From contig JAGGTK010000053.1 of the NCBI GenBank assembly GCA_021163765.1, positions 8,017 to 72,016 on the forward strand: a stretch of DNA of 64,000 nt, in the 5' to 3' direction. Of this stretch, positions 1 through 64,000 are shown one piece after another (position 1 is the first letter of the stretch; each line of letters begins with the position of its first letter). The position numbers and the translations under genes are program-made. This DNA is from a bacterium. Lineage in GTDB: Bacteria; 4484-113. The notes beneath the pieces were generated by a model that did no database searches, had not been told where the DNA came from, and saw nothing but the letters and a program-made list of their open reading frames with translations.

Positions 1-900
1 AGCACGCTGAACGACAGCTACCTATATTCCTCGTTCCACGGCGTTGGCGCAGGTTGGCTTGACGAATACTTGCGGCGATACGGAGTGAAGGTTGACTCGC
101 GCTTTACCGAGCGGGACGTGCTCTTCGGCGGTCTGCTGCCCGACCCGTCACCGGCCAACCTTGAATCCCTGCAGCCTGACGTTGCCGAGGGGGATTATGC
201 CCTTCTGCTCGCCACAGACGGGGACGCTGATCGCTTTGGCCTGATGACCGCTGACGGTGAATATTTCGGATGCAACAGGGTGCTGCCGCTTCTGGCTGAG
301 TTCCTCCTCACGACAAAGGAACGGACTGGCTCTCTCGTTCGCACGGTCGCCACGTCTCACATGCTGGACGCGGTTGCCGTCGCGCACGGGATGGAATTGA
401 AAGAAACTCCAGTAGGCTTTAAATACGTCGGCCGGGAGTTGAGGGAAGGCGCTCTGATTGGAGGCGAGGAATCGGGCGGCTTGTCTGTGGAGGGGCACGT
501 GCCGGAAAAAGACGCCATTCTCTCTATATTGCTGCTGCTCGATATGCTCGCCACCAAGGGAGCCCGGCTTTCAGACATCTGGCAGGAATTCGGGCAGCAA
601 TACGGCCAGACCGTTTTCGCGCGGCTGGACGTGGAACTGCCGAGTGAGATGATTGCCGAGCTAATGAGTGATGTCGAAGCCCTGGCCCAGACCAGCACTT
701 TTCTTGATCATCCTGTTTCGGAGGTCATATCGATTGACGGGGTAAAGCTCGTTCTGGAAGATGGCTCGTGGGTCCTTCTCCGGCCGTCGGGAACCGAGGC
801 GGTTGTGCGCGCGTACCTGGAAGCCCCTGACGAGCGTGGATTCAACTTGCTGCGTAAAGCCCTTGTGAACTATCTGCATGACTACACCGTCCAACCATAA
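1..900 (+). CDS. phosphoglucomutase/phosphomannomutase family protein, C-terminal part (5' end lies outside window)
   Basis: ORF open from position 1 in same frame as 70..900; HGVG, GEESGG and RPSGTE motifs typical of alpha-D-phosphohexomutase domains II-IV. Confidence 0.8.
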   Translation, partial: STLNDSYLYSSFHGVGAGWLDEYLRRYGVKVDSRFTERDVLFGGLLPDPSPANLESLQPDVAEGDYALLLATDGDADRFGLMTADGEYFGCNRVLPLLAEFLLTTKERTGSLVRTVATSHMLDAVAVAHGMELKETPVGFKYVGRELREGALIGGEESGGLSVEGHVPEKDAILSILLLLDMLATKGARLSDIWQEFGQQYGQTVFARLDVELPSEMIAELMSDVEALAQTSTFLDHPVSEVISIDGVKLVLEDGSWVLLRPSGTEAVVRAYLEAPDERGFNLLRKALVNYLHDYTVQP

Positions 901-1885
901 CGGCCGTTTGCTCGTCGTGGACGATCTAAAGGTGGACATTGCCCTCGACCGGGGCGTTGTGCACGCTGTCCGGGGCATTAGCTTCGAAATCTCACCCGGC
1001 GAGATGGTCGGCCTCCTGGGTGAATCCGGCTGCGGCAAAACTATAACAGCGCTGTCTATTCCCGGCCTAACACGCGAGATTCCGGGGGCTCACATTCAGG
1101 GGCGCATTTTGTTTCGTCCGTCCAAACCGGAGGCTGATACCGAATTGGATGTCGTTACTGCATCAAGGGCTGAACTCAGGAGCATTCGGGGCAACGAGAT
1201 CGGTATGGTCTTTCAGGACCCGATGTCGTCGCTCAACCCGGTTTTCACCATAGGCTTTCAGGTGATGGAACCTTTGATGCTCCACCGCGGTATGTCAAAG
1301 GAAGATGCGCGGCGCGAGAGCATTAATCTCCTTAGAACCGTGGGCATCCCCGATCCTGACCAGCGATTCAACCACTATCCGCATCAGCTATCTGGAGGAA
1401 TGCGACAGCGAGTTATGATAGCCATGTCACTGTCCTGCCGGCCCTCGCTCTTATTGGCCGATGAGCCTACCACAGCTCTTGATGTAACGATTCAGGCTCA
1501 GATCCTGAGCCTGCTACTGAGGTTAAAGGACGAGTTCGGCGCATCAATCATCCTAATCACGCATGATATGTCCATCGTCGCTGGGACCTGTAGCCGCATA
1601 CTGGTAATGTATGCTGGCAGGATAGTAGAGGAGACTACCGATAAGGAATTCTTTTCGGCACCACACCATCCCTATTCCAGGGCTTTGCTGGACTCACTTC
1701 CTCGAGTGGACGCCAGGCGAAGGCTCAGGCCTGTTCCGGGGCAGCCACCGGACCTTTTAGCCCCTCCTGAGGGATGCGCTTACGCAGAACGCTGTCAGCG
1801 GGCAACCGGCGAGTGCTTTAAAACTCACCCAGAGATGACTGCACTCGGCCCTGGGCGTGTTTCCTGCTACCATCCCCTGGCTTAA
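878..1885 (+). CDS. oligopeptide/dipeptide ABC transporter ATP-binding protein (OppD/DppD family)
   Basis: Walker A GESGCGKT, ABC signature LSGGMRQR, Walker B LLLADEPTTALD, C-terminal oligopeptide-transporter ATPase extension; overlaps upstream gene by 23 nt. Confidence 0.85.
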   Translation: MTTPSNHNGRLLVVDDLKVDIALDRGVVHAVRGISFEISPGEMVGLLGESGCGKTITALSIPGLTREIPGAHIQGRILFRPSKPEADTELDVVTASRAELRSIRGNEIGMVFQDPMSSLNPVFTIGFQVMEPLMLHRGMSKEDARRESINLLRTVGIPDPDQRFNHYPHQLSGGMRQRVMIAMSLSCRPSLLLADEPTTALDVTIQAQILSLLLRLKDEFGASIILITHDMSIVAGTCSRILVMYAGRIVEETTDKEFFSAPHHPYSRALLDSLPRVDARRRLRPVPGQPPDLLAPPEGCAYAERCQRATGECFKTHPEMTALGPGRVSCYHPLA

Positions 1886-1940
1886 CCTGTTCTCGTTTGC
1901 AGTGAGCCTGAACCTAATTGCGTTGTGATAGCAGAAATCC

Positions 1941-1970
1941 TTGTGAAAATATTCTCTAGTGTGATATAAT
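1941..1970 (+). promoter_or_regulatory. candidate sigma70-type promoter (TTGTGA -35, 18-nt spacer, perfect TATAAT -10) upstream of OFOR-1 operon
   Basis: TTGTGA at 1941-1946, TATAAT at 1965-1970 in a 210-bp intergenic region before the delta-subunit gene. Confidence 0.35.
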
Positions 1971-2097
1971 TCAGCGACAAGTTATCTTCGGCCTAACTTG
2001 GGTATCATATGCGGTAGTCGCGGCGTAGCGTTGCGAACCGCCCCAGAAATGGGTGTTCCGATATACATTGCATCTCGCTTTAAGAGGTTTAAGCTCA

Positions 2098-2328
2098 ATG
2101 CCAATGATAGAAATCCTTGATGATACCTGCAAAGGGTGCTTGCTTTGCATTCCGGCATGTCCGCACGAGTTGATTCACAACACGAAGGCCAAACTCAATA
2201 AGCGCGGGCTCTATCCTGTTGAGTACGTAGATCCTGACGGCAAGTGCACAGGTTGCCGCCTTTGCTCAATAGTGTGCCCGGACGCGGCTATCCGCGTTTA
2301 CAAGGAAGTGAAGAAAAAGAGCGCTTAA
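2098..2328 (+). CDS. 2-oxoacid:ferredoxin oxidoreductase delta subunit (2x[4Fe-4S] ferredoxin)
   Basis: two CxxCxxCxxxCP motifs (CKGCLLCIPACP, CTGCRLCSIVCP); AAGAGG RBS 10 nt before ATG 2098 (ORF open from 2053). Confidence 0.8.
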   Translation: MPMIEILDDTCKGCLLCIPACPHELIHNTKAKLNKRGLYPVEYVDPDGKCTGCRLCSIVCPDAAIRVYKEVKKKSA

Positions 2329-2361
2329 CCTCCAATCGATTCCCAGGAGGGTAAATCAAGT

Positions 2362-3465
2362 ATGTCTGACGAACGCGTATTTATGAAGGGAAACCACGCA
2401 GCCTGTGAAGGCGCCTACCGCGCTGGCTGCAAAGGCTACTTTGGCTATCCAATCACACCCCAGAACGAAGTTACCGAGTACATGAGCGCCCACATCTGGG
2501 AGCACGGGGGGACATTTATCCAGTCTGAGAGCGAAGTGGCCGCGATCAACATGGTAATGGGCGCTTCGGCTACCGGCACGCGCGCCATGACAAGTTCCAG
2601 CTCCCCCGGCATATCGCTAAAGCAGGAGGGCCTGTCGTACATTGCCATGATGGAGCTTCCAATGGTGGTCATGAACGTGGTGCGCTGCGGCCCCGGACTG
2701 GGGAACATCGCGCCGCACCAGGGAGACTATTTCCAGGCCACTAAAGGAGGCGGGCACGGTGACTACCGGCTGATCACTCTCGCCCCCAACTCGGTGCAGG
2801 AAATGGCGCAATTCGTCTACGATGCGTTCAACCTGGCGGATAAGTGGCGAAATCCGGCAATGGTTCTCACTGATGGCACAATCGGCCAGATGATGGAGCC
2901 TGTGGATTACACAACAATGCCCTGGATGGACCCGCCAGACAAGAGCGAGTGGCAACTCGACGAGTTCCAGGAAGGACGGGAACGCCACGTGCTTACATCT
3001 ATCTGGCTAGATCCTGCTGACATGGCTGTAGCTCACGAGAAGCTCATAGAAAAATATGAAAGGCTAAAAAGGGAGGAAGTGCGATACACCGAGTATCTCA
3101 CTGACGACGCGGAAGTTCTGGTAGTGGCCATCGGGTCTCCCAGCCGCGTCACCCACAGCGCAATCCGCATTCTTCGCCAGGAAGGCTTGAAGGTTGGCCT
3201 GCTTAGGCCCATAACCGTATGGCCGTTCCCATACAGCGCCATAAGAGAATACGCTGACAGCAAGCACGTTAAGGCTATCCTTGTCGCGGAGATGAACTGG
3301 GGCCAGATGGTTGAGGACGTTAAACTAAGCGTTCTTGGCAAGAAGCCCTTGCACTTTGTACCAAAGCACGGGGGACTGACTTTCACGCCTGAGGATCTGA
3401 CCGAGCCCATACGCGAAATTCTCAAGAATCCGGAGAGCCCTAACACCCTCTGGCATGTATCATAG
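2362..3465 (+). CDS. 2-oxoacid:ferredoxin oxidoreductase alpha subunit
   Basis: pyruvate/ketoisovalerate oxidoreductase alpha-domain homology (GYPITPQNEV, GASATGTRAMTSSS), GGAGGG RBS. Confidence 0.88.
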   Translation: MSDERVFMKGNHAACEGAYRAGCKGYFGYPITPQNEVTEYMSAHIWEHGGTFIQSESEVAAINMVMGASATGTRAMTSSSSPGISLKQEGLSYIAMMELPMVVMNVVRCGPGLGNIAPHQGDYFQATKGGGHGDYRLITLAPNSVQEMAQFVYDAFNLADKWRNPAMVLTDGTIGQMMEPVDYTTMPWMDPPDKSEWQLDEFQEGRERHVLTSIWLDPADMAVAHEKLIEKYERLKREEVRYTEYLTDDAEVLVVAIGSPSRVTHSAIRILRQEGLKVGLLRPITVWPFPYSAIREYADSKHVKAILVAEMNWGQMVEDVKLSVLGKKPLHFVPKHGGLTFTPEDLTEPIREILKNPESPNTLWHVS

Positions 3466-3475
3466 GAGGACAGCG

Positions 3476-4285
3476 ATGGATGTCGTAACTATTGAAGGAA
3501 ATGAATACAAGGTTGTCGCCCAACGACCTAAATCGCTTACCGATAAGCCATTCACCTATTGCCCGGGCTGCAATCACGGGACGACACACAAAATTATCGC
3601 TGAGGTAATTGACGAGCTGGGCATACAGCACCGCTGCATTGGAATCGCGTCTGTTGGGTGCAGCGTGTTCAGCTACGAATTCTTCGACTTCGATTTCATC
3701 AGCGTGCCACACGGCAGGGCATTGGCGGTTGCCACCGGCGCTAAGCGTATGCGGCCCAATTCAGTGTTGATGACATACCAGGGAGATGGAGACCTGGCGG
3801 CCATCGGCATCGCCGAGACAATCCACGCTTGTAACCGTGGTGAACGCGTCACCTGCATTTTCGTCAACAACGCCATCTACGGTATGACCGGCGGGCAAAT
3901 GGCGCCGACGACGCTTCTGGGCATGAAAACCACGACCTCACCGCTTGGGCGCGACGCCAAGCGAATAGGCTGGCCTATTAAAATGAGTGAGATGCTCGCA
4001 CCCCTTCCGGGTGCGGCTTACATTGCCCGTGTGAGCATGCACGATGCAAAGCACATCCTCAAGGCCAAAGCAGCCATCAAGAAGGCTTTCAGGGCACAGC
4101 TTGAGGATAAGGGCTTCTCAATGGTTGAGGTGCTGAGCAACTGCAATGTCAACTGGCACGTGACGCCCCAGGAGGGAGTGAAGTTCGTCGAGGAGCACAT
4201 GACGAAGAATTTCCCTCTCGGCGTATACAAGGATGTCTGGGAAGACGAAAAAGCTGCCAAACAAACCGATAAGGAGAAGGGCTAA
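3476..4285 (+). CDS. 2-oxoacid:ferredoxin oxidoreductase beta subunit (TPP-binding)
   Basis: CPGCNHG Cys motif, TPP-binding GDGD region; AGGAGG RBS 6 nt upstream of ATG 3476 (ORF open from 3455). Confidence 0.88.
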   Translation: MDVVTIEGNEYKVVAQRPKSLTDKPFTYCPGCNHGTTHKIIAEVIDELGIQHRCIGIASVGCSVFSYEFFDFDFISVPHGRALAVATGAKRMRPNSVLMTYQGDGDLAAIGIAETIHACNRGERVTCIFVNNAIYGMTGGQMAPTTLLGMKTTTSPLGRDAKRIGWPIKMSEMLAPLPGAAYIARVSMHDAKHILKAKAAIKKAFRAQLEDKGFSMVEVLSNCNVNWHVTPQEGVKFVEEHMTKNFPLGVYKDVWEDEKAAKQTDKEKG

Positions 4286-4288
4286 ACG

Positions 4289-4852
4289 ATGCTACTGGAA
4301 GAGTATATTTTTGCTGGTTTCGGCGGACAGGGCATCATGACCATCGGCCAGATCATCGCTTACGCCGGGATGCTCCAGGATTTCTACACTGCCTGGATTC
4401 CCAGCTACGGACCTGAGAGCCGCGGAGGCACCGCTAACTGCAACGTGGTTATCAGCGACGAGATTATTGGCAGCCCCCACACGCATCATCCCAACGGCGT
4501 TATCGTTATGAATGCGCCCAGTTTCGACAAATTCGAGCCGATGATGGCATCCGGTGGCGTTCTGGTCGTGAACACTAACCTATCTCCAAAGCGCAGCGAA
4601 CGCGACGACCTGTCGGTAGTCTACATTCCCACTGCGGACATCGCAATGGAGATTGGACACCCGGTGCTCGCTTCCGTTACAGCACTTGGAGCTTTTGCGG
4701 CAGCGCGTGGGGTTTTTGACGATGCGCACGTAGAGAAGGGCATCGATTGGGCACTTCCCGCGCGCCACAAGGATATGCTCGAAATGAACATCAAGGCATA
4801 TCAAGAGGGTAAGAAGGCTGCCGAAGCTCAACTCAAAACCGCGACCAAATAA
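4289..4852 (+). CDS. 2-oxoacid:ferredoxin oxidoreductase gamma subunit
   Basis: FAGFGGQG motif of Por/Kor gamma family; AAGGAG RBS. Confidence 0.88.
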   Translation: MLLEEYIFAGFGGQGIMTIGQIIAYAGMLQDFYTAWIPSYGPESRGGTANCNVVISDEIIGSPHTHHPNGVIVMNAPSFDKFEPMMASGGVLVVNTNLSPKRSERDDLSVVYIPTADIAMEIGHPVLASVTALGAFAAARGVFDDAHVEKGIDWALPARHKDMLEMNIKAYQEGKKAAEAQLKTATK

Positions 4853-4961
4853 TATCGGCTGTTCCTTCAACTATGGTGGCGAACGAAGTGGAACAGCCTT
4901 GTTGGGGCACTTTGCCAGTTTCTGCTAAATCACAAAGCGCGCCCACGCAGAAAACCGGCAG

Positions 4962-6191
4962 TTACACGCGCAGCGCTTTTCCTTTGAAAATGCCCTGTTT
5001 AAGCCCGTCCAGGCTCACATTTATCAGTCCGGTTTCAGCCGGCGATGGTTCAACGCAGACACGCTGATAGGCTTCGCCGTAACCGCAACCGCTGTCCTCT
5101 AGAGCTACTTCACACTCCGAACCGACGAATCTGGCAAGCGCCTTTTGAGATACACTCTTGGATAACGCCAGAAGCTTGTCCTGTCGCCTGCTGACAACAG
5201 AGCTTGGCAGCAGCCCCATTTCACTCGCGGCAGTGTTGGGCCTTGTACTGAACCGGAAGATATGGACTCGCTCAAATGCACATGCGCTAACCATCTCACC
5301 TGTTAGTTCGAAATCCTCATCCGTTTCTGCAGGGAAACCAACCATCAGGTCTGTTGTCACTGCCGCATCAGGGTGCAACTTGCGGAACTTCTTAACTAAG
5401 TCCCTGTAGTACGTGCTGTCGTAATTCCGCCGCATCGCGGCCAGTACAGAGTCGCTGCCCGATTGCAGTGGAAGGTGCAAATGCGGGCAGAGACGCGGAT
5501 GTGAGAATAGCTCCAGCATCTCGTCAGTTACATGCTCCGGCTCAATGGAGGACAACCGCAATCTGGACGACTCCGGCAATATCGCAAGGGCCCGCCTCAG
5601 CAGCGACATAAGACCGTAGCCTTCATCCGGGTCGGTGTAAAGCCCAAGGTTTATCCCGCACAGGACTATCTCCGGTGTTCCGGTGTTCACGCTCTCCATC
5701 ATCTCATCTATCACCTGTTCTCCACGCTTGCACTCCATGGACCGAACGTAAGGGATGATACAGTAAGTGCAGTAGCTGTTACAGCCGTCCTGTATCTTAA
5801 TGAAGCGCCTTGTGCGCGTGTCTTCTGGAGCGGGAACAGGCAATCCGTCTTTCCCGAGCGCCTCAGAAACCAGGTTGGGATTTCCGATTATTGTTGCGCC
5901 AAGCGATTCAAACTGAGAGGCTATTTTTTCCTCGCGCGCCGCACAGCCAGTGACGATGAGTCTGGCTCGCGGGAATTCACGCAGGCAGCGTCGCGCATAC
6001 TGCCTTGCCTTCTTCACTGCGCCAGCCGTCACGGCACACGTGTTCACGACAACAGCGTCAGGCGGTGCAGCCTTGCCCCACCCGCTTGAAATATGGCTGC
6101 ATTGATGACCGAGCTTAGCCAGAGCAGAAACAAGTGCTTCTGTATCGGCGTAGTTAACTTTGCAGCCGAAGGTCTTTATGAACACACGCAC
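4962..6191 (-). CDS. MiaB/RimO-family radical SAM methylthiotransferase (MtaB-like)
   Basis: N-terminal MTTase domain (IKTFGCKVNYADTE), radical SAM CxxxCxxC (CNSYCTYC), C-terminal TRAM-like region. Confidence 0.85.
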   Translation of the reverse strand: MRVFIKTFGCKVNYADTEALVSALAKLGHQCSHISSGWGKAAPPDAVVVNTCAVTAGAVKKARQYARRCLREFPRARLIVTGCAAREEKIASQFESLGATIIGNPNLVSEALGKDGLPVPAPEDTRTRRFIKIQDGCNSYCTYCIIPYVRSMECKRGEQVIDEMMESVNTGTPEIVLCGINLGLYTDPDEGYGLMSLLRRALAILPESSRLRLSSIEPEHVTDEMLELFSHPRLCPHLHLPLQSGSDSVLAAMRRNYDSTYYRDLVKKFRKLHPDAAVTTDLMVGFPAETDEDFELTGEMVSACAFERVHIFRFSTRPNTAASEMGLLPSSVVSRRQDKLLALSKSVSQKALARFVGSECEVALEDSGCGYGEAYQRVCVEPSPAETGLINVSLDGLKQGIFKGKALRV

Positions 6192-6208
6192 AAAGATATT
6201 GTAGCCCA

Positions 6209-6330
6209 GCGCAGATAGAATGGCGCTTAGTTATCGGAACCTGCTGCTTTCATCGCATAGAGCGCTGCGCCCAGCGCCCAAACCGACGCTGGCTCATCGG
6301 GCACTATGATCTCACAGGCAACCTCTTCGG
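6209..6330 (-). pseudogene. possible gene remnant: C-terminal approx. 40 aa resembling BcrAD/HgdC-type activase (ASKHA ATPase) tail
   Basis: minus-strand translation IIVPDEPASVWALGAALYAMKAAGSDN* with no intact upstream domain; preceded by short out-of-frame ORF MKKGIEITDNRSRPEPMSS*. Confidence 0.3.
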
Positions 6331-6394
6331 CAAGCAGCTCACGAACTCATGGGTTCAGGGCGACTCCTGTTGTCGGTAATCTCGATTCCCTTCT

Positions 6395-7279
6395 TCATCC
6401 GTGCCGCACCATCTCCCCTACAAAAAGCCGGTAGTGTGCTGGCAGAGTCCGCTTTTTGTGCGAAATGACGAAGAACTTCCGCTTCATTCTGAGACCTTCC
6501 ATTCTGGCCACTGCCAGCCTTCCAGCAGATATCTCATCTGTAAGCGCAAACTTCGACAGAATCGATGCCCCGAGGCCCGCCTTGATTGCTTCTCTCACTG
6601 CGCCCGTCGAGCCGAGCACCGCCACTACGTTGAGGTCTTTGACGCCAAATCCCTTCTCCGCAAGGTACTCCTCCATTACCTTCCTCGTGCCTGAGCCTTC
6701 CTCTCTCAATAAAAACGGGATTGAACCGAGCAGCTTCAGCGAGACGCTGCGACGTCCAATCAACTGCGGAGAACCAGCTAGAACCAGTTCGTCTTCTACG
6801 AAAGGCGTGTAATCCAGTTTGCCGTTAACGGTCTTCGCCCCAACGGTGCCCAGCAGTATTTCGTGGTTCAGCACCAGGTTGGCTATTTCCTCTGTATCCC
6901 CAAGCCGGATTTCGAACGAAACGCCAGGATATTGCTTCACGAAGTCCGCGGCGATTGCCGGAAGGATATATGTCCCGGGAATAGTGCTCGCTCCGATAAC
7001 AAGCTCGCCCGCAACGTCGCGGTTTACACCCCGGATGGCATCCGGTATCCCGTCAAGTTTCTCTGTCAGGTCCAGAGCGTGAAGATAGAGCACTTCCGCT
7101 TCTTTAGTGGGGATCACCCTGCGCCCCGTCCGGTCGAAGAGCTTGCAGCCAAGTTCCTTCTCCAGGCTCATCACGTGATTGCTGACTGTCGGTTGCGTGA
7201 GCTTCAGTTCTCTGGACGCCTTCGAGAAGCTCTTTTGCCTGAATACAGAGGCGAATACGCGCAGTTGATGAACATCCAT
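6395..7279 (-). CDS. LysR-family transcriptional regulator
   Basis: N-terminal HTH MDVHQLRVFASVFRQKSFSKASRELKLTQPTVSNHV, LysR substrate-binding domain; likely start ATG at 7279 rather than ORF start 7432. Confidence 0.85.
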   Translation of the reverse strand: MDVHQLRVFASVFRQKSFSKASRELKLTQPTVSNHVMSLEKELGCKLFDRTGRRVIPTKEAEVLYLHALDLTEKLDGIPDAIRGVNRDVAGELVIGASTIPGTYILPAIAADFVKQYPGVSFEIRLGDTEEIANLVLNHEILLGTVGAKTVNGKLDYTPFVEDELVLAGSPQLIGRRSVSLKLLGSIPFLLREEGSGTRKVMEEYLAEKGFGVKDLNVVAVLGSTGAVREAIKAGLGASILSKFALTDEISAGRLAVARMEGLRMKRKFFVISHKKRTLPAHYRLFVGEMVRHG

Positions 7280-7285
7280 TATATA

Positions 7286-7295
7286 TAGAATTCTA
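7286..7295. promoter_or_regulatory. perfect 10-bp palindrome TAGAATTCTA (candidate LysR operator) in divergent intergenic region
   Basis: palindrome 7 bp upstream of LysR start; second inverted repeat ATAGTTTCTAT at 7306-7316. Confidence 0.35.
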
Positions 7296-7356
7296 GCATA
7301 ACCATGATAGTTTCTATGAAACAATGCGGATTGCACTGTGCTAATATTCTGGTATC

Positions 7357-8706
7357 GTGCGCTCCACGAAGGAATACAGGATTGACCCTTTGTCCTGCGC
7401 CTACTGCGCAAAGTGCCACTCCGTATGCCCAACCTACGAGGCTACCGGCAATGAGGGCTTTGCCGCCAGAGGAAAAATCCTCCTTGCAAGCGCTATGCGT
7501 GGAGACTTCTCCGCGCTGCCAGCGGGCCTTTTAGGCGACCCACGCGACAACGGCGCTGTCGACTGGCATGGCAACCGCGAACTTAACGAGTACCTCGACT
7601 TCTGCCTGCGATGCTACCGCTGCCTTGAGGTATGCCCATCAATGATGGCAACAGTGCCAATATTCGAAGCCATGCGCTTTGAAATCGCCCGTGAGCATCC
7701 TCCCCCGTTGCCTATGCAATGGCTGATGAGGTCGGTACTTGCAGAGCGGGGAAATACGCGCCTTCTTGCCGGGATTGGAGCCCTTCCGTTCTCATTGTTG
7801 CCGTGGGCTGCAAAGCGGGTACGGGCCAGCGATAAGCTACGGTCAGTGGCCAGCAAGCTCCACGTCGATATTCCTGCATCCACTCTCAGCGCTCGTTCCC
7901 CCACTGTATTCCTCGGCAAAATGGAATTTCCCCTGCCCGCTTCAGTACTGTCGCGGGGGCGCGTGTACGACTTCATCCGGAATCATCAAAACGTTGCCCA
8001 GCCTGAGCGCGGCACAATCGGCTATTTTCTCGATTGCCTGACCGACATTCATTTCCCAGGAGCGTTCTCAGGCACCGTAAGGCTGCTGAACTCGCTGGGC
8101 TTTCGCCTGGAGGCCGAGTTCAATTCGCCCTGCTGCGGAGCCAGCGCGCTTAATACCGGCGACGAGCAGGCGTTCGAGAAGATGGCAAGAAGCTACGCGA
8201 AGACCTTCGCGGATGCCCCTTTCGACCGGATTCTGTTCACAAATCCAACCTGCTATAAAACAGTTAAGGAACGATATCCGGAAATTTTAGGAGACAAGGA
8301 ACTTGCAGCCCTGCCCGAACCCGTGCTCGACGTGGAGCTATACAGCGAACTTCCCGCGCCGCCGATTCATCCGGCCTGGTCTGACCTGAACATCGCATGG
8401 CACAATCCCTGCACTCTGGGATACGCCCTAGGAGACAAGACAACTGCGCCATCAATCCTGCGGAAATGGGGACTGAAAATCAGCGAGTTCCCGGATGTCG
8501 AGGGATGCTGCGGCTATGGGGGCATGTTCTACCTGCGCTATCCTGAGTTTGCTGCGGAGCAGAGCGCCCGCAAACTAAAAGCCTGGCAGGACGCGGGGAT
8601 TGACCTGGCTATAACCTGCTCGGCGGGATGCATCGGCCATATCAACGCCACTGCCATCCGAGAGAATATCCCGATTCCCACAATTCACTGGGGCGAGCTG
8701 GGCTAG
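7357..8706 (+). CDS. (Fe-S)-binding oxidoreductase, GlcF/HdrD-like: 4Fe-4S dicluster domain plus two CCG domains
   Basis: CAYCAKCHSVCP and CLRCYRCLEVCP ferredoxin motifs; CCG motifs SPCCGASA and GCCGYGGM; GTG start. Confidence 0.8.
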   Translation: MRSTKEYRIDPLSCAYCAKCHSVCPTYEATGNEGFAARGKILLASAMRGDFSALPAGLLGDPRDNGAVDWHGNRELNEYLDFCLRCYRCLEVCPSMMATVPIFEAMRFEIAREHPPPLPMQWLMRSVLAERGNTRLLAGIGALPFSLLPWAAKRVRASDKLRSVASKLHVDIPASTLSARSPTVFLGKMEFPLPASVLSRGRVYDFIRNHQNVAQPERGTIGYFLDCLTDIHFPGAFSGTVRLLNSLGFRLEAEFNSPCCGASALNTGDEQAFEKMARSYAKTFADAPFDRILFTNPTCYKTVKERYPEILGDKELAALPEPVLDVELYSELPAPPIHPAWSDLNIAWHNPCTLGYALGDKTTAPSILRKWGLKISEFPDVEGCCGYGGMFYLRYPEFAAEQSARKLKAWQDAGIDLAITCSAGCIGHINATAIRENIPIPTIHWGELG

Positions 8707-9791
8707 GCAATCTTGCGCTCCATCTCCCAGACGTAAATGCGCTGCCATTTACGCTTCTTTCGATGCGTCTGCACGCGAACCGAACGCTCTTTAATCACTC
8801 GCAGCCCGGCTTTCTCCGCCAGCTCCAGCACCCTAGCGACAGCCTTCTGGCCGCTGTTATCGGCGTAGCCTAGCACCAGCCTGCCCTCACGCTCTAGGTG
8901 TCGCGGTATCTCTTCTAAGAAACGTGCAATCGTTTTCTGCTTCGGGTCGTTAAGTGAGATGTCAGCACGTGAGCCTACCGGGGCCACCACCCATGGAGCG
9001 TTGAAGATGATCAGGTCAAAGCTAGCGTTTCCAACCGGGGCAAACAGGTCTCCTGCTTTCAGAAGCTCTACGGAATCGGGCGCAATCAGGCCCTCGTCTG
9101 CGAAACGTGTCGCATTCAGGCGTGTTGACGCAGTAGCCTCCGGCATCACATCCGTTGCAGTGATTCTCGGCTTCAGGCTATCTAGTAACACCGCTGCGAG
9201 GAGCGTGAGAACCCCGCTGCCACAGCCCATATCCAGAACCTGCGCGTTATTTGGCAGACTCGAGGTCTGCGCGGCTATCGCCTCCCGGAAAAGCCCTACC
9301 GTCTCCTGTGACTTAGGTGGAATCACATCATCACCCGCCATAATCCAGCTACTCAGGGTCTCCACCTGCCATTTCTGCGCGAGAGCATCCTGAAGCTTTC
9401 GCAGCTTAACTAGCGGGATCAGGAACATCTTGTCCCTAGTCAGTGAAGCCTCGCCGCAGAATTTGGATAGATGCGGGATATGTACTGGAGGCTCAATACC
9501 CTCACAGATATCATTCTTTGCCAAGACCATCAGCCGGCCGATAATCGATTCCGAACGAGGTTTGAGATCGGTGCTTCTGCGCTGAACGTATACCGCAAGC
9601 TCGTTCAGTGCAGTTACAGGCCCTGAGATCACAGCGATGCCACCAGATGCCAGATGGTTGAATATGCGGTCGTGACGTGCGAGGTCTCGCCCGGCAAAGG
9701 CTTTTACCGGGCAGTTGTCTTCCAGCCCACCGGCGTATTTCCCCGGAATGACCGCTTCCTCGCCATCGACTCTCATTGAAAATTGAGGCAT
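8703..9791 (-). CDS. SAM-dependent methyltransferase (MTS/small-domain type) with uncharacterised approx. 170-aa N-terminal domain
   Basis: VLDMGCGSGVL motif I and FDLIIFNAPW (NPPY-like) motif IV in C-terminal half. Confidence 0.65.
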   Translation of the reverse strand: MPQFSMRVDGEEAVIPGKYAGGLEDNCPVKAFAGRDLARHDRIFNHLASGGIAVISGPVTALNELAVYVQRRSTDLKPRSESIIGRLMVLAKNDICEGIEPPVHIPHLSKFCGEASLTRDKMFLIPLVKLRKLQDALAQKWQVETLSSWIMAGDDVIPPKSQETVGLFREAIAAQTSSLPNNAQVLDMGCGSGVLTLLAAVLLDSLKPRITATDVMPEATASTRLNATRFADEGLIAPDSVELLKAGDLFAPVGNASFDLIIFNAPWVVAPVGSRADISLNDPKQKTIARFLEEIPRHLEREGRLVLGYADNSGQKAVARVLELAEKAGLRVIKERSVRVQTHRKKRKWQRIYVWEMERKIA

Positions 9792-9863
9792 CCGATTCGC
9801 ACCGATTATAGTCCAAGATAAAGCTAAGACCCCTGCAATCTAGGTATTCAAGAATAGCCGGGT

Positions 9864-10796
9864 ATGTCTCCTCAACGTAAAACCCATATTTACGGGCCGG
9901 TACCTTCACGGCGTCTAGGCCTTTCTCTAGGCGTCGACCTGGTGCCTTATAAAACCTGCTCCTATGATTGCATTTACTGCCAGCTCGGCGCGACAACTAA
10001 AAAGACCGTCGAGCTTAAGGAATATGTGCCTACTGAGGAAGTCCTAGCTGATTTCGCGAACTGGCTTGAGCTGGATGGCAATGCGGATTACATTACGATG
10101 TCCGGATCCGGCGAGCCAACACTCCATTCGGGGCTAGCGGAAATTATAATCCGCATTAAAGAACTTACGGAAATCCCCGTCGCAGTTATCACCAATGGTT
10201 CTCTTATGTGGTCAGAGAGCGTTGCTGAAGCCTGCGCACTGGCGGACCTTGTTGTACCGTCGCTGGATGCAGGCAGCGCGGAAGTTTTTGCTCAAGTTAA
10301 CCGTCCACACCCAGACATCACTTTCGACCTTATGTTGAAAGGCTTACAGGCCTTCAGAGAGCGATATGACGGTGTTATCTGGCTAGAGGTGATGCTAGTC
10401 GGGGGGGTGAACGACAGCCCGGGGCAAATCTCCGCTATGGCAGGTCTCATAGAGACCATCCGACCGGAACGAATACAGGTCAACACGGTCGTGCGCCCAC
10501 CGACAGAGAAATATGCGGAATGCATCTCTCCAGACAGATTACGGCACCTGGCAGCTACGCTTGGCGGCGAGGCCATTGCTTCTTTTGACGCAAGCCATAT
10601 GCACGAAGCCAAGTCAAGCCACGCCGGAAGTATCGTGGAACTGCTCAAACGGCGGCCATGCACTGTCCTGGACATTGCATCGGGCCTTGGCATTCATGAA
10701 AATGAAGTGGTGAAGCAGCTAAACAGGATGCTTGAAGAAGGCACTGTGGTAGCCGAGAGGCGCGGCGACAACGTGTTATATAGAGTGGCCGGCTAG
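9864..10796 (+). CDS. radical SAM protein with C-terminal winged-helix-like domain
   Basis: CSYDCIYC CxxxCxxC motif preceded by YGPVPSRRLG segment; C-terminal VVKQLNRMLEEGTVVAERRGDNVLYRV resembles wHTH. Confidence 0.75.
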   Translation: MSPQRKTHIYGPVPSRRLGLSLGVDLVPYKTCSYDCIYCQLGATTKKTVELKEYVPTEEVLADFANWLELDGNADYITMSGSGEPTLHSGLAEIIIRIKELTEIPVAVITNGSLMWSESVAEACALADLVVPSLDAGSAEVFAQVNRPHPDITFDLMLKGLQAFRERYDGVIWLEVMLVGGVNDSPGQISAMAGLIETIRPERIQVNTVVRPPTEKYAECISPDRLRHLAATLGGEAIASFDASHMHEAKSSHAGSIVELLKRRPCTVLDIASGLGIHENEVVKQLNRMLEEGTVVAERRGDNVLYRVAG

Positions 10797-10884
10797 GCGA
10801 AAGGTTCTCTCACACCCGGATTTCCGCTACAATGGTGGGGGCGCAACGGGCGCTTAGGAGGAAGGTCTGGCACAACGGATTACT

Positions 10885-11736
10885 GTGGCTTGCTGCGTGC
10901 TTGGTGTCATTCTGGTTCTGGCTGCTTTCATGGCATTACCGGGCCAGGCGGGGAATGGTGCAAGTCTCACAGTTGAAACTGAACTCGCCCTCGCGGGAAA
11001 GGGCTACTATTACCGGGCATGGGGAGACAGCTGCTACTCGTGCATATATTGCCACGCCAATATCGATGAGGACAAGCTGGACGATGGCTACTGGCGTCCA
11101 GGCAGCTCGCTCTGGAACAGCGCCGCTAGAACTTCTTATTACAACGGAGCATATTCGGGTGAAGGCATCCTTCCGCTCGCACGTTCGGTGAACACCTGCG
11201 TCGTGGCTTTTCTCCAGACGGATGCCTTAAATCTCGGCGATGAGAGAATGCAGGCGCTGCTGGCGTATATCCGCTCCATATCACCTGATGACACAGCATC
11301 GCCGGTTAAAATCACCCGCGCAACCAAAGCTCCGGAAATGGATGGCGACCCCCGCAGAGGGGAGAAACTGTTCGCGGCATCCTGTGTTCTGTGTCATCGT
11401 GATAAGGGAATTCTTCCCAAACTCGGTTTTAAGGCGGATAGCGCCCTGGTTCTTGCTAAAATCCGCGGAATGAAGGTGCCCGACAACGCCAAGGGGGAGT
11501 TTGAAGACGGCTACCCGCCAATGCCATTTTTCTCTATGGAACGTCTTTCCGACCAACAAGTGGCTGATATCCTTGCGCACTGGGATTACATGAGCTTTAT
11601 TCAGGAACAGGCCATTCAAGGGGAAATCGCACCTGAGGAAAGCGCCGTTGAAATGCTCATTGATACAACAGATGCGGAAGCTGAAAGCCACAAAGATACC
11701 CCGGCCGAAGCAGAGCCTGCCGCAAAAGACCATTAG
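10885..11736 (+). CDS. secreted diheme c-type cytochrome
   Basis: hydrophobic signal-like N-terminus; two CxxCH heme-binding motifs (CIYCH, CVLCH); start codon uncertain (GTG 10885 or ATG 10930). Confidence 0.65.
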   Translation: MACCVLGVILVLAAFMALPGQAGNGASLTVETELALAGKGYYYRAWGDSCYSCIYCHANIDEDKLDDGYWRPGSSLWNSAARTSYYNGAYSGEGILPLARSVNTCVVAFLQTDALNLGDERMQALLAYIRSISPDDTASPVKITRATKAPEMDGDPRRGEKLFAASCVLCHRDKGILPKLGFKADSALVLAKIRGMKVPDNAKGEFEDGYPPMPFFSMERLSDQQVADILAHWDYMSFIQEQAIQGEIAPEESAVEMLIDTTDAEAESHKDTPAEAEPAAKDH

Positions 11737-11807
11737 CGGTTAAGGCTCGGCGCGCTGGAGCATTAATACACATTCGTAGCGGTAATTAGGTTTTAGGAGG
11801 AGATACT

Positions 11808-12590
11808 ATGGAATTCAACAATCTCTTGCTGGAAGTAAAAGACGGGCTGGCGGTTCTCACGATTAACCGACCGGACAAGCTCAATGCACTAAACAACGAA
11901 GTGATGAGGGAGATCAAGGCTGCATTCGAGCACATCCGGGACAATGACGAGATCAAGGCTGTCGTCGTCACCGGAGCAGGCGATAAGGCCTTTGTTGCTG
12001 GAGCTGACATCACCGAGATTCACACGCTGGACCAGAGCTCGGGCGCGCATTTTGCGCAGCAAGGCCATGACATCTTCACGCTCATAGAAAAGCTACCCAA
12101 GCCTGTCATCGCAGCAGTGAACGGATTCGCCTTGGGAGGCGGCTGCGAGCTGGCTATGGCCTGCCATGTCCGCCTTGCCAACGAGAATGCCCGCTTTGGC
12201 CAGCCGGAGGTAGGGTTGGGAATCACCCCGGGCTATGGCGGCACACAGCGGCTTCCCCGGCTCGTCGGAAAGGGACGCGCGCTGGAGATGATACTGAGCG
12301 GCAACATGGTTCGGGCGAACGAAGCCCACGCTATGGGACTGGTCAACCACGTGTATCCTGCTGACGAGCTGATGGACAAAGCTGAGGAACTTGCGCGTGG
12401 CATTATGTCTAAAGGACCTGCCGCCGTGGCTATGTGTATCCGGCTGGTGAACGAAGGGCTTGACATGCCGCTTGACGACGCGAAAGCTCACGAGGCGAAG
12501 CTCTTCGGCGAAATCTGCGCCACTGGCGATATGAAGGAAGGGACCAAAGCCTTCATGGAAAAGCGAAAGCCCAATTTCACCGGCAAGTAA
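11808..12590 (+). CDS. enoyl-CoA hydratase/crotonase family protein
   Basis: crotonase fold motifs (VVTGAGDKAFVAGADI, ALGGGCELAMACH); strong AGGAGG RBS. Confidence 0.88.
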   Translation: MEFNNLLLEVKDGLAVLTINRPDKLNALNNEVMREIKAAFEHIRDNDEIKAVVVTGAGDKAFVAGADITEIHTLDQSSGAHFAQQGHDIFTLIEKLPKPVIAAVNGFALGGGCELAMACHVRLANENARFGQPEVGLGITPGYGGTQRLPRLVGKGRALEMILSGNMVRANEAHAMGLVNHVYPADELMDKAEELARGIMSKGPAAVAMCIRLVNEGLDMPLDDAKAHEAKLFGEICATGDMKEGTKAFMEKRKPNFTGK

Positions 12591-12597
12591 CCAGACG

Positions 12598-15500
12598 CTA
12601 ACGAAGTTCGTCCAGGGCGACCTCCACAGCTTTTCGGAGCTGCGGATCGTCCTCTGCCGCGACCACACCCAGGGGAGCCTCTACCACGACGTCCGGCTCG
12701 ACCGGATTGTTCTCCATGTTAGTGCCGTCCAGCCTGTAACGTCCTGTTAGCGGGATCCGGAACATTGTTCCATCGAGCAACTGGTAGTTGCGTGTGCCGA
12801 TAACCCCGCCGTTCGTGGGCATCCCCACGACCTTCCCTAAGCCAAGAACTCTAAACCCGTAGGCGAACATCTCGGCGTTGGAGAAGCTGTGCTGGTTGAT
12901 CAGGCACACCTTTACGCCCCGATACATCTTTGCCGGAGTAATATGCTTAGGTCCCGTGCGCCGCTGCATCATCCCGCTCGGCCGGCGGCCAAGTATCTCA
13001 AAGAGCTGCTCTGCGATGTATCCGCCGCCGTTGTATCTCACGTCAATTATTACTGCGTCATAATCCATTCCGTAGCCGAAAAGGTCGCGCTCGAAACGAT
13101 AAAGGCAATCGTCGTACATCCGCTGGATATGCAGATAGGTGACACGCCCGTCTGAAATCTCCTCCACATATTCCCGATTGTCCCGAACCCACTGCTCGTA
13201 CTCGAGATTCCTTTGTGCCGTGCGTGAGATAGGTCGCGTTCGAACTTCCTCGATATCCCCTTCTGCTCGTTTTACTTTCAGATGGACGGTTCTGCCGATA
13301 GTCCCGTCAAGGGCGCTGAAGAAATCCTCGCTGAAACCCGCAGATTTATCGTTTACCTCAAGAATTACGTCGCCCACGGATAGGCGGCTTTCGTCACGGT
13401 CGCTGGGCCCCATTTCAAGAACTTTCGCCACTTCCAGCCCGCGACCTTCGTAATCCGGATTGAAGTGGACACCGAGCATCCCTACGCTCGCGCCGATACC
13501 CTCAAAGCTCGTGTCTCCCCAGATACCGAGGTGGCTTGCGTTGAGTTCACCCAGCAGGAGTGTCGTGAATATGTTGAACTCCTCGTGAGTAACCGCGTGC
13601 TCTATCATACGGCGGTACTTACGGTATGCAGCATCCATATCCCGCCCGTGTAGCTTCGGGTCATAGAAGCCGTACTTCAGGTTGCGGTAAGCCTCATCGT
13701 ACATCGCGAGCAGTTCTGCCGGACGGTCCAGGAGAGTTCTCGCAGTAACCGCAACAGGAGACACTCCCTTCACCTTCGAGCCGCCCATTTCAATCTTTAC
13801 CAAACGACCGCCTTCGTAGATGCCATACGGGCCAGCGTCTGAAGTCCAGGTCAGCCAGTTCAGCGGCGCAGAGACCCCGACATAGTTGCTCTCACCCGTG
13901 AGAAGGTCAACCGCCCATAGCTTGTAGTCATTGGCGGTGGTGGATGCCTGATAGATGCAGGTTTTTCCATCAGGTGATACAGCGATGTTGTTTATGACAT
14001 CAAGGGCTTCGCTGATGACACGCGACCGGTGTTCGATGTTCCTGAAGTCGATCTCAACGAGCTGCTCATCTTCCTCTGGCGGCGCTTCATCACCTGTATC
14101 CTCGTCATCATCTCCCTCATCTTCAGCTTCGTCCCTGGCTTCAGGCTGTCCAAATTCCATTTCGTCTGTGAACAAAATCCCAGGTGGCTTCAGCGGCAGG
14201 AGATACACCCGCGAGTATTCGCCTTCACGGTAGCTCACGAACACGATGTTCTTACAGTCACCGGTCCACATCGGCCCCCAATTGGTAGTGGGATACTGTG
14301 TGATATTATGCGGCTCCCCACTGCCGTCCGGTTTAACCAGCCAGATGTCCCTGTCATACGCAGGCGTAATCTGCGTATAAGCCAGCCACTCGCTGTCCGG
14401 CGACCACTCCAGCGCCGTGTACCATACGCCACGACGGGTTACACCGTGCGCGACTCGCCGCTCACGCATCGTCTCCAGGTCAAGCACCATCAGGTCGCCT
14501 TCTCCTCGGTAAAAGGCTACTTTCGCGCCGTCAGGCGACAGTCGTGGATTGATGTCCACTTCATGCGTGTTCGTAAGGCGCTTCCATTCGCGCGTATTGA
14601 GGTCCAGTTCGTAGATATTCTGGTCGCCGTCCTTATCTGAAACGAATATAAGGCTGTCGCAGTCCGGATGCCACTGGACCATCCACTCACGACCGGGCGT
14701 ATTTGTGAAGTTCACCGCATCCCCACCATGTGGCGCATCCACTTCTTCCTCCGGCGTGCGCGAAACCGGCTGGATGTAGATATCCCCCCGGATGACCAGC
14801 GCTAGCCATTTGCCGTCAGGCGACGCAACAACCTCATCGGCAGTGCTGTAGACTTCGCGCGTTACATACTGAAACTTGCTGTCACCGCCTGCGAATATGC
14901 TCACACGCTTCGGCTCGCGAACCAGACCTTGAGGGCTGACCTTGCCCACATACAAGCTTCCGTCAGCCCAGACCGCAGCCGTTCCGTCAGTAGCAATGCT
15001 GGGATAGAAAATATCCTTTCCGGTGATCTTCAGGATCTCTCGCGGCCTGCCACCGTTAGCGTCGATCGCGAACACGCTCCTGCGGCCGTTTCGGTCGGCC
15101 GCGTAATAGACATAATTCCCGTCCACGGACCACTGCGCCCAGAACTGTCCGCCGTCCCAGCCGTCCAGGCGCCTGCCATCTTTCCCGTCAGCGTCCATCA
15201 CCCAGACCTGGGAGTTACCCGCACCACGATAGCCAAGCCTGGTGTACGAACTCGGGCCGCGGCCAAACGCAATCTGCGTGCCATCCGGGCTGTACCGCGG
15301 ATAGCGCAGCGACGTGTTGTCCCAGAGAATCAGCCGCTCCTCAAGCGTCTCGACGTCAACCTCCATCATCTGGCTGCCAGGGAAGTTCCTGTAGGTTGTA
15401 AACAGCACTCGCCTGCCGTCCGGCGACCAATCACCCGGATAGTCATTTGCGTCGCTGTATGTCAGCCTTTTCGCATCGCCGCCGGTGGAAGGAATCACGT

Positions 15501-15786
15501 AGATGTCGTAGTTCCCGTCGCGGTTGCTGCAAAACGCCAGCCTGGAGCCGTCAGGAGACCAGCGGGGGCTCCGGTCGAATGCCACGCTGACCGTAAGCCG
15601 TAAGGCTTGCCCACCAGCGGAAGGTGCAACCCATATGTCCCCCTGATACGAGAATGCAATCCGTCTGCCATCAGGTGAAATCCACGGGTATAGCAATCCG
15701 TGAGCTTCGTCGGCAGCGCTTACTGAAAGTGCAGCACAGAAGATGACTGCAAAGAAAGCTAAAAGAAAACGGGCAAGATATCGCAT
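12598..15786 (-). CDS. tricorn protease homolog (PD40/TolB-like beta-propellers + PDZ + S41 peptidase), secreted
   Basis: signal peptide MRYLARFLLAFFAVIFCAALSVSA; multiple beta-propeller repeats (SPDG..AF.S.RDG); C-terminal S41/tricorn core; AGGAGG RBS before ATG 15786; acidic insert DEAEDEGDDDEDTGDEAPPEEDEQ. Confidence 0.8.
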   Translation of the reverse strand: MRYLARFLLAFFAVIFCAALSVSAADEAHGLLYPWISPDGRRIAFSYQGDIWVAPSAGGQALRLTVSVAFDRSPRWSPDGSRLAFCSNRDGNYDIYVIPSTGGDAKRLTYSDANDYPGDWSPDGRRVLFTTYRNFPGSQMMEVDVETLEERLILWDNTSLRYPRYSPDGTQIAFGRGPSSYTRLGYRGAGNSQVWVMDADGKDGRRLDGWDGGQFWAQWSVDGNYVYYAADRNGRRSVFAIDANGGRPREILKITGKDIFYPSIATDGTAAVWADGSLYVGKVSPQGLVREPKRVSIFAGGDSKFQYVTREVYSTADEVVASPDGKWLALVIRGDIYIQPVSRTPEEEVDAPHGGDAVNFTNTPGREWMVQWHPDCDSLIFVSDKDGDQNIYELDLNTREWKRLTNTHEVDINPRLSPDGAKVAFYRGEGDLMVLDLETMRERRVAHGVTRRGVWYTALEWSPDSEWLAYTQITPAYDRDIWLVKPDGSGEPHNITQYPTTNWGPMWTGDCKNIVFVSYREGEYSRVYLLPLKPPGILFTDEMEFGQPEARDEAEDEGDDDEDTGDEAPPEEDEQLVEIDFRNIEHRSRVISEALDVINNIAVSPDGKTCIYQASTTANDYKLWAVDLLTGESNYVGVSAPLNWLTWTSDAGPYGIYEGGRLVKIEMGGSKVKGVSPVAVTARTLLDRPAELLAMYDEAYRNLKYGFYDPKLHGRDMDAAYRKYRRMIEHAVTHEEFNIFTTLLLGELNASHLGIWGDTSFEGIGASVGMLGVHFNPDYEGRGLEVAKVLEMGPSDRDESRLSVGDVILEVNDKSAGFSEDFFSALDGTIGRTVHLKVKRAEGDIEEVRTRPISRTAQRNLEYEQWVRDNREYVEEISDGRVTYLHIQRMYDDCLYRFERDLFGYGMDYDAVIIDVRYNGGGYIAEQLFEILGRRPSGMMQRRTGPKHITPAKMYRGVKVCLINQHSFSNAEMFAYGFRVLGLGKVVGMPTNGGVIGTRNYQLLDGTMFRIPLTGRYRLDGTNMENNPVEPDVVVEAPLGVVAAEDDPQLRKAVEVALDELR

Positions 15787-15833
15787 TGTGTAGGGCCTCC
15801 TAAGTGCCTGCCGAGCGATTATATCATCGCAGC

Positions 15834-16939
15834 TTAGATGGCTGCTGAGTCTTCCATCGGCAAACGCAGCAGCGCGCAAATCGTTGCGTTGACGGGCATC
15901 GGGATGCCATATCGTTGTGCGATGCCAAGCAGCAGCCTATTAAGATGCTTTGTTTCGCTTCTGCGACCCTTTATGCGGTCAATCAATTGCGAACTGAAGT
16001 TGCCCGCTGTGTCGCAACATATGCGCTCGAAGTCGCTAATGAGAGATTTAACACTGATACTCTCATCGCCCTTCTGCACAAAGCTTGCTGCCACCAGCAC
16101 ATCAACAATTTCCCTTGCCAGCTTGCCGGCTATTGGGCGCACTTCATCCATTAGCAGAGCCCCGTTGGGGTGCCCTGAAAGCGCCGCAAGGGGATTTACC
16201 AGGCAGTTCAAAGCAGCCTTGCGCAACATTGTCATATAGATGTCCGGCTGCACCTCGACGCGCAAAACGTTATCGTCAACCTGATTAGCCAGGCTCTCCA
16301 GCATCTCGATTTCTTCAAGGCGATATATGAGAGTCCCCGCGCCCGCTTCCGGCTCCACCGTAAGAAAGTCCGCATGCGGGGATTTCACGCGCCCAAGCAT
16401 CAGCCTTCCCCTCGGAATTAGCGAGAGCCTCGTTCCCTGACTGAATCCTCCGCCAAACATCACTCCGAGATCAAGCCCCGGATGCAGCCAGAACCCGTTT
16501 ACCACAAAAAAGCAAAGCCCCTTCAATCTGGATGCTATCTGTGAGCGCACTGTAAACAGTGAATCCGCCTTGGTGCAGGAAAAACTCACGTCCGGCTGGG
16601 TTTCAATAAATAGCTCCGCCTTTGAAATCAGCTCCTCGTCCGTGAAACTCAAATCAAGGTCGGGTTCGGTCTCTTCCAGCATCTTTAGGGAGGTTGCAGG
16701 CCTAACGGCTGGCTCAAGTCCCTCCGTTGAGATGTTATCCGGATCGCCAGGCACGAATGCCCGCAGGTCAAACTCAGAGCCAGGAGCCTGAAAGCTCACC
16801 CGCAGCCCCTCCTCTCGAAGTTTAGTGCGGATGGCCTCGTTGCGCACGTACCATCTAAGTTCGGTCTCGCCGCCGCGCTTCAGGGCAGTCACGAGCGCCA
16901 TTCCGACAGGCCCGGCTCCTATAACCCCCACACGCACTA
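15834..16939 (-). CDS. ketopantoate reductase (ApbA/PanE) family oxidoreductase
   Basis: N-terminal Rossmann VGVIGAGPVG; PanE C-terminal domain; GTG start overlapping upstream stop (TAGTG). Confidence 0.7.
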
Positions 16940-19741
16940 GCGGTCCTCCTTCACTGTGGACAGGAAGCTGCGCATCTGCTCACTGAGCTTATGCTTCGGC
17001 AGTTTTTTCATCGCAGGCCCAGGCAGGTTGCGCAGGAATTGCGCCCCGTAGTTCTTCGACAGTGCCCTGCGGTCAAGCAGTAACACGCAGCCGTAATCGT
17101 CAGTGCTACGTATTAGCCTGCCGAAGCCTTGCGTGAACTTCATTATCGCAGAGGGCAGCATATAGTCCCGGAACGAATTCCCGCCGTTGCGGTCAATATA
17201 GCGCACCTTCCCCGCAGTAAGCGGGTCGTGCAAATTGGGAAAGGGAAAGCGGCTGATAATCACACACTGCAAGTCCTCCCCGCGTATGTCAAAGCCCTCC
17301 CAGAAGCTGCGGGTTCCGAAGAGAATCGCCCTATCCTCTTTCCGGAAATCGCTGGCGAGCTGGAACCGCGACACGCCGCGTTCCTGCACCAACAGGTTGA
17401 AACCTGCTTCCTTCAGCTTCTCGCCCAGCCCCACGACGGCCAGCAAGTCACTATACGAGTTGAAAAGCACCAGAGTCGCACCGTTAAATACCTGGGCTGT
17501 TTCGTTCACAATCTCAGCCAGCGCCTCAAGGTACCTGTTGTGGGCTTTCTGGTCTCGAAAGTCCGGCTCTGGCACATCGCTTGGCACGAGCACAAGAGAC
17601 CGCCGCGCGTAGTCAAAGGGAGACGCCATAATGCTTTCTTCAAGGGCATCCTGCGGGAGTCTGTTCAGCCCCAGAATCCGCTTCACATAGTCGAACCTGC
17701 CGCCAATTGCGAGCGTGCCCGACACAATCACCGTTGACTTACGACTCTCCAGAAGGTCAGTGAAGTAATCGCCCACAACCACCGGGCACGCTGCGAGCTG
17801 CCAGAATATATCCCGCCTGCGGCCGGCAGCAGACGCTTCTATCCACCTGACCCAGGTTTCGTCCTCCGACAGGAGCTTCCCACATGCTTGCTTCAGTTGC
17901 TCATAAAGATTCACCGATTCACGAAGCTGTATCTGATACCTGTTGTCGTCGAGATAGAAAAATCCCTCCGTGTCACCGCCTGTCTGTTCCGCAAGCTGTG
18001 TTAGACCATCGTTGAGGTCTAGCAGGCGGTCATAGAGAACCGCAACCTCCTCCAGAAGGTTGTCGCGCAGCTCGATTACTTCTTTCTGCTGTGGCTCAGT
18101 CAGGTCCAGCCGCAGCATATCACGCGCGCGCTCATCCCTTAATTCATCAAAGGCCTGCTGCGCTATTTCGCTGAGAGCGGTGAAGCTCTCGTATATGCTT
18201 TCCGCAGCGCCGGGAGCCGCTGCCTGCATCTCCTTGAGCTGCATGTAGTTATCGCGCTTCTCTAACGGTACCTCATATTCGGGAAACGCCAGGCGTGATA
18301 CAAGAACGCGGTTTGAGATCAGACGCTGCAGGCTGTTAGAAAACTCGATTAGCTCAACAGATGCTACACTCGCCCCAAGCGCGTCCAGCAGAACCTCTTC
18401 CAGGTTATGGCCTTCGTCAAGTATCCAGTAAGGGCTGCTGTCCACAAAGGACGCTAGCGGGTCGGTCGCCGCATCCGTGCCCGGATGAGCCAGTGCAAAT
18501 AGAAGCGCATGGTTTACAATGACCACGGGTGAGCGTTCTGCCGCATCGCGCTGCGAATAGAAGTAACACTGCCCAAGCAGAGGGCACTTCTCTCGCAGGC
18601 ACCCCCGGAAGGCTGCGCTCAGCCGTCTTTTCAGTTTCGTCGCCGAATCCGCCGCAATCCCCTCCGGCATCCCGACATACTCGAAATCACCTGTCGCAGA
18701 GCTTGTCGCGTGCAGCGCAAGGCGCATTAGCGCCAGTGCCGCAGCGCGTGTGCTTCCCGGTTCTCCCGAACTGCTGAGCAGGTCACGCAAGTCTGAGCGC
18801 GAAGTCAGAGCGTTCAGCCGAAGTTTCTCCAGACAAAGGTAGTTCTCCCTGCCCTTGAGCACGACCGGAGGCGGGAGGGGCACTCCAAGCAGCTCTACAA
18901 GCTTTGGGTAATCGCTGGTGAGAAGCTGGTCCTGGAGTATTTTCGTGTTCGTTGAAATCAGAACCGGCTCGCCCGACGCAAGCGAATGCCGCACAACCGG
19001 TATGAGATACCCCAGCGACTTTCCCACGCCGGTGCCTGCCTCAATGAGCAGATTGCCCTCGTCAGCGAGAGTCTTTTGCACCCGCTTTGCAAACTGCTCC
19101 TGCTCAGCGCGGTACTCGTATCCCTGCTCGCCGAAATCCCCGTGGCGCAGGCGCGAGAAGACCTCGCCTGGCTGCGGCAACTGCTTCAGCATATCGAGCG
19201 GCGTTTCTTCCCTTGTTTTCGTGCGAGGCGGCAAGTCCGCACGCATATCCTCAGGGAAGTACGGATTCTCTCCAAGTAAAATTTCAGCCGCTTGCAGCGT
19301 GAACAGCGCAGGCGGGAGGCCGCCTTCGTCGGCAATCATCGCCAGCGAAGTTCGTAATCCCTCCGAGATGCCATTCAGCCGCTCAATGAGAATCGCCAGA
19401 GCCCCCAGCGTTTCCACGCCTTCGTCAGGAAGCCCTTCCGGCAGAACCGCATCCCACGTCGGCACGCGCTCTTTCAGCTCAGTTATCGTTCGGCAGGACG
19501 CTTTCTGGCCGCTCAGGTAGGCCACTTCGCCTGAAGTCGCGCACCTGTTTTCAGAAATGCCGAGAGCTTTAGGCTCAAGGGATGATTGGAGAATGTAACA
19601 ATCGGGCTTGAGGCCCTTCAGTGCGCTTGCGGCAATATGCTCAGGGGAAGCCACCGCGAGCTTACGTGCGACCGGGTCAACTTTCAGCGCGGTGTGCCAT
19701 AAATCCTCCGCAACGCCCGCGATAACCGCAATCCTCAACAT
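16937..19741 (-). CDS. DinG/Rad3-family ATP-dependent helicase with approx. 200-aa N-terminal extension
   Basis: Walker A AGTGVGKS, DEGH box (WILDEGHNLEEV), C-terminal helicase domain (VLLLDRR). Confidence 0.8.
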   Translation of the reverse strand: MLRIAVIAGVAEDLWHTALKVDPVARKLAVASPEHIAASALKGLKPDCYILQSSLEPKALGISENRCATSGEVAYLSGQKASCRTITELKERVPTWDAVLPEGLPDEGVETLGALAILIERLNGISEGLRTSLAMIADEGGLPPALFTLQAAEILLGENPYFPEDMRADLPPRTKTREETPLDMLKQLPQPGEVFSRLRHGDFGEQGYEYRAEQEQFAKRVQKTLADEGNLLIEAGTGVGKSLGYLIPVVRHSLASGEPVLISTNTKILQDQLLTSDYPKLVELLGVPLPPPVVLKGRENYLCLEKLRLNALTSRSDLRDLLSSSGEPGSTRAAALALMRLALHATSSATGDFEYVGMPEGIAADSATKLKRRLSAAFRGCLREKCPLLGQCYFYSQRDAAERSPVVIVNHALLFALAHPGTDAATDPLASFVDSSPYWILDEGHNLEEVLLDALGASVASVELIEFSNSLQRLISNRVLVSRLAFPEYEVPLEKRDNYMQLKEMQAAAPGAAESIYESFTALSEIAQQAFDELRDERARDMLRLDLTEPQQKEVIELRDNLLEEVAVLYDRLLDLNDGLTQLAEQTGGDTEGFFYLDDNRYQIQLRESVNLYEQLKQACGKLLSEDETWVRWIEASAAGRRRDIFWQLAACPVVVGDYFTDLLESRKSTVIVSGTLAIGGRFDYVKRILGLNRLPQDALEESIMASPFDYARRSLVLVPSDVPEPDFRDQKAHNRYLEALAEIVNETAQVFNGATLVLFNSYSDLLAVVGLGEKLKEAGFNLLVQERGVSRFQLASDFRKEDRAILFGTRSFWEGFDIRGEDLQCVIISRFPFPNLHDPLTAGKVRYIDRNGGNSFRDYMLPSAIMKFTQGFGRLIRSTDDYGCVLLLDRRALSKNYGAQFLRNLPGPAMKKLPKHKLSEQMRSFLSTVKEDR

Positions 19742-19800
19742 TGGTGTTCATTTTAGCACCGGCGCCATCAGGAACGCGTATGTGCTAGAATCTAGTTAGA

Positions 19801-20511
19801 ATGCGCTGTCCGCGATGTAAAGGTGAGCTTACGGTACCTGAGCTGTACTGCCCGCTCTGCGGAATCCGCTTCCAGGGATGCGCCTACTGCCACGAGCTGT
19901 TTGACGCCAGCGAGCGTTTCTGCCCCTTCTGCGGTCGTCCGGCCACACGCTCTTATTCCTTCGACGATATGGATGACGATTCCGTCGATAACCCCGGTGA
20001 CGAGCGGCTAAGCAGATTGGAGATTGGAGACGAGACCCCTGTTTTGCCAGCGTCCGATGAGCGCTTCACAGTAGAGGCGCTCTCAGAGGAACACGCTAAA
20101 GCTGCACAGGAAACCGCGAGAAGATCCGATGCACTAAAGAATCTGGAAGCCAGGAAAGCCAATCTTGCCAGGGGGAAAGGGGTCGTGCCACGGGAGGATG
20201 GCCCATGGGAACCCAGCGATTGGTGGTTCTGGTGGTTTCCCTGGCCATGGTGGGCCACATGGGGTTATCATCCCTACTACTATCATCCAGCTTTCTACTT
20301 GATGCGCATCTTCGCGGCACTAATCATACTGGCATTCTTTTTTATCTACACATATCCTCAGTTCGTCGCCTATCGCGCCGCAGCTTATCCAGGAACATTC
20401 CCTTCCTGGATGTTGACCTGGCCTTTCTTGATACTGGCGGGAACCATACTTATGGGAATTATTTATGGCCTATTTACGTGGCTAATGTTCCGTGCGAGGA
20501 AGCGGCGGTGA
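19801..20511 (+). CDS. double zinc-ribbon membrane protein (paralog A) with Trp-rich segment
   Basis: four CxxC pairs in first 50 aa; WWFWWFPWPWWATWGYHPYYYHP; two C-terminal TM helices. Confidence 0.6.
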   Translation: MRCPRCKGELTVPELYCPLCGIRFQGCAYCHELFDASERFCPFCGRPATRSYSFDDMDDDSVDNPGDERLSRLEIGDETPVLPASDERFTVEALSEEHAKAAQETARRSDALKNLEARKANLARGKGVVPREDGPWEPSDWWFWWFPWPWWATWGYHPYYYHPAFYLMRIFAALIILAFFFIYTYPQFVAYRAAAYPGTFPSWMLTWPFLILAGTILMGIIYGLFTWLMFRARKRR

Positions 20512-20515
20512 CGGG

Positions 20516-21007
20516 ATGGAGAACGAAGTACCACGATGCCCCTATTGCGCCGAGCCACTAAGCGAGAACCTTGTCTGCAAGAGCTGCAACTTTGCATTCC
20601 AACGTTGCTCGCGCTGTGGGGCTTTAGTCGTTGCGGGCGTTAATAAGTGCCCGCAATGCGGTGAGCCCATCGTCCCCCTGAAATCCCCTGAACCTGGCAC
20701 GCCGGCATCCGGGCGCAGAGGCGACTTGCCCGTCTGGTTTGACCCTCTAGGCATTGGTTCAAAACTGCTTCTTGCGTACTTCACGCTTGGCGCGATTTTC
20801 GCCGCGATAATTACGGTTTTCATGTACCGAGCACGTATCCGATTTATAAATGAGTTCAGTGACCTGTTTTCCCAACTCGGGCTAAGCAGCGGCACCGGAT
20901 ACTACTATGACATTGGGCTAGCGATAGGCTTGACCTCTTTTACGCTCTTTACCATCGGTGCAGTCTCACTCATCATCCTGCGTGTGCAGCGAGGTAAGCG
21001 GCAGTGA
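20516..21007 (+). CDS. double zinc-ribbon membrane protein (paralog B)
   Basis: CPYC..CKSC..CSRC..CPQC then two TM helices; ATG 20516 just after paralog A stop. Confidence 0.6.
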   Translation: MENEVPRCPYCAEPLSENLVCKSCNFAFQRCSRCGALVVAGVNKCPQCGEPIVPLKSPEPGTPASGRRGDLPVWFDPLGIGSKLLLAYFTLGAIFAAIITVFMYRARIRFINEFSDLFSQLGLSSGTGYYYDIGLAIGLTSFTLFTIGAVSLIILRVQRGKRQ

Positions 21008-21714
21008 GAACAGAACTTAAATGCCCCAATTGCGGCACAGAGCTTGGCGCGGCGACGCTTCGCTGCGAGCATTGCGAGATCACGTTCGTCAGGTGCGAAG
21101 GCTGCGGCAGGCTTCAACCGGAATGGGTGAGCATTTGCGCGTATTGCGGCTCGCCGGTGCATGGCGGTATCTCGGTAGACGCTGGGAAAAAGCGGGCAAT
21201 TGAAGTTGATGACGAATCAGCGCAAGCGGTTCCCTCGCCTTTAAGTAAGCCAAGAAAGCCTACAATTCGCGAGCGCCTTCACCGGTTGGACACAAAGGCG
21301 CGAGAGAAGATACGGTCAAAAATGCCCCATACGAAACCTCCGCGCCGGCAGATTACGGGTCCCCTCACCGGGGACGAGCCAGTTCCGAGCATAACGACCA
21401 AGCGAGCGCGCCATGTTACGCACGACTTTGACCCGCTGGTTGCGCAAGAGGAGCTCCGAAAAGAAGAGCAAAAGCGGATGAAGCGCTGGCGGGAAACCGA
21501 GCGGCTAAATCCGAATTGGTTCTATAAGCAGTCTGCCGTGCCGGCTATGCTTGTTCTTCTCGGGCTAATGTGGGCATATGGGAGCTTCCGGTATTCAGCC
21601 AGGAGCTATGGTGAGCCCGATATTACTTGCTACATTCCGCACATACTGATTGGCGTGGGGTTTCTGTGGATAGTAATCCTGGCTCTAATCGACCGCATCC
21701 GGCCGATCAGATAG
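21004..21714 (+). CDS. double zinc-ribbon membrane protein (paralog C)
   Basis: CPNC..CEHC..CEGC..CAYC then basic linker and two TM helices; GTG start overlapping stop of paralog B (GTGA). Confidence 0.6.
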   Translation: MRTELKCPNCGTELGAATLRCEHCEITFVRCEGCGRLQPEWVSICAYCGSPVHGGISVDAGKKRAIEVDDESAQAVPSPLSKPRKPTIRERLHRLDTKAREKIRSKMPHTKPPRRQITGPLTGDEPVPSITTKRARHVTHDFDPLVAQEELRKEEQKRMKRWRETERLNPNWFYKQSAVPAMLVLLGLMWAYGSFRYSARSYGEPDITCYIPHILIGVGFLWIVILALIDRIRPIR

Positions 21715-21863
21715 AGCAAGCCATCCCAACGGCAGCAGAGACGAGACGCACAGCCAGCGAGGATTATTAAGCCGCAAAGGAACCGAGCAAGTTCACGCAA
21801 GGCCCCCTGGTGCCGCTGCTGCAATACCAAAGGGGGCCGGAGTGTGTGTGTCACCGCTGGCGA

Positions 21864-23102
21864 CTAGTTGTCCGATGGAGTATTTTGGCTGATGATCCCA
21901 GGATGCCCGGTGCCGTCCGACGCGTTTTCGGAATCGTGGCCTCTTGACAGATTCACGCCACCGCTGTCCGCTTCGTGCGGCTGCCAGCTGCTGGTGACAA
22001 TCATACTCTTGTCCCGACGCTGCGCCAGAAGGTCGTCATACCAGAACGCCTCGTCGTCACGGTAAAAGACAAGGAACTTTCCCTCCCTGCTGGCATCTCT
22101 GGCGCGGTGATACTTCACGTAGATATGCTTGCCGGTCACCCCAACAACCTCTATTTTGCCACGCTCGTGGCTCATCACATATCGCACTCGCCGGGCCAGC
22201 CCGGATACCCGGTACTTGGCATATTCGATGAGGAAGTAGCATCTGGTGATGGGCACAGCATAAGGGAAGTTGCCAGTGGTTGGCCTGCACTGGAAGAAAT
22301 AATAGGGGACCGCGCCGCAGGCCATGAGCTCGTTCATCAGTTCAACGAGCACGTCCACGTCATCATTTACCCCCTGTATGATGGGTGTCTGGTTACATAC
22401 AACTGCACCTGTTCGAAGCAGCGCGCCTATTGAAGCCCTTGCGACATCAGTTAGCTCACGCGGGTGATTGAAGTGAGACATCACATATATGCGCTGGCGC
22501 CCGGTGTTGTAGCGTTCCAGGAGATTGAGAAGCTCGCGGTCGTTGATAATCCTCTGAGGGAAATAAGCAGGCAGCTTGCTGCCTAGCCGTATTGCGCGAA
22601 CATGGTCTATTGCAGACAGCCCTTCTATTATCTCTGTAAGCCGACGAGTGCTTAACATCAGGGCATCGCCGCCGGTTACCAGCACATTCGAAATCTCAGG
22701 ATGTCGCCGAACATATTGCAGCGCCGCTGGCAGGTTAAGAGCGGTCTCTCTTTTCTCCTTGTCCACAAACAACCGCTTGCGGAAACAGAAGCGGCACTGC
22801 CCACCGCACACTTCACTGGCAAGAAAGAGTGCGGTGTCAGAGTATTTATGCTGAACTCCCGGCATTACCGTGCTTAAGGCCTCGTTACTGGGGTCCCTGC
22901 GACCCCATGAGAGTGTTTCCTCCTCGGTCGGCACTACAATTCGACGGATAGGATCATAGGGGTCTTCCCAATTAATCAATCCCAGGTAATAGTCTGTGGC
23001 CAGGAAACGATACTTATCCTGCACGCGAAGCAGCCGCGCTTGCTCGTCTTCGGGCATTTGCGCGACTTTACGAATGTCTTTCAGAAACTTCACTTTTACC
23101 AT
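21864..23102 (-). CDS. KamA-family radical SAM protein (lysine 2,3-aminomutase-like)
   Basis: CGGQCRFCFR motif diagnostic of KamA/EpmB family; GGAGGAGG RBS before ATG 23102 (ORF open from 23270). Confidence 0.82.
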   Translation of the reverse strand: MVKVKFLKDIRKVAQMPEDEQARLLRVQDKYRFLATDYYLGLINWEDPYDPIRRIVVPTEEETLSWGRRDPSNEALSTVMPGVQHKYSDTALFLASEVCGGQCRFCFRKRLFVDKEKRETALNLPAALQYVRRHPEISNVLVTGGDALMLSTRRLTEIIEGLSAIDHVRAIRLGSKLPAYFPQRIINDRELLNLLERYNTGRQRIYVMSHFNHPRELTDVARASIGALLRTGAVVCNQTPIIQGVNDDVDVLVELMNELMACGAVPYYFFQCRPTTGNFPYAVPITRCYFLIEYAKYRVSGLARRVRYVMSHERGKIEVVGVTGKHIYVKYHRARDASREGKFLVFYRDDEAFWYDDLLAQRRDKSMIVTSSWQPHEADSGGVNLSRGHDSENASDGTGHPGIISQNTPSDN

Positions 23103-23428
23103 AGGCCCCTCCTTCCAGCCATACACGAGCTGGCTCAAGACCACCCGGCGTCGTGCCGAATCCTGGGCGGTTTCTCGCCGCAGCGCACGCGCCGCATTTC
23201 GACGATCGGTCGCCTTGCCTGCGAATACGCAACTAAAGCGCCCGCACATCACTTCGTCGAACTCGTTCAAGCCCTACCGCAGAAACAAGCAGGTACCAGG
23301 CATTTAGTAACCGAGCCTTTGTTCGCCCATCGTTCGTTCGACGGCCTGATTTAATTATAACTCAGAATACGCTTCTATTTCAAGGCTCGCTTGAAATGCC
23401 TCTGGTGTTCTATCATACTTAATCCTTG

Positions 23429-24301
23429 ATGAGCAGCAACAATGCGCTATGCATAAATGAAGAATTCCAGGCCTTGCTCTCCGACTATACACACGGCGCA
23501 GCAGTACTCACGCGCCATCTGTTACAGTTGATAATAAACCTGAGCGGCAGTGTGAACATTGTGCAGAACGACCTTGAGCAAGCCCTCGGGCTGCTTCGAA
23601 AGGCGCATCCTGAAATGGTCTCGCTCAGACAGGCCATTGCGCTAATTCTGAAGCGCGTAGAAGAAGGAACAGATGCGGGCAATGCATCCCAGGAGCTTGA
23701 GCACAAGTGGAATGCGCACCTGGAACGTGTAACTGAGATAGCTGCCGCATATCTGGCGCAGCATAAGCGAGTCCTCACCATAAGCTACTCAGGATTAGTG
23801 CGCGATGCGATTCTGAAGGCAACAGCCCAGGGCAGCATTATAGAAGCCTATTTGGGTGAAGGTCGCCCTAAGTATGAAGGCCTGACTTTCGCTCGTGAGT
23901 TAGCCAATAAAGGCGTCCCCTGCACGGTCTTCGCGGACGCAGCATTTTCCAGCTTTTATAATGAAATAGACTGCGTTCTAGTCGGCGCAGATGCGGTTGG
24001 CCCAAGCTCACTGCTCAACAAGATCGGCACCACGGCGATACTCCGTGAAGCGCGGGCGCGTGATATCCCTTCGGCAGTGGCATACGATTTCCTGAAGGTA
24101 GTTGAGGACGGCGGATTCCCGGACTTAATCGCCGAGTATCCGGCTGAAGAGCTGCTTGCAGGCGGATTGGCTCCACAGGGGGCTGACGGCGATGCAGGCC
24201 CAATCCGGCTTCCAAACTGTTTGCGCGCTGTCAACCGCTACTTTGAGGAGGTACCGCTCCACCTGATCGATGTGGAGCTTACAGATTCACAGCAAGAATA
24301 A
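23429..24301 (+). CDS. eIF-2B alpha/beta/delta-like family protein (ribose-1,5-bisphosphate / MTR-1-P isomerase family)
   Basis: IF-2B family core (ISYSGLV, GEGRP, VLVGADAV). Confidence 0.7.
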   Translation: MSSNNALCINEEFQALLSDYTHGAAVLTRHLLQLIINLSGSVNIVQNDLEQALGLLRKAHPEMVSLRQAIALILKRVEEGTDAGNASQELEHKWNAHLERVTEIAAAYLAQHKRVLTISYSGLVRDAILKATAQGSIIEAYLGEGRPKYEGLTFARELANKGVPCTVFADAAFSSFYNEIDCVLVGADAVGPSSLLNKIGTTAILREARARDIPSAVAYDFLKVVEDGGFPDLIAEYPAEELLAGGLAPQGADGDAGPIRLPNCLRAVNRYFEEVPLHLIDVELTDSQQE

Positions 24302-24306
24302 AAAAA

Positions 24307-24327
24307 GTGCCGCGACTTGCGCGGCAC
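24307..24327 (-). terminator. intrinsic terminator hairpin GTGCCGCG-n5-CGCGGCAC followed by U7 on the minus strand
   Basis: 8-bp GC-rich stem, 5-nt loop, A7 on plus strand = T7 on minus strand immediately after the hairpin. Confidence 0.6.
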
Positions 24328-24890
24328 ATCTACCCCAGACCTCCTGGCGGAGGCCCCACAATTAACAAATATACCGACCACGCCTCAACAGGCGAATTCC
24401 CCGAAGGATGTATAGATGACTCCTAAGAACCGCCTACACCTTCCTCCTAAATACAGGCTCTGATGTCTCCCCGGAACGCTTTGTAGCAGCATTGCTGAAC
24501 CTTGCGGAACAGCATTGTTGCCCCGAGACGTTCCCTTTGACACGGCGAAGTCTTCCTCCCGAAGGAGGAAGCTGATTACGCCGGCTCTCCGCAGTTATCA
24601 GCAGCCACCGCATTTGCACCGAAGCGCGAATGCCTGTGATGTCGACGCCCTGCTGGGATACACCGTGGCCTTTCTTTCAAAGAACTCACCCTCCGCGTGG
24701 TCGGGGTATACCGAATTAAATAATACCGGACAGGGGGACGGGTTACAAGGGGTTAGCACGTTAAATACGCTGGGCAACTTATCAACACCTTCTGCCACAG
24801 TCATTATTTTCTTCGCAACCGCAACGAATCGCTCCCTGCTGTCCCCCTTGGACTACCTTTTATTGGCTACGCCGCCACGCCGTGCCCGTA

Positions 24891-26285
24891 TCAGCCGATT
24901 TTGTGGATTGCGTGCCCGTTGACGTCCAAGGCCGCTTCGCCGATAGCTTCGGCAAGTGTTGGATGCGCACGCACAAGCTGCTGGTATTCAGCCAGCTTCA
25001 TGCGTGCGGCGAGTGCCACCTCAGCCTCGTGTATCAATTCGCCCGCCATCGGCCCGACCATATGCATACCGAGCATCTCATCGCTGTCTTCATCCGCTAC
25101 GACGATCACGAGGCCAACCGCCTGGTTCATAGCCATGGCTCTGCCATTCGCGCCAAAGAAGAACCTGCCTGTCTTCACCTTGTGACCTTTCTCTGCTGCC
25201 TGCTGCTCCGTCAATCCGATGCTGGCCACTTCCGGCGACGTGTAGACCACTGCGGGAACGAGCCGCGACTTGGGATGCGGGAAACCCGCAAGCACCTCAG
25301 CGGCCGCCACACCCTCGTGGCTTGCTTTATGCGCCAGCATCAATCCGCCTATTACATCTCCTATCGCCATCACGTTGGGCACGGCTGTGCGATACTCGTC
25401 GTTGACCTTTATAAAGCCTTTCCTGTCGGTTTCAACGCCTATTGCGCCAAGGTTTAGAGTATCTGTAACTGGTGCCCGCCCTACTGAAAGCAAAACGAGT
25501 TCGGCATCGATTGTGCCGGTGAACTTGCCCTCCACAGATAGCGCAACGCCCTCCCCGGAAATCTCCAGCGAGGTCACTTTGCTCTCCAGGTGAATCGCAA
25601 TCTTATCCTTTTTCAACTGCCGCACGAGCGTTTTCGCCAGCTCAACGTCCATCCCAGGCAGCGCCTGCGGCATAATCTCCACAAAGCAAACCTCCGTCCC
25701 CAGCCGTGCATAGACGCTGCCAAGCTCCAGGCCAATAGCGCCTGCTCCGATGACAGCCAGCGACTTGGGAATACCGGGCAGCGAAAGCGCCTCTGTGGAG
25801 GTAATCACGCGTTCCCCGTCCGGTTTGATGTGCGGGAGCGTTGCAGAACGGGAGCCTGTAGCGATTATGAAGTTATCCGCGATTATCTCGGATTTTTGCC
25901 CATCCGCATATGAGACTCCAAGTGCACGTTCATCCTTGAATTGCGCATCACCGAAATACAGGGCCACGCCGTTCTTCTTGAGAAGAACCTCGACACCGCG
26001 CGTAAGCTGATGCACGACCTTCTCTTTGCGTGACTGCATCGCTTGCCAATCGTGGGTCACACCCGTGGCATTCACTCCCCGCAAGGCCCCGTGCTTCACA
26101 ACTTCGTAATAGAGATGCGTGTCTTCAAGCAAGCACTTGCTGGGGATGCATCCCACATTTAGACACACACCACCCCAGTACCGGCGCTCGATAATAGCCA
26201 CACTGAGACCAAGTTGGGCAGCGCGGATTGCCGCGACATACCCACCGGGACCGGCGCCGATGACCGCTACATCGTATCGTTCCAT
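24891..26285 (-). CDS. lpdA: dihydrolipoyl dehydrogenase
   Basis: FAD-binding VIGAGPGGY, redox-active disulfide GGVCLNVGCIPSK, C-terminal dimerisation domain. Confidence 0.9.
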   Translation of the reverse strand: MERYDVAVIGAGPGGYVAAIRAAQLGLSVAIIERRYWGGVCLNVGCIPSKCLLEDTHLYYEVVKHGALRGVNATGVTHDWQAMQSRKEKVVHQLTRGVEVLLKKNGVALYFGDAQFKDERALGVSYADGQKSEIIADNFIIATGSRSATLPHIKPDGERVITSTEALSLPGIPKSLAVIGAGAIGLELGSVYARLGTEVCFVEIMPQALPGMDVELAKTLVRQLKKDKIAIHLESKVTSLEISGEGVALSVEGKFTGTIDAELVLLSVGRAPVTDTLNLGAIGVETDRKGFIKVNDEYRTAVPNVMAIGDVIGGLMLAHKASHEGVAAAEVLAGFPHPKSRLVPAVVYTSPEVASIGLTEQQAAEKGHKVKTGRFFFGANGRAMAMNQAVGLVIVVADEDSDEMLGMHMVGPMAGELIHEAEVALAARMKLAEYQQLVRAHPTLAEAIGEAALDVNGHAIHKIG

Positions 26286-26575
26286 AAGTCAGTATCTCCT
26301 TGATACTTGTAGATACAGGATAATTCTAGCATCCTATCAATCAGGCTCTAACTGACCTCTGGTTAAGTAAGCCTGGCCGGGCGCTCTTTCGCCATCAATC
26401 GAAAACCGGCTGGCGGCTCAGCCGATTTGGGCTTTACTAGCATCATTGGCGCTAAAGCGGTAGAATAAATAGGAGAGGATTAATCAGGACGCCAAGGAGC
26501 AGTTTGTGGCCGTTTTGGTGTCCTGAGTGAAATCCACCGGTCCGGCTTTATCTTTTCAGGGAGGACTCGCTGGGA

Positions 26576-27517
26576 ATGGCCGAAAAGTCGCCTGCTGACC
26601 TGATTCGGGAAGCAATGGAGCATCTTGATCAACCCACCACTCCTTCGGAGATCGTTCGATACGTCAGCAAAAGGTATCCGAAAATCGATGAATCCAAGAT
26701 ACGCTCGCAGGTAACTATCTGTTGCGTGAACATGCCTACACGCGTCAGCTTCCCGGAAAACCACAAGCCGCGCGTAGCCGACAACCCTGAACTAGACTGC
26801 CTTTACCGCGTAGACTTCGGGCAATATGTCTCGTATGACCCGGAGCAACACGGCTATTGGGAGATATCGGAGGTTAATGGTGAGCTTGCTGTACGTAAAA
26901 CGGAAGCTAAACCTTCCGGAGCCAAGCCTGATAAGGACAAGGCTGCGCCCGTCAAGGAGAAGGCACCCGAGCCGAAGATAAGCTCCAAGGCCGAACCTGT
27001 AGCCGCGCCAGGCGAAAAGGCCGAAGCTGAGCCTGCGCAAGCTGCGGCCCCTCGGGAGCCTGCCAAGCCTCACCCGCCTGCGAAGGCCAGGCCAGCGCAG
27101 GCGCCTGAGAAGGAGAAAATCGCTCGCAAACAAGACAAGGAGGCGGAACCCGAAATGGATATTCATAAAGCCCTGGCATCAAACCTCAGTGAGGTCGAGG
27201 ACGGCCTTAAACCTCTGACCGGTGATCCGGTTGCTGGTAAGTTCCCTGCAAAGCTCACCGATGCTGACTTTCTCGCTCAAGGACGAGACGGAGCCCTGGT
27301 CATTGTCAAGGTCTTTGACAGCCCGCCTGGACAGCAGGTGGTTACTGACCTGCTCGTCAACCTGGGCTGGGCTCACGAGCAGATGAAGGAACGCAAGGTG
27401 CGCGCAATTATCCTGTCGCCTGAGATTCCTGACGAACTCCGCTTCGCTACCAGAACCGTTCCCGACATCAAGATAATGACGTACGAGTACAAGCTGGTAT
27501 TCTCCGCTGTGGGGTAA
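26576..27517 (+). CDS. HARE-HTH domain protein with Lys/Pro/Ala/Glu-rich linker and NucS/PD-(D/E)xK-like C-terminal domain
   Basis: N-terminal DLIREAMEHLDQPTTPSEIVRYVSKRYP resembles HARE-HTH; C-terminal DFLAQGRDGALVIVKVF..AIILSPE resembles NucS/DUF91 nuclease core (catalytic E replaced by V). Confidence 0.55.
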   Translation: MAEKSPADLIREAMEHLDQPTTPSEIVRYVSKRYPKIDESKIRSQVTICCVNMPTRVSFPENHKPRVADNPELDCLYRVDFGQYVSYDPEQHGYWEISEVNGELAVRKTEAKPSGAKPDKDKAAPVKEKAPEPKISSKAEPVAAPGEKAEAEPAQAAAPREPAKPHPPAKARPAQAPEKEKIARKQDKEAEPEMDIHKALASNLSEVEDGLKPLTGDPVAGKFPAKLTDADFLAQGRDGALVIVKVFDSPPGQQVVTDLLVNLGWAHEQMKERKVRAIILSPEIPDELRFATRTVPDIKIMTYEYKLVFSAVG

Positions 27518-27539
27518 GCGCACAGCGCAAGCAGCGCCT

Positions 27540-28526
27540 TTATTCAAACCTCAGCGTCTTACGGAGCTCCTGGTTGTAGGCTTGTGCCTGCGTAAGGCTG
27601 GCTTTCCAGAATTCTTCTCCTCTCTTCTCTTGTGCGATGTCCGAGTTAGCATAAGCGTATAGCAATGCCCTGCTCGCGGGAAACAACGCCCAGTTTCGTC
27701 CCCCGGTGAACGCCGAAGCATTAGCCATTGTTCCGCCCTGGGCTCCCACTCCCGGCACGAGGAAAAGCGCGCCGGGAAACACTTCCCTTATGCGCTCACC
27801 CATTACCGGGCGGAGAGCACCTGCAACCAAACCGAGATTCGCAGGCTCGGCTTCAAGACCGTTAGCCATAACAATGTCGTTGGCAGCCCTGGCCAGAAAC
27901 CTCCATAACGGCTCACCGGCCACCTGCGACTCCATTATCTGCTCGGCACCTGGCGCGGTCGGGTAAGTCAGCAGGAATATTCCCTTGCCTTGCTTCAGAT
28001 ACGGCAGGAACAGCTCCCAGGTGTCAGTGCCAACGAGCGGATTGACCGTCATCGCATCCGCCTCCATCGAAAGAGGATTCCCGGTATCCGTTAGGTAGGT
28101 GTTCAGGTAGCGCGTGAAAGTCGAGCCGATATCCCCGCGCTTCGCGTCCATTATCACAATCAGGTCCAGCTCTCTGCACAGACCAATCAGCGTGGACAGA
28201 ATATGGAGACCAAAGGGTCCCACCTCCTCGAAGTATGCAATCTGGAATTTTACGCCCAGCACTTCGTTGCGCAGAGCGAATATCGTTTGAGCGGCGAAGT
28301 TGAGCAACAATAAGTAGGCCTGCTTAAAATCATCAGGAAGTGGCATAGCCTCGTGCATCCTCGGAAAGGGCAGCGATTCCAGTATGCGAGCCGGCTCGTT
28401 GTCCAGCTTGATCCTCTGCCCTGAGAAATCATCCCTTAGTCGACCGAAATCCGGGTCCATTCCCAAAAGCAGAAGTGTGCGCCTGCTTCTGGATGCCGAG
28501 ACAGCTCTTTGAGCAAAGGACATCAT
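27540..28526 (-). CDS. pyrF: orotidine 5'-phosphate decarboxylase (type 2)
   Basis: DAKRGDIGST active-site motif; GGGAGGA RBS before ATG 28526. Confidence 0.85.
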   Translation of the reverse strand: MMSFAQRAVSASRSRRTLLLLGMDPDFGRLRDDFSGQRIKLDNEPARILESLPFPRMHEAMPLPDDFKQAYLLLLNFAAQTIFALRNEVLGVKFQIAYFEEVGPFGLHILSTLIGLCRELDLIVIMDAKRGDIGSTFTRYLNTYLTDTGNPLSMEADAMTVNPLVGTDTWELFLPYLKQGKGIFLLTYPTAPGAEQIMESQVAGEPLWRFLARAANDIVMANGLEAEPANLGLVAGALRPVMGERIREVFPGALFLVPGVGAQGGTMANASAFTGGRNWALFPASRALLYAYANSDIAQEKRGEEFWKASLTQAQAYNQELRKTLRFE

Positions 28527-28545
28527 CACATCCTCCCGGTAGTAA

Positions 28546-29235
28546 CTACAAAACGGCAGGGCGCAGGTAAGCGACATCCGCCCAGGGCCGAGCCCGCCCC
28601 GCAGAAACCTCCTGCACCATCATTGCCGCCATTCCCCGAATATCCACAACGTTCTCTCGCAGCACTGCATCAACGCGTGCCGGCGTTTCGCCCTTATTTA
28701 GTGTAGCAAAGACCTGATCAGAGTCAGTCACAACAAGCACGTTTGAACTGAGTGCGACTCCGGCAAGGCGTTCGAACAATCCCGGTATTTCCGCCGCAGA
28801 TAGCTCGCGCTCAGGCTCCACGGAGATGGCGGCTGTCCCATCAGGACTGCGTTCAAAAACACCCACGAAGTACGCCTTCCGCCTGCCGCAGCGAACCACA
28901 GAAACGTTCGGAGTCTCAAGTATCGCTATTGCTGCCGCAGTCTGAAGGCTGCTAACCGCTATTACAGGCAACGAAAGAGCCACTGCCATCCCGTTCGCAA
29001 AGGCCACTCCCGTCCGAGTGCCAATAAACGAGCCAGGGCCAATCCCAACGCCCAGATGAGTTATGTCACCGCGCTCAGCGCCAGCGTCGCCCAGACATTC
29101 CGTTAAAAGATTAGACAGCCGAGAAGCGTTGTCCGGTGTGTGCTCAAGAACTCCAGCGCTCAGAATGCGGCCCTCACCGTCCGCGAGGGCTACCAGCAAA
29201 CTGTTTCCCGAAGTATCAATCAGCGCGTAGAGCAT
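28546..29235 (-). CDS. tsaB: tRNA threonylcarbamoyladenosine biosynthesis protein TsaB
   Basis: MLYALIDTSGNSLLVAL start, GVGIGPGSFIGTRTGVAFANG motif; longer ORF to 29454 overlaps tsaE and is unlikely. Confidence 0.82.
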   Translation of the reverse strand: MLYALIDTSGNSLLVALADGEGRILSAGVLEHTPDNASRLSNLLTECLGDAGAERGDITHLGVGIGPGSFIGTRTGVAFANGMAVALSLPVIAVSSLQTAAAIAILETPNVSVVRCGRRKAYFVGVFERSPDGTAAISVEPERELSAAEIPGLFERLAGVALSSNVLVVTDSDQVFATLNKGETPARVDAVLRENVVDIRGMAAMMVQEVSAGRARPWADVAYLRPAVL

Positions 29236-29698
29236 TAAGCATCTCCGACGGAAATACTCCCGTTTCAGCCGAGATTGTAAGGCTGCGCTCGCACTCATCC
29301 GCCCCTTGTCCGAAGCGAATGGTAATTCTGGGCGCTGAGACCTGCAAGCCAAAACGGTCCGCCCATTCGACAGCCACCACAGCATCATCGGGCAGGTCCT
29401 CGGCCAGGCCCAAAGGGACCGTCTCAACCAGGGAGGAGAGGCGAAACAGGTCAACGTGGCGCAGTGGCCTGTCCCCCTCAGAATAGTCCTTCATAAGCAA
29501 GAATGAGGGGCTGGTAACGACGCTGTTTATTCCTAATCCCTGTGCAAGTCCTTGAACAAATGTAGTCTTGCCTGAACCGAGCGGCCCAATCAGCAGTAAA
29601 ACCACCAAGGACACAGGGAGTTGAGCAACCAGGCGCGCTGCCACAGCTCGTGTTTCGTCCGCTGACCTGGTTGTGAGCACGATGTCCCTCGAGCACAT
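29216..29698 (-). CDS. tsaE: tRNA threonylcarbamoyladenosine biosynthesis ATPase TsaE
   Basis: P-loop GPLGSGKTTF, YjeE family size (160 aa). Confidence 0.85.
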   Translation of the reverse strand: MCSRDIVLTTRSADETRAVAARLVAQLPVSLVVLLLIGPLGSGKTTFVQGLAQGLGINSVVTSPSFLLMKDYSEGDRPLRHVDLFRLSSLVETVPLGLAEDLPDDAVVAVEWADRFGLQVSAPRITIRFGQGADECERSLTISAETGVFPSEMLNALRAD

Positions 29699-29703
29699 AT
29701 TAA

Positions 29704-30582
29704 CTACCCGAATCGAACCCGCCGCAAATCGAAGACCGGCCCGTCGCGGCAGACGAGTTTCATTGACTCATACCCAAGACCATCTGTGCGCACAGCGCAA
29801 CCGTAACATGCACCTATTCCGCAGGCCATAACCTCTTCCAGGCTGGCCTCTACGTGAACCGCCTGAGGCAGCATTTCGGCGAGGGCCTTCAGCATGGGCA
29901 CAGGGCCGCACGCGTATACCCGGGTATCTTCAGCCACGCCCTCGGACGCAACCGTCTCGACTATATTCCCGTGAAACCCAAAGCTACCGTCGTCGGTGGC
30001 TGGATGGACTTCTACCGGGAGTTTTGACACGTAATCAAGGGTAAGGTCTCCTGACGTGCTGCCACCGAAGTAAAGGCGGGGACGTGGCAGCTTTGCGGCA
30101 GCAAGTTCTCTGGCCATAAGCAGTAAAGGCGCGACGCCTACGCCGCCAGCCACCAGGACAGTTGGCGTGCCCGGCGGTGGCATCGTGAAAGCGTTGCCAA
30201 GCGGCAATACCCCGCTCAATTGCGCACCAGGAGTGCTATCTGCGAGCCTGCGAGTCTGCTCTCCCACGACCTTAAAGTAGATGTCAAATGAGCCAGCTTC
30301 GACGTCCACGGAGGCAAAGGAAAACGGGCGCCGGAACCTGTAAGGTTCAGATTCGTCACAACGTAACATCATAAATCTCCCCGCGTGCACGTGTTCAAGC
30401 AGGGGGAGGCTCTCATGCGGGACTTTAAGCGTCAACAGGCGAATTTCGCCACCCAGCGACCGGTTTGCGGCAACAGTCAGCTCTGAGAGTGCTTTCACCG
30501 CCGCAGATTTTATCACGGCCAGCCTGTTCCTGATAGGATACGAAGTCACAACAATGGTTGAAAGTCGCAAATCCCGCTGCAC
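29704..30582 (-). CDS. pyrK: dihydroorotate dehydrogenase electron transfer subunit
   Basis: FAD/NAD ferredoxin-reductase fold with C-terminal 2Fe-2S motif CGIGACYGC. Confidence 0.8.
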   Translation of the reverse strand: MQRDLRLSTIVVTSYPIRNRLAVIKSAAVKALSELTVAANRSLGGEIRLLTLKVPHESLPLLEHVHAGRFMMLRCDESEPYRFRRPFSFASVDVEAGSFDIYFKVVGEQTRRLADSTPGAQLSGVLPLGNAFTMPPPGTPTVLVAGGVGVAPLLLMARELAAAKLPRPRLYFGGSTSGDLTLDYVSKLPVEVHPATDDGSFGFHGNIVETVASEGVAEDTRVYACGPVPMLKALAEMLPQAVHVEASLEEVMACGIGACYGCAVRTDGLGYESMKLVCRDGPVFDLRRVRFG

Positions 30583-30588
30583 AGCGAT

Positions 30589-31626
30589 TCAGTTAGCCTT
30601 GGAACCGGGACGTTCCGGGAAATGTCCTTTCGCATACTCGCTGGCGTGCTCCAGCTCATCCACGCGCTTCAGATAGGCAGCATATGTGCTGCTGCCTTCA
30701 GCATCTCGCGCCCTGGTGCAATACGCAATCATGCCACGCGCATAATCCCGGGCATCCTCAAAACGCTTCTCATCAATGAGCTGACGCAAGTAATAATCGT
30801 GACGCCTACACTCCTTCTGCCCTGCCTCAAGCTTCTCACGATGTTCCGTATACGCCGCGTGCTGCTGCTGATAGGACAAGTCCCCGGCGAAGCTGTGCTT
30901 AGCCATTACACTAGAAAGGCGAAGATTGGTTAACATGGTTCCCAGCATGACCCAGCCACCGAATATGGCGGCAATCAGCACTGCTATAGTCACAAGCGAC
31001 TTGAGCGCGCCACTGAAAGCTGTTTCTGAGCTGGAGAAAAGACCCCCAATGACCGGCAGGTCGTCAAGACCGGAAAAGAACTCACCCAGCTTCCGTATGC
31101 GAGGATCGCGCATGCCCATCGCGGAGCCCTTAGGATCCGATAGCGTCATCCCTTCAATCCCGGTGATTAGGCCGTCCTTAAACGTGAACTGGATAGTCTC
31201 GACCCGGTCGACGGCTTGCACTGCTCCGCCCTCTTCTTCCAGCGAGCCAAATATTTCGCTTTCCTCAGCGCCTTCGATACTTGTATCGCTGGCTGCCATT
31301 CCCAACAACCAGTTCCTCTGGAACGCTCCTGATATCTGAATGCCGGCCTCGGAACTTGTTTCCTGAAGCCCCGCCGCTTCAAAGTGATAATCATCACACC
31401 ACTCAAACCACTTCTCAACCCAGCCAGAGAAAGCATTCCGGTCCATCCCTCCGGCTTCGAATTCAGGATGAATTGTGGCTAGGACAGCGCTTGCATCGCC
31501 CGTCACGAAACCGGATGTAAAGCTCCTTACAGCTTCAGCCTCCTTACTAGCCAGCGCAGGCGATCCTGACACTCCTAGGATTACACTGGCAAGAACAGCG
31601 AGTTTCTTCCCGTGTTTGCCGAACAT
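30589..31626 (-). CDS. hypothetical secreted/membrane protein (signal peptide, one C-proximal TM helix)
   Basis: MFGKHGKKLAVLASVILGVSGSPALA signal peptide; TM LVTIAVLIAAIFGGWVMLGTML; no recognised domain. Confidence 0.5.
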   Translation of the reverse strand: MFGKHGKKLAVLASVILGVSGSPALASKEAEAVRSFTSGFVTGDASAVLATIHPEFEAGGMDRNAFSGWVEKWFEWCDDYHFEAAGLQETSSEAGIQISGAFQRNWLLGMAASDTSIEGAEESEIFGSLEEEGGAVQAVDRVETIQFTFKDGLITGIEGMTLSDPKGSAMGMRDPRIRKLGEFFSGLDDLPVIGGLFSSSETAFSGALKSLVTIAVLIAAIFGGWVMLGTMLTNLRLSSVMAKHSFAGDLSYQQQHAAYTEHREKLEAGQKECRRHDYYLRQLIDEKRFEDARDYARGMIAYCTRARDAEGSSTYAAYLKRVDELEHASEYAKGHFPERPGSKAN

Positions 31627-31736
31627 ACATCAAGTATGACTTGAGCGATTTGCTGTGTCAAGATTGAGCCTGGAACTTTTCCTGGCGACGGCAGGGCGGA
31701 ATTCCAAAGGATATTAGTGATTATCCTCACGAAATG

Positions 31737-31765
31737 TTGAAAGCTCTAAACAGGTATGGTATGCT
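31737..31765 (+). promoter_or_regulatory. candidate sigma70-type promoter (TTGAAA -35, 17-nt spacer, TATGCT -10) upstream of OFOR-2/Hdr gene string
   Basis: hexamers at 31737-31742 and 31760-31765 in the divergent intergenic region. Confidence 0.35.
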
Positions 31766-31836
31766 CCTATCAGGTGTAAGGCTCGTGGGCACCGCTGCCT
31801 CGCAGTTGGACGGCGAGGCTAATTCTATCGGAGTGT

Positions 31837-32133
31837 GTGGCTAACGCCGTGAAATATTGGCGAAAACCTTTGGACTTTGATGAGCTCACGATCCCCCACG
31901 GTATCGTGCATATCATCGTTGACCGCTGCAAAGGCTGCGGTTTCTGCGTGGAGTACTGCCCCAAAGGCGTGCTAGAAATGTCGGAGGAGTTTAACGCTAA
32001 GGGCTACCATCCGCCCAAAGTGGTCAAAGAAGGCGAGTGCGTGAACTGCAACCTGTGCGAGATGATATGCCCTGAGTTTGCGATATTCAGCGCCGACGCC
32101 TCCGATAATGGATCGGGCACGCATTCTAAGTAA
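31837..32133 (+). CDS. 2-oxoacid:ferredoxin oxidoreductase delta subunit (second copy)
   Basis: CKGCGFCVEYCP and CVNCNLCEMICP motifs; GTG start. Confidence 0.78.
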   Translation: MANAVKYWRKPLDFDELTIPHGIVHIIVDRCKGCGFCVEYCPKGVLEMSEEFNAKGYHPPKVVKEGECVNCNLCEMICPEFAIFSADASDNGSGTHSK

Positions 32134-32172
32134 TTTTTCTCCTTACAATGGTGAAGTAAAGGAGGACGACCA

Positions 32173-33330
32173 GTGAAAACAGACCCTTCAGGGGTGCTGA
32201 CTGGCCAACATTATCTTGATGGCGACCATGCCTGCGGAGAGGGCGCTATGGCCGCTGGCTGCAGATTCGTTGCCGGCTACCCCATCACTCCTTCAACAGA
32301 AGTCGTAGAGCGCATCTCGCGCAGATTCCCCATGATGGGAGGCACGTTCATCCAGATGGAGGATGAGATGGCCAGCATGGCGGCAATCATTGGCGCATCG
32401 TGGACTGGAACTAAATCAATGACCGTTACCAGTGGCCCCGGATTCTCCCTGATGATGGAGAATATCGGCCTCGCCGCGATGATGGAAACACCATGCGTCA
32501 TTGTGAACGTGCAACGTGGCGGGCCGTCCACGGGGCTACCAACAAATGTAGGCCAAGCGGATATGATGCAGGCGCGATGGGGTTCGCACGGTGACTACGA
32601 AATCATCGCTTTGAGCCCTCAGTCACCACAGGAGGCTTTTGACGTCATGATTGACGCCTTCAATCTCTCGGAGATTTACCGCGTGCCGGTAATGGTCATG
32701 ACGGACGAATGCGTAGGGCATATGACCGAAAAGGTCGTAATCCCCAAGGCTGAAGACATAGAAATAGTGCCACGCAAGCTTACTGATAAGCCGCCAGGCG
32801 AATTCTGGCCTTACGTTGCTGACAGGAACATGATACCGGAATTCGCGCGCGCAGGAGATGGTTACAGGTTCCATAGCACCGGCCTGACGCACAACGAGCG
32901 TGGATATCCGGTAATGAGCGCGGAGTGCCAGCAGGAATGCGTAACCCGGCTGGTAGACAAAATCCGCCTTAACGCTGAAGACATAGTCCGTTTCGAGGAA
33001 GAGGATATTGACGGCGCTGACGTTGTCCTCGTGACTTACGGTATCACCGCGCGTGTTGCGCGACGCGGCATCGATATCGCCAGGAATAAGGGCGTCAAGG
33101 TTGGCGTCATCAGGCTCATTGTTGTATGGCCGTTCCCCGAACGTCACATTCGCGAACTTGCACCCAAGATCAAGGCATTCGTGGTGCCTGAAATCAACTA
33201 CGGACAGATTGTGCTGGAAGTTGAACGCTGTGCGGCCGGGCAGACTCTTACCGTCCTTGTCCCCCATATGGGGGGCACGGTACATGACCCAGAAGACATC
33301 GCAAACGCTATTTTGGAGGCTGCCAAATGA
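32173..33330 (+). CDS. 2-oxoacid:ferredoxin oxidoreductase alpha subunit (second copy)
   Basis: paralogous to 2362..3465 (GYPITPSTEV, GASWTGTKSMT). Confidence 0.88.
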   Translation: MKTDPSGVLTGQHYLDGDHACGEGAMAAGCRFVAGYPITPSTEVVERISRRFPMMGGTFIQMEDEMASMAAIIGASWTGTKSMTVTSGPGFSLMMENIGLAAMMETPCVIVNVQRGGPSTGLPTNVGQADMMQARWGSHGDYEIIALSPQSPQEAFDVMIDAFNLSEIYRVPVMVMTDECVGHMTEKVVIPKAEDIEIVPRKLTDKPPGEFWPYVADRNMIPEFARAGDGYRFHSTGLTHNERGYPVMSAECQQECVTRLVDKIRLNAEDIVRFEEEDIDGADVVLVTYGITARVARRGIDIARNKGVKVGVIRLIVVWPFPERHIRELAPKIKAFVVPEINYGQIVLEVERCAAGQTLTVLVPHMGGTVHDPEDIANAILEAAK

Positions 33331-34307
33331 GCAAGGTCGCGGAGCAAATACCTACAGAAGAAATGGAACACCCAGTAGCGCCGTACTTGCGCATGGATCG
33401 CATCCCGCATATCTGGTGCCCCACCTGCGGCATCGGAACGGTTGTCAGATGCTACGCTGACGCGCTTGAGCATTCCAAAATCGACCTGGACAAGGTGGCT
33501 ATTGTTTCGGGCATTGGGTGCACAGGACGTGTTGCGGGATATATGAGGCTTGATGCCTTTCACACCACCCACGGTCGTGCTATACCGTTTGCAACCGGCC
33601 TGAAGCTGGGCCGGCCTGAGTTGTTGGTTACTGTTTTCTCCGGCGACGGAGACCTGGTTGGCATCGGTGGTAATCACTTCATCCACGCTGCTCGTCGTAA
33701 TCTGGACATACTCGTTATCCTTGTAAACAACTTCATTTATGGAATGACCGGCGGCCAGAACGCTCCAACAACCCCGACGACTGCCAGAACATCTACCATG
33801 CCTTTTGGCAATTTCGAAAGGCCATTCAACCTGCCTCACCTGGCGGAGAGCTGTGGCGCTACATACGTGGCACGCTGGACTAGCCTGCATATTCGCAGGC
33901 TGACCAAGTCGTTCAGAGAGGCGATTAGCCGCAAGGGCTTCCGCTTCGTTGAGGTTATTGCTCCTTGCGCCACTCTGTATGCCCGCCTGAACAAGCTGGG
34001 GACCGGCTTCAACCTGATGCGGTTCTATCACGACAATGCGGTCATTGACCACGGAGCCGATACTCGCGACCTCGACATCAGCTTCCAGGACAGGATTATT
34101 TGTGGGAAGTTCGTGGACAAAGAGCGTCCGACATATAGTGAAATGATGCACGAGCACTATAGAAATGCCCTCGGCGACAAATTCGTGCCTTTACCTGAGG
34201 AAGGTGGAATGATACGCGATACTGGGGAAAAACCAGATTCCAAGGGCAAGAAGCCGGCTAAAAGCCAAAAGCGCAAGGCTTCGGCATCTAAATCCAGTAG
34301 AAAATAA
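33327..34307 (+). CDS. 2-oxoacid:ferredoxin oxidoreductase beta subunit (second copy) with Lys-rich C-terminal tail
   Basis: CPTCGIG, GIGCTGR, TPP-binding GDGD; stop overlaps next start (TAATG). Confidence 0.88.
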
Positions 34308-35539
34308 TGGAAGCGGCGCCAAATAAAAGAGCCCTCGTGATCGGCGGTGGCATCGCAGGCATTCAGGCGGCCTTGGACCTAGCCAACGCTCGCATTCCAG
34401 TAACACTGGTGGAGAAGTCCCCTACCCTGGGTGGGCGAATGGCCCAGCTCGACAAGACGTTCCCCACCATGGATTGCAGCATTTGAATCCTCGGCCCAAG
34501 AATGCTGGATGCCGGTCGGCATCCCCTGATAGATGTGATCTCCAACGCCGAGGTTATCGGTTGCGAAGGCAAGCCAGGTGACTTCAGCGTCCGTGTGCGT
34601 AAAAACAAGCGGTACGTACGGGAAGACCTCTGCGTCGCCTGTGGATTATGCACCGATGCCTGTCCGGTCATCGCGGGCAACGAGTTCGATGTAGGACTGA
34701 AAGCCCGCAAGGCAATCTACCGCCCGTTCCCGCAGTCCGTACCTGCGGCATACGTAATAGACCCTGAGTTCTGCATTAACCTTCTGGGACACCTCAGCGA
34801 GAAGCAAATTCGCAGGTTGGAGAAAATCCAGAAGGTCAAACAGCGCAAGAATCTGGACTACAGCTCCAACATCCTTCCCTGTGGGCACTGTACTGAAGCC
34901 TGCGAAGTCAATGCTATCGACTTTGATATGCAGATAGAGGAAAAGGACCTGAATGTCGGGGCGATATTGGTCGCTGTGGGATTTCAGGAATTCGATGCCC
35001 GCAAGCTGGGCAACTACGGCTACGGCCGCTTCCCTAATGTGGTCACCAGCCTTGAATTAGAGCGGATGCTGAACGCCTCCGGAGTGACCCAGGGCCATGT
35101 CGTGCGGCCGTCCGATATGAAGACCCCAAAGCGGTTAGTGTTTATCCAGTGTGTGGGCGCCCGCGGCGAAGGCGGGCGACCGTATTGCAGCCGCTTTTGC
35201 TGTATGAACGCTGTAAAAGATTCTATGCTGGTGCGGCAGCACGATCCGGAAGTTGAGGATGTCACCATCCTCTATACCGACCTCCGCGCTTTCGGCAAAG
35301 GATTCGACGACTTCGTGCAGCGGTCACGTGACGAAAAGAGCGCCACTTACGTACGAGGACGCCCCGCAAAGGTGGATATCGTTCCTGAGAATGACACGCT
35401 GGAAGTGTTCGTTGAGGACACGCTGGGGCATGAGCAGAAACGCATCCCCGCAGACCTGGTCGTGCTTTCGGTTGCTGCCGCGCCAAACGACGGTGCGGCA
35501 GATCTCTTTGATATCTTAGGGATTAACAGGGTGGAGTAG
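34307..35539 (+). CDS. HdrA-like flavoprotein module 1 (FAD domain + inserted 2x[4Fe-4S] ferredoxin), probable selenoprotein (UGA 34484-34486); ends at in-frame TAG 35537-35539
   Basis: [17 protein letters not shown] motif; [15 protein letters not shown] aligns with conserved DCSMCIL of HdrA; [13 protein letters not shown] and [12 protein letters not shown]; reading frame continues into next ORF. Confidence 0.75.
34507..34524 (+). promoter_or_regulatory. bacterial SECIS-like hairpin GGATGCC-GGTC-GGCATCC starting 20 nt after the UGA codon
   Basis: perfect 7-bp stem with GGUC apical loop (same loop as E. coli fdhF SECIS). Confidence 0.65.
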
Positions 35540-35542
35540 GGT

Positions 35543-37459
35543 TTGGGCCCCGAAGGAATTGCCGAGGCCCCCGCGGGGGAGAGCACCCGCGACGGTATCT
35601 TCGTGTGTGGCAGCGCGGTCGGCCCCCAGATAATTCCTGATTGTGTCGCGCAAGCATCGGCGGTCGCAGCCAGAGCACAACTGTTTTTAACCGGTCATCG
35701 AGTTGAGAAGCACGAGGAGCCCGTTGAGCTCCTGGACGTCACCGGTAAGCCGCGGATAGGAATCCTCGTCTGCCATTGCGGCATTAACATCGCGGGCGTA
35801 TTAGACATTGACGACCTCGTGCAGTACGCAACCGCTTTGCCGGATGTGGTGGCGGCTGCTGGCAGCACATTTGCCTGCTCTACAACAGGGCAGGACGAGC
35901 TGGTAGAGCTGATACGCGAACATAATCTGAATCGCCTTGTCATCGCCGCCTGCACCCCGCGCACTCACGAGCCTATATTCCGCGAAACCTGCACCCACAT
36001 TGGCTTCAACCCATACCTTATCGAGATGGTGAATATCCGTGACCAGTGCTCATGGGTGCATACCGGACAACCCGTCGAGGCGCAGGAAAAGGCACGTACG
36101 CTTATAAGGATGGGTGTTGCCCGGGCCCGGCAACTGGAGCCGCTGTTCGAAGGCGAAGTCCCGATGATGCACTCGGCTCTCGTAATTGGCGGTGGAATCG
36201 CCGGTATCCAGGCTGCAACAGACCTGGCAGTGCAGGGGTTCCCCGTTACGCTCGTTGAAAAGGAAGGGCAACTCGGAGGTCGCCTTGCGAAGCCACACCT
36301 GAAATACCTGTATCCCAATATGCGGCCGGCGACTGAGGTACTGGAAGCAAAACTCAAGCTACTTGAGGAAAGCGGCGCCAGAGTCCTGCTTAACACTGAT
36401 GTTGAGAGCATTACCGGATATGTGGGCAACTTCGAGGCTAATCTGACAGGGGAAACTGAAGAGCTCCTCCAGGTTGGCGCCATTATTTTAGCTGTCGGGG
36501 CGGATCTCTACGATCCTGAGGAAGAATATGGCTATTCGAAGTTTCCCAACGTAATCACAAGCCAAGAGCTGGAAACGATGCTGGTGGAGGACGACAAGAA
36601 CGTCGAGATTGCCGGCAGCCGTCCCAGGAGCGCGTCCTTTGTGCTGTGCGTTGGGTCGCGGGATCCGGAGCATTTCCCCGGCTGTTCGCGCTACTGCTGC
36701 CCTACCGCGATAAAGCAAGCTATCCTGCTGCGACGCATGGGGATGGATATAACCATCTTCTACCGCGATATCCGCACGATTTCGACCGGTGCGGAGGAAA
36801 TGTACCGCGAGGCCAGAGGTTTGGGAGTTCTGTTCATCCGGATCCCTGAAGGCGACAAAGTCCAGGTAAGCGGGACAGACCACGCTGAATCGGTGCGATG
36901 CTTCGACGACCTTCTCGGCCGACACCTCGAAGTGCCCACTGACCTGGTCGTGTTAAGCGTGGGCATGCAGCCCAAGCAACCTGAAACATCAAAGTTCCAT
37001 GACATCCTGAAGGTTAGCGTCGGGCTTGACGGCTTCTTCATGGAGCTGCACCCGGAGCTCGGCCCGGTGGAAACCCCCGTGGAGGGCGTGCTTCTTGCGG
37101 GAACGGCTCAGGGGCCGAAAGATATTGTGGATACCGTCGCCCAAGCTTCCGCTGCCGCTGCGAAGGCCTCTATATTCCTGGCGCATGACACCGTTAGCCT
37201 CAATCCAGCGGTATCTGAGGTGATTGAGGAAAAATGCCGGGGCTGCGGCACCTGCGCGGAAATCTGCGAATTCCATGCACCCGCACTCGTCGAGATCGAG
37301 CCTGGCACCTTCGTCGCGCGTATCAACGCCAGTCTTTGCAAGGGTTGCGGCACGTGCACCAGTTGGTGCCCCTCCGGCGCGATTGTCTCCAAGCATTTCA
37401 CCGACCGGCAGGTCCACGCGATGATTGATGCTCTGTTCACAACTGAAACATCGAAATGA
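35543..37459 (+). CDS. HdrA-like flavoprotein module 2, preceded in-frame by the C-terminal FAD-domain strands of module 1
   Basis: first approx. 50 aa (DGIFVCGSAVGPQIIPDCVAQASAVAA) complete module-1 FAD domain; then HdrA N-domain GILVCHCGINIAG, FAD motif [15 protein letters not shown]-terminal CRGCGTCAEICE/CKGCGTCTSWCP; TTG start with GGTGGAG RBS if TAG is a real stop. Confidence 0.7.
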   Translation: MGPEGIAEAPAGESTRDGIFVCGSAVGPQIIPDCVAQASAVAARAQLFLTGHRVEKHEEPVELLDVTGKPRIGILVCHCGINIAGVLDIDDLVQYATALPDVVAAAGSTFACSTTGQDELVELIREHNLNRLVIAACTPRTHEPIFRETCTHIGFNPYLIEMVNIRDQCSWVHTGQPVEAQEKARTLIRMGVARARQLEPLFEGEVPMMHSALVIGGGIAGIQAATDLAVQGFPVTLVEKEGQLGGRLAKPHLKYLYPNMRPATEVLEAKLKLLEESGARVLLNTDVESITGYVGNFEANLTGETEELLQVGAIILAVGADLYDPEEEYGYSKFPNVITSQELETMLVEDDKNVEIAGSRPRSASFVLCVGSRDPEHFPGCSRYCCPTAIKQAILLRRMGMDITIFYRDIRTISTGAEEMYREARGLGVLFIRIPEGDKVQVSGTDHAESVRCFDDLLGRHLEVPTDLVVLSVGMQPKQPETSKFHDILKVSVGLDGFFMELHPELGPVETPVEGVLLAGTAQGPKDIVDTVAQASAAAAKASIFLAHDTVSLNPAVSEVIEEKCRGCGTCAEICEFHAPALVEIEPGTFVARINASLCKGCGTCTSWCPSGAIVSKHFTDRQVHAMIDALFTTETSK

Positions 37460-37920
37460 CTCCGACCAAAACCAAACGCAAGGCAAAGTCCGGTTCCACA
37501 AAGTGGAACCCCAACATCGTGGTTTTTGCGTGCAACTGGTGTTCATACGCGGGTGCGGATACCGCCGGAGTTTCGCGAATCCAGCATGAACCGCACTTCA
37601 GGATGATCCGCGTAATGTGCTCCGGTCGCATCCAGCCAGGCTTCGTTCTCAAGGCTTTTGAGAGGGGAGCGGACGGCGTTCTGGTCTCTGGCTGCCACAT
37701 CGGCGACTGCCACTACATCTTTGGAAACGAGCGCGCACTGGAGCAGTTCGAGAAGACTAAGAATATGGTCAGGCTCCTCGGCCTGGAGGAAGGGCGGCTT
37801 CGTTTGGAATGGATAAGCGCCGCTGAGGGCGCACGATTTGCCGAGGTTATCAACGATTTCACTGCCCAGGTGCGGAAACTGGGGCCGAGCCCACTCAACA
37901 CCGGCAATGGGGAACGCTAA
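37456..37920 (+). CDS. methyl-viologen-reducing hydrogenase delta subunit homolog (MvhD/FlpD)
   Basis: VVFACNWCSYAGAD and VSGCHIGDCHY motifs; start overlaps upstream stop (ATGA). Confidence 0.85.
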   Translation: MTPTKTKRKAKSGSTKWNPNIVVFACNWCSYAGADTAGVSRIQHEPHFRMIRVMCSGRIQPGFVLKAFERGADGVLVSGCHIGDCHYIFGNERALEQFEKTKNMVRLLGLEEGRLRLEWISAAEGARFAEVINDFTAQVRKLGPSPLNTGNGER

Positions 37921-37926
37921 AGGGAT

Positions 37927-39087
37927 ATGAAAACGACTTCAACCCCTGAAATTGCGGAAATCGCCGATAAGGCCAGAGCGTGGGCCTGCTACGACTGCGG
38001 GAAATGCACGGCGACCTGCCCCATTGCCCGGGTTGGCGGCGCTCTCAGCCCCCGGCGGCAGGTGCTGGCAGCCAATCTCGGTCACCGCGAGGACATTATT
38101 ACCAATAATGCCCTTTTCGCCTGTCTTACCTGCGGGTTGTGCAGCTCACGTTGCCCTGCCGGAGTGGTTTACTGCGAGCTGGTTCTAAACCTGCGCCAGC
38201 TCGCATTCCACGACGGCGTTGAGCCTGAGTGCCCGCACGGCGGCGCACTTCAATCAATGATGCGAATGATGGCCAAGGGTAAAACAAAGCAAGACCGCCT
38301 AAGCTGGCTGACCAAAGATTTGAAGGTTCAGCACAAGAAGGGAGATGTTTTCTACTGGACCGGTTGCACGATGTACTACGATGCGTTCTTCCCCGACTTC
38401 AATATCACGACTCTGGACGCTACACGGGCTGCCATTCGCGTACTGAACCGACTGGGCGTGACGCCGGTAGTTTCACCGGACGAGCGATGCTGCGGGCATG
38501 ACCTTCTGTGGAACGGTGACCGGGCGAATTTTGAGCTCCTCGCAAGGCATAACGTTAAACTCGTTGAATCCAGCGGCGCAAAAACGCTTGTCATCTCCTG
38601 TGCTGAGTGCCTGCGAACATGGAATATCGACTACCAGCCATTCTTTGAGACTAGCCCTCCAAAGATTATGCATATAACCGAGTTTATGCAAGAAAATCTG
38701 GATAATCTGAAGTTCAAAGCCAACAAGGAGCATACGGTCACTTATCAGGACCCCTGCCGGCTGGGCAGGCACCTAGGGATCTTCGATCCGCCGCGCGCTA
38801 TACTAGAAGCACTGCCTGATATCACCCTGGCGGAAATGCCCCGCTCCGGAAAAAACTCCATATGCTGCGCTGGGGGGACTTGGTCTAACTGCGACCGCTA
38901 CGCCAAGCACATCCAGGTAGACCGCCTGCGCGAGGCAAAGTCAACAGGTGCTGAGTTCCTTGTTACGTCCTGCCCTAAATGCCAGATACATTTCGCATGC
39001 GCTATGAAAGACCCGAATTTACACGAGGAGATTGAAATCCCGATGCGCGATATCGCCACGCTGGTTGCAGACGCGCTGGCGGATTGA
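37927..39087 (+). CDS. HdrD-like subunit (HdrC-type 4Fe-4S dicluster domain fused to HdrB-type double CCG domain)
   Basis: CYDCGKCTATCP and CLTCGLCSSRCP; CCG motifs ERCCGHD and SICCAGG. Confidence 0.82.
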   Translation: MKTTSTPEIAEIADKARAWACYDCGKCTATCPIARVGGALSPRRQVLAANLGHREDIITNNALFACLTCGLCSSRCPAGVVYCELVLNLRQLAFHDGVEPECPHGGALQSMMRMMAKGKTKQDRLSWLTKDLKVQHKKGDVFYWTGCTMYYDAFFPDFNITTLDATRAAIRVLNRLGVTPVVSPDERCCGHDLLWNGDRANFELLARHNVKLVESSGAKTLVISCAECLRTWNIDYQPFFETSPPKIMHITEFMQENLDNLKFKANKEHTVTYQDPCRLGRHLGIFDPPRAILEALPDITLAEMPRSGKNSICCAGGTWSNCDRYAKHIQVDRLREAKSTGAEFLVTSCPKCQIHFACAMKDPNLHEEIEIPMRDIATLVADALAD

Positions 39088-39131
39088 CCCAATAATGATG
39101 AATTTGATGGAACCTGTAGGGACTCTCTCAA

Positions 39132-41597
39132 ATGGGAGGAGAATTAATGGACAGTGACCCGAAAGGTGACGGACTGCGAGTAGGCGTCTTCGTATGTGAT
39201 TGCGGCCTTAACATCGCGGGGACGGTCGACACCCAGGCAGTGACAGATTACGCGGCAACTCTTCCAGACGTCGTGTGCGCCATCCGGAACCGCTACACCT
39301 GTGCTGATCCGGGGCAGAACGAAATCAAGAAAGCCATTGCCGAGCACCGCCTGAACCGAGTAGTTATCGCTTCCTGCACCCCGTTACAGCACGAGCCCAC
39401 ATTCCGGACCTGCGTCGCTGAGGCAGGCCTTAATCGTTACCTCATGGAAATGGCCAACCTGAGGGAACAATGCTCCTGGGTACATCCCAGCGACATGGAG
39501 GGCGCTACCAGAAAGGCGAAAGACCTGGTAGCAGGCGCAGTGGCACGGGCACGAAATCTGCAGCCGCATGACGACCTGTCGGTTCCTGTCACCAAGCGCG
39601 CGCTTGTCATCGGGGGAGGTATAGCCGGCATGGAAGCTGCGCTCGAGCTGGCCGACTCGGGGCATCAAGTGGTACTGGTTGAAAAGGAGGCATCCATCGG
39701 TGGGATTATGGCTCAACTGGACAAAACATACCCCACCATGGATTGCTCCATATGAATTCTCGGCCCTAAGGCCATAGATGTCGGTCGACATCCAAACATA
39801 GAACTCCTAACCTACAGCGAGGTAGTGAATGTATCGGGCTACATCGGTAACTTTACGGCGGAAATCCGCCGGAAGGCGCGCTATGTGGACCCGGAGGCAT
39901 GCACCGCATGTGCGGAGTGCGCCCAGGTGTGCCCGGTGGTGAAACCCGACGAGTATCAGATGGGGCTATCCTCCCGGAAAGCCATCTACATTCCCTACCC
40001 CCAGGCGGTGCCATCCTCCTACATCCTTAATATGGAAGATTGCCTGGGAACCAATCCCATCGCCTGTGGAAAGTGTGCCGAAGTATGCGAGCCGGACTGT
40101 ATCAATTATGATGACCGCGACATAATCGTCAAGCGTGATGTGGGTGCGGTAATCGTGGCAATCGGCGCTGACGTGTATGACCCCACCGAGATGGATGAAT
40201 ACGGCTACACGCGCTTCGACAATGTGATCACTTCCATGGAATTCGAGCGCCTAATATGCGCTGGTGGGCCGACGCTGGGCCACTTTGTGCGACCGAGTGA
40301 CCATGAGCGTCCGAAGCGCATCGGCTTCATACAATGTGTTGGATCCCGAAATCCTAGCATTGGGAGGCCCTACTGCTCCAATATCTGCTGCATGAACACC
40401 ATCAAGGACACTCTCCTGTTGGCTGACCATTACCCGGACGTAGAGTGCACCGTGTTTTACCAGGACATTAGAGCTTTCGGGAAGTCGTTTGAGGACATGT
40501 TCCAGCGCTCTAAGGAGGCTGGCACCCGTTATATCAGAGGAATACCGGGTGATATTGAAGAGGATACTGAAACCGGCAACCTCACCCTCATAGCAGAAAA
40601 CACCACTAGCGGCAAGATAGAGCGTCATGAGTTTGACATGGTTATCCTATCCGTTGGGGTCGGACCGCCCAAGGATCTTGCTAAAATCTCCAGTCTGCTA
40701 ACACTCTCCAAGACCTCGGATGGCTTCTTCATGGAGTCCCATCCGAAACTGAAGCCTGTTGATGCCCCCACGCGCGGAGTTTTCTTCTCTGGCTTTTGCG
40801 AATCCCCCAAAGACATCAAGGATTCTGTATGTCAGGCCGGTGCAGCTGCTTCACGCGCTGGCGCGCTGCTTAACGCGGGCCAGGTCCATATTGAGGCGAT
40901 TACCAGCGTGATTGACGCGGATGCCTGCAAGAAGTGCGGTGTATGTGCGAGCGTTTGCCCCTATGGCGCAATCACATGGAAGAAGGGCGAAGTGGCCGTT
41001 GTCATCGACGCCGCGTGCGCGGGCTGCGGAAACTGCGGCGCCGCCTGCAAATTCGACGCGATTACGATGCGCCACTTCACAGACGCGCAGTATATGGCTC
41101 AGATTCGCGCCATCCTGGCCGAAGACCCGCAGGACAAAGTCTTCGTGTTTGCGTGTAACTGGTGCTCATACAGCGGCGCGGATATGGCTGGCATTTCACG
41201 AATGCAATATCCGGCCTCCAATCGAATCGTAAGGACTATGTGCTCAGCGCGTGTCTCCGAGGATATGGTGCTTGAAGCGTTCCGTTGCGGCGCACCGGTG
41301 GTTCTCGTTTCCGGCTGCCATTACGCTGACTGCCACTATATCACTGCAAACAGGCAAACCGTTCAGCGCGTCCAGCGCCTGTGGAACAAGCTGGAGAAAG
41401 CCGGTGTCAGGCCGGAACGGCTGCAGCTCGAGTGGATTAGCGCCGCCGAGGGCCAGAAGTTCGCCAAGGTGATGGCCCAGATGGAGGAATTGCGAAAAAC
41501 GGTGACGGAGGAGGAAATCGAGTACACGATTGAGGCTCTAAAGCCAAAACCCAGGAAGCCTAAGAAGGAGAAGGAAGCTGCCGCAGTGGCCGGGTAG
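39132..41597 (+). CDS. HdrA-MvhD fusion flavoprotein, probable selenoprotein (in-frame UGA 39753-39755)
   Basis: single frame through 39132..39755 and 39825..41597; N-domain VFVCDCGLNIAG; [14 protein letters not shown]; YPTMDCSI-TGA-ILGP; inserted and C-terminal ferredoxin motifs; C-terminal MvhD domain (VFVFACNWCSYSGAD, VSGCHYADCHY). Confidence 0.78.
39777..39792 (+). promoter_or_regulatory. bacterial SECIS-like hairpin GATGTC-GGTC-GACATC starting 21 nt after the UGA codon
   Basis: perfect 6-bp stem with GGUC loop; same spacing and loop as the element at 34507. Confidence 0.65.
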
Positions 41598-41621
41598 CGG
41601 CTGACGGCCCGGAGGTCTCAT

Positions 41622-41798
41622 ATGGCAACAATGGAGAACTTCAAATGTATGTTGTGCGGTCACGAGTACCAGGAACTCGTTGAAGAAGGCGAGGACAAGG
41701 AACGCTCCTGTCCCAAGTGCCGTTCCAACAGCATTCGACATCTTAAGAAACGCGCCTCGCAGGGTGATTCCGATGACAAAGGCAAGAAAACCGAATAA
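41622..41798 (+). CDS. FmdB-family zinc-ribbon protein (58 aa), below the 60-aa ORF-track threshold
   Basis: MATMENFKCMLCGHEYQELVEEGEDKERSCPKCRS (CxxC-n17-CxxC); GGAGG RBS 6 nt upstream; overlaps hdrC start by 26 nt in another frame. Confidence 0.6.
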   Translation: MATMENFKCMLCGHEYQELVEEGEDKERSCPKCRSNSIRHLKKRASQGDSDDKGKKTE

Positions 41799-42294
41799 CG
41801 ACGATGTCGTAAAGGTAGACTTCGACTTCAGGCGCCAGCTCGCCAAGAAAGTCGAGGGCAACCTGGCCAGCTTTTGTTATCAGTGCGGGGCCTGCGTGGG
41901 CGATTGCCCTGCCGCAACCTACAGTGACGAGTTCAACCCCCGGGAGATAATGCTCAAAGTGTTATACGGACTTGGCGAGGAACTGCTGGTGGAGAACTCA
42001 GTATTGTGGCAGTGCACCAACTGCTACAACTGCGCAGAGCGATGCCCCCAGGACGTTAAGCCGGTCGAGGTCATCATCTCGCTGAAGAATATGCTCGCGG
42101 ACCTGAATATCTATCCCCCTACCGTGGAAAAGATCATCGGCACATTTGAGAAAACCGGCCGTACAACTCCCCTAAGCCCTGCGGTGGACCGGCAGCGCGA
42201 GCGGTTTGGGCTGCCACCGATGAAGCCTGTCCCCATGGACGAGATCAGCAAGCTTCTTGAGCCTGCATCCGATGAGGAGGATGATGCAGAGTGA
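41773..42294 (+). CDS. hdrC: heterodisulfide reductase subunit C-like (2x[4Fe-4S])
   Basis: CYQCGACVGDCP and CTNCYNCAERCP; likely start ATG 41773 (ORF open from 41680). Confidence 0.8.
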   Translation: MTKARKPNNDDVVKVDFDFRRQLAKKVEGNLASFCYQCGACVGDCPAATYSDEFNPREIMLKVLYGLGEELLVENSVLWQCTNCYNCAERCPQDVKPVEVIISLKNMLADLNIYPPTVEKIIGTFEKTGRTTPLSPAVDRQRERFGLPPMKPVPMDEISKLLEPASDEEDDAE

Positions 42295-43181
42295 AGCCCT
42301 TTGCATTTTTCCCCGGCTGCCTGATTCCTGTTCGCTATCCGGCGATGGAGTTCGCCATCCGCCAGACCTTGCCCAAGCTGGGCATCGAAATAGTTGACCT
42401 TGAAGGCGCGTCCTGCTGCCCTGACCCAATCTACTTCAAGTCCAAGGACAAGGTCGCGTGGCTCTCCGTTGCTGCGCGCAACCTTACGCTGGCCGAAGAT
42501 CTGGGCCTAGATGTGTTCACTAACTGCTCCGGTTGCACTGCAACGCTTTCGGAGGCTTACCACCTTCTGAAGAACGACGAACTCAGAGAAAAGGTCAACA
42601 GGCGACTTAAAAAGATTGGCCGCAAGTACAAGGGCACGAGCAGAGTCCGGCACGTTGCGACCCTTGTTCGTGATGAAGCAGGCTACGACGCGGTGCGTGA
42701 ATCGGTCGTGCGCCCGCTGGACGGTATGAAAATGGCCATTCACTACGGCTGCCACCTGCTGAAGCCGAGCAAGATTATGAACGTAGACGACCCCAACAAC
42801 CCTGAAGTCCTGGAAAAAATGGTAGAAGCTATTGGCGCCACTCCGGTGCGCCATCGCAACTGGTATCTCTGTTGCGGAAAGGCCTGCCAGCATGAGGCTA
42901 TTCCCCTGAATATGATGCATGCCCTGCTGGGCACGGTGAAGGACGTGGAAGCGGAAATCCTGTGCCTAATCTGTCCAACCTGCTTCAGCCAATTCGATCA
43001 CGGCCAGATGAAGGTCGCCAAGCACTTCAACGACGATTACCACATCCCGCCGGTATACTACTTCCAATTGCTAGCTTACGCACAGGGCATTCCCTATGAT
43101 AAGCTTGGGTTTGACCGCCAGCGGTTCAAGCCTGAAAGCCTGCAACGCTTTGCAACCTCATCGGCACAGGTGGAAAATTGA
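42291..43181 (+). CDS. hdrB: heterodisulfide reductase subunit B-like (two CCG domains)
   Basis: GASCCPDP and YLCCGKAC CCG motifs; GTG start overlapping hdrC stop (GTGA). Confidence 0.82.
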   Translation: MKPFAFFPGCLIPVRYPAMEFAIRQTLPKLGIEIVDLEGASCCPDPIYFKSKDKVAWLSVAARNLTLAEDLGLDVFTNCSGCTATLSEAYHLLKNDELREKVNRRLKKIGRKYKGTSRVRHVATLVRDEAGYDAVRESVVRPLDGMKMAIHYGCHLLKPSKIMNVDDPNNPEVLEKMVEAIGATPVRHRNWYLCCGKACQHEAIPLNMMHALLGTVKDVEAEILCLICPTCFSQFDHGQMKVAKHFNDDYHIPPVYYFQLLAYAQGIPYDKLGFDRQRFKPESLQRFATSSAQVEN

Positions 43182-43215
43182 TCAGTGATATCTGTCAATC
43201 CTGGAGAGTAACGAA

Positions 43216-43776
43216 ATGAGCACTACTGAACTTCGAGTCAGCGGCTTTGGCGGCCAGGGCGTGATTCTCTGCGCCTATATCATCGGCCGCGCTGCGGCGC
43301 TACATGACGGGAGACATGCCACGCTTACCCAGAGCTTTGGCCCTGAGGCCCGCGGCAGCGCGTGTAGCGCCCAGGTAATCCTGTCCGATGACCCTGTTCT
43401 ATATCCGTACGTGCAGCATCAGAATGCCCTTGTCTGCATGTCCCAAGAGGCTTATGACAAGTTCGAGCCGGAGACAGACACCGACGGCATCCTGCTTTAC
43501 GAGGAGGAGCTTGTCACGCCCCACGAACCGCGCGCCGACATGAAAGTGTACGGTATTCCAGCCACCCGAATCGCTGAGGAACTCGGGCGAATAATCGTGG
43601 TTAATATCGTGATGCTCGGCTTCTTTACAGCGACTACAGGTCTGCTCCCAATGGAGGCGGCCCGCAAAGCGGTTGAAGAATCTGTTCCTGAAGGCACCGA
43701 GAAACTCAACCTGGCCGCTTTCGACCGTGGCTATGAATACGGAATTAAGCTGGTTGAAGAAAAAGCAGCGAAGTGA
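43216..43776 (+). CDS. 2-oxoacid:ferredoxin oxidoreductase gamma subunit (second copy, separated from D-A-B by the Hdr module)
   Basis: VSGFGGQGVIL gamma-family motif, paralog of 4289..4852. Confidence 0.85.
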   Translation: MSTTELRVSGFGGQGVILCAYIIGRAAALHDGRHATLTQSFGPEARGSACSAQVILSDDPVLYPYVQHQNALVCMSQEAYDKFEPETDTDGILLYEEELVTPHEPRADMKVYGIPATRIAEELGRIIVVNIVMLGFFTATTGLLPMEAARKAVEESVPEGTEKLNLAAFDRGYEYGIKLVEEKAAK

Positions 43777-43846
43777 ACAAATCAGCTATCCGTTTTTATA
43801 GTTGACGCTGGCGGAATCCCTAAGCCTCTATGCTATTCTAGATTAC

Positions 43847-44692
43847 ATGCCACAGAAGGTTACCAGGCTGTCCGCTACGAAAATATCCACTTTCGAACAG
43901 TGTGCTAAATACTATGAGTTTCAGTATGTGCACCGGGCCAAAAGGTCGTTCACGCCCATCGAATGGGAAGTTGGCAGCATTGTCCACGATATTATCGCCA
44001 GGCTGTTCAGGCAAATCAGGGATAAGCAACGTGGCACAATCCCCAAGCTCGGCAATGCGGAATGGTACCGCCCGCTTCTGGCCGACGCCACCTCGAATCT
44101 GCGGAACCAGGTAGACGAGGGAATTGTGCGCATTGTTAGGCCCGATGAAAGGATGCAATCATACGAGGAGCAGATGGACAACGCGCTAGGCACGTTCACT
44201 GCCAAGGCCCTGCCCTTGCTTCATGACCACAAGATTGTGGGCGTGGAAGCAGACCTAGGGCGGTTTAATCTGGATGGGATTCAGATAGATGGACGACTTG
44301 ACCTTATAACTCAATCTGGCGGCAACCTTTACGTGCACGACTGGAAGACCGGCGGTCGCCGCGACGAGGATGCGCGCCAGGCTAAAATATACTACTTCGC
44401 ATCCAAGGACAAGTACCGCCAACCAGCTACGACATTCACGCTCTACTACCTGGCAGAAGCAGGTGATATCGTCACATCTTATACCTTCAGCCAGGAACAG
44501 CGGGCGCTGCTTAGCGCCGAGATTGCTGACATCGCTGCGCGGATAAACGCTCTTGAAACATATCAGGCCCGAGTTTCGGTCTTATGCCACTGGTGCCCCT
44601 ACGGGCCCCAATGCGACGAAGGAAACGCGTATATGTCCGCCCATCCTCCACCAGTGAAGAAAGACCAGATAGACCTGGGCCTGGTAACGTGA
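43847..44692 (+). CDS. Cas4-like / RecB-family PD-(D/E)xK nuclease with Fe-S cysteine cluster (no adjacent cas genes)
   Basis: N-terminal Cys (FEQCAKYY), DGRLDLI..LYVHDWKTG core, C-terminal CHWCPYGPQC (CX2CX5C); ATG 43847 preferred over 43802. Confidence 0.65.
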   Translation: MPQKVTRLSATKISTFEQCAKYYEFQYVHRAKRSFTPIEWEVGSIVHDIIARLFRQIRDKQRGTIPKLGNAEWYRPLLADATSNLRNQVDEGIVRIVRPDERMQSYEEQMDNALGTFTAKALPLLHDHKIVGVEADLGRFNLDGIQIDGRLDLITQSGGNLYVHDWKTGGRRDEDARQAKIYYFASKDKYRQPATTFTLYYLAEAGDIVTSYTFSQEQRALLSAEIADIAARINALETYQARVSVLCHWCPYGPQCDEGNAYMSAHPPPVKKDQIDLGLVT

Positions 44693-44693
44693 G

Positions 44694-45620
44694 TTACGCT
44701 GGCTGGCTCACCAGGTAGTTAAAACTGTGAGCCTCGGTGATGGGATGGCTGAAGCTACGGCTTCTACGGTTCATTGCCTCGAGCATCTTTCCCAGTCCTT
44801 TTAGCATCGCAACGTCACGCACAATGAGAAGCCATAGGTGCATATGCTGGCAATGGCTAAGAAACTCGCTCATCCAGTCGATGTAGTCATCCTCGCTATC
44901 GAAATGGGAGCCGAAGAAATATCCCGAAGGCAGGATACCAGGCAGACTGAACTGCTCATTTACCAATACTTCGCGCACCTGAATAAAAGGCGGCAGCGCC
45001 CCGTAACCTTGCGCAGGGGGGACATCTACGATAAGTACACGCGCCGCTATGTTCTCAAGGGTTTCCCGGTCAATACGCTGATAGGATTCATTAACCTCAC
45101 GATTCGATCTGAAGGGTCGCTTTATTTCGCGCAGGTAGAATCTCACAGCTTCAGACAAACGAAGTCCTCGGTCATTCGGGCCGCTATTTATGAGGTAATA
45201 CTTGGCCAGGTGCCACAGGAAGTAATGCAGCGTTGCGCGATGGTAACGCGTACGGTCGAAAACTGGGAGCTTCTTAATCTCTCTTTCATACTCGCAGAAT
45301 CCAGATGGAAGCATAACGCCGTTACGCTTTACCGCTTCGCTCTGCGACGCGTCAAAGTCCATTACGTCAGCCAGCTGCTGAATCCGCCTCAAATCGACGT
45401 TTGAGAGGAGGAACCTGTCATTCTCTATCAGCGCCAAATCGTACTCGTAAGCCCCCGGTAACACGGTATTGGTGATGACACGAACCCGGAAGTTGCGTTT
45501 GATGAACTGCTCGGTGTTTCCCACAACAGTATTTAGATAGACGACGTTGGTGTGGCGGTAGAATCTCAGCGTATCGCTGAAGAAATGCGGGAACGTCGCA
45601 AACTCAATAGAGTTGCACAT
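44694..45620 (-). CDS. hypothetical protein (308 aa), convergent with and abutting the nuclease gene
   Basis: long ORF without recognisable motifs apart from a VDVPPAQGYG segment. Confidence 0.45.
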   Translation of the reverse strand: MCNSIEFATFPHFFSDTLRFYRHTNVVYLNTVVGNTEQFIKRNFRVRVITNTVLPGAYEYDLALIENDRFLLSNVDLRRIQQLADVMDFDASQSEAVKRNGVMLPSGFCEYEREIKKLPVFDRTRYHRATLHYFLWHLAKYYLINSGPNDRGLRLSEAVRFYLREIKRPFRSNREVNESYQRIDRETLENIAARVLIVDVPPAQGYGALPPFIQVREVLVNEQFSLPGILPSGYFFGSHFDSEDDYIDWMSEFLSHCQHMHLWLLIVRDVAMLKGLGKMLEAMNRRSRSFSHPITEAHSFNYLVSQPA

Positions 45621-46888
45621 CAGGCATCATCCTCCAGCTTCTCCACCTCTAAAGCGTCTTCTTCAAAGAACCGGGAAATGTCCGGGTCGAAGTAGCTGCC
45701 AAACCCATCCTCAATCACGTAACGAACCTGCTCGGCAGCAAAGTGCTTAGGTACAGATCGCAAATGCGTCAGCGCATCCGCAAGGTCACAAAGATGAAGA
45801 ACACGTGCGAGCAGCGGGATATCGTCCCCTTTTAGGCCGCCCGGGTAGCCGCATCCATTCCATCTCTCGTGGTGGTGGAGCACAGCCGCGACCACCTCGC
45901 TGAATCCGCTCAGTGGTTCAAGTATGGTCGCCGCATACTGAGGATGTTTCTGTATCACTTTGTACTCCATGTCGTTCAGCATACCTGGCTTATCCAGAAT
46001 CGAGTTCGGGATGCCGACTTTGCCGATATCGTGCAGGTTCCCTGCGATGACCAGAGTCTGCAACTCCTGCTCGGACAGCTTCATCTGCTCGCCCACTCGC
46101 TGGCACAAGCGCGCCACCCTTTTGCTGTGTAGCGCTGATTCCTTGTGCTTCGCTTCAAGCAAAGCGAGAAGAAAGTTCACGATGATACTGACATAGTCCT
46201 CACGCAACTGCGCAATGACGTCTTCCTGCAGTTCCATCGCGTTTAGAACCTCTTCATCTTCCGGTGAGCACTCGGTATCGTCGGCAAGCCCCTCTTCCGT
46301 CAGCTCTATCAACGGGCGAACAAGTGAAGGGTTAAACTGGATGCCCGCGAAGCGCATCAGTTCGCTATCCCAGTCTTCCGGCTTGCTGAAAAGACCACCC
46401 CGGCGTATGTTATCGAATGCATCGCAAAGCGAAACGATCTGGGCCAGCATCGGCGTCTCATCCATAGTCAGGCCCTCCGGATAGCCGGTGCCATCCCAGC
46501 GCTCGTGGTGCCACAGGATGAGACGCGCCGCAGTTGCAAGCACGGGGATCTGGCTGGCTATCTGCTGTCCGACAGCAGTGTGCGTAGTAAGGACCTGGAA
46601 CTCCTCCTCGCTCAGCTTCCCCTTCTTGTATAAAAGGCTGTCGGGAACACCTATCTCGCCGATATCGTGCAGCAATCCCGCGAAGTAGACCTGAGCCAGC
46701 GTTATCTGGTCGCTTATGCCGACTCTGCGCGCAAGCCGCAGGCAGTTCAGCGCCACACGGTCACTGTGTTGCGCATCCTTTTGCTCTACTAAATTCACTA
46801 CCCGCGATGTCGCCTCAAGAAGCTCGTGGAAAAGCCGCGCGTTCGGGTTGCGCCTGCCGTATTGCTCACTGAAGAATTCGTTAAACAT
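45620..46888 (-). CDS. tandem HD-GYP domain protein (putative c-di-GMP phosphodiesterase)
   Basis: two HD domains, each with HHERW(D/N)G(T/C)GYP motif. Confidence 0.82.
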   Translation of the reverse strand: MFNEFFSEQYGRRNPNARLFHELLEATSRVVNLVEQKDAQHSDRVALNCLRLARRVGISDQITLAQVYFAGLLHDIGEIGVPDSLLYKKGKLSEEEFQVLTTHTAVGQQIASQIPVLATAARLILWHHERWDGTGYPEGLTMDETPMLAQIVSLCDAFDNIRRGGLFSKPEDWDSELMRFAGIQFNPSLVRPLIELTEEGLADDTECSPEDEEVLNAMELQEDVIAQLREDYVSIIVNFLLALLEAKHKESALHSKRVARLCQRVGEQMKLSEQELQTLVIAGNLHDIGKVGIPNSILDKPGMLNDMEYKVIQKHPQYAATILEPLSGFSEVVAAVLHHHERWNGCGYPGGLKGDDIPLLARVLHLCDLADALTHLRSVPKHFAAEQVRYVIEDGFGSYFDPDISRFFEEDALEVEKLEDDA

Positions 46889-46894
46889 ACGGCC

Positions 46895-48469
46895 TTAGTT
46901 CTCCTCCACCGCTGCCATGCAAACTCGATTGCGCCCGCTGCGCTTGGCCTTATAGAGCGCCTTGTCCGCCATCTCCACGAGGCTGTTTCTGTTAACAGCC
47001 ATCTGCGGGAAAAGCGCAACACCCACACTGACAGTCACCGGCAACTTCAAGCCGTTGTATTCGAAATCGTGCTCCTCAACGAGTGACCTGATCTTCTCGC
47101 CAACCACCAGCGTCACGTCATAGTCAGCCTGCGGGATGATGATTGCAAACTCCTCCCCGCCGTACCGTGAAATGATTTCAGTCGCGCGCAAGCCTTCATT
47201 TAGCACCTTGCAGAGCTCCACGAGCACATAGTCGCCGACCTGATGCCCGTACGAGTCGTTTATCTGTTTAAAATGGTCGATATCGACCATAGCCAGCCCG
47301 ACCGAATGGCTGTAGCGCGACGCCCTCGTGAGCTCTATCTCCATGAATGTCTCGAACTGGCGCCGGTTATTTACCCCTGTGAGAGGGTCAGTTGTGGCCA
47401 TTTCCTTCAGCCGGTTCGTAAGAATAACATTCCCCACTATCTGGCGCAGCGTTCCTCCGAAAGTGGTCAGAAACCTGAAGTCCTCCTCTGTGAAGTCTGG
47501 CGGGTCGGTACGGTTCACAAATATAAGACCGTAATTCTCATCGTCAATATGGAGGTCGTAAGTCATATACGAGTGAGCCGCGCAGATCTTGGTCAGCGGG
47601 TTATCGAGGTCGAAATCAAGGATACGCTGGACCTTGGGGGTCGGTGGGTTAGCGTGGAAGCGCGGATAGTAATCCTCCAGCATCTCGTTTATCTCGCGCT
47701 CCTTGTGCTGGACACCCCAGTAAAAGCCTTGCTTTATGACGCTTTCAAAAGCGCTCAGCACCTGTGGGTCCAGGCTGGGATGCATTTTTTCTCCAAATAT
47801 CTCAAGAATATGTGCGGGTTCCTGCCTTGTACGCTCCTGCCCGCTAAGCTTGCTGTAGATCACGCGGAAGAACTGCGAGTGGAAAAAAGCCACACCGTCA
47901 TCGGCTTGCAGAATCGTCATTAGCTTCGCCAGAAGCCTCTCCGGAATCTGTGCATCCCGCACGAGATTCGATTCGCTCATCTGCGACACTTGTCCCAGCA
48001 GTGAGAGTTCCTCAACCTGCCTGAAGAGAACGTTCTCCTGAAGACGCATGTAATCCTGAAAGAGCTTGACCCGCACTTCGTCACTCGTGAACTTCAGGTA
48101 AGTCTCCTCTACTAAGTCACGAGACCTCTCCGGGCTGGGGTTCGCGGTTACGTATTCCACAAGCGTAATGAAGGTGTGCTCCCCGAGAAGCGACACTTCA
48201 TTTATTCGTAGCTGCAAATGCAGGTTCCTTGTAGCGAGCCGTATTAGCGTTAGCAGGAAATAGCCAAGGTCTCCTTCTCCCAGTGATTTAACCGCGGATG
48301 AGACCAATTGGCGAAGCACTCTGATTGATTCCTCTTTCTCCAAAAACTCCAGCAACTCACCGCAACGCTGGCAGATTTGTTCGGTTATTTCCCCCTCATG
48401 GGTCTTGAGATGAAGCGCTACCTCCAGGCGTTCATCGCGTCCAAATGTAGCTATTTCAACAGCAGTCAT
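46895..48469 (-). CDS. GGDEF-domain diguanylate cyclase with N-terminal sensory region
   Basis: DPLTGVNNRRQFE and RYGGEEFAII (GGEEF) motifs. Confidence 0.82.
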   Translation of the reverse strand: MTAVEIATFGRDERLEVALHLKTHEGEITEQICQRCGELLEFLEKEESIRVLRQLVSSAVKSLGEGDLGYFLLTLIRLATRNLHLQLRINEVSLLGEHTFITLVEYVTANPSPERSRDLVEETYLKFTSDEVRVKLFQDYMRLQENVLFRQVEELSLLGQVSQMSESNLVRDAQIPERLLAKLMTILQADDGVAFFHSQFFRVIYSKLSGQERTRQEPAHILEIFGEKMHPSLDPQVLSAFESVIKQGFYWGVQHKEREINEMLEDYYPRFHANPPTPKVQRILDFDLDNPLTKICAAHSYMTYDLHIDDENYGLIFVNRTDPPDFTEEDFRFLTTFGGTLRQIVGNVILTNRLKEMATTDPLTGVNNRRQFETFMEIELTRASRYSHSVGLAMVDIDHFKQINDSYGHQVGDYVLVELCKVLNEGLRATEIISRYGGEEFAIIIPQADYDVTLVVGEKIRSLVEEHDFEYNGLKLPVTVSVGVALFPQMAVNRNSLVEMADKALYKAKRSGRNRVCMAAVEEN

Positions 48470-48477
48470 AATTCACC

Positions 48478-50154
48478 TTATGCGAAGCGACGCAGGAACT
48501 CCTCAGCCAGAGCACGGCCCTCCCTGTGTTCTGCATCTCCAAGCATTCTGGCTACAGCGCGGACTCTGCTGGCGCCTGATAGCTCGTTGACGGCAATGCT
48601 GGTCTTCCTGGTCCCGGAGGTCTTTACCACGTCCAGATGCCGATGCCCGGCTGCCGCGACCGCAGCAAGATGTGTGACGGCTATCACCTGGTGTTCCTTG
48701 GAAAGGTCTCTTAGGACACTTGCGACATTAAACGCTGCGTCCCCTCCAACGCCCGCTTCTATTTCGTCGAACACAATAGTAGTATACGACAGTTGCCTTT
48801 GAAGCGCTGCTTTCACAGCCAGAAGCAGCCGTGCAGCTTCTCCCCCTGACGCCACCTCCGCCAGCGGCCGGGCGGGCTGTCCGGGATTCAGGCAGACGAT
48901 GAACTCCACGTGACCCAACCCGTGCTCCCTCAGATCGTCAAGCTCCGGCTCGTCCGGCTCACTTATCTCCACAATAAATTGAGCGGTGGGGAATCCCAGT
49001 CGCTCCAGGTACTGTTGAACGGCCTTTTCCAGTTTCCGTGAGATTTCGCGCCTTCTCTGATTAATGCCAACGGCAGCATGGAGAAGCTTCTCGCCGAGCG
49101 CGTCAACACGCACCTGAAGTGCCTCCACCTGCTCGGGTGTAGCACTTAGAGCCTCCAGTTTCGCGCGAGAATCCGCCAGAAGCTTTGGTAGCTCATCCGC
49201 TGACACCCTATACTTGTGTTCCAGCCGCTGAATTTCATCCAGCCGCCGTCGCAGCTTATCCGTCTCGTCCGCGCTGTGCTCCTGGATCTCCGCAATCTCA
49301 CCGAGCAGTTGACTGGCTTCTGTAATTCCTTCCATCAAGGATGTGAGCGTTTGAATTACTCCTTCCAGCCGCGCTTCCAGACGCGCATCATTGACCAGAG
49401 CAGATAGCTCATCTTTTGCCCGGGCGATGAGGTCAAACGCGGAAGAAGCGTCATCTTCATCCTCGAATAGCAGATGCGAGGCTCTTGAAACCCGCTGAAG
49501 GATTTCTTCCGCATGCTCCTGCACGTAGAGTTCTGTGGAAACCTGCTCCTTTTCACCCGCGCTTACGTTAGCCTCTGCAAGTTCAGAGACCTGAAACTCC
49601 AGGTAATTGCGCTCGTCTTCGCCTCTGCGCACAGCTTCCCGGCACAGAGCGAGTTCCTTGCGGCTGGAATTCAACTCAGAATATCGGGCACGGAAAGCTG
49701 ATACGCTTTTTTTGAAATCAGAATCACCAAAGGCATCGAGAAGCTCACGGTGGAAGCCTGTCCGGAATATCTCCTGTTGTGAGAACTGGCTGCTGATGTC
49801 GATGAGCGGGGCGACAATCTCGCGAAGGGCGGCAACTTTGACGGGTTTGCCGTTCAGGGTCAAGCTGCCGCGTCCGCTCCGGCTGAATGTCCGCATCAGC
49901 GTGAGCTTCCGGGGCACTCCCGTCTGACTTGCGATTGGTGGCGTAAACTGGAATTCCGCGCGCACGGAGCACCTGTCACCATACTGCCCAATGATTGTCT
50001 GGTTAGGACGTTTGCCCAACGCAAACGATATGGCATCAAGCACGAGTGTCTTTCCTGCACCGCTCTGGCCTGTGAGAACATTCAATCCCGGGGTGAATTC
50101 CACACTCAGGTCCCGCAGAAGTGAGAAGTTCGCAACGTGAAGCTCGGTAAGCAC
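48478..50154 (-). CDS. recN: DNA repair protein RecN
   Basis: SMC-like N-terminus LNVLTGQSGAGKT, long coiled coil, C-terminal signature/Walker B; GTG start at 50154 avoids overlap with nadK. Confidence 0.85.
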   Translation of the reverse strand: MLTELHVANFSLLRDLSVEFTPGLNVLTGQSGAGKTLVLDAISFALGKRPNQTIIGQYGDRCSVRAEFQFTPPIASQTGVPRKLTLMRTFSRSGRGSLTLNGKPVKVAALREIVAPLIDISSQFSQQEIFRTGFHRELLDAFGDSDFKKSVSAFRARYSELNSSRKELALCREAVRRGEDERNYLEFQVSELAEANVSAGEKEQVSTELYVQEHAEEILQRVSRASHLLFEDEDDASSAFDLIARAKDELSALVNDARLEARLEGVIQTLTSLMEGITEASQLLGEIAEIQEHSADETDKLRRRLDEIQRLEHKYRVSADELPKLLADSRAKLEALSATPEQVEALQVRVDALGEKLLHAAVGINQRRREISRKLEKAVQQYLERLGFPTAQFIVEISEPDEPELDDLREHGLGHVEFIVCLNPGQPARPLAEVASGGEAARLLLAVKAALQRQLSYTTIVFDEIEAGVGGDAAFNVASVLRDLSKEHQVIAVTHLAAVAAAGHRHLDVVKTSGTRKTSIAVNELSGASRVRAVARMLGDAEHREGRALAEEFLRRFA

Positions 50155-50161
50155 GTGGTTT

Positions 50162-51004
50162 TCAGCCGTTCTCCCGTTTGAACTCAAACCCCCAGCCGAA
50201 CTTCTCACGCAACACTGAGAAGAACCTGGGCAGCGCCAGCCGGGCTACCTTTAACGGTGGCTTGTGCAGAGTTACGCTGACGGTGTCACCGGGGACCAAT
50301 TGCCCGATTTTCCGTCCATCCATGGACATAAACGTATCCGGCGTTTCCTTCTCAACCCTTAGGCCGATAGTTCTAGCGCCATCTACGACATAGGGCTTTG
50401 CGTACAGAGTATGAGCGCAGATAGGCGTTATCACCATGCTCTCCATCGTGGGCTCCAGCAATGGTCCCCCGGCGGACAGGGAGTAAGCAGTGGAGCCAGT
50501 TGCTGATGCCACAATAATCCCGTCAGCCTTGAAATTGGCGAGAACTTCCCCGTCAATCGACACGGTGACTACCACCAGTTGGGTGATCTCGGACTTTCCA
50601 ACGACCACGTCATTGACTGCAATGTGAGTCCTTGCAGGAACACCGTCCTTGACAATGGTGCACTCCAGAATGTGCCTCAGCTCGGTCTCGTATCGTTCGT
50701 TACGAATGCAGTCAAGGACCTCCGGTAGCTTTTCGATGGGCTGCTGGCAGAGAAACCCTAGATGGCCCATCTCCACGCCGATGATGGGAATACCAAGCTG
50801 CACTGCAACCATAGCGCCCGCGAGGAAAGTGCCATCGCCCCCGATTACAAGGACAAACTCCCCTTCCGGCAGCTTATCGCGGGATGCCGGGAGAAAATGC
50901 GGCAGAACCTCGAAACCGATGTCTTCGTGGGCGAGATGAGGGAATACCTCATCGTTCAAGAATTCCTGGCTAAGGTCAGGATGAACTTGAAGCAGCACAC
51001 GCAT
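50162..51004 (-). CDS. nadK: NAD+ kinase
   Basis: GGDGT motif; conserved nadK-recN order. Confidence 0.85.
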   Translation of the reverse strand: MRVLLQVHPDLSQEFLNDEVFPHLAHEDIGFEVLPHFLPASRDKLPEGEFVLVIGGDGTFLAGAMVAVQLGIPIIGVEMGHLGFLCQQPIEKLPEVLDCIRNERYETELRHILECTIVKDGVPARTHIAVNDVVVGKSEITQLVVVTVSIDGEVLANFKADGIIVASATGSTAYSLSAGGPLLEPTMESMVITPICAHTLYAKPYVVDGARTIGLRVEKETPDTFMSMDGRKIGQLVPGDTVSVTLHKPPLKVARLALPRFFSVLREKFGWGFEFKRENG

Positions 51005-51129
51005 CGTATGGATGATTCTACTGTAACGCTAGCTACAAGTAAACATTTATCGCCCTGCCCTTCACCAGTTGCGCAGTGTTTCACCAGCAGGTATAATAAG
51101 GTATTCGGCTTTGAGACTGGGCATAGGGG

Positions 51130-51672
51130 ATGTACGGCACAAAGGTACTGATAGGACTACTCATAGCCACAACGGTGGCAATTACGGTCGCACTGCTCAC
51201 GCCGGTTATCGGTGCCTTTGGCAGGCAAGGCACGTCTTTCGCCTGGGACAGCCACAGGGTCGAATTCTGGGAGGTTGTGGACTACCGAGTTGTTAAAAGG
51301 GAGCCGAGCGAGGAAAACGGCCAGAAAAAACTCATAGTTCGCATCACTATGCTGCCAGGGCCTACCACAGATCAAGTGAGGAACACTCTCCTTAAGGTTT
51401 TGAAAGACGAAGCCGAGAATGACAGTGGCCTAGGGGCGATCATGGTGCTCGCATACACGACTGAAGACCTGCAATATATTGGCTACGACGGCACTCTCGG
51501 TAAGGCTATCTGGGGACCATGCGGCAGATTCTATTACCTGCCTGACAGTAACGAGCCATACCGCATCGACTATTATCCGGGCAAGGAGATACCGAAATTC
51601 AAGCGTCCGAAACGCCGCAGCTCAGGCGGAGGAGGCGGCGGCAGCAGCGGGGGCGGAGGATGCGGCGGATGA
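51130..51672 (+). CDS. membrane-anchored hypothetical protein with Gly-rich C-terminal tail (paralog 1)
   Basis: N-terminal TM helix; AIWGPCGRFYY motif; tail SGGGGGGSSGGGGCGG. Confidence 0.5.
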   Translation: MYGTKVLIGLLIATTVAITVALLTPVIGAFGRQGTSFAWDSHRVEFWEVVDYRVVKREPSEENGQKKLIVRITMLPGPTTDQVRNTLLKVLKDEAENDSGLGAIMVLAYTTEDLQYIGYDGTLGKAIWGPCGRFYYLPDSNEPYRIDYYPGKEIPKFKRPKRRSSGGGGGGSSGGGGCGG

Positions 51673-51727
51673 TAACCGCGATGCCCCAGGTGCTGGGGCG
51701 TCCTTACAGGACTGGGGATTAACAATA

Positions 51728-52276
51728 ATGCCACATGTCGGATCAGGCGGCGGTCTCTCGTTTCGCACAGGCTGGCAGCTTGCTGTCTTCTATGTTCTCC
51801 TGCTGGTAGCAGTCATAGTCTTCGGCATACTTCTATATGGTTATCTGACTACACCGGTGGTGCGTTTCCAGGATTACGGCTATGCACTGGAATGCGCGGT
51901 TCAGCCATTGAAATACGACGAGACCATCCAGACGGAACCAAAGGGCAAAGCCGCAACGGTCAATATCGCATTGCCCAACAATGTAGCGCTTGAGGAAGCC
52001 CAGGCCAGCATGGTTGTCGCTATGCGCGAGATTTACCGGCGCCGGCCCGATCTGGACGTGATAGTCGTATACGCGTATCACGAGCTTAACTTCGGCAAGG
52101 GCTCGTACTTCTCGCTTGGCCACGCCATATGGGGCCCTAAAGGCCGGGCAGCCCCGGTTGTCCATCGTCGGAGAAAGGACGATTACGAGATTTCCTTCCA
52201 CTGGACAACAAGCCTGCCGACACTTGCCGACCGCCGGCTTGAAGAAGCCAGGCGAAAAAAGCAGCAACCCGGCTAG
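51728..52276 (+). CDS. membrane-anchored hypothetical protein (paralog 2)
   Basis: ATG 51728 (MPHVGSGGG) followed by TM helix; AIWGPKGRA motif; longer ORF from 51479 would overlap paralog 1. Confidence 0.5.
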   Translation: MPHVGSGGGLSFRTGWQLAVFYVLLLVAVIVFGILLYGYLTTPVVRFQDYGYALECAVQPLKYDETIQTEPKGKAATVNIALPNNVALEEAQASMVVAMREIYRRRPDLDVIVVYAYHELNFGKGSYFSLGHAIWGPKGRAAPVVHRRRKDDYEISFHWTTSLPTLADRRLEEARRKKQQPG

Positions 52277-52320
52277 GCTCCTCGCCGTATTCCGCTGCAC
52301 AGCGGCAACACGCCTGAGGC

Positions 52321-53661
52321 TTAGAGCACCGAGAAGTACCGCTTCAGCTCCCACTCGCTGACATGCATCTGGTAATCCGACCATTCTCGGTACTTTAGTT
52401 CAAGAAACTGCTCGGTTACCTCATCGCCGAGAACCTCCCGGACGAACTCGCTGCGCTTGATACAGTGCAAAGCTTCGTGCAGGTTGCTCGGCAGGCTCTT
52501 TATCCCTCTTTTCTCTCGTTCGAGCTCGGTTAGGCCGTAAAGGTTCTCCAGAACGGGAGTTTCCAGCTCTAATTCGTCTTCTATCCCCTTCAGCCCCGCC
52601 GCCAGCATTAGCGCAAACGCGAAGTAGAAATTGCACGACGGGTCCGCACACCTGAGTTCACAGCGCACGCTAGAAGTCTTGCCTGGCACAAACGCCGGAA
52701 CTCTAATCAAAGCTGACCGGTTCACCGGGCTCCAGGAGATATATACAGGCGCTTCGTAACCGGGGATCAGCCGCTTGTACGAGTTGACATACTGGGCGAG
52801 GAAACCGGTAATTTCCCGCGCGTACTTAAGCAAGCCTGCTATGAAGCTTTTAGCGCAATCAGACAGCTTGAACTCGTCCTCAGAATCGTAAAAGGCGTTC
52901 TCGCCTTTCTTAAACAACGACTGGTGAATATGCATTCCGCTGCCGTTAACACCGAAAAGCGGCTTTGGCATGAACGTTATATAGTGCCCGCGACTGTGGG
53001 CCACTTGCTTGGCGATGTACTTGTAAGTGATTGCTGAGTCTGCCATTCGGAGCGCTTCAGTGAACCGCAGGTCGATTTCATGCTGTGATGGCGCAACCTC
53101 GTGATGATGGTACTCCACGTCAATGCCCATGGCGCTTAGGCGGGTCATAATTTCCGTTCGAAGGCTGCTGCCCATATCTACCGGCGGGCTGGTAAAGTAG
53201 GTTCCATCGTCCAGAGGTTGCGGCGGTGGCTCTATAGACTTGAACACGAAAAACTCCAGCTCAGGCCCAACGTAATACGTGAATCCCATTTTCTCTGCTC
53301 GCGCCAACTGACGGCGCAATACATGTCTCGGGTCGTGAGCGAACGGCTTCCCGCCCGGTGTCATAATGTCGGCAAACAACCGAGCTTCGGGATTCCCGCC
53401 ATCCATCACCGGTATCAGCGAGAATGTCTCGATATCCGGGAAAGCTGTCAGGTCGCTCTCCTCAATAGCATTGAAGCCCGTTATTGAGGAGCCGTCGAAG
53501 TTCATCCCGACTTCCAGCGCGCGATCCAGCTCTGAAGGCGCCATGGCGAAGCCCTTCAGATGGCCTTCTAGGTCAACGAACCACAGCCAGACCGTCCTTA
53601 CCTTTTCCCGGGCTACAATGTCACGTATCTCATCGGCACTCAGTTTCTTCTGTTTGGTCAC
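52321..53661 (-). CDS. glnA: glutamine synthetase (type I)
   Basis: GS beta-grasp and catalytic domains (GPELEFFVF, NGSGMHIHQS, NSYKRLIPGYEAP). Confidence 0.88.
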   Translation of the reverse strand: MTKQKKLSADEIRDIVAREKVRTVWLWFVDLEGHLKGFAMAPSELDRALEVGMNFDGSSITGFNAIEESDLTAFPDIETFSLIPVMDGGNPEARLFADIMTPGGKPFAHDPRHVLRRQLARAEKMGFTYYVGPELEFFVFKSIEPPPQPLDDGTYFTSPPVDMGSSLRTEIMTRLSAMGIDVEYHHHEVAPSQHEIDLRFTEALRMADSAITYKYIAKQVAHSRGHYITFMPKPLFGVNGSGMHIHQSLFKKGENAFYDSEDEFKLSDCAKSFIAGLLKYAREITGFLAQYVNSYKRLIPGYEAPVYISWSPVNRSALIRVPAFVPGKTSSVRCELRCADPSCNFYFAFALMLAAGLKGIEDELELETPVLENLYGLTELEREKRGIKSLPSNLHEALHCIKRSEFVREVLGDEVTEQFLELKYREWSDYQMHVSEWELKRYFSVL

Positions 53662-53851
53662 ATATCCCCCACATTTTACAGGTTAGTTAGCTATACTAGT
53701 CAGGCTATCTGAGCAGGTCAATGTAGAAATTCACCCGACAAGCTAATGTCCTGCTTTGCACGGCGTCTTAATTGTGCTAAAGTAACCTTCCCGCCTTGAA
53801 TCCGGCGGGTTTGTTGTTTATGCAGAACGGAGAACTCATTGTGGCGATAAT

Positions 53852-54313
53852 ATGGGTAGCGGGACAATCAATATCACCAACCGGAAGGCCCGCTTCAAGT
53901 ACGAGATCCTCGACAGATATGAAGCGGGGCTAGCGCTCAAGGGAAGCGAGGTGAAATCCGTGCGCGCAGGAGGAATCTCACTTGCCGAAGCTTACTGCAG
54001 GTTCGTGCAGAATGAACTCTTCCTGTTTGACTGCCATATCGCACCCTACCCCCAGGCCGGCAGGCACGGAGTGCTGCCTCCAACACGCCCGAGAAAACTC
54101 CTGCTGCATCGGTCGCAGCTTAAACGGCTTCAGGGACAGGTCGCCACACGCGGTTTAACGATAGTTCCCCTTCGTGTTTATGATAAGGAAGGCCGGGTAA
54201 AGGTCGAAATCGGGCTTGCGCGTGGCAAGAAGGCGGTTGATAAGCGCCGGACAATCAAAAAACGCGACATTGAACGAGAAGAACGCACTCACAGGAGGAA
54301 ACTCAGGCTATGA
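53852..54313 (+). CDS. smpB: SsrA-binding protein
   Basis: SmpB family homology incl. basic C-terminal tail. Confidence 0.88.
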   Translation: MGSGTINITNRKARFKYEILDRYEAGLALKGSEVKSVRAGGISLAEAYCRFVQNELFLFDCHIAPYPQAGRHGVLPPTRPRKLLLHRSQLKRLQGQVATRGLTIVPLRVYDKEGRVKVEIGLARGKKAVDKRRTIKKRDIEREERTHRRKLRL

Positions 54314-55164
54314 GTGCGCCTCCGCTGAATCAGCCTTTATCCAGGCCGGACCCCACCCTGCCGGTGGGGATGTTCGACTCAGGCGTAGGCGGCTTTACAG
54401 TATTTCGGGAATTGAAGAAGGTGCTGCCTAACGAGCCGGTAGTTTACTACGGCGATACAGCCAATATCCCTTATGGAGACAGGGATCCACAGCTCATACG
54501 AAAATGGGCGAAGAATATACTGGCGTTTCTGCTTCAGAAGAACGTGAAGGCTATCGCAATTGCATGTAACATAAGTTCAAGCGTCCTCACAGCCGAAGAC
54601 CTTGCTCAAGTCCCGGTGCCTGTATTCGGCCTGGTCTACAACGGTGCTGCGGCAGCGCTTCAAGCCACTAAGAACTCGCGCATTGGCGTTATTGCCACAG
54701 CAGCAACAGTTGAGACAGGCTCATACGTAAGAACCATCCGCAGTTTCAATCCGCGCGCTGAGGTGACACAGAGCGCCTGCCCGAAATTCGTGCCTTTTAC
54801 AGAAAGTGGTGTTTTTAACGGAAACGAGGTCGATAAAGCGGTGCGAGAGTATATTGCGCCACTTAAAGAGAAGGGCGTTGACACTGTCATCTATGGCTGC
54901 ACCCATTATCCTTTGCTGGAGCAGGCCATTACGAAGCATCTCGATGGCGTCCAGATGATTGATCCTGCTGTCGAAATCGTGGAGGAACTTGCGGCATACC
55001 TGCATACGAACGACCTGCTTCATTCCGCCACGCGGCAGGATGACATGATCTACGCCAGCGACCTCAACGAGCACTTCTTCTCAACCGCTGAACTCTTCCT
55101 GAACCGCGACATCCGCCCACTGACACAAGAAGTGAAGCTAAACCTTCCTGAGCAAAAGGCTTAG
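54310..55164 (+). CDS. murI: glutamate racemase
   Basis: VGMFDSGVGG N-terminus and Asp/Glu racemase motifs. Confidence 0.85.
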   Translation: MSAPPLNQPLSRPDPTLPVGMFDSGVGGFTVFRELKKVLPNEPVVYYGDTANIPYGDRDPQLIRKWAKNILAFLLQKNVKAIAIACNISSSVLTAEDLAQVPVPVFGLVYNGAAAALQATKNSRIGVIATAATVETGSYVRTIRSFNPRAEVTQSACPKFVPFTESGVFNGNEVDKAVREYIAPLKEKGVDTVIYGCTHYPLLEQAITKHLDGVQMIDPAVEIVEELAAYLHTNDLLHSATRQDDMIYASDLNEHFFSTAELFLNRDIRPLTQEVKLNLPEQKA

Positions 55165-55191
55165 CGCTGGTCACCTGCTATACTCTAAGTT

Positions 55192-55917
55192 ATGCCGGTG
55201 AAGCGCACAGATGGACGAAGGACGGACGAACTGCGCCCTGTATCTTTTGAGGCTAACTACTTCCGCGACCACGCCACACTCGTCTCCTACGGCGAGACGC
55301 GCGTCCTGTGCTACGCGAGCATCGATGAACGCGTTCCTGGCTGGCTTCTCGGCTCAGGGCACGGCTGGATCACTGCGGAATACAACATGCTCCCGACGGC
55401 CTCCTACCCGCGACAGAACCGCGAGCGAAACGCGACCGGCGGGCGCACCAGTGAGATCCAGCGTCTGATTGGACGCGCGCTGCGGGCGTCCTCTCATCTC
55501 AGTCTTCTTCCCCCCCTGACCATCAAGATCGACTGCGATGTCATCATTGCAGACGGCGGCACGAGAACGGCGGCAATAACCGGCGCATTTGTCAGCCTGG
55601 CCTCGCTGATCTATGCCGAGCGCCACCGGTTCGCCAAATCCCCACTGAAGGCCCAGGTGGCAGCAGTGTCTGTCGGCCTTCGAAACGGCGAGCCACTGCT
55701 GGATCTGGACTACAAGGAGGACAGCTCCTGCGAAGTGGACGGCAATGTTGTGAAAACGAGCACCGGCGAACTGGTTGACCTTAGCTTCACCGCAGAGCAC
55801 CGCTGCTTCAGCCAGGACGAGCTTTCGGCCCTGCTGAAGCTTGCGGATGTGGGCTTGGCCTCGATATTCGCCGAGCAGGCAAAACTCCTTCCTGAACGGC
55901 TTGAGTACAGCCCCTGA
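55192..55917 (+). CDS. rph: ribonuclease PH
   Basis: RNase PH family (GETRVLC, TGGRTSEIQRLIGRALRA). Confidence 0.88.
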   Translation: MPVKRTDGRRTDELRPVSFEANYFRDHATLVSYGETRVLCYASIDERVPGWLLGSGHGWITAEYNMLPTASYPRQNRERNATGGRTSEIQRLIGRALRASSHLSLLPPLTIKIDCDVIIADGGTRTAAITGAFVSLASLIYAERHRFAKSPLKAQVAAVSVGLRNGEPLLDLDYKEDSSCEVDGNVVKTSTGELVDLSFTAEHRCFSQDELSALLKLADVGLASIFAEQAKLLPERLEYSP

Positions 55918-55978
55918 GCGCCACAGACGGCGAGGATTACCCCGCCGTCTCTGGAATAAGTCTGATTATATGCCGCTG

Positions 55979-56161
55979 CTACTCGTCTTTGAGCACAGGC
56001 GCGTCAACCGGGCAAACCTCGGCGCACTCGCCGCACTCTGTGCAGAGGTCTTCGTCAATCTCCGCCTTGGTAGCGCCCTCAGGCACAGAGATTGCCTCAA
56101 CCGGGCAAACGTCAATACACTCTTTGTGTAACGCGCACTTGTCCGTAATCACATATGTCAT
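55979..56161 (-). CDS. small 2x[4Fe-4S] ferredoxin
   Basis: 60 aa with two cluster-binding motifs (CIDVCP, CTECGECAEVCP). Confidence 0.8.
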   Translation of the reverse strand: MTYVITDKCALHKECIDVCPVEAISVPEGATKAEIDEDLCTECGECAEVCPVDAPVLKDE

Positions 56162-56273
56162 CGAGTTACCTCCGAAAAAAAAGAGTGTTCAGCAGGCGGG
56201 GGACACCCATCCTGCCGCGTATCAAGTATTACAGTATGCACACACATAGATTCTCGCGGCGCAGGCCACTCAG

Positions 56274-57404
56274 TTACTTCTCCATCTCGCGGATAATCGC
56301 CGCAGCGTATTCGCTGCACTTAGCCGCAGTCGGGTCATCCCGGTTTTCACGCATGTCGTAGGTAGTGTATTTGCCTTCCTTAATGACCGCCGCAACCGCG
56401 TTCTCCAGCCGGTCGGCGGCTTCCGTCTCACCCAGATGCCTTAGCATCAGCATCCCGGAGAGAATCATAGCGCTTGGATTCACCTTGTCCATACCTTTGT
56501 ACTTCGGAGCGCTGCCGTGAGTCGCCTCGAACACAGCGTACTCATCCCCTATATTCGCACCTGGAGCAACACCCAGGCCGCCGACAAGCCCCGCAGACAA
56601 ATCACTCAGGATATCTCCGTAGAAGTTGGGGAGCACCAGAATATCGTAGAGCTCCGGCTTCTGCACCAGTTGCATGCACATGTTATCTACGATGCGGTCC
56701 TCGAACTCCACGTCCCCACCTTCGTATACCACCCATCCCTCAGCTTTATGGACCACTTTCACGCCGTTTTCTTCCGCAACCTCCCGCCCGACCTTGAGCC
56801 ACAGGCCGTCGCTGTATTTCATAATATTCGCCTTGTGGACGATTGTGACCTTTTTGCGGTTGTACTTGCGTGCGTAGTCGAACGCCCACTGCACAATGCG
56901 ACGTGTGCCGGAAACGGAAATCGGTTTCAGGGATATCCCGGAATCCTCACGGATTTTCCCGGCGCCAGATTCCTCCGCGAACTTGATAAGCTGCGCCGTT
57001 TCGGGCTTTCCCTGCTCGAATTCCACACCAGCATAGAGGTCCTCCGTGTTCTCACGGACGATTATAATGTCGACATTATCGTAGCGGCTGCGCACGCCCG
57101 GATAGTACTTGCACGGGCGCAGGCAGACGTACAGGTTGAGCATCTTGCGAAGCGCGACGTTCACGCTGCGGAATCCGTGGCCAACGGGGGTGGTAATAGG
57201 CCCTTTCAACGCGACCTTCGTTTCACGGATCGAATCGACAACGTGGTCTGGCAGTGGAGATCCGTATTTCTCCATCACGTCAACGCCGGCTTCCATCTCG
57301 ACCCAGTCGAATTCGACGCCGGTGGCGTCAAGCACCTTTTTTGTGACGGCAACAATCTCCGGACCTGTGCCGTCGCCTGAAATAAGTGTTACAGGATACG
57401 CCAT
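56274..57404 (-). CDS. icd: isocitrate dehydrogenase (isocitrate/isopropylmalate dehydrogenase family)
   Basis: [28 protein letters not shown] resembles IDH substrate-binding region. Confidence 0.78.
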
Positions 57405-57577
57405 GCACTACTCCTCGCTAATGGGATTGGCAGCGCCATATCTTATTAGATTGTGCGCGTTTTTACAAGGTGGCAGAGAGGAATATGGCAAGATTCCTCC
57501 CCCATGCAAGGGCGAGCGAATGGATGGCTGCGGATGCAGCAAAAGGCCGGAATTAGCGTCAGCGGATTACTTTGCGG

Positions 57578-58027
57578 CTAGCCGGACGGGAAAGCGCCTT
57601 CCAGCCCCCCGGCACCTGCCATGCCTGCAGCGAACATCGCTGCAAACATCGTGAACCACAGGATGACGAACACGACGGTTCCAATCAGCCAGATGAAGAA
57701 CATCACCTTGCCCATCGTGTTGAGCACACGCTGGGTAGCCTGATACTCCTCGGCGTTTTTGAAAGTGCCGGAATTCCATGCGTACTCGTGTCCTTTGATG
57801 GCCACGAATAGCATAACGCCCAAGAATACGAGGAAGTTCAGGAATGGAATCCATCCAAGAACTACCATTCCTACCAGAAGACCTACACCTAGCCCGACGT
57901 TGTTGTGTCCGATGAGATAAAGCCAGTTAAACATGAAGCCTGCCCAGCTCCACTGGCCAACCAGCTCGGGCGCACCCGAAGACGGCGGTGTCATCTGAGC
58001 TTCAGGTTGAGTACCCATATCATCCAT
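57578..58027 (-). CDS. hypothetical integral membrane protein (3-4 TM)
   Basis: hydrophobic segments, no motif. Confidence 0.5.
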   Translation of the reverse strand: MDDMGTQPEAQMTPPSSGAPELVGQWSWAGFMFNWLYLIGHNNVGLGVGLLVGMVVLGWIPFLNFLVFLGVMLFVAIKGHEYAWNSGTFKNAEEYQATQRVLNTMGKVMFFIWLIGTVVFVILWFTMFAAMFAAGMAGAGGLEGAFPSG

Positions 58028-58118
58028 GTAAAAGCCCTCCCCTCTGAATTGATGCTCATCATTCTAAGTGAATGACGCCTTGCCGGTCAAGCGTTCAGCT
58101 GGAGAATTAGGCGATATA

Positions 58119-58799
58119 ATGACGCCCGTGACACTGGTTAGATGCTACTGGCTCGGACGCGCAGGATATAAACAGGTATGGGACCTGCAGCTCGCGCTGC
58201 ATTCCCGCATAATCGCCGGCAATCAGCCACCGACACTCCTCCTGCTGGAGCATAAGCCTGTTATCACTGTCGGGCGGCACGGCGATACATCCAATGTATA
58301 CCTTTCAGAGAACGAGCTTTCTGCAAAGGGCGTGGAACTGCACCGCATCGAGCGCGGGGGGGATGTAACCTACCATGGCCCAGGGCAGCTCATCGGCTAC
58401 CCGCTGCTAAACCTCAAGGAGCTTGGCCTGAGCGTGGCTGATTACCTGCGCAGCCTGGAGGAAAGCCTGATTGCGCTGCTCATTGAGCACGGCCTTGTCG
58501 CCAACCGTGAGCCAGGTTTCACCGGCGTATGGCACAAGGAAGGCAAGCTCACCGCAATCGGCATCGCTGTGAAGCGATGGGTGACTTTCCACGGTTTCGC
58601 GCTCAACGTCACAACAGACCTCAGCTATTTCGAGCTCATCAACCCTTGCGGGCTCTCCAGGCCGGTTACAAGCATCCAGCAACTAACTGGACTGTCGCCT
58701 GACTGCAAGCGGATGGCCCAGGAGTACCTGAAGGCGTTCAAGACGGCGTTCGGGGTGGAAACATCCGAGCTTATTTCAAGCTGGCCATCGCTGGAATAG
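58119..58799 (+). CDS. lipB: lipoyl(octanoyl) transferase
   Basis: LipB family (RGGDVTYHGPGQL, AIGIAVKRWVTFHGFALNV); ORF open from 58068. Confidence 0.85.
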   Translation: MTPVTLVRCYWLGRAGYKQVWDLQLALHSRIIAGNQPPTLLLLEHKPVITVGRHGDTSNVYLSENELSAKGVELHRIERGGDVTYHGPGQLIGYPLLNLKELGLSVADYLRSLEESLIALLIEHGLVANREPGFTGVWHKEGKLTAIGIAVKRWVTFHGFALNVTTDLSYFELINPCGLSRPVTSIQQLTGLSPDCKRMAQEYLKAFKTAFGVETSELISSWPSLE

Positions 58800-58821
58800 G
58801 ACTGGGACGGATTTGACCGCC

Positions 58822-59661
58822 CTATGCCACTTTGTAAGTGCCCGCGCCGATACCGATGAGATCGCCCTGGGCTATCGTGCTCTCGGCAGTCCTCTGTCCG
58901 CCGACATAGGTACCGTTAGTGCTTCCCAGGTCGCGCACCTTCAGCGAATCCTCAGCCCATGTGACGACACAGTGGCGCCGGGAAACCTGCCTGTCTTCCG
59001 AAAGCACAATGTCGCCCTCAGAGCGGCCAATGAAATTATCACCTTGCTTCAGCGGGAAGCGCTGTCCAAGGTATGGCCCGGCGACACCAACCAGCGCCGG
59101 CTCGCCGGCTCCTTCTTGCCCGGCGGACGCGCCTACTGCGGCTGTGTCACGCGTAGCAGCAGGCTCGGCTGTGGCAATGGCTTCTGATACTGGGCGGCTT
59201 GGCGCAGGCCCCCGCTCATCGTGCACCGCAGCCATTCGTGTGGCCTGAACCTTATCGTAAACTAGTCGCCCTACGACAAGCGCAAGATAAACCAGGGCGA
59301 GAGCCATTCCCAGTATAAACGTGATAAAGGCGACACCCATCGGCCCTGATTCGAGATGAGGTGCGTCCAGAACGAAAATAAAGCGCGTACCCACCGCGCA
59401 GCCCACAAGCGTGCCGAGCGCACCCATCGCGCGCAGATAGTGCGAATCGCCCACCTCGGCAACGAGAATCAGCAGGTAGGCGGCAATGATAAACGAATAG
59501 ACTGCCAGCGCATCCAGCAATCCCTGGGTGCCCAGCTTGGCGGCAGACTGTGTGAGATATATATAGCCGGGAAGCCCGAGCGTTATCAGGAGGAGGAACA
59601 CGAACAAGCGCAGGAGCGGCTTGTTGTAGAGCATATTCGCAATTCCGCCTGCTGGCAGCAT
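58822..59661 (-). CDS. membrane protein with C-terminal FHA domain
   Basis: about five TM helices then FHA signature (GR..DIVLS...VSRRH, GSTNGTYV). Confidence 0.7.
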   Translation of the reverse strand: MLPAGGIANMLYNKPLLRLFVFLLLITLGLPGYIYLTQSAAKLGTQGLLDALAVYSFIIAAYLLILVAEVGDSHYLRAMGALGTLVGCAVGTRFIFVLDAPHLESGPMGVAFITFILGMALALVYLALVVGRLVYDKVQATRMAAVHDERGPAPSRPVSEAIATAEPAATRDTAAVGASAGQEGAGEPALVGVAGPYLGQRFPLKQGDNFIGRSEGDIVLSEDRQVSRRHCVVTWAEDSLKVRDLGSTNGTYVGGQRTAESTIAQGDLIGIGAGTYKVA

Positions 59662-59680
59662 ATCGTCAAACGCCCCAGTG

Positions 59681-61399
59681 TTACTCGAGCGTTACCGTGA
59701 TCATATTGCTGTTAGCACGATAACCTTCGCCGATGGTTGGCTCAACCGCCTCAGGCGGGAAAACTGCCGTTACAAACGCACGGAATCCCGCTTCAAGATT
59801 TGGATCGTCCGTGTAGAGCATGCCGGTGCCCGTATCAATACTGAATGTGCCGGCTTCGTAAACCACAGGCGGCCCTTCGTCAGCCACTGGCCTGCCTATG
59901 GCCCAGCTAACATAGGGCGTGATGTCAATTTCCATATAGTCCTCAGCATCCCCGTCGTTATCGTCGAAAATGCCAATTGCCTCAAAATCGACCGGCGTGC
60001 CCAGGCTGACCGAGACATCCTCCGGCTCCTCCTGGCCCTCAACGCGCAGCGTTATGTCTAGAATGGAATAGATGGGTATCTCTACAACCGCGGACATAGC
60101 GAAGTTCTTTGCATCGTGCGCCACCACTCGCGCAACACCTACATCCGTCGCCGTCAACAGCCCCTTGTCGACTTCCGGTGTATCTCCTAAGGTAGCAGAG
60201 TTGCCGCCACTCTCAAGCATCCAGTCCACGAGTTCTGTGACATCCACCATCTCATCCTTGCCTTCGACCATAGCCCAGGCTTCGAGCTGGATAGAGATGT
60301 TTACGAACGGTTGCTCGTTATCTTCGATATCGTCCAGTGCTTCCTCGGTTATCACAAATGGTGCAGGGTCGGACGGACGGATCTCCAGCGACAGGATTTC
60401 AGTGATACCCTCGAACGTAAGTACGTTTGCCGACTCCACTCCTTCGTTGCCCTCAGCATCCTTTGGCACCACACGGTAGGAGTAGCGTCCGTCGATGGGC
60501 TCTGTGCTGTAAACATACTCCAGCGGCCCGTCGGCAGCTCTGGGATTCGGGTTTATATCTTCGCGCAGAACCATCCCCCCCGGGATATCGGTAAAGTCCT
60601 CGGAAGGCGGCACCGCAATCTGAACCTGGTATCCTGCAATGTCAACCCCGTAGAACATCGCCATCGGCGTGATATCTGAAATTCCAACCGTGCCGTTACG
60701 GTCATAGTCGGCAAGGAAATCCTCGTCATCATCAATGCCATCCGTCGATGAGTCGCCGTAGTTCATCGCGATAGGGCTTATATCAGCGATACTCACTTCG
60801 CCGCTGTTGTCGCCGTCGCCACTGTTGAGCTCATCCCATTGCAAAGTTACTACGTTGTTCGCGTCCATCGAGCCGGTAAGATGGACCGCGTTGTAATTGG
60901 GGTCCCGCGGAGCATCACATACCACGCGAGAGAGCGTCTCCGCTCCCGGACGGAATACGAGCCGGAAAAGGTCACAGTCGCCGCTCACTCCGGGGCGTTC
61001 GCCGAAATGAATGATTGCCGCGCCAAGAAACACCTGCGGTGCGCGCGGGATTACAGCGGAGATAGCATCTTGCCCCCCCAGCCCGTCGGCATACTCCGCC
61101 TCAACGAGCCGGTAGGAATCTGCGGGATACGTGAGTGAAAGCGCCGCAGCCTTCAGGTCTCTCGCGTCTCGCGCCCATACCCTGACCTCAAGTTCCCCTG
61201 TCATTGCGTCCAGACGCTGCTCAATCACGAAAGGAGTCGTCTCGCCTGTATAGACGCTGCCTTCGTCGCTGAGAATGAACGCGGGGACCCTGTCCGATGA
61301 CAGGGAAGAACTCTGAGTGAGCGACAGGCGTTCTCCTCCGGAACAGCCTACTACCAAAACCAGAAGAGCCGCAAATGCCGAATATTTGAGCATGTTCAT
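59681..61399 (-). CDS. lipoprotein with dockerin-type (Ca-binding) repeat pair
   Basis: lipobox LVLVVGCSGG; repeats DGDNSGEVSIADISPIAMNYG and DRNGTVGISDITPMAMFYG. Confidence 0.65.
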   Translation of the reverse strand: MNMLKYSAFAALLVLVVGCSGGERLSLTQSSSLSSDRVPAFILSDEGSVYTGETTPFVIEQRLDAMTGELEVRVWARDARDLKAAALSLTYPADSYRLVEAEYADGLGGQDAISAVIPRAPQVFLGAAIIHFGERPGVSGDCDLFRLVFRPGAETLSRVVCDAPRDPNYNAVHLTGSMDANNVVTLQWDELNSGDGDNSGEVSIADISPIAMNYGDSSTDGIDDDEDFLADYDRNGTVGISDITPMAMFYGVDIAGYQVQIAVPPSEDFTDIPGGMVLREDINPNPRAADGPLEYVYSTEPIDGRYSYRVVPKDAEGNEGVESANVLTFEGITEILSLEIRPSDPAPFVITEEALDDIEDNEQPFVNISIQLEAWAMVEGKDEMVDVTELVDWMLESGGNSATLGDTPEVDKGLLTATDVGVARVVAHDAKNFAMSAVVEIPIYSILDITLRVEGQEEPEDVSVSLGTPVDFEAIGIFDDNDGDAEDYMEIDITPYVSWAIGRPVADEGPPVVYEAGTFSIDTGTGMLYTDDPNLEAGFRAFVTAVFPPEAVEPTIGEGYRANSNMITVTLE

Positions 61400-61554
61400 G
61401 CGCAAGCCCCCACAGCACAATCGTTTCTTACAGATGTTCTATTTTACCACGAAAAAGCTTAAGAGCATCTTATACCCGCACTCAATGCAAGGACGCCCGC
61501 AATCTGGCAATAAGCCCAACAGCACGCCTGGATAATAAGGCAGATACTTGTGCC

Positions 61555-62100
61555 TTAGTCGCCTTCGTCCGGTACAAGCAGCCCGTAGCCGCTACTGCGG
61601 CGACGGTATACGACATTGATACTGTCGTTGTTGGAATTACGGAAGATGAAGAAGTCGTGCCCCGATAGCTCCATCTGAAGAACCGCCTCTTCAGGGCTCA
61701 TCGGTTTTACGGTGAACTTCTTCACACGGACAATCGCGCTATCTGAATCACCCGGCGCGAATGTTTCATCCGCACTTCCTTCATCCCCGTTTGTCCGGCG
61801 GCTGTCAATCATCCGCGTTTTGAACTTGCGGAGTTGCCTTTCCAGCTTCTCAACCACCGAATCGACGCCAGCGTAGAAAGAACTCCCCATCTCTTCAGCG
61901 CGAAGCAAATTGCCGGCAGCGTTGAGAGTAACCTCGACCTTCCGTGCGTTTTGTTTCTTTCCCCCGGCCTCGTCCACAAATTCAATATCGGCCGAGATGA
62001 TGTGATTGAAATACCTCTCCAGCCTTGTGACCTTACGCTCCCCATACTCTCTTAGCCTGCCGGATACCTCGAAATTCTTTCCCTTAGTGGTTAGCTGCAC
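61555..62100 (-). CDS. hpf: ribosome hibernation promoting factor (long form)
   Basis: RaiA/HPF N-domain plus C-terminal dimerisation domain. Confidence 0.85.
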   Translation of the reverse strand: MQLTTKGKNFEVSGRLREYGERKVTRLERYFNHIISADIEFVDEAGGKKQNARKVEVTLNAAGNLLRAEEMGSSFYAGVDSVVEKLERQLRKFKTRMIDSRRTNGDEGSADETFAPGDSDSAIVRVKKFTVKPMSPEEAVLQMELSGHDFFIFRNSNNDSINVVYRRRSSGYGLLVPDEGD

Positions 62101-62281
62101 CGATCACGCCTCCTTTTTCAGAGTACCAAGCCCTCAACACACATTATACACTACCGTTGATTGGGCGACAATCGTTTGTCCGCATCATTCCGGCTGCCGA
62201 AAACAATCCGCTGCAACTTAGCCAAACACCAAAACATCCTTGTGCAACCCCACTCTTGTGCTAGAGTATTGACCTGTCGAA

Positions 62282-63109
62282 ATGGCTTTCCAGAAAACAC
62301 TACTTGCCAAGTGCGAAGTTCAAGGGCCCGGGTTCATCCACAACCAAGACACGCGCGCGATATTCCTGCCAGCCAAACCCGACAGCGGTATCGTCTTCGT
62401 CCGCTCAGACCTCAGCGATAAGCCCGTCATACACTGCGGGCCCGGCAGCCAGGAGCCGAGCGGGAGCTGCACGACGCTTAGGTCCGGCGATGCAACCATA
62501 GCCGTAATTGAACACCTTCTGGCAGCCTGCGCCGCTCTTGGCATCACCAACCTTTTAGTCGAGGTAAACGGCCCTGAAATGCCGATTCTGGACGGTAGCG
62601 CCAGGATTTACGCCGATACTTTTCTCGGAGTTGGCATTAAGGAGCAGCCCTCAACCTACCGGGAGTTGCCGCTGAACCGTCCGTTGCTCTTGGAAGACGG
62701 GGACTCAGCGATTATCGCCCTGCCCTGTGAGACCCTGCGCTTCTCGTATATGCTTGATTACTCTAAGTATCCAGAGATTGGCTGCGATTTCGTAACGGTT
62801 GATCCGGGATCGGATGACCTGCTAACAAACCTGCTTCCGGCTCGCACGTTTATCGCCGAACCAGACGCGCTGGCAGCAGTCCGGAGCGGGTCAATCAGGT
62901 CGACAGACGAAAATATGGGCCTGATAATCCGTTCAGGAGTTAAGCCGGAACTTAGAATGAGCGGCGAGTTCGCCCGTCACAAGATTCTTGACCTGATCGG
63001 CGACCTGCACGTCCTGGGCAAGACTGTTCGCGCCCATTACATCGGGATCAGGAGCGGCCACAAGCTGAACTCACAACTGGTGCGAGAGCTAGCCGCCCGA
63101 TTCCCCTAG
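62282..63109 (+). CDS. lpxC: UDP-3-O-acyl-N-acetylglucosamine deacetylase
   Basis: LpxC family (TLRSGDATIAVIEHLLAA). Confidence 0.85.
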   Translation: MAFQKTLLAKCEVQGPGFIHNQDTRAIFLPAKPDSGIVFVRSDLSDKPVIHCGPGSQEPSGSCTTLRSGDATIAVIEHLLAACAALGITNLLVEVNGPEMPILDGSARIYADTFLGVGIKEQPSTYRELPLNRPLLLEDGDSAIIALPCETLRFSYMLDYSKYPEIGCDFVTVDPGSDDLLTNLLPARTFIAEPDALAAVRSGSIRSTDENMGLIIRSGVKPELRMSGEFARHKILDLIGDLHVLGKTVRAHYIGIRSGHKLNSQLVRELAARFP

Positions 63110-63133
63110 AAGCTTCTCCCGGCCGGTGTATTC

Positions 63134-63637
63134 CTACTCCGCGGTCGCTGCCGGTTTCTCTTTGCGCTTGACGGCGAAGCCCACATCCAGGGAGTAATTG
63201 CCGGCTCCGGTCAAGAACAAGCCAAACAATACGGCTCCCAGCACCAGAGTATATTCTATACCCCCCTGGTAAACCGTTTCACCATGCTCGCCCCAGCCGT
63301 ACAGGACCATAAAGAATCCGCCGGTATACTCCACCATGGTCAGAAGCATAAGCATAACCAGCGCGTTCAGCAAAGCCGACAGGCGGGTCATAAGTCCGAA
63401 AATGATTAAGATGCCGCCGACGAACTGAACCAGGCCGAAAACCCATGCCCATCCGTGTGAGCCGATGAGGAAGTTAAGGCCGTGGAGATCCAGGTAAGCA
63501 GCATAATCCTCCATCCCAATGCCTGTCCACCAGTAGAAGAGAATCTGGCTGCCACGTGCGAAAAGCACTACACCAATAACCAGCCGTATGAGGAATAGCC
63601 CCGCGCTAAATGCGACGATCCGCCCATCCTCTTTCAT
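63134..63637 (-). CDS. DoxX-family membrane protein
   Basis: four TM helices with DoxX-like pattern. Confidence 0.7.
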   Translation of the reverse strand: MKEDGRIVAFSAGLFLIRLVIGVVLFARGSQILFYWWTGIGMEDYAAYLDLHGLNFLIGSHGWAWVFGLVQFVGGILIIFGLMTRLSALLNALVMLMLLTMVEYTGGFFMVLYGWGEHGETVYQGGIEYTLVLGAVLFGLFLTGAGNYSLDVGFAVKRKEKPAATAE

Positions 63638-63822
63638 ATTTCGCCCCTCCTCGCGTTATGAGCTGATGAGCTATTTTAGCACATCCGAGTTGCAGCCTTT
63701 GCCGTGCCCGGTTACTGCAAGCCGCCAGGACTTCTCTGTCTCCGGGAATCTCCGCTGTTAAAACAGGTGGGGCCCACCCAAGCAGGCCCCGCCTGTTACG
63801 CACACAGAATGAATCAGCTAAT

Positions 63823-64000
63823 ATTCGTTCGGCCAGATCCAGACGTGGAGCTCTTTAAACTCGTTATCTCCCAGGTAAGTATCCTCCAGCCCGTAGTAGT
63901 AAACCTCCTGGATCCACTTATGAGCGACCACGACATACGGGACGTCTCCGCTCGGCGGCAGGTCAAAGAAGTGGTAAAGGCCCTGCTCGTTGCTTTCGGC
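63823..64000 (-). CDS. hypothetical protein, C-terminal fragment (gene continues beyond window end)
   Basis: minus-strand ORF open to window edge ending ...HVWIWPNEY*. Confidence 0.4.

Follow-up and report, generated by a model that had tools for sequence, protein, structure and literature searches.

A very probable selenocysteine codon and its SECIS hairpin in a bacterial HdrA gene

The UGA codon at 34484-34486 of a 64,000-nt stretch of bacterial DNA (the whole stretch analysed, hereafter the window) is very probably a selenocysteine (Sec) codon in an HdrA-type flavoprotein, and the hairpin at 34507-34524 its bacterial SECIS. That the gene probably encodes a Sec-containing HdrA had been proposed in the initial annotation; homology, a hairpin linked to the TGA, a paralogue and independent assemblies all support this proposal. 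The gene is a correct but ordinary case of an already well-known selenoprotein family, and knowledge of selenocysteine decoding or of HdrA is unchanged by it.

Reading frame and the redox motif of HdrA

The frame opened by ATG 34307, which overlaps the TAA of the upstream 2-oxoacid:ferredoxin oxidoreductase (OFOR) beta gene (TAATG), passes on the + strand through TGA 34484-34486, its codon 60, into the open reading frame 34502-35539; the next stop is TAG 35537-35539. Re-reading of the sequence agrees with the frame as first described. The gene as delimited up to 35539 makes up only the first half of a longer, fused HdrA-HdrA gene, and the TAG that closes it is missing from near-identical assemblies. 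The elements concerned are as follows.

34307-35539 (+), "module 1", which is HdrA unit A and forms the first half of the fused HdrA-HdrA gene (translation, Pfam, PDB alignment)
34507-34524 (+), putative bacterial SECIS hairpin of module 1, GGAUGCC-GGUC-GGCAUCC (fold, TGA-versus-Cys control, covariation)
35543-37459 (+), HdrA unit B (domain matches)

Unit A consists of an FAD Rossmann fold, a Cys57-x-x-Sec60 motif, an inserted ferredoxin domain and a thioredoxin-reductase-like (TrxR-like) core, and matches Pyr_redox_2, FAD_oxidored and NAD_binding_8 in Pfam. The full HdrA architecture comprises four domains (N-terminal cluster, TrxR, inserted ferredoxin and C-terminal ferredoxin), which unit A alone does not have: its N-terminal cluster domain and C-terminal ferredoxin domain are absent, and both are present in unit B. 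Unit B opens with the remainder of the TrxR domain of unit A; then come an N-terminal-type [4Fe-4S] domain, a second FAD domain that has neither a CxxC nor an inserted ferredoxin domain, and, last, a C-terminal ferredoxin domain. Units A and B together are a fused or tandem pseudo-dimer.

In alignments to PDB entries, residues 6-157 and 190-409 of unit A correspond to residues 143-513 of two methanogen HdrA proteins of the same family, the Cys-HdrA of Methanothermococcus thermolithotrophicus (5odc_A, E = 1e-111) and the Sec-HdrA of Methanococcus maripaludis (9sfi_A, E = 7e-112; 9SFI/9T1S). The column of TGA 34484-34486 is Cys197 of the former and X (Sec197) of the latter, whose cryo-EM map (9SFI) shows Sec197. 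The D-C-x-x-[C/U]-I-L-x-P motif beside the FAD (Cys194/Cys197 in 5ODC) is matched by module 1 column by column, the partners in the alignment being FPTNDCSICILAP (5ODC) and FPTDDCAMXILAP (9SFI). Cys stands at the TGA position in 74 of 74 full-length homologues with a recognisable motif, which bears out the earlier claim that the TGA stands where the DCxxC motif of HdrA has its second Cys. A genome scan yielded at least 120 loci, from many phyla, with TGA at this motif codon, and 120 Cys-form loci were found in metagenomes. Within the window the degenerate pattern M-D-C-x-x-TGA-I-L-G-P occurs twice, and in none of 100 shuffles.

The second occurrence belongs to a paralogous gene downstream, which aligns with residues 5-649 of 5odc_A (E = 4e-234), contains all four HdrA domains and would employ the same decoding device.

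39132-41597 (+), full-length HdrA fused to MvhD ("module 2") (translation, 5odc_A alignment, FlpD domain)
39753-39755 (+), in-frame UGA of module 2 at the position of Cys197 (translation, alignment)
39777-39792 (+), putative SECIS hairpin of module 2, GAUGUC-GGUC-GACAUC (same register as module 1)

According to the GenBank annotation the UGA is a true stop, leaving a 59-aa Rossmann fragment and a separate protein from ATG 34502, or else a pseudogene. Gene callers and PGAP do begin the protein at ATG 34502 (MCD6282770.1, 345 aa), and this assembly has a further in-frame TAG downstream; yet the break would then lie inside one FAD domain, exactly at the conserved redox/cluster-ligand Cys, and would recur at the same codon in the paralogue and in the loci of many phyla from the genome scan, for which no pseudogene model accounts. 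ATG 34502 has no preceding Shine-Dalgarno sequence. In many TGA lineages no Met at all follows the TGA (e.g. ILAPKLVEAGRSP), and re-initiation is therefore excluded as a general solution. As the hairpin, in addition, is selected only with TGA (see below), termination at this codon is highly improbable. With the codon read as Sec, the GenBank protein lacks its FAD-binding N-terminus and its redox-active Sec because it starts after the UGA. The start is misplaced in the same way in the 28 nearest homologues in the database, every one of which is called from just past the TGA, and module 2 is called as two pieces in near-identical assemblies.

The hairpin downstream of the UGA

The hairpin of module 1 was re-found exactly as first described: a perfect 7-bp stem with the apical loop GGUC that begins 20 nt past the TGA (loop 27 nt past it) and has an energy of -11.5 kcal/mol alone. 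The bSECIS model describes an ORF-internal stem-loop directly after the UGA, with 16-37 nt between UGA and apical loop and a minimum free energy no higher than -7.5 kcal/mol (PMC13188914). The spacing of 27 nt, common to modules 1 and 2, is inside this range; the loop and stem of both modules also conform to the model (GGUC with 7 bp in module 1 and 6 bp in module 2), as does the energy of module 1, which passes the test of bacterial SECIS constraints as a whole. The module 2 stem alone, at -6.1 kcal/mol, is weaker than the -7.5 kcal/mol of the bSECISearch model, so that module 2 fails a simple test of the constraints on energy; the value is borderline, reaching -7.1 kcal/mol with its flanks and -14.0 kcal/mol in a 47-nt context. 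Between the two modules a stem pair has changed in a compensatory manner from C:G to U:A, with Ala to Val in one arm and the synonymous CGG to CGA in the other. The earlier claim that geometry and loop match bacterial SECIS elements thus holds, through the agreement with the published model, the link of the hairpin to TGA and compensatory changes.

On the + strand of the window there are nine perfect 7-bp hairpins with 4-nt loops, among which only that of module 1 has a GGUC loop; at 6 bp the number rises to 25, and GGUC loops occur only in the pair of hairpins that follow the hdrA TGAs. The 62-nt stretch around the hairpin folds no better than its shuffles (z = +0.58), and 4.7% of the TGA triplets in the window precede some hairpin within the published bacterial SECIS constraints. 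Taken alone, then, the hairpin is weak evidence; what counts is that its register is fixed, together with its loop and its conservation. An argument from thermodynamic significance was dropped on account of this z value, and comparative evidence was used instead. Rfam gave no matching SECIS family for the whole window at the gathering threshold, and for 34440-34580 at E up to 10 it gave chance-level matches only, with no SECIS family among them.

The DNA of the hairpin also encodes (L)DAGRH(P), and lies wholly inside this conserved peptide motif. A by-product of the D-A-G-R-H peptide and GC-rich codons is thus conceivable, with the UGA perhaps read as Sec through some other signal; the unexceptional local fold energy and the frequency of compliant hairpins after random TGAs speak for it. 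The TGA and Cys forms of the family provide a clean natural experiment on this point, in which one sequence serves both as an RNA hairpin and as the code for a conserved peptide. Of the forms whose peptide is D[AV]GRH, a 6-bp stem with a GGUC or GGUA loop is present in 67 of 68 with TGA and in 7 of 114 with Cys (Fisher p = 1.9e-40); the Cys forms use varied codons for this peptide. Moreover, lineages in which the peptide has changed (EAGRS, VDAARH and LVEVGRH) each still have, about equally far from the TGA, a hairpin whose loop begins with G, and in the change from DAGRH to EAGRS the protein is altered while pairing is kept. These results leave a by-product as improbable as a true stop.

Covariation is consistent with the comparison of forms. 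Paired bases make up 86% of cells, against 25-57% when the partners are slid; double-sided changes number 38, against 12.9 +/- 2.7 in shuffles (0 of 500 reach 38), and the covariation score is 0.195, against 0.116 (0 of 500 as high). Hairpins within the bSECIS constraints occur in 96 of 109 bacterial TGA forms, in 1 of 15 archaeal forms and in 4 of 113 Cys forms; archaeal TGA forms lack the in-ORF hairpin, as expected. Judged from these sequence comparisons, the hairpin is under selection only together with TGA.

The SECIS of Escherichia coli fdhF and the bSECISearch model resemble module 1 in being ORF-internal hairpins just past the UGA, whose small apical loop starts with G-G/U. In the fdhF SECIS this loop is GGUC, the same as in the hairpins of the window. 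The window loop is about 9 nt further from the UGA than that of fdhF, and the window hairpins have neither a bulged U nor a long lower helix.

In the mechanism that we propose, SelB carrying Sec-tRNA(Sec) would bind the GGUC apical loop 27 nt downstream of a ribosome at the UGA and bring Sec to the A site, after which the ribosome would melt the hairpin and translate it as D-A-G-R-H. The inserted Sec60 would pair as Cys57-x-x-Sec60 beside the bifurcating FAD. The counterpart of this residue in methanogen HdrA, at the Cys197 position, either is a ligand of the [4Fe-4S] cluster in the N-terminal domain of the partner subunit or takes part in a Cys-Sec selenenylsulfide relay, and Sec60 may act likewise. 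The probable partner of module 1 is HdrA unit B, whether fused or adjacent; this unit contains an N-terminal cluster domain but no CxxC.

Independent assemblies and the genetic code

The codon is reproducible across assemblies. The protein was found on nine contigs, and two of these places were read: L243 (JGI) and L244 (ENA), independent metagenome assemblies with 99.88-99.89% identity to the window, in which both TGAs and both hairpins recur. The TGAs and hairpins are present in the relatives L001 and L002 too. A sequencing or assembly error for TGC or TGT would require one base only, and a suspicious divergent patch lies 1 kb downstream in the same contig; the identity of the JGI and ENA assemblies at both TGAs, and the presence of TGA in more distant relatives as well, make such an error very improbable. 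Genome-wide reassignment of UGA to Trp or Gly (genetic codes 4 and 25), which would make it an ordinary sense codon in this uncultured, deep-branching, unclassified bacterium (nearest named RecN match in Riflebacteria, at 57% identity; phylum uncertain), is the most remote of the alternatives, as TGA is the ordinary stop of 13 of 44 family-supported genes and is internal to none of them, and as a scan for pairs of open reading frames joined by one TGA returned only one ordinary neighbouring-gene pair (30589) besides the two hdrA sites, the sole in-frame TGAs joining long open reading frames on coding strands.

The divergent patch is a feature of the window in its own right.

35525-35578 (+), 54-nt hyper-divergent patch with the in-frame TAG 35537-35539 (mismatches to L243 and L244)

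The window differs from L243 and L244 by 25-27 mismatches over 22,958 nt, and 21 of these sit in the patch. Only in this assembly are units A and B divided, by the TAG at 35537; in relatives the codon stands for Tyr or His and the protein is continuous, with 985 aa. The copy of module 1 in the window, cut by this TAG, could be non-functional, or could be mis-assembled at the TAG. Pyrrolysine or programmed read-through at the TAG was rejected since near-identical assemblies have TAC and the patch holds 21 substitutions, and a diversity-generating retroelement was rejected since the substitutions are not adenine-specific and the window has no template copy.

Operon context and relation to known HdrA systems

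The two hdrA genes lie in an operon with genes for further electron-transfer proteins, bracketed by OFOR alpha and beta on one side and OFOR gamma on the other.

32173-33330 (+), OFOR alpha, which with beta forms the pair directly upstream of hdrA
33327-34307 (+), OFOR beta, overlapping the hdrA start
37456-37920 (+), MvhD/FlpD-like [2Fe-2S] adaptor, Cys form, no TGA (PF02662, E = 4.7e-52)
37927-39087 (+), HdrD-like protein, ferredoxin domain and two CCG domains (PF02754, PF13183)
41680-42294 (+), HdrC-like gene (Fer4_8/CCG domain matches for an HdrC/HdrB-like pair)
42291-43181 (+), HdrB-like gene (same pair and matches)
43216-43776, OFOR gamma, operon end

The initial annotation described Sec-HdrA as known from some methanogens, which is right but incomplete: bacteria have it too, and HdrA has counted among the established bacterial selenoproteins from 2006 on (Zhang et al., 2006; PMC1794560). 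The hosts include Syntrophobacter fumaroxidans, Syntrophus, Desulfotalea, Moorella and others, and their genes have in-ORF SECIS elements, occur as fused hdrA-hdrA genes and in several copies per genome, and co-occur with MvhD/FrhD and GlpC/HdrD-like genes (PMC1794560). The operons described there are glpC-hdrA-frhD-frhG-frhA (PMC1794560), unlike the OFOR-bracketed operon of the window, in which the MvhD and HdrD-like proteins are Cys forms and whose host belongs to an unclassified, non-deltaproteobacterial lineage. This lineage, possibly related to Riflebacteria, would join the users of Sec-HdrA. There are also differences from methanogen HdrA: archaeal Sec genes have the SECIS in the untranslated region, whereas the window hairpins are in the ORF; module 1 has no N-terminal domain and either continues into a second HdrA unit or precedes one; and the partners are OFOR subunits here and hydrogenase or formate dehydrogenase there.

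BamE, a fused HdrA dimer of the class II benzoyl-CoA reductase of Geobacter metallireducens, has a first TrxR unit with Cys59-x-x-Cys62. By description, the BamE-BamF-BamD series is like the window, with a fused HdrA dimer and then an MvhD-like adaptor and an HdrD-like subunit. BamE has a Cys-Cys pair, and its complex carries selenocysteine in BamF instead, in contrast to Cys57-x-x-Sec60 of module 1, and the output module is the tungsten enzyme BamBC, in place of which the window has OFOR.

In 16-19 of 122 loci, OFOR alpha/beta/gamma genes stand directly beside Sec-HdrA; the labels on these loci name several phyla (Planctomycetota, Gemmatimonadota, KSB1, Armatimonadetes, Neomarinimicrobiota and others). 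From gene order, the sole evidence here, the two Sec-HdrA modules and the OFOR subunits might form one undescribed soluble complex, a tentative suggestion that we regard as rather doubtful; a literature search for an OFOR-Hdr complex returned nothing specific. Such a complex would link the oxidation or synthesis of 2-oxoacids to flavin-based bifurcation or confurcation of electrons, with an electron route through HdrA(Sec)-HdrA', MvhD, the HdrD-like subunit and HdrA(Sec)-MvhD-HdrBC, and would represent a widespread, unstudied handling of low-potential electrons.

In the 64-kb window, NCBIfam scans of about 54 open reading frames gave no selA, selB or selD, and ARAGORN gave no tRNA, hence no tRNA-Sec. 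Besides the two hdrA genes, the only selenium-related gene in the window is that of one regulator.

6395-7432 (-), LysR-family regulator, "selenium metabolism-associated" (NF040786, 281.7 bits against a cut-off of 250)

In-frame TGA codons in two hdrA genes

Pfam and PDB comparisons identify the product of module 1, the first HdrA-type gene, as an HdrA-type flavoprotein. As proposed in the initial annotation, a single frame leads from ATG 34307 through TGA 34484-34486, and translation runs on to TAG 35537-35539; the codons around the TGA are GAC AAG ACG TTC CCC ACC ATG GAT TGC AGC ATT TGA ATC CTC GGC CCA AGA ATG CTG GAT GCC GGT CGG CAT CCC. The perfect 7-bp hairpin reported there at 34507-34524 (GGATGCC/GGCATCC, loop GGTC) starts 20 nt past the TGA, its loop begins 27 nt 3' of the TGA, and all coordinates of the initial annotation are correct. 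Module 2, the second hdrA gene in the same operon, comprises two ORFs in one frame joined via a TGA (context YPTMDCSI*ILGPKAIDVGRHP). With Cys in place of the stop, its product, which has an MvhD domain at the C terminus, aligns to the entire 5odc_A (E = 4e-234).

Features of the operon
32173-34307, 2-oxoacid:ferredoxin oxidoreductase (OFOR) alpha and beta genes, before the hdr genes
34307-35539, unit A of module 1
34484-34486, TGA of module 1
34507-34524, hairpin of module 1
35537-35539, in-frame TAG separating unit A from unit B
35543-37459, unit B of module 1
39132-39755 and 39825-41597, ORFs of module 2
39753-39755, TGA of module 2
39777-39792, hairpin of module 2
43216-43776, OFOR gamma gene, at the far end of the operon

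The module 1 TGA had been placed at the second Cys of the HdrA motif, and residue 60 indeed aligns with Cys197 of Methanothermococcus thermolithotrophicus HdrA (5odc_A, ...FPTNDCSICILAPK...), as does the TGA of module 2. Alignment with a selenocysteine (Sec)-containing HdrA, which the initial annotation had suggested as a check, places the module 1 codon on the 'X' of Methanococcus maripaludis HdrA (9sfi_A, ...FPTDDCAMXILAPK...). This residue of 9SFI is selenocysteine Sec197, and the cryo-EM map was read by its authors as a Cys-Sec selenenylsulfide between FAD and cluster A3 (PMC13518236). In an earlier crystal structure, Cys197 is a ligand from one HdrA to the N-terminal [4Fe-4S] cluster of the partner subunit (summarised in PMC9012536).

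Among the best 120 database homologues of module 1, Cys occupies the TGA-equivalent position in 74/74 with a recognisable motif. The 28 closest of these 120 (72-84% identity) each span only 83% of the query, their start having been called by gene callers directly after the TGA. The public record MCD6282770.1 (window 34502-35539) likewise begins 3' of the UGA with no selenocysteine annotated, and MCD6282771.1 corresponds to 35543-37459. In two near-identical independent assemblies (L243 and L244), module 2 has been called as a 202-aa piece (window equivalent 39147-39755) and a 590-aa piece (39825-41597).

In module 1 a pseudo-dimer is split over two units. Unit A contains the CxxU motif plus an inserted ferredoxin domain and lacks the N-terminal domain; the latter is found in unit B, along with a C-terminal ferredoxin domain, and unit B has neither CxxC nor an inserted ferredoxin domain. 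Such a complementary domain pattern is known for tandem and fused HdrA proteins (PMC9012536). BamE of class II benzoyl-CoA reductase is likewise a fused HdrA dimer, with a pair of its own, Cys59-Cys62, and is followed by MvhD-like BamF and HdrD-like BamD (bioRxiv 10.64898/2026.04.10.717634); genes in the window follow this same order (HdrA-HdrA', MvhD, HdrD-like).

The hairpin as a probable bacterial SECIS element

As a pure folding signal, the module 1 hairpin is unremarkable: the 62-nt stretch does not fold better than dinucleotide shuffles (z = +0.58), and some hairpin fitting published bacterial SECIS constraints follows 4.7% of the window's TGA triplets. It is rare in kind, as the only one of nine perfect 7-bp hairpins with 4-nt loops on the + strand of the window to have a GGUC loop; at the 6-bp level, GGUC loops occur in just two + strand hairpins, one behind each hdrA TGA. 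The module 2 hairpin, GAUGUC-GGUC-GACAUC, has its loop 27 nt past the UGA, equal to module 1, and differs by a C:G to U:A exchange, which changes Ala to Val in one arm and is synonymous (CGG to CGA) in the other. GGUC is also the SECIS loop in E. coli fdhF, where SelB makes contact with the loop G and U.

The consensus bacterial SECIS model has a small apical loop, an upper stem of 4-16 bp, a UGA-to-loop distance of 16-37 nt and an MFE of -7.5 kcal/mol or lower (PMC13188914). The match in geometry and loop claimed for module 1 holds on all four counts of the model, the perfect 7 bp giving -11.5 kcal/mol when folded alone. Module 2 agrees in geometry, and its 6-bp stem falls short in energy when taken alone (-6.1 kcal/mol), reaching -7.1 once flanks are included and -14.0 within 47 nt of context. 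When these rules are coded in simple form, 96/109 bacterial TGA forms pass, as do 1/15 archaeal ones and 4/113 forms with a Cys codon at the same site.

Searching one genome per species for the degenerate pattern [F/Y]-P-T-x-D-C-x-x-TGA-I-L-[G/A]-P yields at least 120 TGA-form loci. Record titles among the matches listed name Desulfobacterota lineages, Chloroflexota, Planctomycetota, Gemmatimonadota, Acidobacteriota, KSB1, Zixibacteria and others, as well as Asgard and other archaea. Bacterial TGA forms have a hairpin 3' of the TGA in a fixed register, in several versions.

Hairpin versions behind the TGA and the peptides that they encode
GGAUGCC-GGUC-GGCAUCC, DAGRH
GGAUGUC-GGUC-GACAUCC, DVGRH
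GAGGCC-GGUC-GGUCUC, EAGRS
UGACGC-GGC-GCGUCA, VDAARH (Chloroflexota)
CUGGUCG-AGGU-CGGCCGG, LVEVGRH

Between DAGRH and EAGRS two amino acids differ and the pairing stays intact (U:A to G:C, G:C to G:U). Across 109 distinct bacterial TGA-form sequences, 86% of the cells of the 7-pair helix are paired, versus 25-57% after a shift of the 3' partners by 1-3 columns, and 38 double-sided changes are observed versus 12.9 +/- 2.7 in column shuffles (0/500 shuffles reach the observed number). Only 1/15 archaeal-looking TGA forms has such a hairpin, and this one is probably a mis-binned bacterial contig; its absence from the others fits the location of archaeal SECIS elements outside the ORF (PMC13188914). 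L006, labelled Bathyarchaeota, has a bacterial-type in-ORF hairpin identical to Syntrophorhabdus-like loci, and in L038, labelled Bacteroidales, hdrA is Asgard-like and the hairpin is missing; binning errors in public MAGs are the probable cause in both cases.

As the hairpin lies inside a conserved peptide, it might be a by-product of coding, and Cys forms were used as a control. Metagenomes were searched for TGY in the same motif with D-[A/V]-G-R-H at the same distance, leaving synonymous positions free. All six pairs are kept in 7 of 114 distinct Cys-form sequences, with widely variable loops and codons, and in 67 of 68 distinct TGA-form sequences for the same peptide, with GGUC (64) or GGUA (4) loops and essentially three codon combinations (Fisher's exact p = 1.9e-40; the Cys sequences were drawn from metagenomes, those with Sec mainly from genomes, and the two sets therefore differ taxonomically). 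The RNA structure is thus maintained only with a UGA codon, the signature expected of a SECIS element. The seven Cys forms that still have the complete 6-bp hairpin, among metagenome loci L123-L242, may be recent Sec-to-Cys conversions of the 'remnant SECIS' kind (described in PMC1794560).

Selenocysteine and other readings of the TGA

The selenocysteine-containing HdrA of the initial annotation is supported by two paralogues that have UGA at the codon equivalent to Cys197 and by a hairpin selected together with this UGA. On these comparisons, the module 1 TGA is very probably a Sec codon served by its own SECIS. By the established bacterial pathway, once the ribosome has reached the UGA, SelB-GTP-Sec-tRNA(Sec) would bind the loop and insert Sec, and the hairpin would afterwards be translated as DAGRH. 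By homologous structures, Sec60 and Cys57 would lie beside the bifurcating FAD and would either ligate the N-terminal [4Fe-4S] cluster of the partner or serve as a selenenylsulfide relay.

An assembly error is rejected: L243 (JGI 3300016457) and L244 (ENA ERZ23499370) match the window exactly at the two TGAs and the two hairpins, and they are collinear with window 24502-47459 at 99.88-99.89% gap-free identity. The exact window proteins are present in GenBank (MCD6282770.1 and neighbours), and the TGA and the same hairpin also occur in the more distant L001 (a 3.8-Mb MAG labelled Phycisphaerae) and L002. A reassigned code is rejected, as TGA terminates 13/44 family-supported window genes, with an internal TGA in none of these. 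On the coding strands of the window, one stop links two long ORFs only at the two hdrA sites, at TAG 35537-35539 and between neighbour genes that share a frame by chance.

No selA, selB, selD or tRNA-Sec gene is found within the 64-kb window. The sole selenium-linked gene besides hdrA is a LysR regulator (6395-7432, -) that scores 281.7 bits (cut-off 250) against the NCBIfam equivalog NF040786, 'selenium metabolism-associated LysR family transcriptional regulator'. Divergent from it is a CCG-domain Fe-S protein gene (7357-8706, +) with a weak match to NF045663 ('diclust_near_Sec'), in which no in-frame TGA is seen.

The in-frame TAG, operon context and host lineage

The TAG stands in place of a conserved Tyr codon, and with it an HdrA-HdrA fusion of 985 aa becomes two ORFs (345 and 638 aa). 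The equivalent codon is Tyr or His in L243, L244 and nine more distant relatives, and in 7/10 of the 985/1006-aa members of the same 90% cluster, all ten of which are one continuous protein. The window differs from L243/L244 at 25-27 positions in 22,958 nt, 21 of them inside a 54-nt patch (35525-35578). This GC-rich patch has substitutions only, without indels or adenine specificity, which create the palindromes GGGCCC and CCCCCGCGGGGG; no donor copy lies within the window. Mis-assembly at this spot, a short conversion tract or genuine strain variation may lie behind it. Ahead of TTG 35543 stands GGTGGAG, a possible Shine-Dalgarno sequence. A second small cluster of mismatches to L243/L244 (4 in 6 nt, 47141-47146) lies in a GGDEF-domain gene (46895-48469, -).

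Of 122 loci examined, 16-19 have OFOR alpha/beta/gamma genes adjoining Sec-HdrA and represent several labelled phyla (including L001, L012, L020, L025, L037, L059, L076, L081, L092, L101, L102, L110, L111 and L113), suggesting a conserved OFOR-Hdr functional unit, of which our literature search found no published description. The HdrA selenoprotein family, its site and its mechanism have all been described before: 16 bacterial Sec-HdrA genes, up to seven in Syntrophobacter fumaroxidans, and fused hdrA-hdrA genes were noted in 2006 (Zhang et al. 2006, PMC1794560), and HdrA is among the core archaeal selenoproteins (PMC13188914). Since the family is long established, the finding is a correct detection of one more member; what is new is modest, namely the unclassified host lineage, the OFOR operon context and the missing GenBank annotation.

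For the window RecN (48478-50208, -), near-identical relatives and those at 80-86% identity occur only in metagenome contigs, the next being at 57% (a Riflebacteria MAG, the nearest named) and then below 40%, which points to a poorly sampled host lineage. The hdrA genes share 72-84% identity with genes from MAGs labelled Phycisphaerae, Planctomycetes and Acidobacteriota, and this high identity relative to that of RecN suggests lateral spread of the hdr operon.

Follow-up and report, generated by a model that had tools for sequence, protein, structure and literature searches.

An in-frame TAG in a tandem HdrA-HdrA selenoprotein gene of an uncultured Planctomycetota-like bacterium is probably an error in the deposited consensus

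Bacterial selenoproteins are known to include the HdrA family, fused hdrA-hdrA genes among them (Zhang et al. 2006, Genome Biol 7:R94, PMC1794560). In the fused genes of Deltaproteobacteria (PMC1794560), two HdrA units stand in tandem and selenocysteine (Sec) occupies the Cys-aligned position of a DCS-x-U/C motif. The gene described here shares both features. It lies in a 64,000-nt stretch of DNA, called the window below, from an uncultured Planctomycetota-like bacterium. As in known Hdr systems (PMC1794560; PDB 5ODC), an MvhD/FlpD gene and an HdrB/C-like CCG-domain gene are found downstream of the HdrA gene. Unlike the deltaproteobacterial fusions, the present version occurs in Planctomycetota, Acidobacteriota, Gemmatimonadota and other metagenome-assembled genomes (MAGs), and its neighbors encode subunits of a 2-oxoacid:ferredoxin oxidoreductase. 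The underlying biology is genuine and not new in kind: a widespread Sec-containing tandem HdrA is linked to MvhD, HdrBC-like and 2-oxoacid:ferredoxin oxidoreductase genes across several uncultured phyla. The source species is absent from the GTDB representative genomes, and its best match there is the Planctomycetales MAG CSMAG_2248 (93% amino-acid identity).

The copy of this gene in the window is interrupted by an in-frame TAG, and two further phenomena described in the literature are relevant to it. The pyrrolysine genes mtmB, mtbB and mttB also carry an in-frame TAG within a conserved domain, and this is the only feature they have in common with the present gene. Here the TAG is unconserved, the ancestral codon encodes Tyr, the protein family is unrelated, and the window contains no pyl genes. 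The second phenomenon is technical. Illumina sequence-specific error produces runs of consecutive miscalls of ~40 nt in one read direction (Nakamura et al. 2011, NAR 39:e90, PMC3141275). Between 49 and 64% of these miscalls equal the preceding base, and GGC motifs and inverted repeats trigger them (PMC3141275).

The product of the gene has the attributes of an HdrA-type flavoprotein: an FAD Rossmann GxGxxG motif, a thioredoxin-reductase-like fold, 4Fe-4S ferredoxin domains and homology to 5ODC_A, the solved HdrA of the methanogen Hdr-Mvh complex (PDB 5ODC). Pfam identified NAD_binding_8, FAD_oxidored, Pyr_redox_2 and Fer4 domains in the HdrA-HdrA product, and phmmer matched it to 5ODC_A with E = 1e-163, covering three domains. 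Unlike the methanogen protein, module 1 here is without the canonical N-terminal domain. The reading unit at 34307–37459 holds two in-frame stops, a normal Sec TGA and an aberrant TAG (Table 1).

ATG 34307 opens a 59-codon FAD-Rossmann segment that is in frame with the TAG and ends at the Sec TGA. A second Sec site in the operon, TGA 39753–39755, is followed by a hairpin (39777–39792) with the identical GGUC loop and the identical 28-nt spacing as the hairpin downstream of the first. Judged by shape and position, both hairpins are putative SECIS elements. Because the module-1 TGA is retained in frame in 77 of 78 related genomes, is aligned with Cys, has a hairpin downstream and belongs to a known HdrA selenoprotein family, we consider it genuine recoding and the gene a bacterial selenoprotein HdrA. 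The TAG has none of the hallmarks of recoding that the TGA displays.

Table 1. Features of the tandem HdrA-HdrA locus (positions within the window).
Feature	Position	Strand	Basis or remark
Tandem HdrA-HdrA flavoprotein gene, 1050 codons	34307..37459	+	translation, Pfam, match to 5ODC_A, at least 120 orthologs
Sec TGA of HdrA module 1, context ...TMDCSI-U-ILGP	34484..34486	+	aligns with Cys of solved HdrA
SECIS-like hairpin GGAUGCC-GGUC-GGCAUCC (putative)	34507..34524	+	RNA fold; first loop G 28 nt after UGA
Private patch, 21 substitutions, no indel	35525..35578	+	comparison with otherwise identical same-population contigs
Apparent Shine-Dalgarno GGTGGAG (35530-35536) and TTG start (35543-35545)	35530..35545	+	created by substitutions at 35532, 35533 and 35545
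TAG	35537..35539	+	C>G at 35539; same-population contigs have TAC (Tyr)

The TAG is the in-frame end of a 345-aa ORF (34502–35539). The next ORF (35543–37459, 638 aa, TTG start) shares its frame, with one GGT codon between the two, and the NCBI annotation (PGAP) gives the gene as two CDSs, MCD6282770.1 and MCD6282771.1. An earlier note on this DNA had described the TAG as in frame with the ORF that follows, and the ORF coordinates and translation confirm this arrangement. The ~50 residues after the TAG, which the note took for the C-terminal strands of the module-1 FAD domain, indeed align with residues ~510–560 of 5ODC_A. In the same alignment the break falls inside the FAD domain, immediately before a conserved STRDG-IFVCG motif. 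Other particulars of the note were right only in part. It had placed the TAG at the G of DGFF; the motif is correct, but the residue opposite the TAG is the D of DGFF/DQFF in canonical HdrA modules and a conserved Tyr (YGF) in the true orthologs. The Shine-Dalgarno-like GGTGGAG is present, but it lies 6 nt, not 5 nt, ahead of TTG 35543. Similarly, the expected read-through product of ~1050 aa has the right length, but only provided that the in-frame TGA is read as well.

The earlier note had proposed looking for a sense codon at this position in orthologous loci. At least 120 orthologs of the read-through product turned up in a protein search; they are 70–92% identical to it, mostly ~984 aa long, and cover 97–100% of the query (87% in one case). 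All 120 orthologous proteins listed are continuous through the TAG site, and opposite the TAG 111 of them have Tyr, 4 Asn, 4 His and 1 Gln. Among species-representative genomes, 78 loci were found, spread over Planctomycetota/Phycisphaerae, Acidobacteriota, Gemmatimonadota, Latescibacterota, Zixibacteria and other MAGs. At the TAG position, 53 of these genomes have TAC, 9 CAC, 8 TAT, 7 AAC and 1 AAT. The position is thus sense in 78/78 genomes and 120/120 listed proteins, with neither a stop nor a gene split at the site in either set.

Contigs from the same population were found by exact look-up of neighboring window proteins in at least four other assemblies. Their sources are JGI 3300016457 (several contigs), ENA ERZ23499370 scaffold_21 (177 kb) and Logan SRR14000038. 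The window is 100% identical to other-assembly contigs over 6937–29741 and near-identical over 1–13465 and 27927–64000. All four contigs that span the site (L003, L004, L005 and L006) carry the intact TAC allele. L005 and L006 are metagenome contigs of strains 98–99% identical to the window, and we found them with a degenerate pattern that fits either allele or any intermediate. This pattern had no match in the representative genomes, and its metagenome matches were all intact, with neither the patch nor an intermediate among them. The gene is called as a single 985-aa protein in the JGI, ENA and Logan contigs, and a cluster look-up traced this intact protein to 5 contigs of three sources, but the 345-aa and 638-aa fragments to one NCBI contig only, of 73,450 nt, in a MAG that is evidently where the window comes from. 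The earlier note had named evidence of a sense codon as a ground for refutation, and the near-identical contigs of other assemblies, with their TAC, supply it.

Comparison with the intact allele also shows that the TAG does not stand alone. It is one product of the 54-nt patch listed in Table 1, which gives rise together to the stop codon, the TTG "restart" and the Shine-Dalgarno-like GGTGGAG; the corresponding stretch of the intact allele reads GGATGAG TAC GGA TTC. Across the patch the protein reads NRVE*GLGPEGIAEAPAG, compared to D(T/K)D.YGF(I/V)ARRD.A(I/V)SAV in the orthologs. The 17 residues around the TAG are aberrant as a group, a feature overlooked in the earlier note, and the TAG is therefore not a single nonsense change within a conserved stretch. 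Indeed, 13 of the 18 patch codons give a residue found in 0/120 listed orthologs, the invariant F, D and S being among the positions affected.

We also compared the window with the closest orthologous loci, L001 (85% nucleotide identity) and L002 (77%), which both have the same gene order. Over the 12 kb of synteny, window-specific substitutions cluster most strongly where the TAG lies: a 51-nt interval there has 18 of them, against a mean of 3.0 (sd 2.2). Relative to these loci at 77–85% identity, changes elsewhere in the gene fall mostly at third codon positions (24/13/121 at first, second and third positions), whereas those in the patch are spread evenly (6/9/8).

These comparisons bear directly on the proposal that the gene is naturally split, so that module 1 would terminate at the TAG, a new round of translation would begin at TTG 35543 via GGTGGAG and the two polypeptides would rebuild the FAD domain. 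The position of the Shine-Dalgarno-like sequence 6 nt before an in-frame TTG and the two CDSs of the PGAP annotation agree with such a split, but neither start signal exists in the population's intact allele, and both are therefore by-products of the patch. In a natural gene fission, orthologs are split alike and have conserved start signals; here not one of the 78 genomes or 120 listed orthologous proteins is split at the site. Furthermore, the amino-acid replacements around the break are non-conservative and affect even the invariant F, D and S, and the break itself lies within the FAD domain just ahead of the STRDG-IFVCG motif. We consider a functional split, which the earlier note had listed among its options, to be contradicted by these data and very improbable.

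Programmed recoding of the TAG, whether by pyrrolysine insertion or by stimulated read-through to a full-length double HdrA, receives almost no credence from us. The organism does recode UGA as Sec twice within the operon, and the G+C-rich patch folds at -27.7 kcal/mol directly 3' of the UAG. However, this fold is no better than that of shuffled sequences (z = -0.77), each of the 198 relatives examined has a sense codon here, the same-population contigs have TAC, and even with read-through 13 conserved residues would be destroyed. A stimulatory RNA structure 3' of the UAG was rejected on the same grounds, since shuffles fold equally well and an Rfam search of 30000–45000 gave no match. TAG is, in addition, the commonest ordinary stop among the 52 called genes of the window (TAG 19, TAA 17, TGA 16). 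No tRNA was found in the 64-kb window, and its called genes include neither a pyl gene nor a methylamine methyltransferase family. The pyl-gene question is in any case moot, given the Tyr codon of the same population and of relatives from several phyla. Pyrrolysine proteins are recognized by a TAG conserved among orthologs, which is seen here in 0/78 genomes and 0/120 listed proteins, and programmed read-through by a conserved stop followed by significant downstream structure, neither of which is found. The suggestions of read-through and of pyrrolysine in the earlier note thus fail, the former on the unconserved stop and the unremarkable downstream fold, the latter on the ancestral Tyr codon, the ordinary use of TAG and the missing pyl genes in the 64 kb. 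As a candidate recoding or fission feature, the TAG is not real.

The substitutions themselves point to how the patch arose. The new base matches the 3' neighbor in the reference at 19 of the 21 sites (binomial P for at least 19/21 = 8e-8) and the 5' neighbor at the remaining 2. Mean homopolymer run length in the patch rises from 1.20 in the reference to 1.96 in the window. The patch is private, non-conservative and marked by neighbor copying. It also has the characteristics of dephasing errors: its mismatches are clustered, repeat the previous base when read in one direction, and come with 0 indels. Like Illumina sequence-specific error (PMC3141275), it is a run of tens of bases without indels in which the base mostly repeats the preceding one (here 19/21, as a minus-strand read would see it). 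Unlike the phenomenon of Nakamura et al. 2011, which was seen in reads, it would have been fixed in an assembled consensus, and, in a further departure from sequence-specific error (PMC3141275), the run stops cleanly after 54 nt. Read on the minus strand, the patch is closely preceded by GGC motifs and a CCGTCGCGG quasi-palindrome, such motifs being common at 56% G+C. Dephasing errors usually continue to the read end. The sequence on both sides of the patch is perfect, and embedding such errors there would take something more, for instance gap filling or the overlap of reads.

An error is the most likely explanation, and a private gene-killing lesion a less likely one, because the TAG lies within a 21-substitution patch unique to one MAG. 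From the sequence comparisons we conclude that the TAG and the patch are probably of technical origin, an error carried into the consensus of the deposited MAG. The error most plausibly consists of dephasing-type miscalls that entered at low coverage or during gap filling; here we infer both the sequencing platform and the assembly step. In such a scheme, minus-strand sequencing-by-synthesis reads would undergo lagging-strand dephasing, and each miscall would repeat the base of the previous cycle, which is the 3' neighbor on the plus strand. The dephased reads would keep their length and so produce no indels. They would become the consensus at low coverage or during gap filling, and gene callers would then split the gene at the resulting TAG. 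On this explanation the organism's own gene would encode a continuous ~1050-aa selenoprotein, two HdrA units in tandem, and have a Tyr codon (TAC) in place of the TAG, and NCBI would be annotating two truncated proteins because the deposited MAG is privately corrupted at the patch. "A recent nonsense mutation or sequencing error" was among the options of the earlier note, and this option gains support, but as a patch of 21 substitutions rather than one nonsense mutation.

These results call for caution with similar candidates, as an in-frame TAG beside genuine Sec recoding mimics a pyrrolysine or read-through candidate, and it is the population comparison that reveals the private corruption of the MAG. 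The neighbor-copy test likewise offers a cheap flag for dephasing-type consensus errors that can be applied without reads.

The neighbor-copy pattern is also what one kind of real mutational event would leave. A single error-prone repair-synthesis event could have rewritten 54 bp in one lineage, recently inactivating or splitting hdrA-hdrA, although we regard this as unlikely. One candidate process is dislocation (template-slippage) misincorporation, in which the next template base is copied and the strands then realign. Transient-misalignment mutagenesis of this kind, known as Kunkel-type dislocation and associated with Y-family polymerases, predicts substitutions that copy a neighbor. The further private SNPs of the window, which mark a distinct strain, are compatible with a real lesion as well. 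The remainder of the gene and the operon are untouched, and any inactivation would therefore be very recent. Nevertheless, we know of no bacterial process with a substitution density of ~40% over 54 bp without an indel. The allele is also missing from every other assembly of the population, and the paired, length-preserving character of the changes is a better fit to a cycle-synchronous sequencing artefact. That neighbor-templated (dislocation-type) hypermutation acted in vivo, in one event and in one strain, and left hdrA-hdrA freshly split or dead is accordingly a doubtful proposition. If true, it would provide a natural case of mutations clustered at extreme density, with length preserved and with a clear signature of their mechanism.

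Several other origins were considered and rejected. A compensated frameshift was suggested by the -1 frame, which reads VGFGPRRN against YGFVARRD in orthologs, but the DNA aligns without gaps to the same-population contigs, and the shifted-frame matches arise because of the neighbor-copy substitutions. For a small inversion or a donor copy elsewhere, as in gene conversion or template switching, a second copy of the patch was sought, and none was present on either strand of the window with up to 3 mismatches. The repeats near the patch are only short ones at chance level. Mutagenesis of the DGR type was likewise dismissed, as the patch substitutions arise from all four bases and not from A alone.

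Beyond the patch, the window differs privately from the same-population contigs at 831, 4950/4971/4978, 47141–47146, 61960 and 62015. Those at 831, 61960 and 62015 are single SNPs, 4950–4978 holds 3 changes, and 47141–47146 holds 4 transitions that change TV to AI next to the GGEEF motif in a diguanylate cyclase. None of these differences has the neighbor-copy signature (4978 matches its neighbors only trivially), and the source is therefore a slightly different strain.

The HdrA-HdrA gene lies in a conserved operon whose gene order is common to the relatives examined, namely the closest orthologous loci (L001 and L002) and two contigs carrying the intact TAC allele (L003 and L004). It opens with ferredoxin, the alpha and beta subunits of 2-oxoacid:ferredoxin oxidoreductase, HdrA-HdrA(Sec) and MvhD/FlpD, continues with an HdrB/C-like CCG protein, an HdrA(Sec)-MvhD fusion and a small Zn-ribbon ORF, and ends with HdrC-like, HdrB-like and oxidoreductase gamma genes. 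The operon is a candidate for encoding a flavin-based electron-bifurcating complex that is coupled to the oxidation of oxoacids. In a comparison with PDB 5ODC_A, the first module of the HdrA-HdrA fusion (34307-37459) has no counterpart of the canonical HdrA N-terminal domain and begins directly with the FAD Rossmann fold. The only segment homologous to that domain lies between the modules, where it forms the start of module 2.

The window contains two genuine selenocysteine sites. Downstream of each UGA is a hairpin of 6-7 bp capped by a GGUC loop, and the spacing is identical: at both sites the first G of the loop lies 28 nt past the UGA. Across related genomes from several phyla, the module 1 TGA is kept in 77 of 78.

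Coordinates of features in the window
Feature	Position	Details
Operon	31837-43776	conserved
Sec UGA, HdrA module 1	34484-34486	hairpin 34507-34524
Sec UGA, third HdrA(-MvhD) gene	39753-39755	hairpin 39777-39792
GGDEF gene	46895-48469	minus strand; contains window-private changes 47141-47146
L005 divergent tract	37412-37524 (matching positions)	hdrA-hdrA/mvhD junction
L092 divergent tract	1807-1890 (matching positions)	
Remaining window-private differences vs sibling contigs	831; 4950, 4971, 4978; 61960, 62015	

Within the GGDEF gene, four window-private transitions fall in 6 nt (AACCGT>GATTGC) and turn RYGGEEF-TV-II into RYGGEEF-AI-II; the other allele is present in all five of the sibling contigs. 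These transitions do not show the neighbour-copy signature, in which the new base equals the reference's 3' neighbour, and no donor copy for the tract was found within the window. Other private differences relative to the sibling contigs include K29R in the hibernation-factor gene and, where a radical-SAM gene has its 3' end, three transversions within 29 nt. These other differences show that the window comes from a slightly different strain or consensus.

Sibling strains also have divergent tracts of their own. The tract in L005, a metagenome contig of a closely related strain, is indel-containing and yields a 1006-aa variant. That in L092, the locus of another sibling strain, consists of six transitions spaced mostly by multiples of 3 nt and looks like a recombination import.

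Follow-up and report, generated by a model that had tools for sequence, protein, structure and literature searches.

The window, a 64-kb stretch of bacterial DNA, carries on its + strand a single operon of ~11.9 kb (31870-43776) with 12 tightly packed genes, in which subunits of a 2-oxoacid:ferredoxin oxidoreductase (OFOR) bracket the heterodisulfide reductase (Hdr) genes, with delta, alpha and beta encoded upstream and gamma downstream. The stop codon of one gene overlaps the start codon of the next at alpha/beta, beta/tandem HdrA (TAATG), tandem HdrA/MvhD (the start of the free MvhD overlapping the tandem-HdrA stop) and HdrC/HdrB. The sequence-only reading had been confined to 37456-41597, the middle of this operon; the free MvhD, HdrA-fused MvhD and HdrD-like fusion that it named there agree with the domains and cysteine motifs found here, but its interval omits the upstream tandem HdrA (34307-37459) and the embedding in an OFOR operon, and it missed both selenocysteine codons, OFOR gamma at the 3' end and a conserved zinc-ribbon gene. 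The features are:

31870..32133, + strand, OFOR delta (87 aa, two CxxCxxCxxxC motifs)
32173..33330, + strand, OFOR alpha (Pfam POR_N, 1.5e-71, and PFOR_II)
33327..34307, + strand, OFOR beta, TPP-binding (TPP_enzyme_C, 1.2e-32)
34307..37459, + strand, tandem HdrA, selenoprotein (1,051 codons; in-frame TGA for selenocysteine at 34484-34486)
34508..34523, + strand, SECIS-like hairpin of tandem HdrA (6-bp stem, GGUC loop; 25-40 nt from the UGA)
37456..37920, + strand, free MvhD, [2Fe-2S] relay protein (FlpD PF02662, E=4.7e-52)
37927..39087, + strand, HdrD-like HdrC/HdrB fusion (4Fe-4S dicluster and two CCG domains, E=1.6e-26)
39132..41597, + strand, HdrA2-type HdrA-MvhD fusion, selenoprotein (822 codons; TGA at 39753-39755)
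39777..39792, + strand, SECIS-like hairpin of the HdrA2 gene, downstream of the UGA (GAUGUC-GGUC-GACAUC)
41622..41798, + strand, small zinc-ribbon protein (58 aa, CxxC...CPKCRSNSIR; Zn_ribbon_8, 4.2e-06, under the Pfam cut-off)
41773..42294, + strand, HdrC (two CxxCxxCxxxC motifs)
42291..43181, + strand, HdrB (two complete CCG motifs; CCG domains, E=7.6e-28)
43216..43776, + strand, OFOR gamma (POR, 1.7e-35), displaced to the operon 3' end

The Hdr genes form two sets: tandem HdrA, free MvhD and HdrC/HdrB make up the first, and the HdrA2-type HdrA-MvhD fusion, the HdrD-like fusion and the small zinc-ribbon protein the second. The OFOR is a four-subunit, KOR/OOR-like 2-oxoacid:ferredoxin oxidoreductase. 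Its alpha subunit passes the model NF006412 (2-oxoacid:acceptor oxidoreductase alpha; 565.8 bits, cut-off 411) and has 1yd7 (1.8e-107) and 8ys5 (4.6e-77) as top PDB matches, and its gamma subunit scores 205.9 against NF006323, under the cut-off of 235. The substrate may be 2-oxoglutarate, with the subunits falling under the curated 2-oxoglutarate equivalog cut-offs: alpha scores 369 against the 2-oxoglutarate synthase alpha model (cut-off 579), the top NCBIfam match of beta is 2-oxoglutarate ferredoxin oxidoreductase beta (232 bits, cut-off 364), and those of delta, whose gene is also called in contigs L001-L003, are OGOR_delta (2.5e-19) and OorD, each under its cut-off. In most other phyla gamma lies directly 3' of beta, unlike in the window operon.

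Both HdrA genes encode selenoproteins, since each has an in-frame UGA within a CxxU motif and, after it, a conserved hairpin with a GGUC loop; UGA and hairpin are present in both genes at every locus, and the TGA of the HdrA2 gene (MDCSI-U-ILGPK) is kept in all related loci that have the gene. Among 65 distinct sequences of the tandem-HdrA hairpin, synonymous sites in the stem are nearly invariant and pair 29-36 is CG in 47, UG in 10 and UA in 8; the same pair of the HdrA2 hairpin (64 distinct sequences) is CG in 39, UA in 15, UG in 9 and CA in 1, a variation that represents compensatory change. The selenocysteine occupies the position of Cys/Sec197, on the branch that leads from FAD towards ferredoxin (PMC9012536, PMC13518236). 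Read through this codon, the HdrA-MvhD fusion is one 822-codon gene and not the 590-aa protein of the sequence-only reading; with U read as C it matches the NCBIfam HdrA2 model NF040770 end to end (1136.6 bits, cut-off 1100), and Pfam places two ferredoxin motifs and FlpD (E=4.3e-43) within 39825-41597. Unit 1 of the tandem HdrA is without N-terminal and C-terminal ferredoxin domains and keeps the CxxU motif and an inserted ferredoxin domain, a complementary domain loss such as has been described for Moorella and ANME tandem HdrAs (PMC9012536). Of 63 related loci, 62 have tandem HdrA as a single frame without interruption; the window copy alone has an in-frame TAG (35537-35539), within a 54-nt patch (35525-35578) where it differs by 21 substitutions from four contigs that are otherwise near-identical, and it may be defective or wrongly assembled.

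The five conserved cysteines are intact in the free MvhD and in the fused MvhD domain, which are 46% identical. MvhD is a [2Fe-2S] relay without a substrate site, and the fusion passes the HdrA2 cut-off, so that the earlier suggestion that the MvhD domains are the only candidate electron-entry modules does not stand. The proposal of two distinct CCG-type sites is borne out by the motifs of both HdrD and HdrB: the HdrD-like gene, which has more than 5,000 homologues that are 60-72% identical across phyla, encodes two CxxCxxCxxxC and two full C..CC..CxxC motifs, all intact, and HdrB scores 295.6 bits against TIGR03288, under the cut-off of 345.

A genome scan found relatives of the HdrD-like gene in at least 586 species, and neighbourhoods were mapped for the best 80 loci, which belong to Planctomycetota, Acidobacteriota, Gemmatimonadota, Zixibacteria, KSB1, WOR-3, Eisenbacteria and others. 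The cluster recurs in more than 10 phyla and in dozens of sediment bacteria, and all known carriers are uncultured MAGs. OFOR genes adjoin Hdr genes in 57 of the 58 informative loci (related loci with enough upstream sequence), in keeping with the earlier identification of OFOR as the neighbouring redox enzyme; HdrA2-MvhD is found in all 58, HdrB in 52 of 58 and MvhD in 75 of 78. Compared with the window proteins, OFOR alpha has a median identity of 78% and HdrA2 one of 80%, and the distance matrix of OFOR alpha co-varies with those of HdrA2 and HdrD (r=0.89-0.90, Mantel p=0.001). The zinc-ribbon gene is kept in 67 loci, always directly 3' of HdrA2-MvhD, even in variants without HdrC/HdrB. In sister variants, NAD(P)H-binding modules are joined to MvhD in place of tandem HdrA and HdrC/HdrB: one variant (L061) has NuoE/NuoF/NuoG'-like genes, and another (L068) and its relatives have a GltD/NfnB-like-ferredoxin-MvhD fusion, with a citrate synthase gene within the L068 cluster.

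We hypothesize, with moderate confidence, that the OFOR and both Hdr sets work jointly as a soluble system for flavin-based electron bifurcation or confurcation. OFOR would be its low-potential partner and would take the role of free ferredoxin, or of formylmethanofuran dehydrogenase in methanogen Hdr supercomplexes. The two [4Fe-4S] clusters of OFOR delta would exchange electrons with the ferredoxin-like domains in the HdrA units; from there the path would run through the CxxU/FAD sites and end at the noncubane clusters in the CCG sites of HdrD and HdrB, where a thiol/disulfide, or possibly a quinone, would be reduced or oxidised. The MvhD [2Fe-2S] units would be wires linking flavoprotein modules and not entry points for H2 or formate, and a hydrogenase or formate dehydrogenase would not be required. 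Membership in the HdrA2 family favours coupling to OFOR because HdrA2B2C2 is ferredoxin-dependent and OFOR delivers electrons at the level of reduced ferredoxin; in the characterised HdrA2B2C2 the electrons come from ferredoxin or F420H2, and no hydrogenase is involved (PMC5296606). Physical contact between OFOR and Hdr, like the identity of the thiol, is something we infer, and the flow could run either as 2-oxoacid oxidation feeding disulfide reduction or as bifurcation-driven reductive carboxylation. An obvious mid-potential donor is missing from the window-type cluster, which leaves the bifurcation scheme thermodynamically under-determined; because sister clusters carry NAD(P)H-binding modules on MvhD, in the family as a whole flavin would connect OFOR, at about -500 mV, with a partner of middle potential and with a CCG substrate of high potential. 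In rTCA gene clusters, korABCD and tfrAB are interspersed with flxABCD-hdrABC, and direct electron shuttling to OGOR has been proposed (PMC6315080), and in Hdr-Fmd supercomplexes an enzyme that fixes CO2 is fed low-potential electrons by channelling (PMC13580544, PMC13518236). MvhD beside hdr genes in organisms without Mvh, and HdrA-MvhD fusions, are already known (PMC2702500); the OFOR-embedded, doubly selenocysteine-dependent architecture appears to be undescribed, and suggests that central carbon metabolism is coupled to electron bifurcation without hydrogen or formate by an uncharacterised route.

Possible, if rather unlikely, is that the OFOR and Hdr modules are co-regulated separate enzymes coupled only in function, with OFOR reducing a free ferredoxin that diffuses to HdrA2-type ferredoxin:disulfide oxidoreductases and with neither supercomplex nor direct channelling. 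The M. acetivorans HdrA2B2C2 is a ferredoxin-dependent heterodisulfide reductase that works with soluble ferredoxin (PMC5296606), the OFOR owns a complete delta/alpha/beta/gamma set, with its own delta ferredoxin subunit, and could simply reduce free ferredoxin, and no reliable OFOR-Hdr fusion was found, the one in-frame gamma-to-HdrA case (1/49) lying in a frameshift-ridden assembly. However, OFOR delta is the only ferredoxin gene that the cluster conserves across the mapped loci, the linkage across phyla and the congruent divergence are tighter than is usual for partners joined only by a diffusible carrier, and a second, VorB-type OFOR elsewhere in the genome is unlinked to Hdr.

We consider it improbable that the HdrD-like subunit, and perhaps HdrB, feeds the membrane quinone pool as GlcF, GlpC, LdhH or SdhE-type CCG proteins do, which would make the system, like FixABCX, a quinone-dependent bifurcating enzyme, here linked to a 2-oxoacid or NAD(P)H. 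Among the NCBIfam matches of HdrD are indeed TfrB (152 bits), the quinone-dependent LdhH (114 bits), GlpC and GlcF, none of which reaches its cut-off, the best match among solved structures is an 'iron-sulfur-binding reductase' (9ojn_A, 3.2e-31), and no thiol-carrier gene occurs among the recurrent flank families; yet both CCG motif pairs are complete, as in disulfide-reducing HdrB, the cluster has no membrane-anchor or cytochrome b gene, and all operon products appear soluble by domain content.

A canonical Mvh- or Fdh-dependent Hdr, with an enzyme encoded elsewhere docking on MvhD and the OFOR neighbourhood incidental, is very hard to credit. In methanogens MvhD serves MvhAG or FdhAB as adaptor, and hdr and mvh genes are frequently unlinked (PMC6085437), and our genome check covered 64 kb; however, HdrA-MvhD fusions work hydrogenase-free (PMC5296606, PMC2702500), OFOR linkage is near-universal, and the MvhD of sister variants is fused or adjacent to NAD(P)H-binding modules. 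As had been noted from the sequence, no hydrogenase or formate dehydrogenase lies nearby: no such domain was detected in any ORF of at least 150 aa in the window, and no such family recurs within ~6 kb across roughly 75 loci.

BamDEF comprises an HdrD-like protein, an HdrA-like selenoprotein and an MvhD-like protein, and in Geobacter the ferredoxin-reducing partner is a 2-oxoglutarate:ferredoxin oxidoreductase. Least probable of all is that tandem HdrA, MvhD and HdrD, which resemble this composition, form a BamE/BamF/BamD-like input module of the class II benzoyl-CoA-reductase type, with the catalytic subunit elsewhere and OFOR supplying reduced ferredoxin, for although the Nuo-like genes of L061 are comparable to BamGHI, AOR-family (BamB) and BamC genes are absent from the window and all mapped loci, and the carriers are mostly sediment lineages that are not known to degrade aromatics.

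At the Zixibacteria loci, genes for isocitrate dehydrogenase and aconitase lie downstream.

The genes for heterodisulfide-reductase-type (Hdr) proteins in the window lie in a densely packed run of plus-strand ORFs (31.8-43.8 kb in the window ORF map), where they are bracketed by subunits of a 2-oxoacid:ferredoxin oxidoreductase (OFOR), with start and stop codons overlapping at several junctions, that between OFOR beta and the tandem HdrA among them.

Genes of the OFOR-Hdr operon (position in the window, strand, assignment and its basis)
31870-32133, +, OFOR delta (Pfam/NCBIfam), two dicluster motifs
32173-33330, +, OFOR alpha (Pfam/NCBIfam), passes NF006412 (565.8 against a cut-off of 411)
33327-34307, +, OFOR beta (TPP), Pfam/NCBIfam
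34307-37459, +, tandem HdrA of 1,051 codons, a large HdrA-like protein (Pfam/NCBIfam)
37456-37920, +, free MvhD, FlpD (PF02662) at 4.7e-52
37927-39087, +, HdrD-like protein, dicluster plus two CCG domains
39132-41597, +, HdrA-MvhD fusion (Pfam/NCBIfam), FlpD at 4.3e-43 for the fused MvhD
41622-41798, +, small zinc-ribbon ORF of 58 aa, directly 3' of the fusion gene
41773-42294, +, HdrC (Pfam/NCBIfam), two dicluster motifs
42291-43181, +, HdrB (Pfam/NCBIfam), two complete CCG motifs
43216-43776, +, OFOR gamma (Pfam/NCBIfam)

Cofactor motifs are complete throughout the operon products: dicluster motifs occur twice each in HdrD, HdrC and OFOR delta, the five conserved cysteines are retained in both MvhD domains, and HdrD and HdrB each hold two full CCG motifs (CX31-39CCX35-36CXXC in HdrB, by motif scan). 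The HdrD-like chain joins two N-terminal [4Fe-4S] clusters and two CCG motifs in one polypeptide, its N-terminal part matching HdrC (4.8e-11) and its C-terminal part HdrB (1e-05) in the PDB, where HdrA matches 5odc_A (5.9e-134). HdrB scores 295.6 bits against TIGR03288, below the equivalog cut-off of 345, and is thus a relative rather than an equivalog. No membrane cytochrome b partner (HdrE) for HdrD was found in the operon or the related loci, and no NuoF-, FlxA- or NAD(P)H-binding domain was found by Pfam inside the window operon, such modules occurring only in sister variants. An Rfam scan of the operon gave no matches, and promoter and terminator scans were uninformative because sites were no more numerous than in shuffled sequence.

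A sequence-only reading of this region had remarked on a free MvhD, an HdrA-fused MvhD and an HdrD-like fusion with no hydrogenase or formate dehydrogenase nearby. The domain assignments bear this out, and the observation is confirmed by the 64-kb window, in which no ORF of at least 150 aa holds a hydrogenase or formate dehydrogenase domain; among the recurrent flank families of related loci (MarR, GNAT, hemerythrin and GlnD-like), hydrogenase, formate dehydrogenase and a conserved thiol carrier are likewise lacking. The same reading's two distinct CCG-type sites are found in HdrD and HdrB. Its view of MvhD as the only electron entry does not hold, since the HdrA2B2C2 family takes reduced ferredoxin as donor without a hydrogenase (PMC5296606), and its interpretation is therefore supported in part. 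The selenocysteine (Sec, U) codon in the HdrA-MvhD gene, the upstream tandem HdrA, the zinc-ribbon ORF and the OFOR bracketing had not been part of it.

The ORFs of 207 and 590 aa within the fusion gene are one frame, with a TGA between them in MDCSI-TGA-ILGPK. Read through, with U taken as C, the HdrA-MvhD protein (821 residues) matches the NCBIfam model HdrA2 (NF040770) at 1136.6 bits against a cut-off of 1100, in an alignment that spans profile positions 1-776 of 777. It carries the FAD Rossmann motif GGGIAG, a C..CSxxCC motif, CxxCxxCxxxC at residues 257, 599 and 629, and the MvhD cysteines 675, 678, 704, 729 and 734; in 69 of 70 related loci, the MvhD domain is joined to HdrA in this way. 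The tandem HdrA carries the same TGA-containing motif, at 34484-34486. When its halves are aligned to the HdrA2 protein, domain loss proves complementary between the units: unit 1 retains the CxxU motif and the inserted ferredoxin domain, and unit 2, which has neither, retains the N-terminal and C-terminal domains. Tandem HdrA proteins with complementary loss are known from the Moorella Met-Hdr HdrA and ANME HdrA3/4 (PMC9012536), a likeness judged here by the description in that paper and not by alignment to those proteins.

Of 63 other loci, 62 have both tandem HdrA halves in an uninterrupted reading frame; in the window alone, an in-frame TAG at 35537-35539 splits the gene. This codon sits in a 54-nt patch (35525-35578) that differs by 21 substitutions from four metagenome contigs which otherwise nearly match the window; all four have TAC at that position and are identical to the window on both flanks of the patch. 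We therefore rejected the TAG as a third recoding site, given a divergent patch specific to the window and an open frame in nearly all other loci; the patch probably reflects either faulty assembly or a lesion confined to this strain. In the related loci L010, L012, L029, L035 and L078, the tandem HdrA is duplicated, one copy bearing a GltD/NfnB-like insert in the inserted ferredoxin domain, at a position where the window protein has a 28-residue insert.

Wherever the two HdrA genes occur among the related loci, their Cys197-equivalent codon is TGA, with the frame conserved on either side; HdrA paralogues in those loci that are not linked to the cluster have TGC or TGT instead. Counted from the U of the UGA, a hairpin with a 6-bp stem and a GGUC loop spans nt +25 to +40; it hardly varies, synonymous sites included, across the 64 and 65 distinct sequences of the two HdrA genes, its stem pair 29-36 switching between CG, UA and UG, of which the CG/UA changes are compensatory. 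Judged by this pattern of conservation, the hairpin 3' of the UGA in both genes bears the signature of a bacterial SECIS, and GGUC is also the apical loop of the E. coli fdhF SECIS. Rfam has no model of the hairpin, and a tRNA scan of the 64-kb window found no tRNA gene, hence no tRNA-Sec within the window. The Sec codon corresponds to Cys/Sec197 of methanogen HdrA. On the ferredoxin branch, this residue stands between the FAD and the cluster of the N-terminal domain, and its role is stated as unresolved (PMC9012536, PMC13518236), including in the 2026 Methanococcus super-assembly structure; the two obligate selenoproteins of the cluster offer a natural test set for this question. Public gene calls, as in the related loci L001-L004, cut both Sec genes at the UGA (59 + 985 aa and 202 + 590 aa), so that the tandem HdrA and the full HdrA2 architecture are hidden in databases, an annotation problem that masks the organization of the operon in public records.

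More than 5,000 homologues of the HdrD-like protein were found, at 65-72% identity in other phyla. A species scan (one genome per species) placed its relatives in at least 586 species, and gene neighbourhoods were mapped, using the window proteins, for the best 80 loci of these. Among the mapped loci, the cluster occurs in MAGs of Planctomycetota/Phycisphaerae, Acidobacteriota (including Ca. Sulfomarinibacter), Gemmatimonadota, Zixibacteria and KSB1, and likewise of WOR-3, Eisenbacteria, 'Cytophagia' and Deltaproteobacteria; protein homology searches gave only MAGs or metagenome proteins and no cultured carrier. OFOR genes are adjacent in 57 of 58 informative loci, which upholds the OFOR as the neighbouring redox partner, as first read. 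HdrA2-MvhD is present in all 58 and HdrB in 52 of them, MvhD stands directly upstream of HdrD in 75 of 78 informative loci, and the zinc-ribbon ORF is kept in 67 related loci. Compared with the window proteins, median identities are 78% (OFOR alpha), 80% (HdrA2), 79% (MvhD) and 62% (HdrD). Pairwise distance matrices of OFOR alpha correlate with those of HdrA2 or HdrD (r=0.89-0.90, Mantel p=0.001), indicating that the OFOR and Hdr genes share one history; this correlation speaks for co-inheritance and not for contact, and the related loci hold no reliable OFOR-Hdr gene fusions. In 9 of 56 loci (L028, L046, L030, L021, L025, L024 and three more), HdrC and HdrB share an open frame, which gives these loci a second HdrD-like HdrC/HdrB fusion. 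In about 20 related loci, the cluster is preceded on its own strand by a MarR-family regulator gene, immediately 5' of OFOR delta, and genes for a GNAT acetyltransferase and a hemerythrin recur nearby; no MarR gene occupies this position in the window.

Distant members of the family keep the OFOR, MvhD, HdrD, HdrA2(Sec)-MvhD and the zinc ribbon, and the tandem HdrA with HdrC/HdrB is replaced. One such locus (L061, 4642-9948) has NuoE-, NuoF- and NuoG'-like genes with a single HdrA-like gene, and another (L068, 5413-9726), with its relatives, has a GltD/NfnB-like-ferredoxin-MvhD fusion. From these variant gene sets we conclude that the OFOR is the constant partner and that MvhD, free or fused, is the socket into which a variable "third partner" fits: an NAD(P)H-linked module in some lineages, a second set of Hdr proteins in that of the window.

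The operon OFOR has alpha, beta (TPP), gamma and delta (two [4Fe-4S]) subunits, as in the four-subunit KOR/OOR type. The best specific models for its subunits are 2-oxoglutarate types, each scoring below cut-off (alpha 369 vs 579, beta 232 vs 364, delta 69 vs 125), and by these scores the enzyme appears closest to KOR/OOR-type enzymes while falling short of the equivalog cut-offs. Context offers hints on the substrate: a citrate synthase gene lies within the L068 cluster, and in Zixibacteria aconitase is encoded just downstream in five loci, four of which also have isocitrate dehydrogenase. OFOR gamma directly follows beta in most phyla and stands at the 3' end only in the lineage of the window. 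A second OFOR of three genes (alpha, beta and gamma, 2362-4852) is of VorB type (NF005507, 487 bits against a cut-off of 399), is 39% identical to the operon alpha and is unlinked to hdr genes.

Several known systems share parts of this architecture. HdrA2B2C2 of Methanosarcina acetivorans, a ferredoxin- and F420H2-dependent heterodisulfide reductase (PMC5296606), has an HdrA-MvhD fusion in the same domain order, with HdrC/HdrB-type CCG subunits alongside and no need of a hydrogenase or formate dehydrogenase; however, the host here is bacterial, Sec replaces Cys in the CxxC-like motif, and the fusion adjoins an HdrD-like fusion and a second, tandem-HdrA set within an OFOR operon. CoM-S-S-CoB and F420 are unlikely substrates of the window system. 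The MvhAGD-HdrABC and Fdh/Mvh-Hdr-Fmd/Fwd supercomplexes of methanogens (5odc, 7bkb, 8rvu; PMC13580544, PMC13518236) share the MvhD [2Fe-2S] adaptor, Sec197 (in Methanococcus HdrA) and a CO2-fixing enzyme wired to the low-potential branch, whereas the window has two HdrA types and two CCG subunits, no hydrogenase or formate dehydrogenase input, and, as candidate low-potential partner, a TPP-dependent OFOR instead of Fmd/Fwd. MetFV-HdrABC-MvhD (Moorella, Sporomusa) and ANME HdrA3/HdrA4 (PMC9012536, PMC9430772) have a free MvhD, HdrC/HdrB and a tandem HdrA whose units have lost the N-terminal domain and Cys197 in complementary fashion, but in the window MetF/MetV are absent, the retained Cys197 position is Sec and the partner is the OFOR. 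The korABCD-tfrAB-flxABCD-hdrABC rTCA clusters of tubeworm symbionts and Thioflavicoccus mobilis also place a four-subunit 2-oxoglutarate-type OFOR amid hdr genes, and the authors suggested that a bifurcating Hdr complex there shuttles electrons directly to OGOR (PMC6315080); those clusters, from other taxa, have FlxABCD as (NADH) donor and TfrAB, whereas the window lacks Flx and TfrA genes but encodes a tandem HdrA, two MvhD, HdrD and two selenoproteins. The hdrA/hdrL-mvhD loci of Desulfobacterium autotrophicum have MvhD beside Sec HdrA-like genes and no Mvh hydrogenase, and their HdrL is an HdrA/GltD fusion resembling the GltD-type variants in sister loci (PMC2702500). Those loci, however, lie outside any OFOR operon and hold other gene sets.

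The window HdrA also matches PDB 6tjr (8e-35), the sHdrA of the sulfur-oxidiser sHdr system (hdrC1B1A-hyp-hdrC2B2). Like the window, sHdr systems have two different CCG-type HdrB/HdrC sets in one cluster; sHdrA is without ferredoxin and MvhD domains, and sHdr clusters carry LbpA, DsrE and TusA genes, whose absence from the window cluster led us to reject membership. Class II benzoyl-CoA reductase (Bam) was rejected because its defining BamB/BamC partner genes are missing, no AOR-family domain (the tungsten subunit BamB, found with BamC) occurring in window ORFs or mapped loci.

Elements of the cluster have thus been described, namely MvhD beside hdr without Mvh and HdrA-MvhD fusions (PMC2702500, PMC5296606) and tandem HdrA (PMC9012536), and an OFOR is the partner in none of the twelve catalogued bifurcating enzyme types (PMC6085437). 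We found no account of an OFOR-embedded, doubly Sec-dependent architecture in a literature search whose coverage excluded most subscription journals, so that an earlier description is possible; on Hdr with 2-oxoacid oxidoreductases, the tubeworm-symbiont kor-flx-hdr clusters were the only precedent found, and the literature on Sulfomarinibacter and WOR-3 MAGs treats Hdr ("hdrABC") and Kor ("korABCD") separately.

In methanogen complexes, MvhD feeds the HdrA flavin, from which one branch leads to HdrC/HdrB and the other, via Cys/Sec197 and the N-terminal cluster, to ferredoxin (PMC9012536, PMC13518236). By analogy, MvhD would here pass electrons to the HdrA flavin, HdrD would take the HdrC/HdrB branch, and HdrD and HdrB would form the high-potential ends. 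As HdrA2B2C2 uses reduced ferredoxin without a hydrogenase, we propose that the OFOR occupies the ferredoxin position of the HdrA system, where it would either give electrons derived from 2-oxoacids or take bifurcation-derived electrons for reductive carboxylation. We infer this mechanism from genomics alone, and with it a physical OFOR-Hdr complex, the direction of electron flow, the substrate identities and a mid-potential partner for the window cluster, which has no NAD(P)H, H2, formate or F420 site.

We tentatively hypothesize, while thinking it somewhat doubtful, that the OFOR and the two Sec-HdrA modules form a single ferredoxin-free supercomplex in which flavin-based bifurcation directly drives, or is driven by, a TPP 2-oxoacid (probably 2-oxoglutarate) synthase/oxidase, with a novel bacterial thiol/disulfide couple as second partner and the invariant CxxU essential for the low-potential branch; it would be a thirteenth bifurcating kind, widespread in uncultured sediment phyla. 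If true, such an assembly would be a bacterial counterpart of the methanogen Hdr-Fmd/Fwd super-assemblies and, to the Hdr bifurcation partners so far (H2, formate, F420H2, NADH through Flx and methylene-THF through Met), would add a hard-wired OFOR that ties bifurcation to C-C bond forming or breaking in the (reverse) TCA cycle or 2-oxoacid metabolism. The carriers of the cluster are abundant but uncultured (Phycisphaerae, Ca. Sulfomarinibacter, Gemmatimonadota, Zixibacteria, KSB1 and WOR-3), and the system is widespread, strongly conserved, uncharacterised and open to experiment.

Elsewhere in the window, a dihydrolipoyl dehydrogenase (24891-26285, minus strand; TIGR01350, 534 bits against a cut-off of 409) and a lipoyl(octanoyl) transferase LipB (58068-58799, plus strand) indicate that the organism makes lipoylated proteins, and a lipoyl-type dithiol is a conceivable Hdr substrate. 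A PyrK/NfnA/FlxA-like FAD/NAD(P)-binding [2Fe-2S] protein is encoded divergently upstream of the operon (29704-30582, minus strand); we did not count it as a hidden NAD(P)H module of the system, because in other lineages it is not conserved beside the cluster. The same holds in other phyla for the adjoining gene (30589-31626, minus strand), whose 345-aa product matches no family. An HdrD/GlcF/LdhH-like Fe-S and CCG protein of 449 aa (7357-8706) is unlinked to the operon, with a LysR regulator at 6395-7432 on the minus strand. The gene next after OFOR gamma encodes a PD-(D/E)XK nuclease (43802-44692), and further downstream of the operon the genes for an HD-GYP-type phosphodiesterase and a GGDEF diguanylate cyclase adjoin each other (45620-48469, minus strand).
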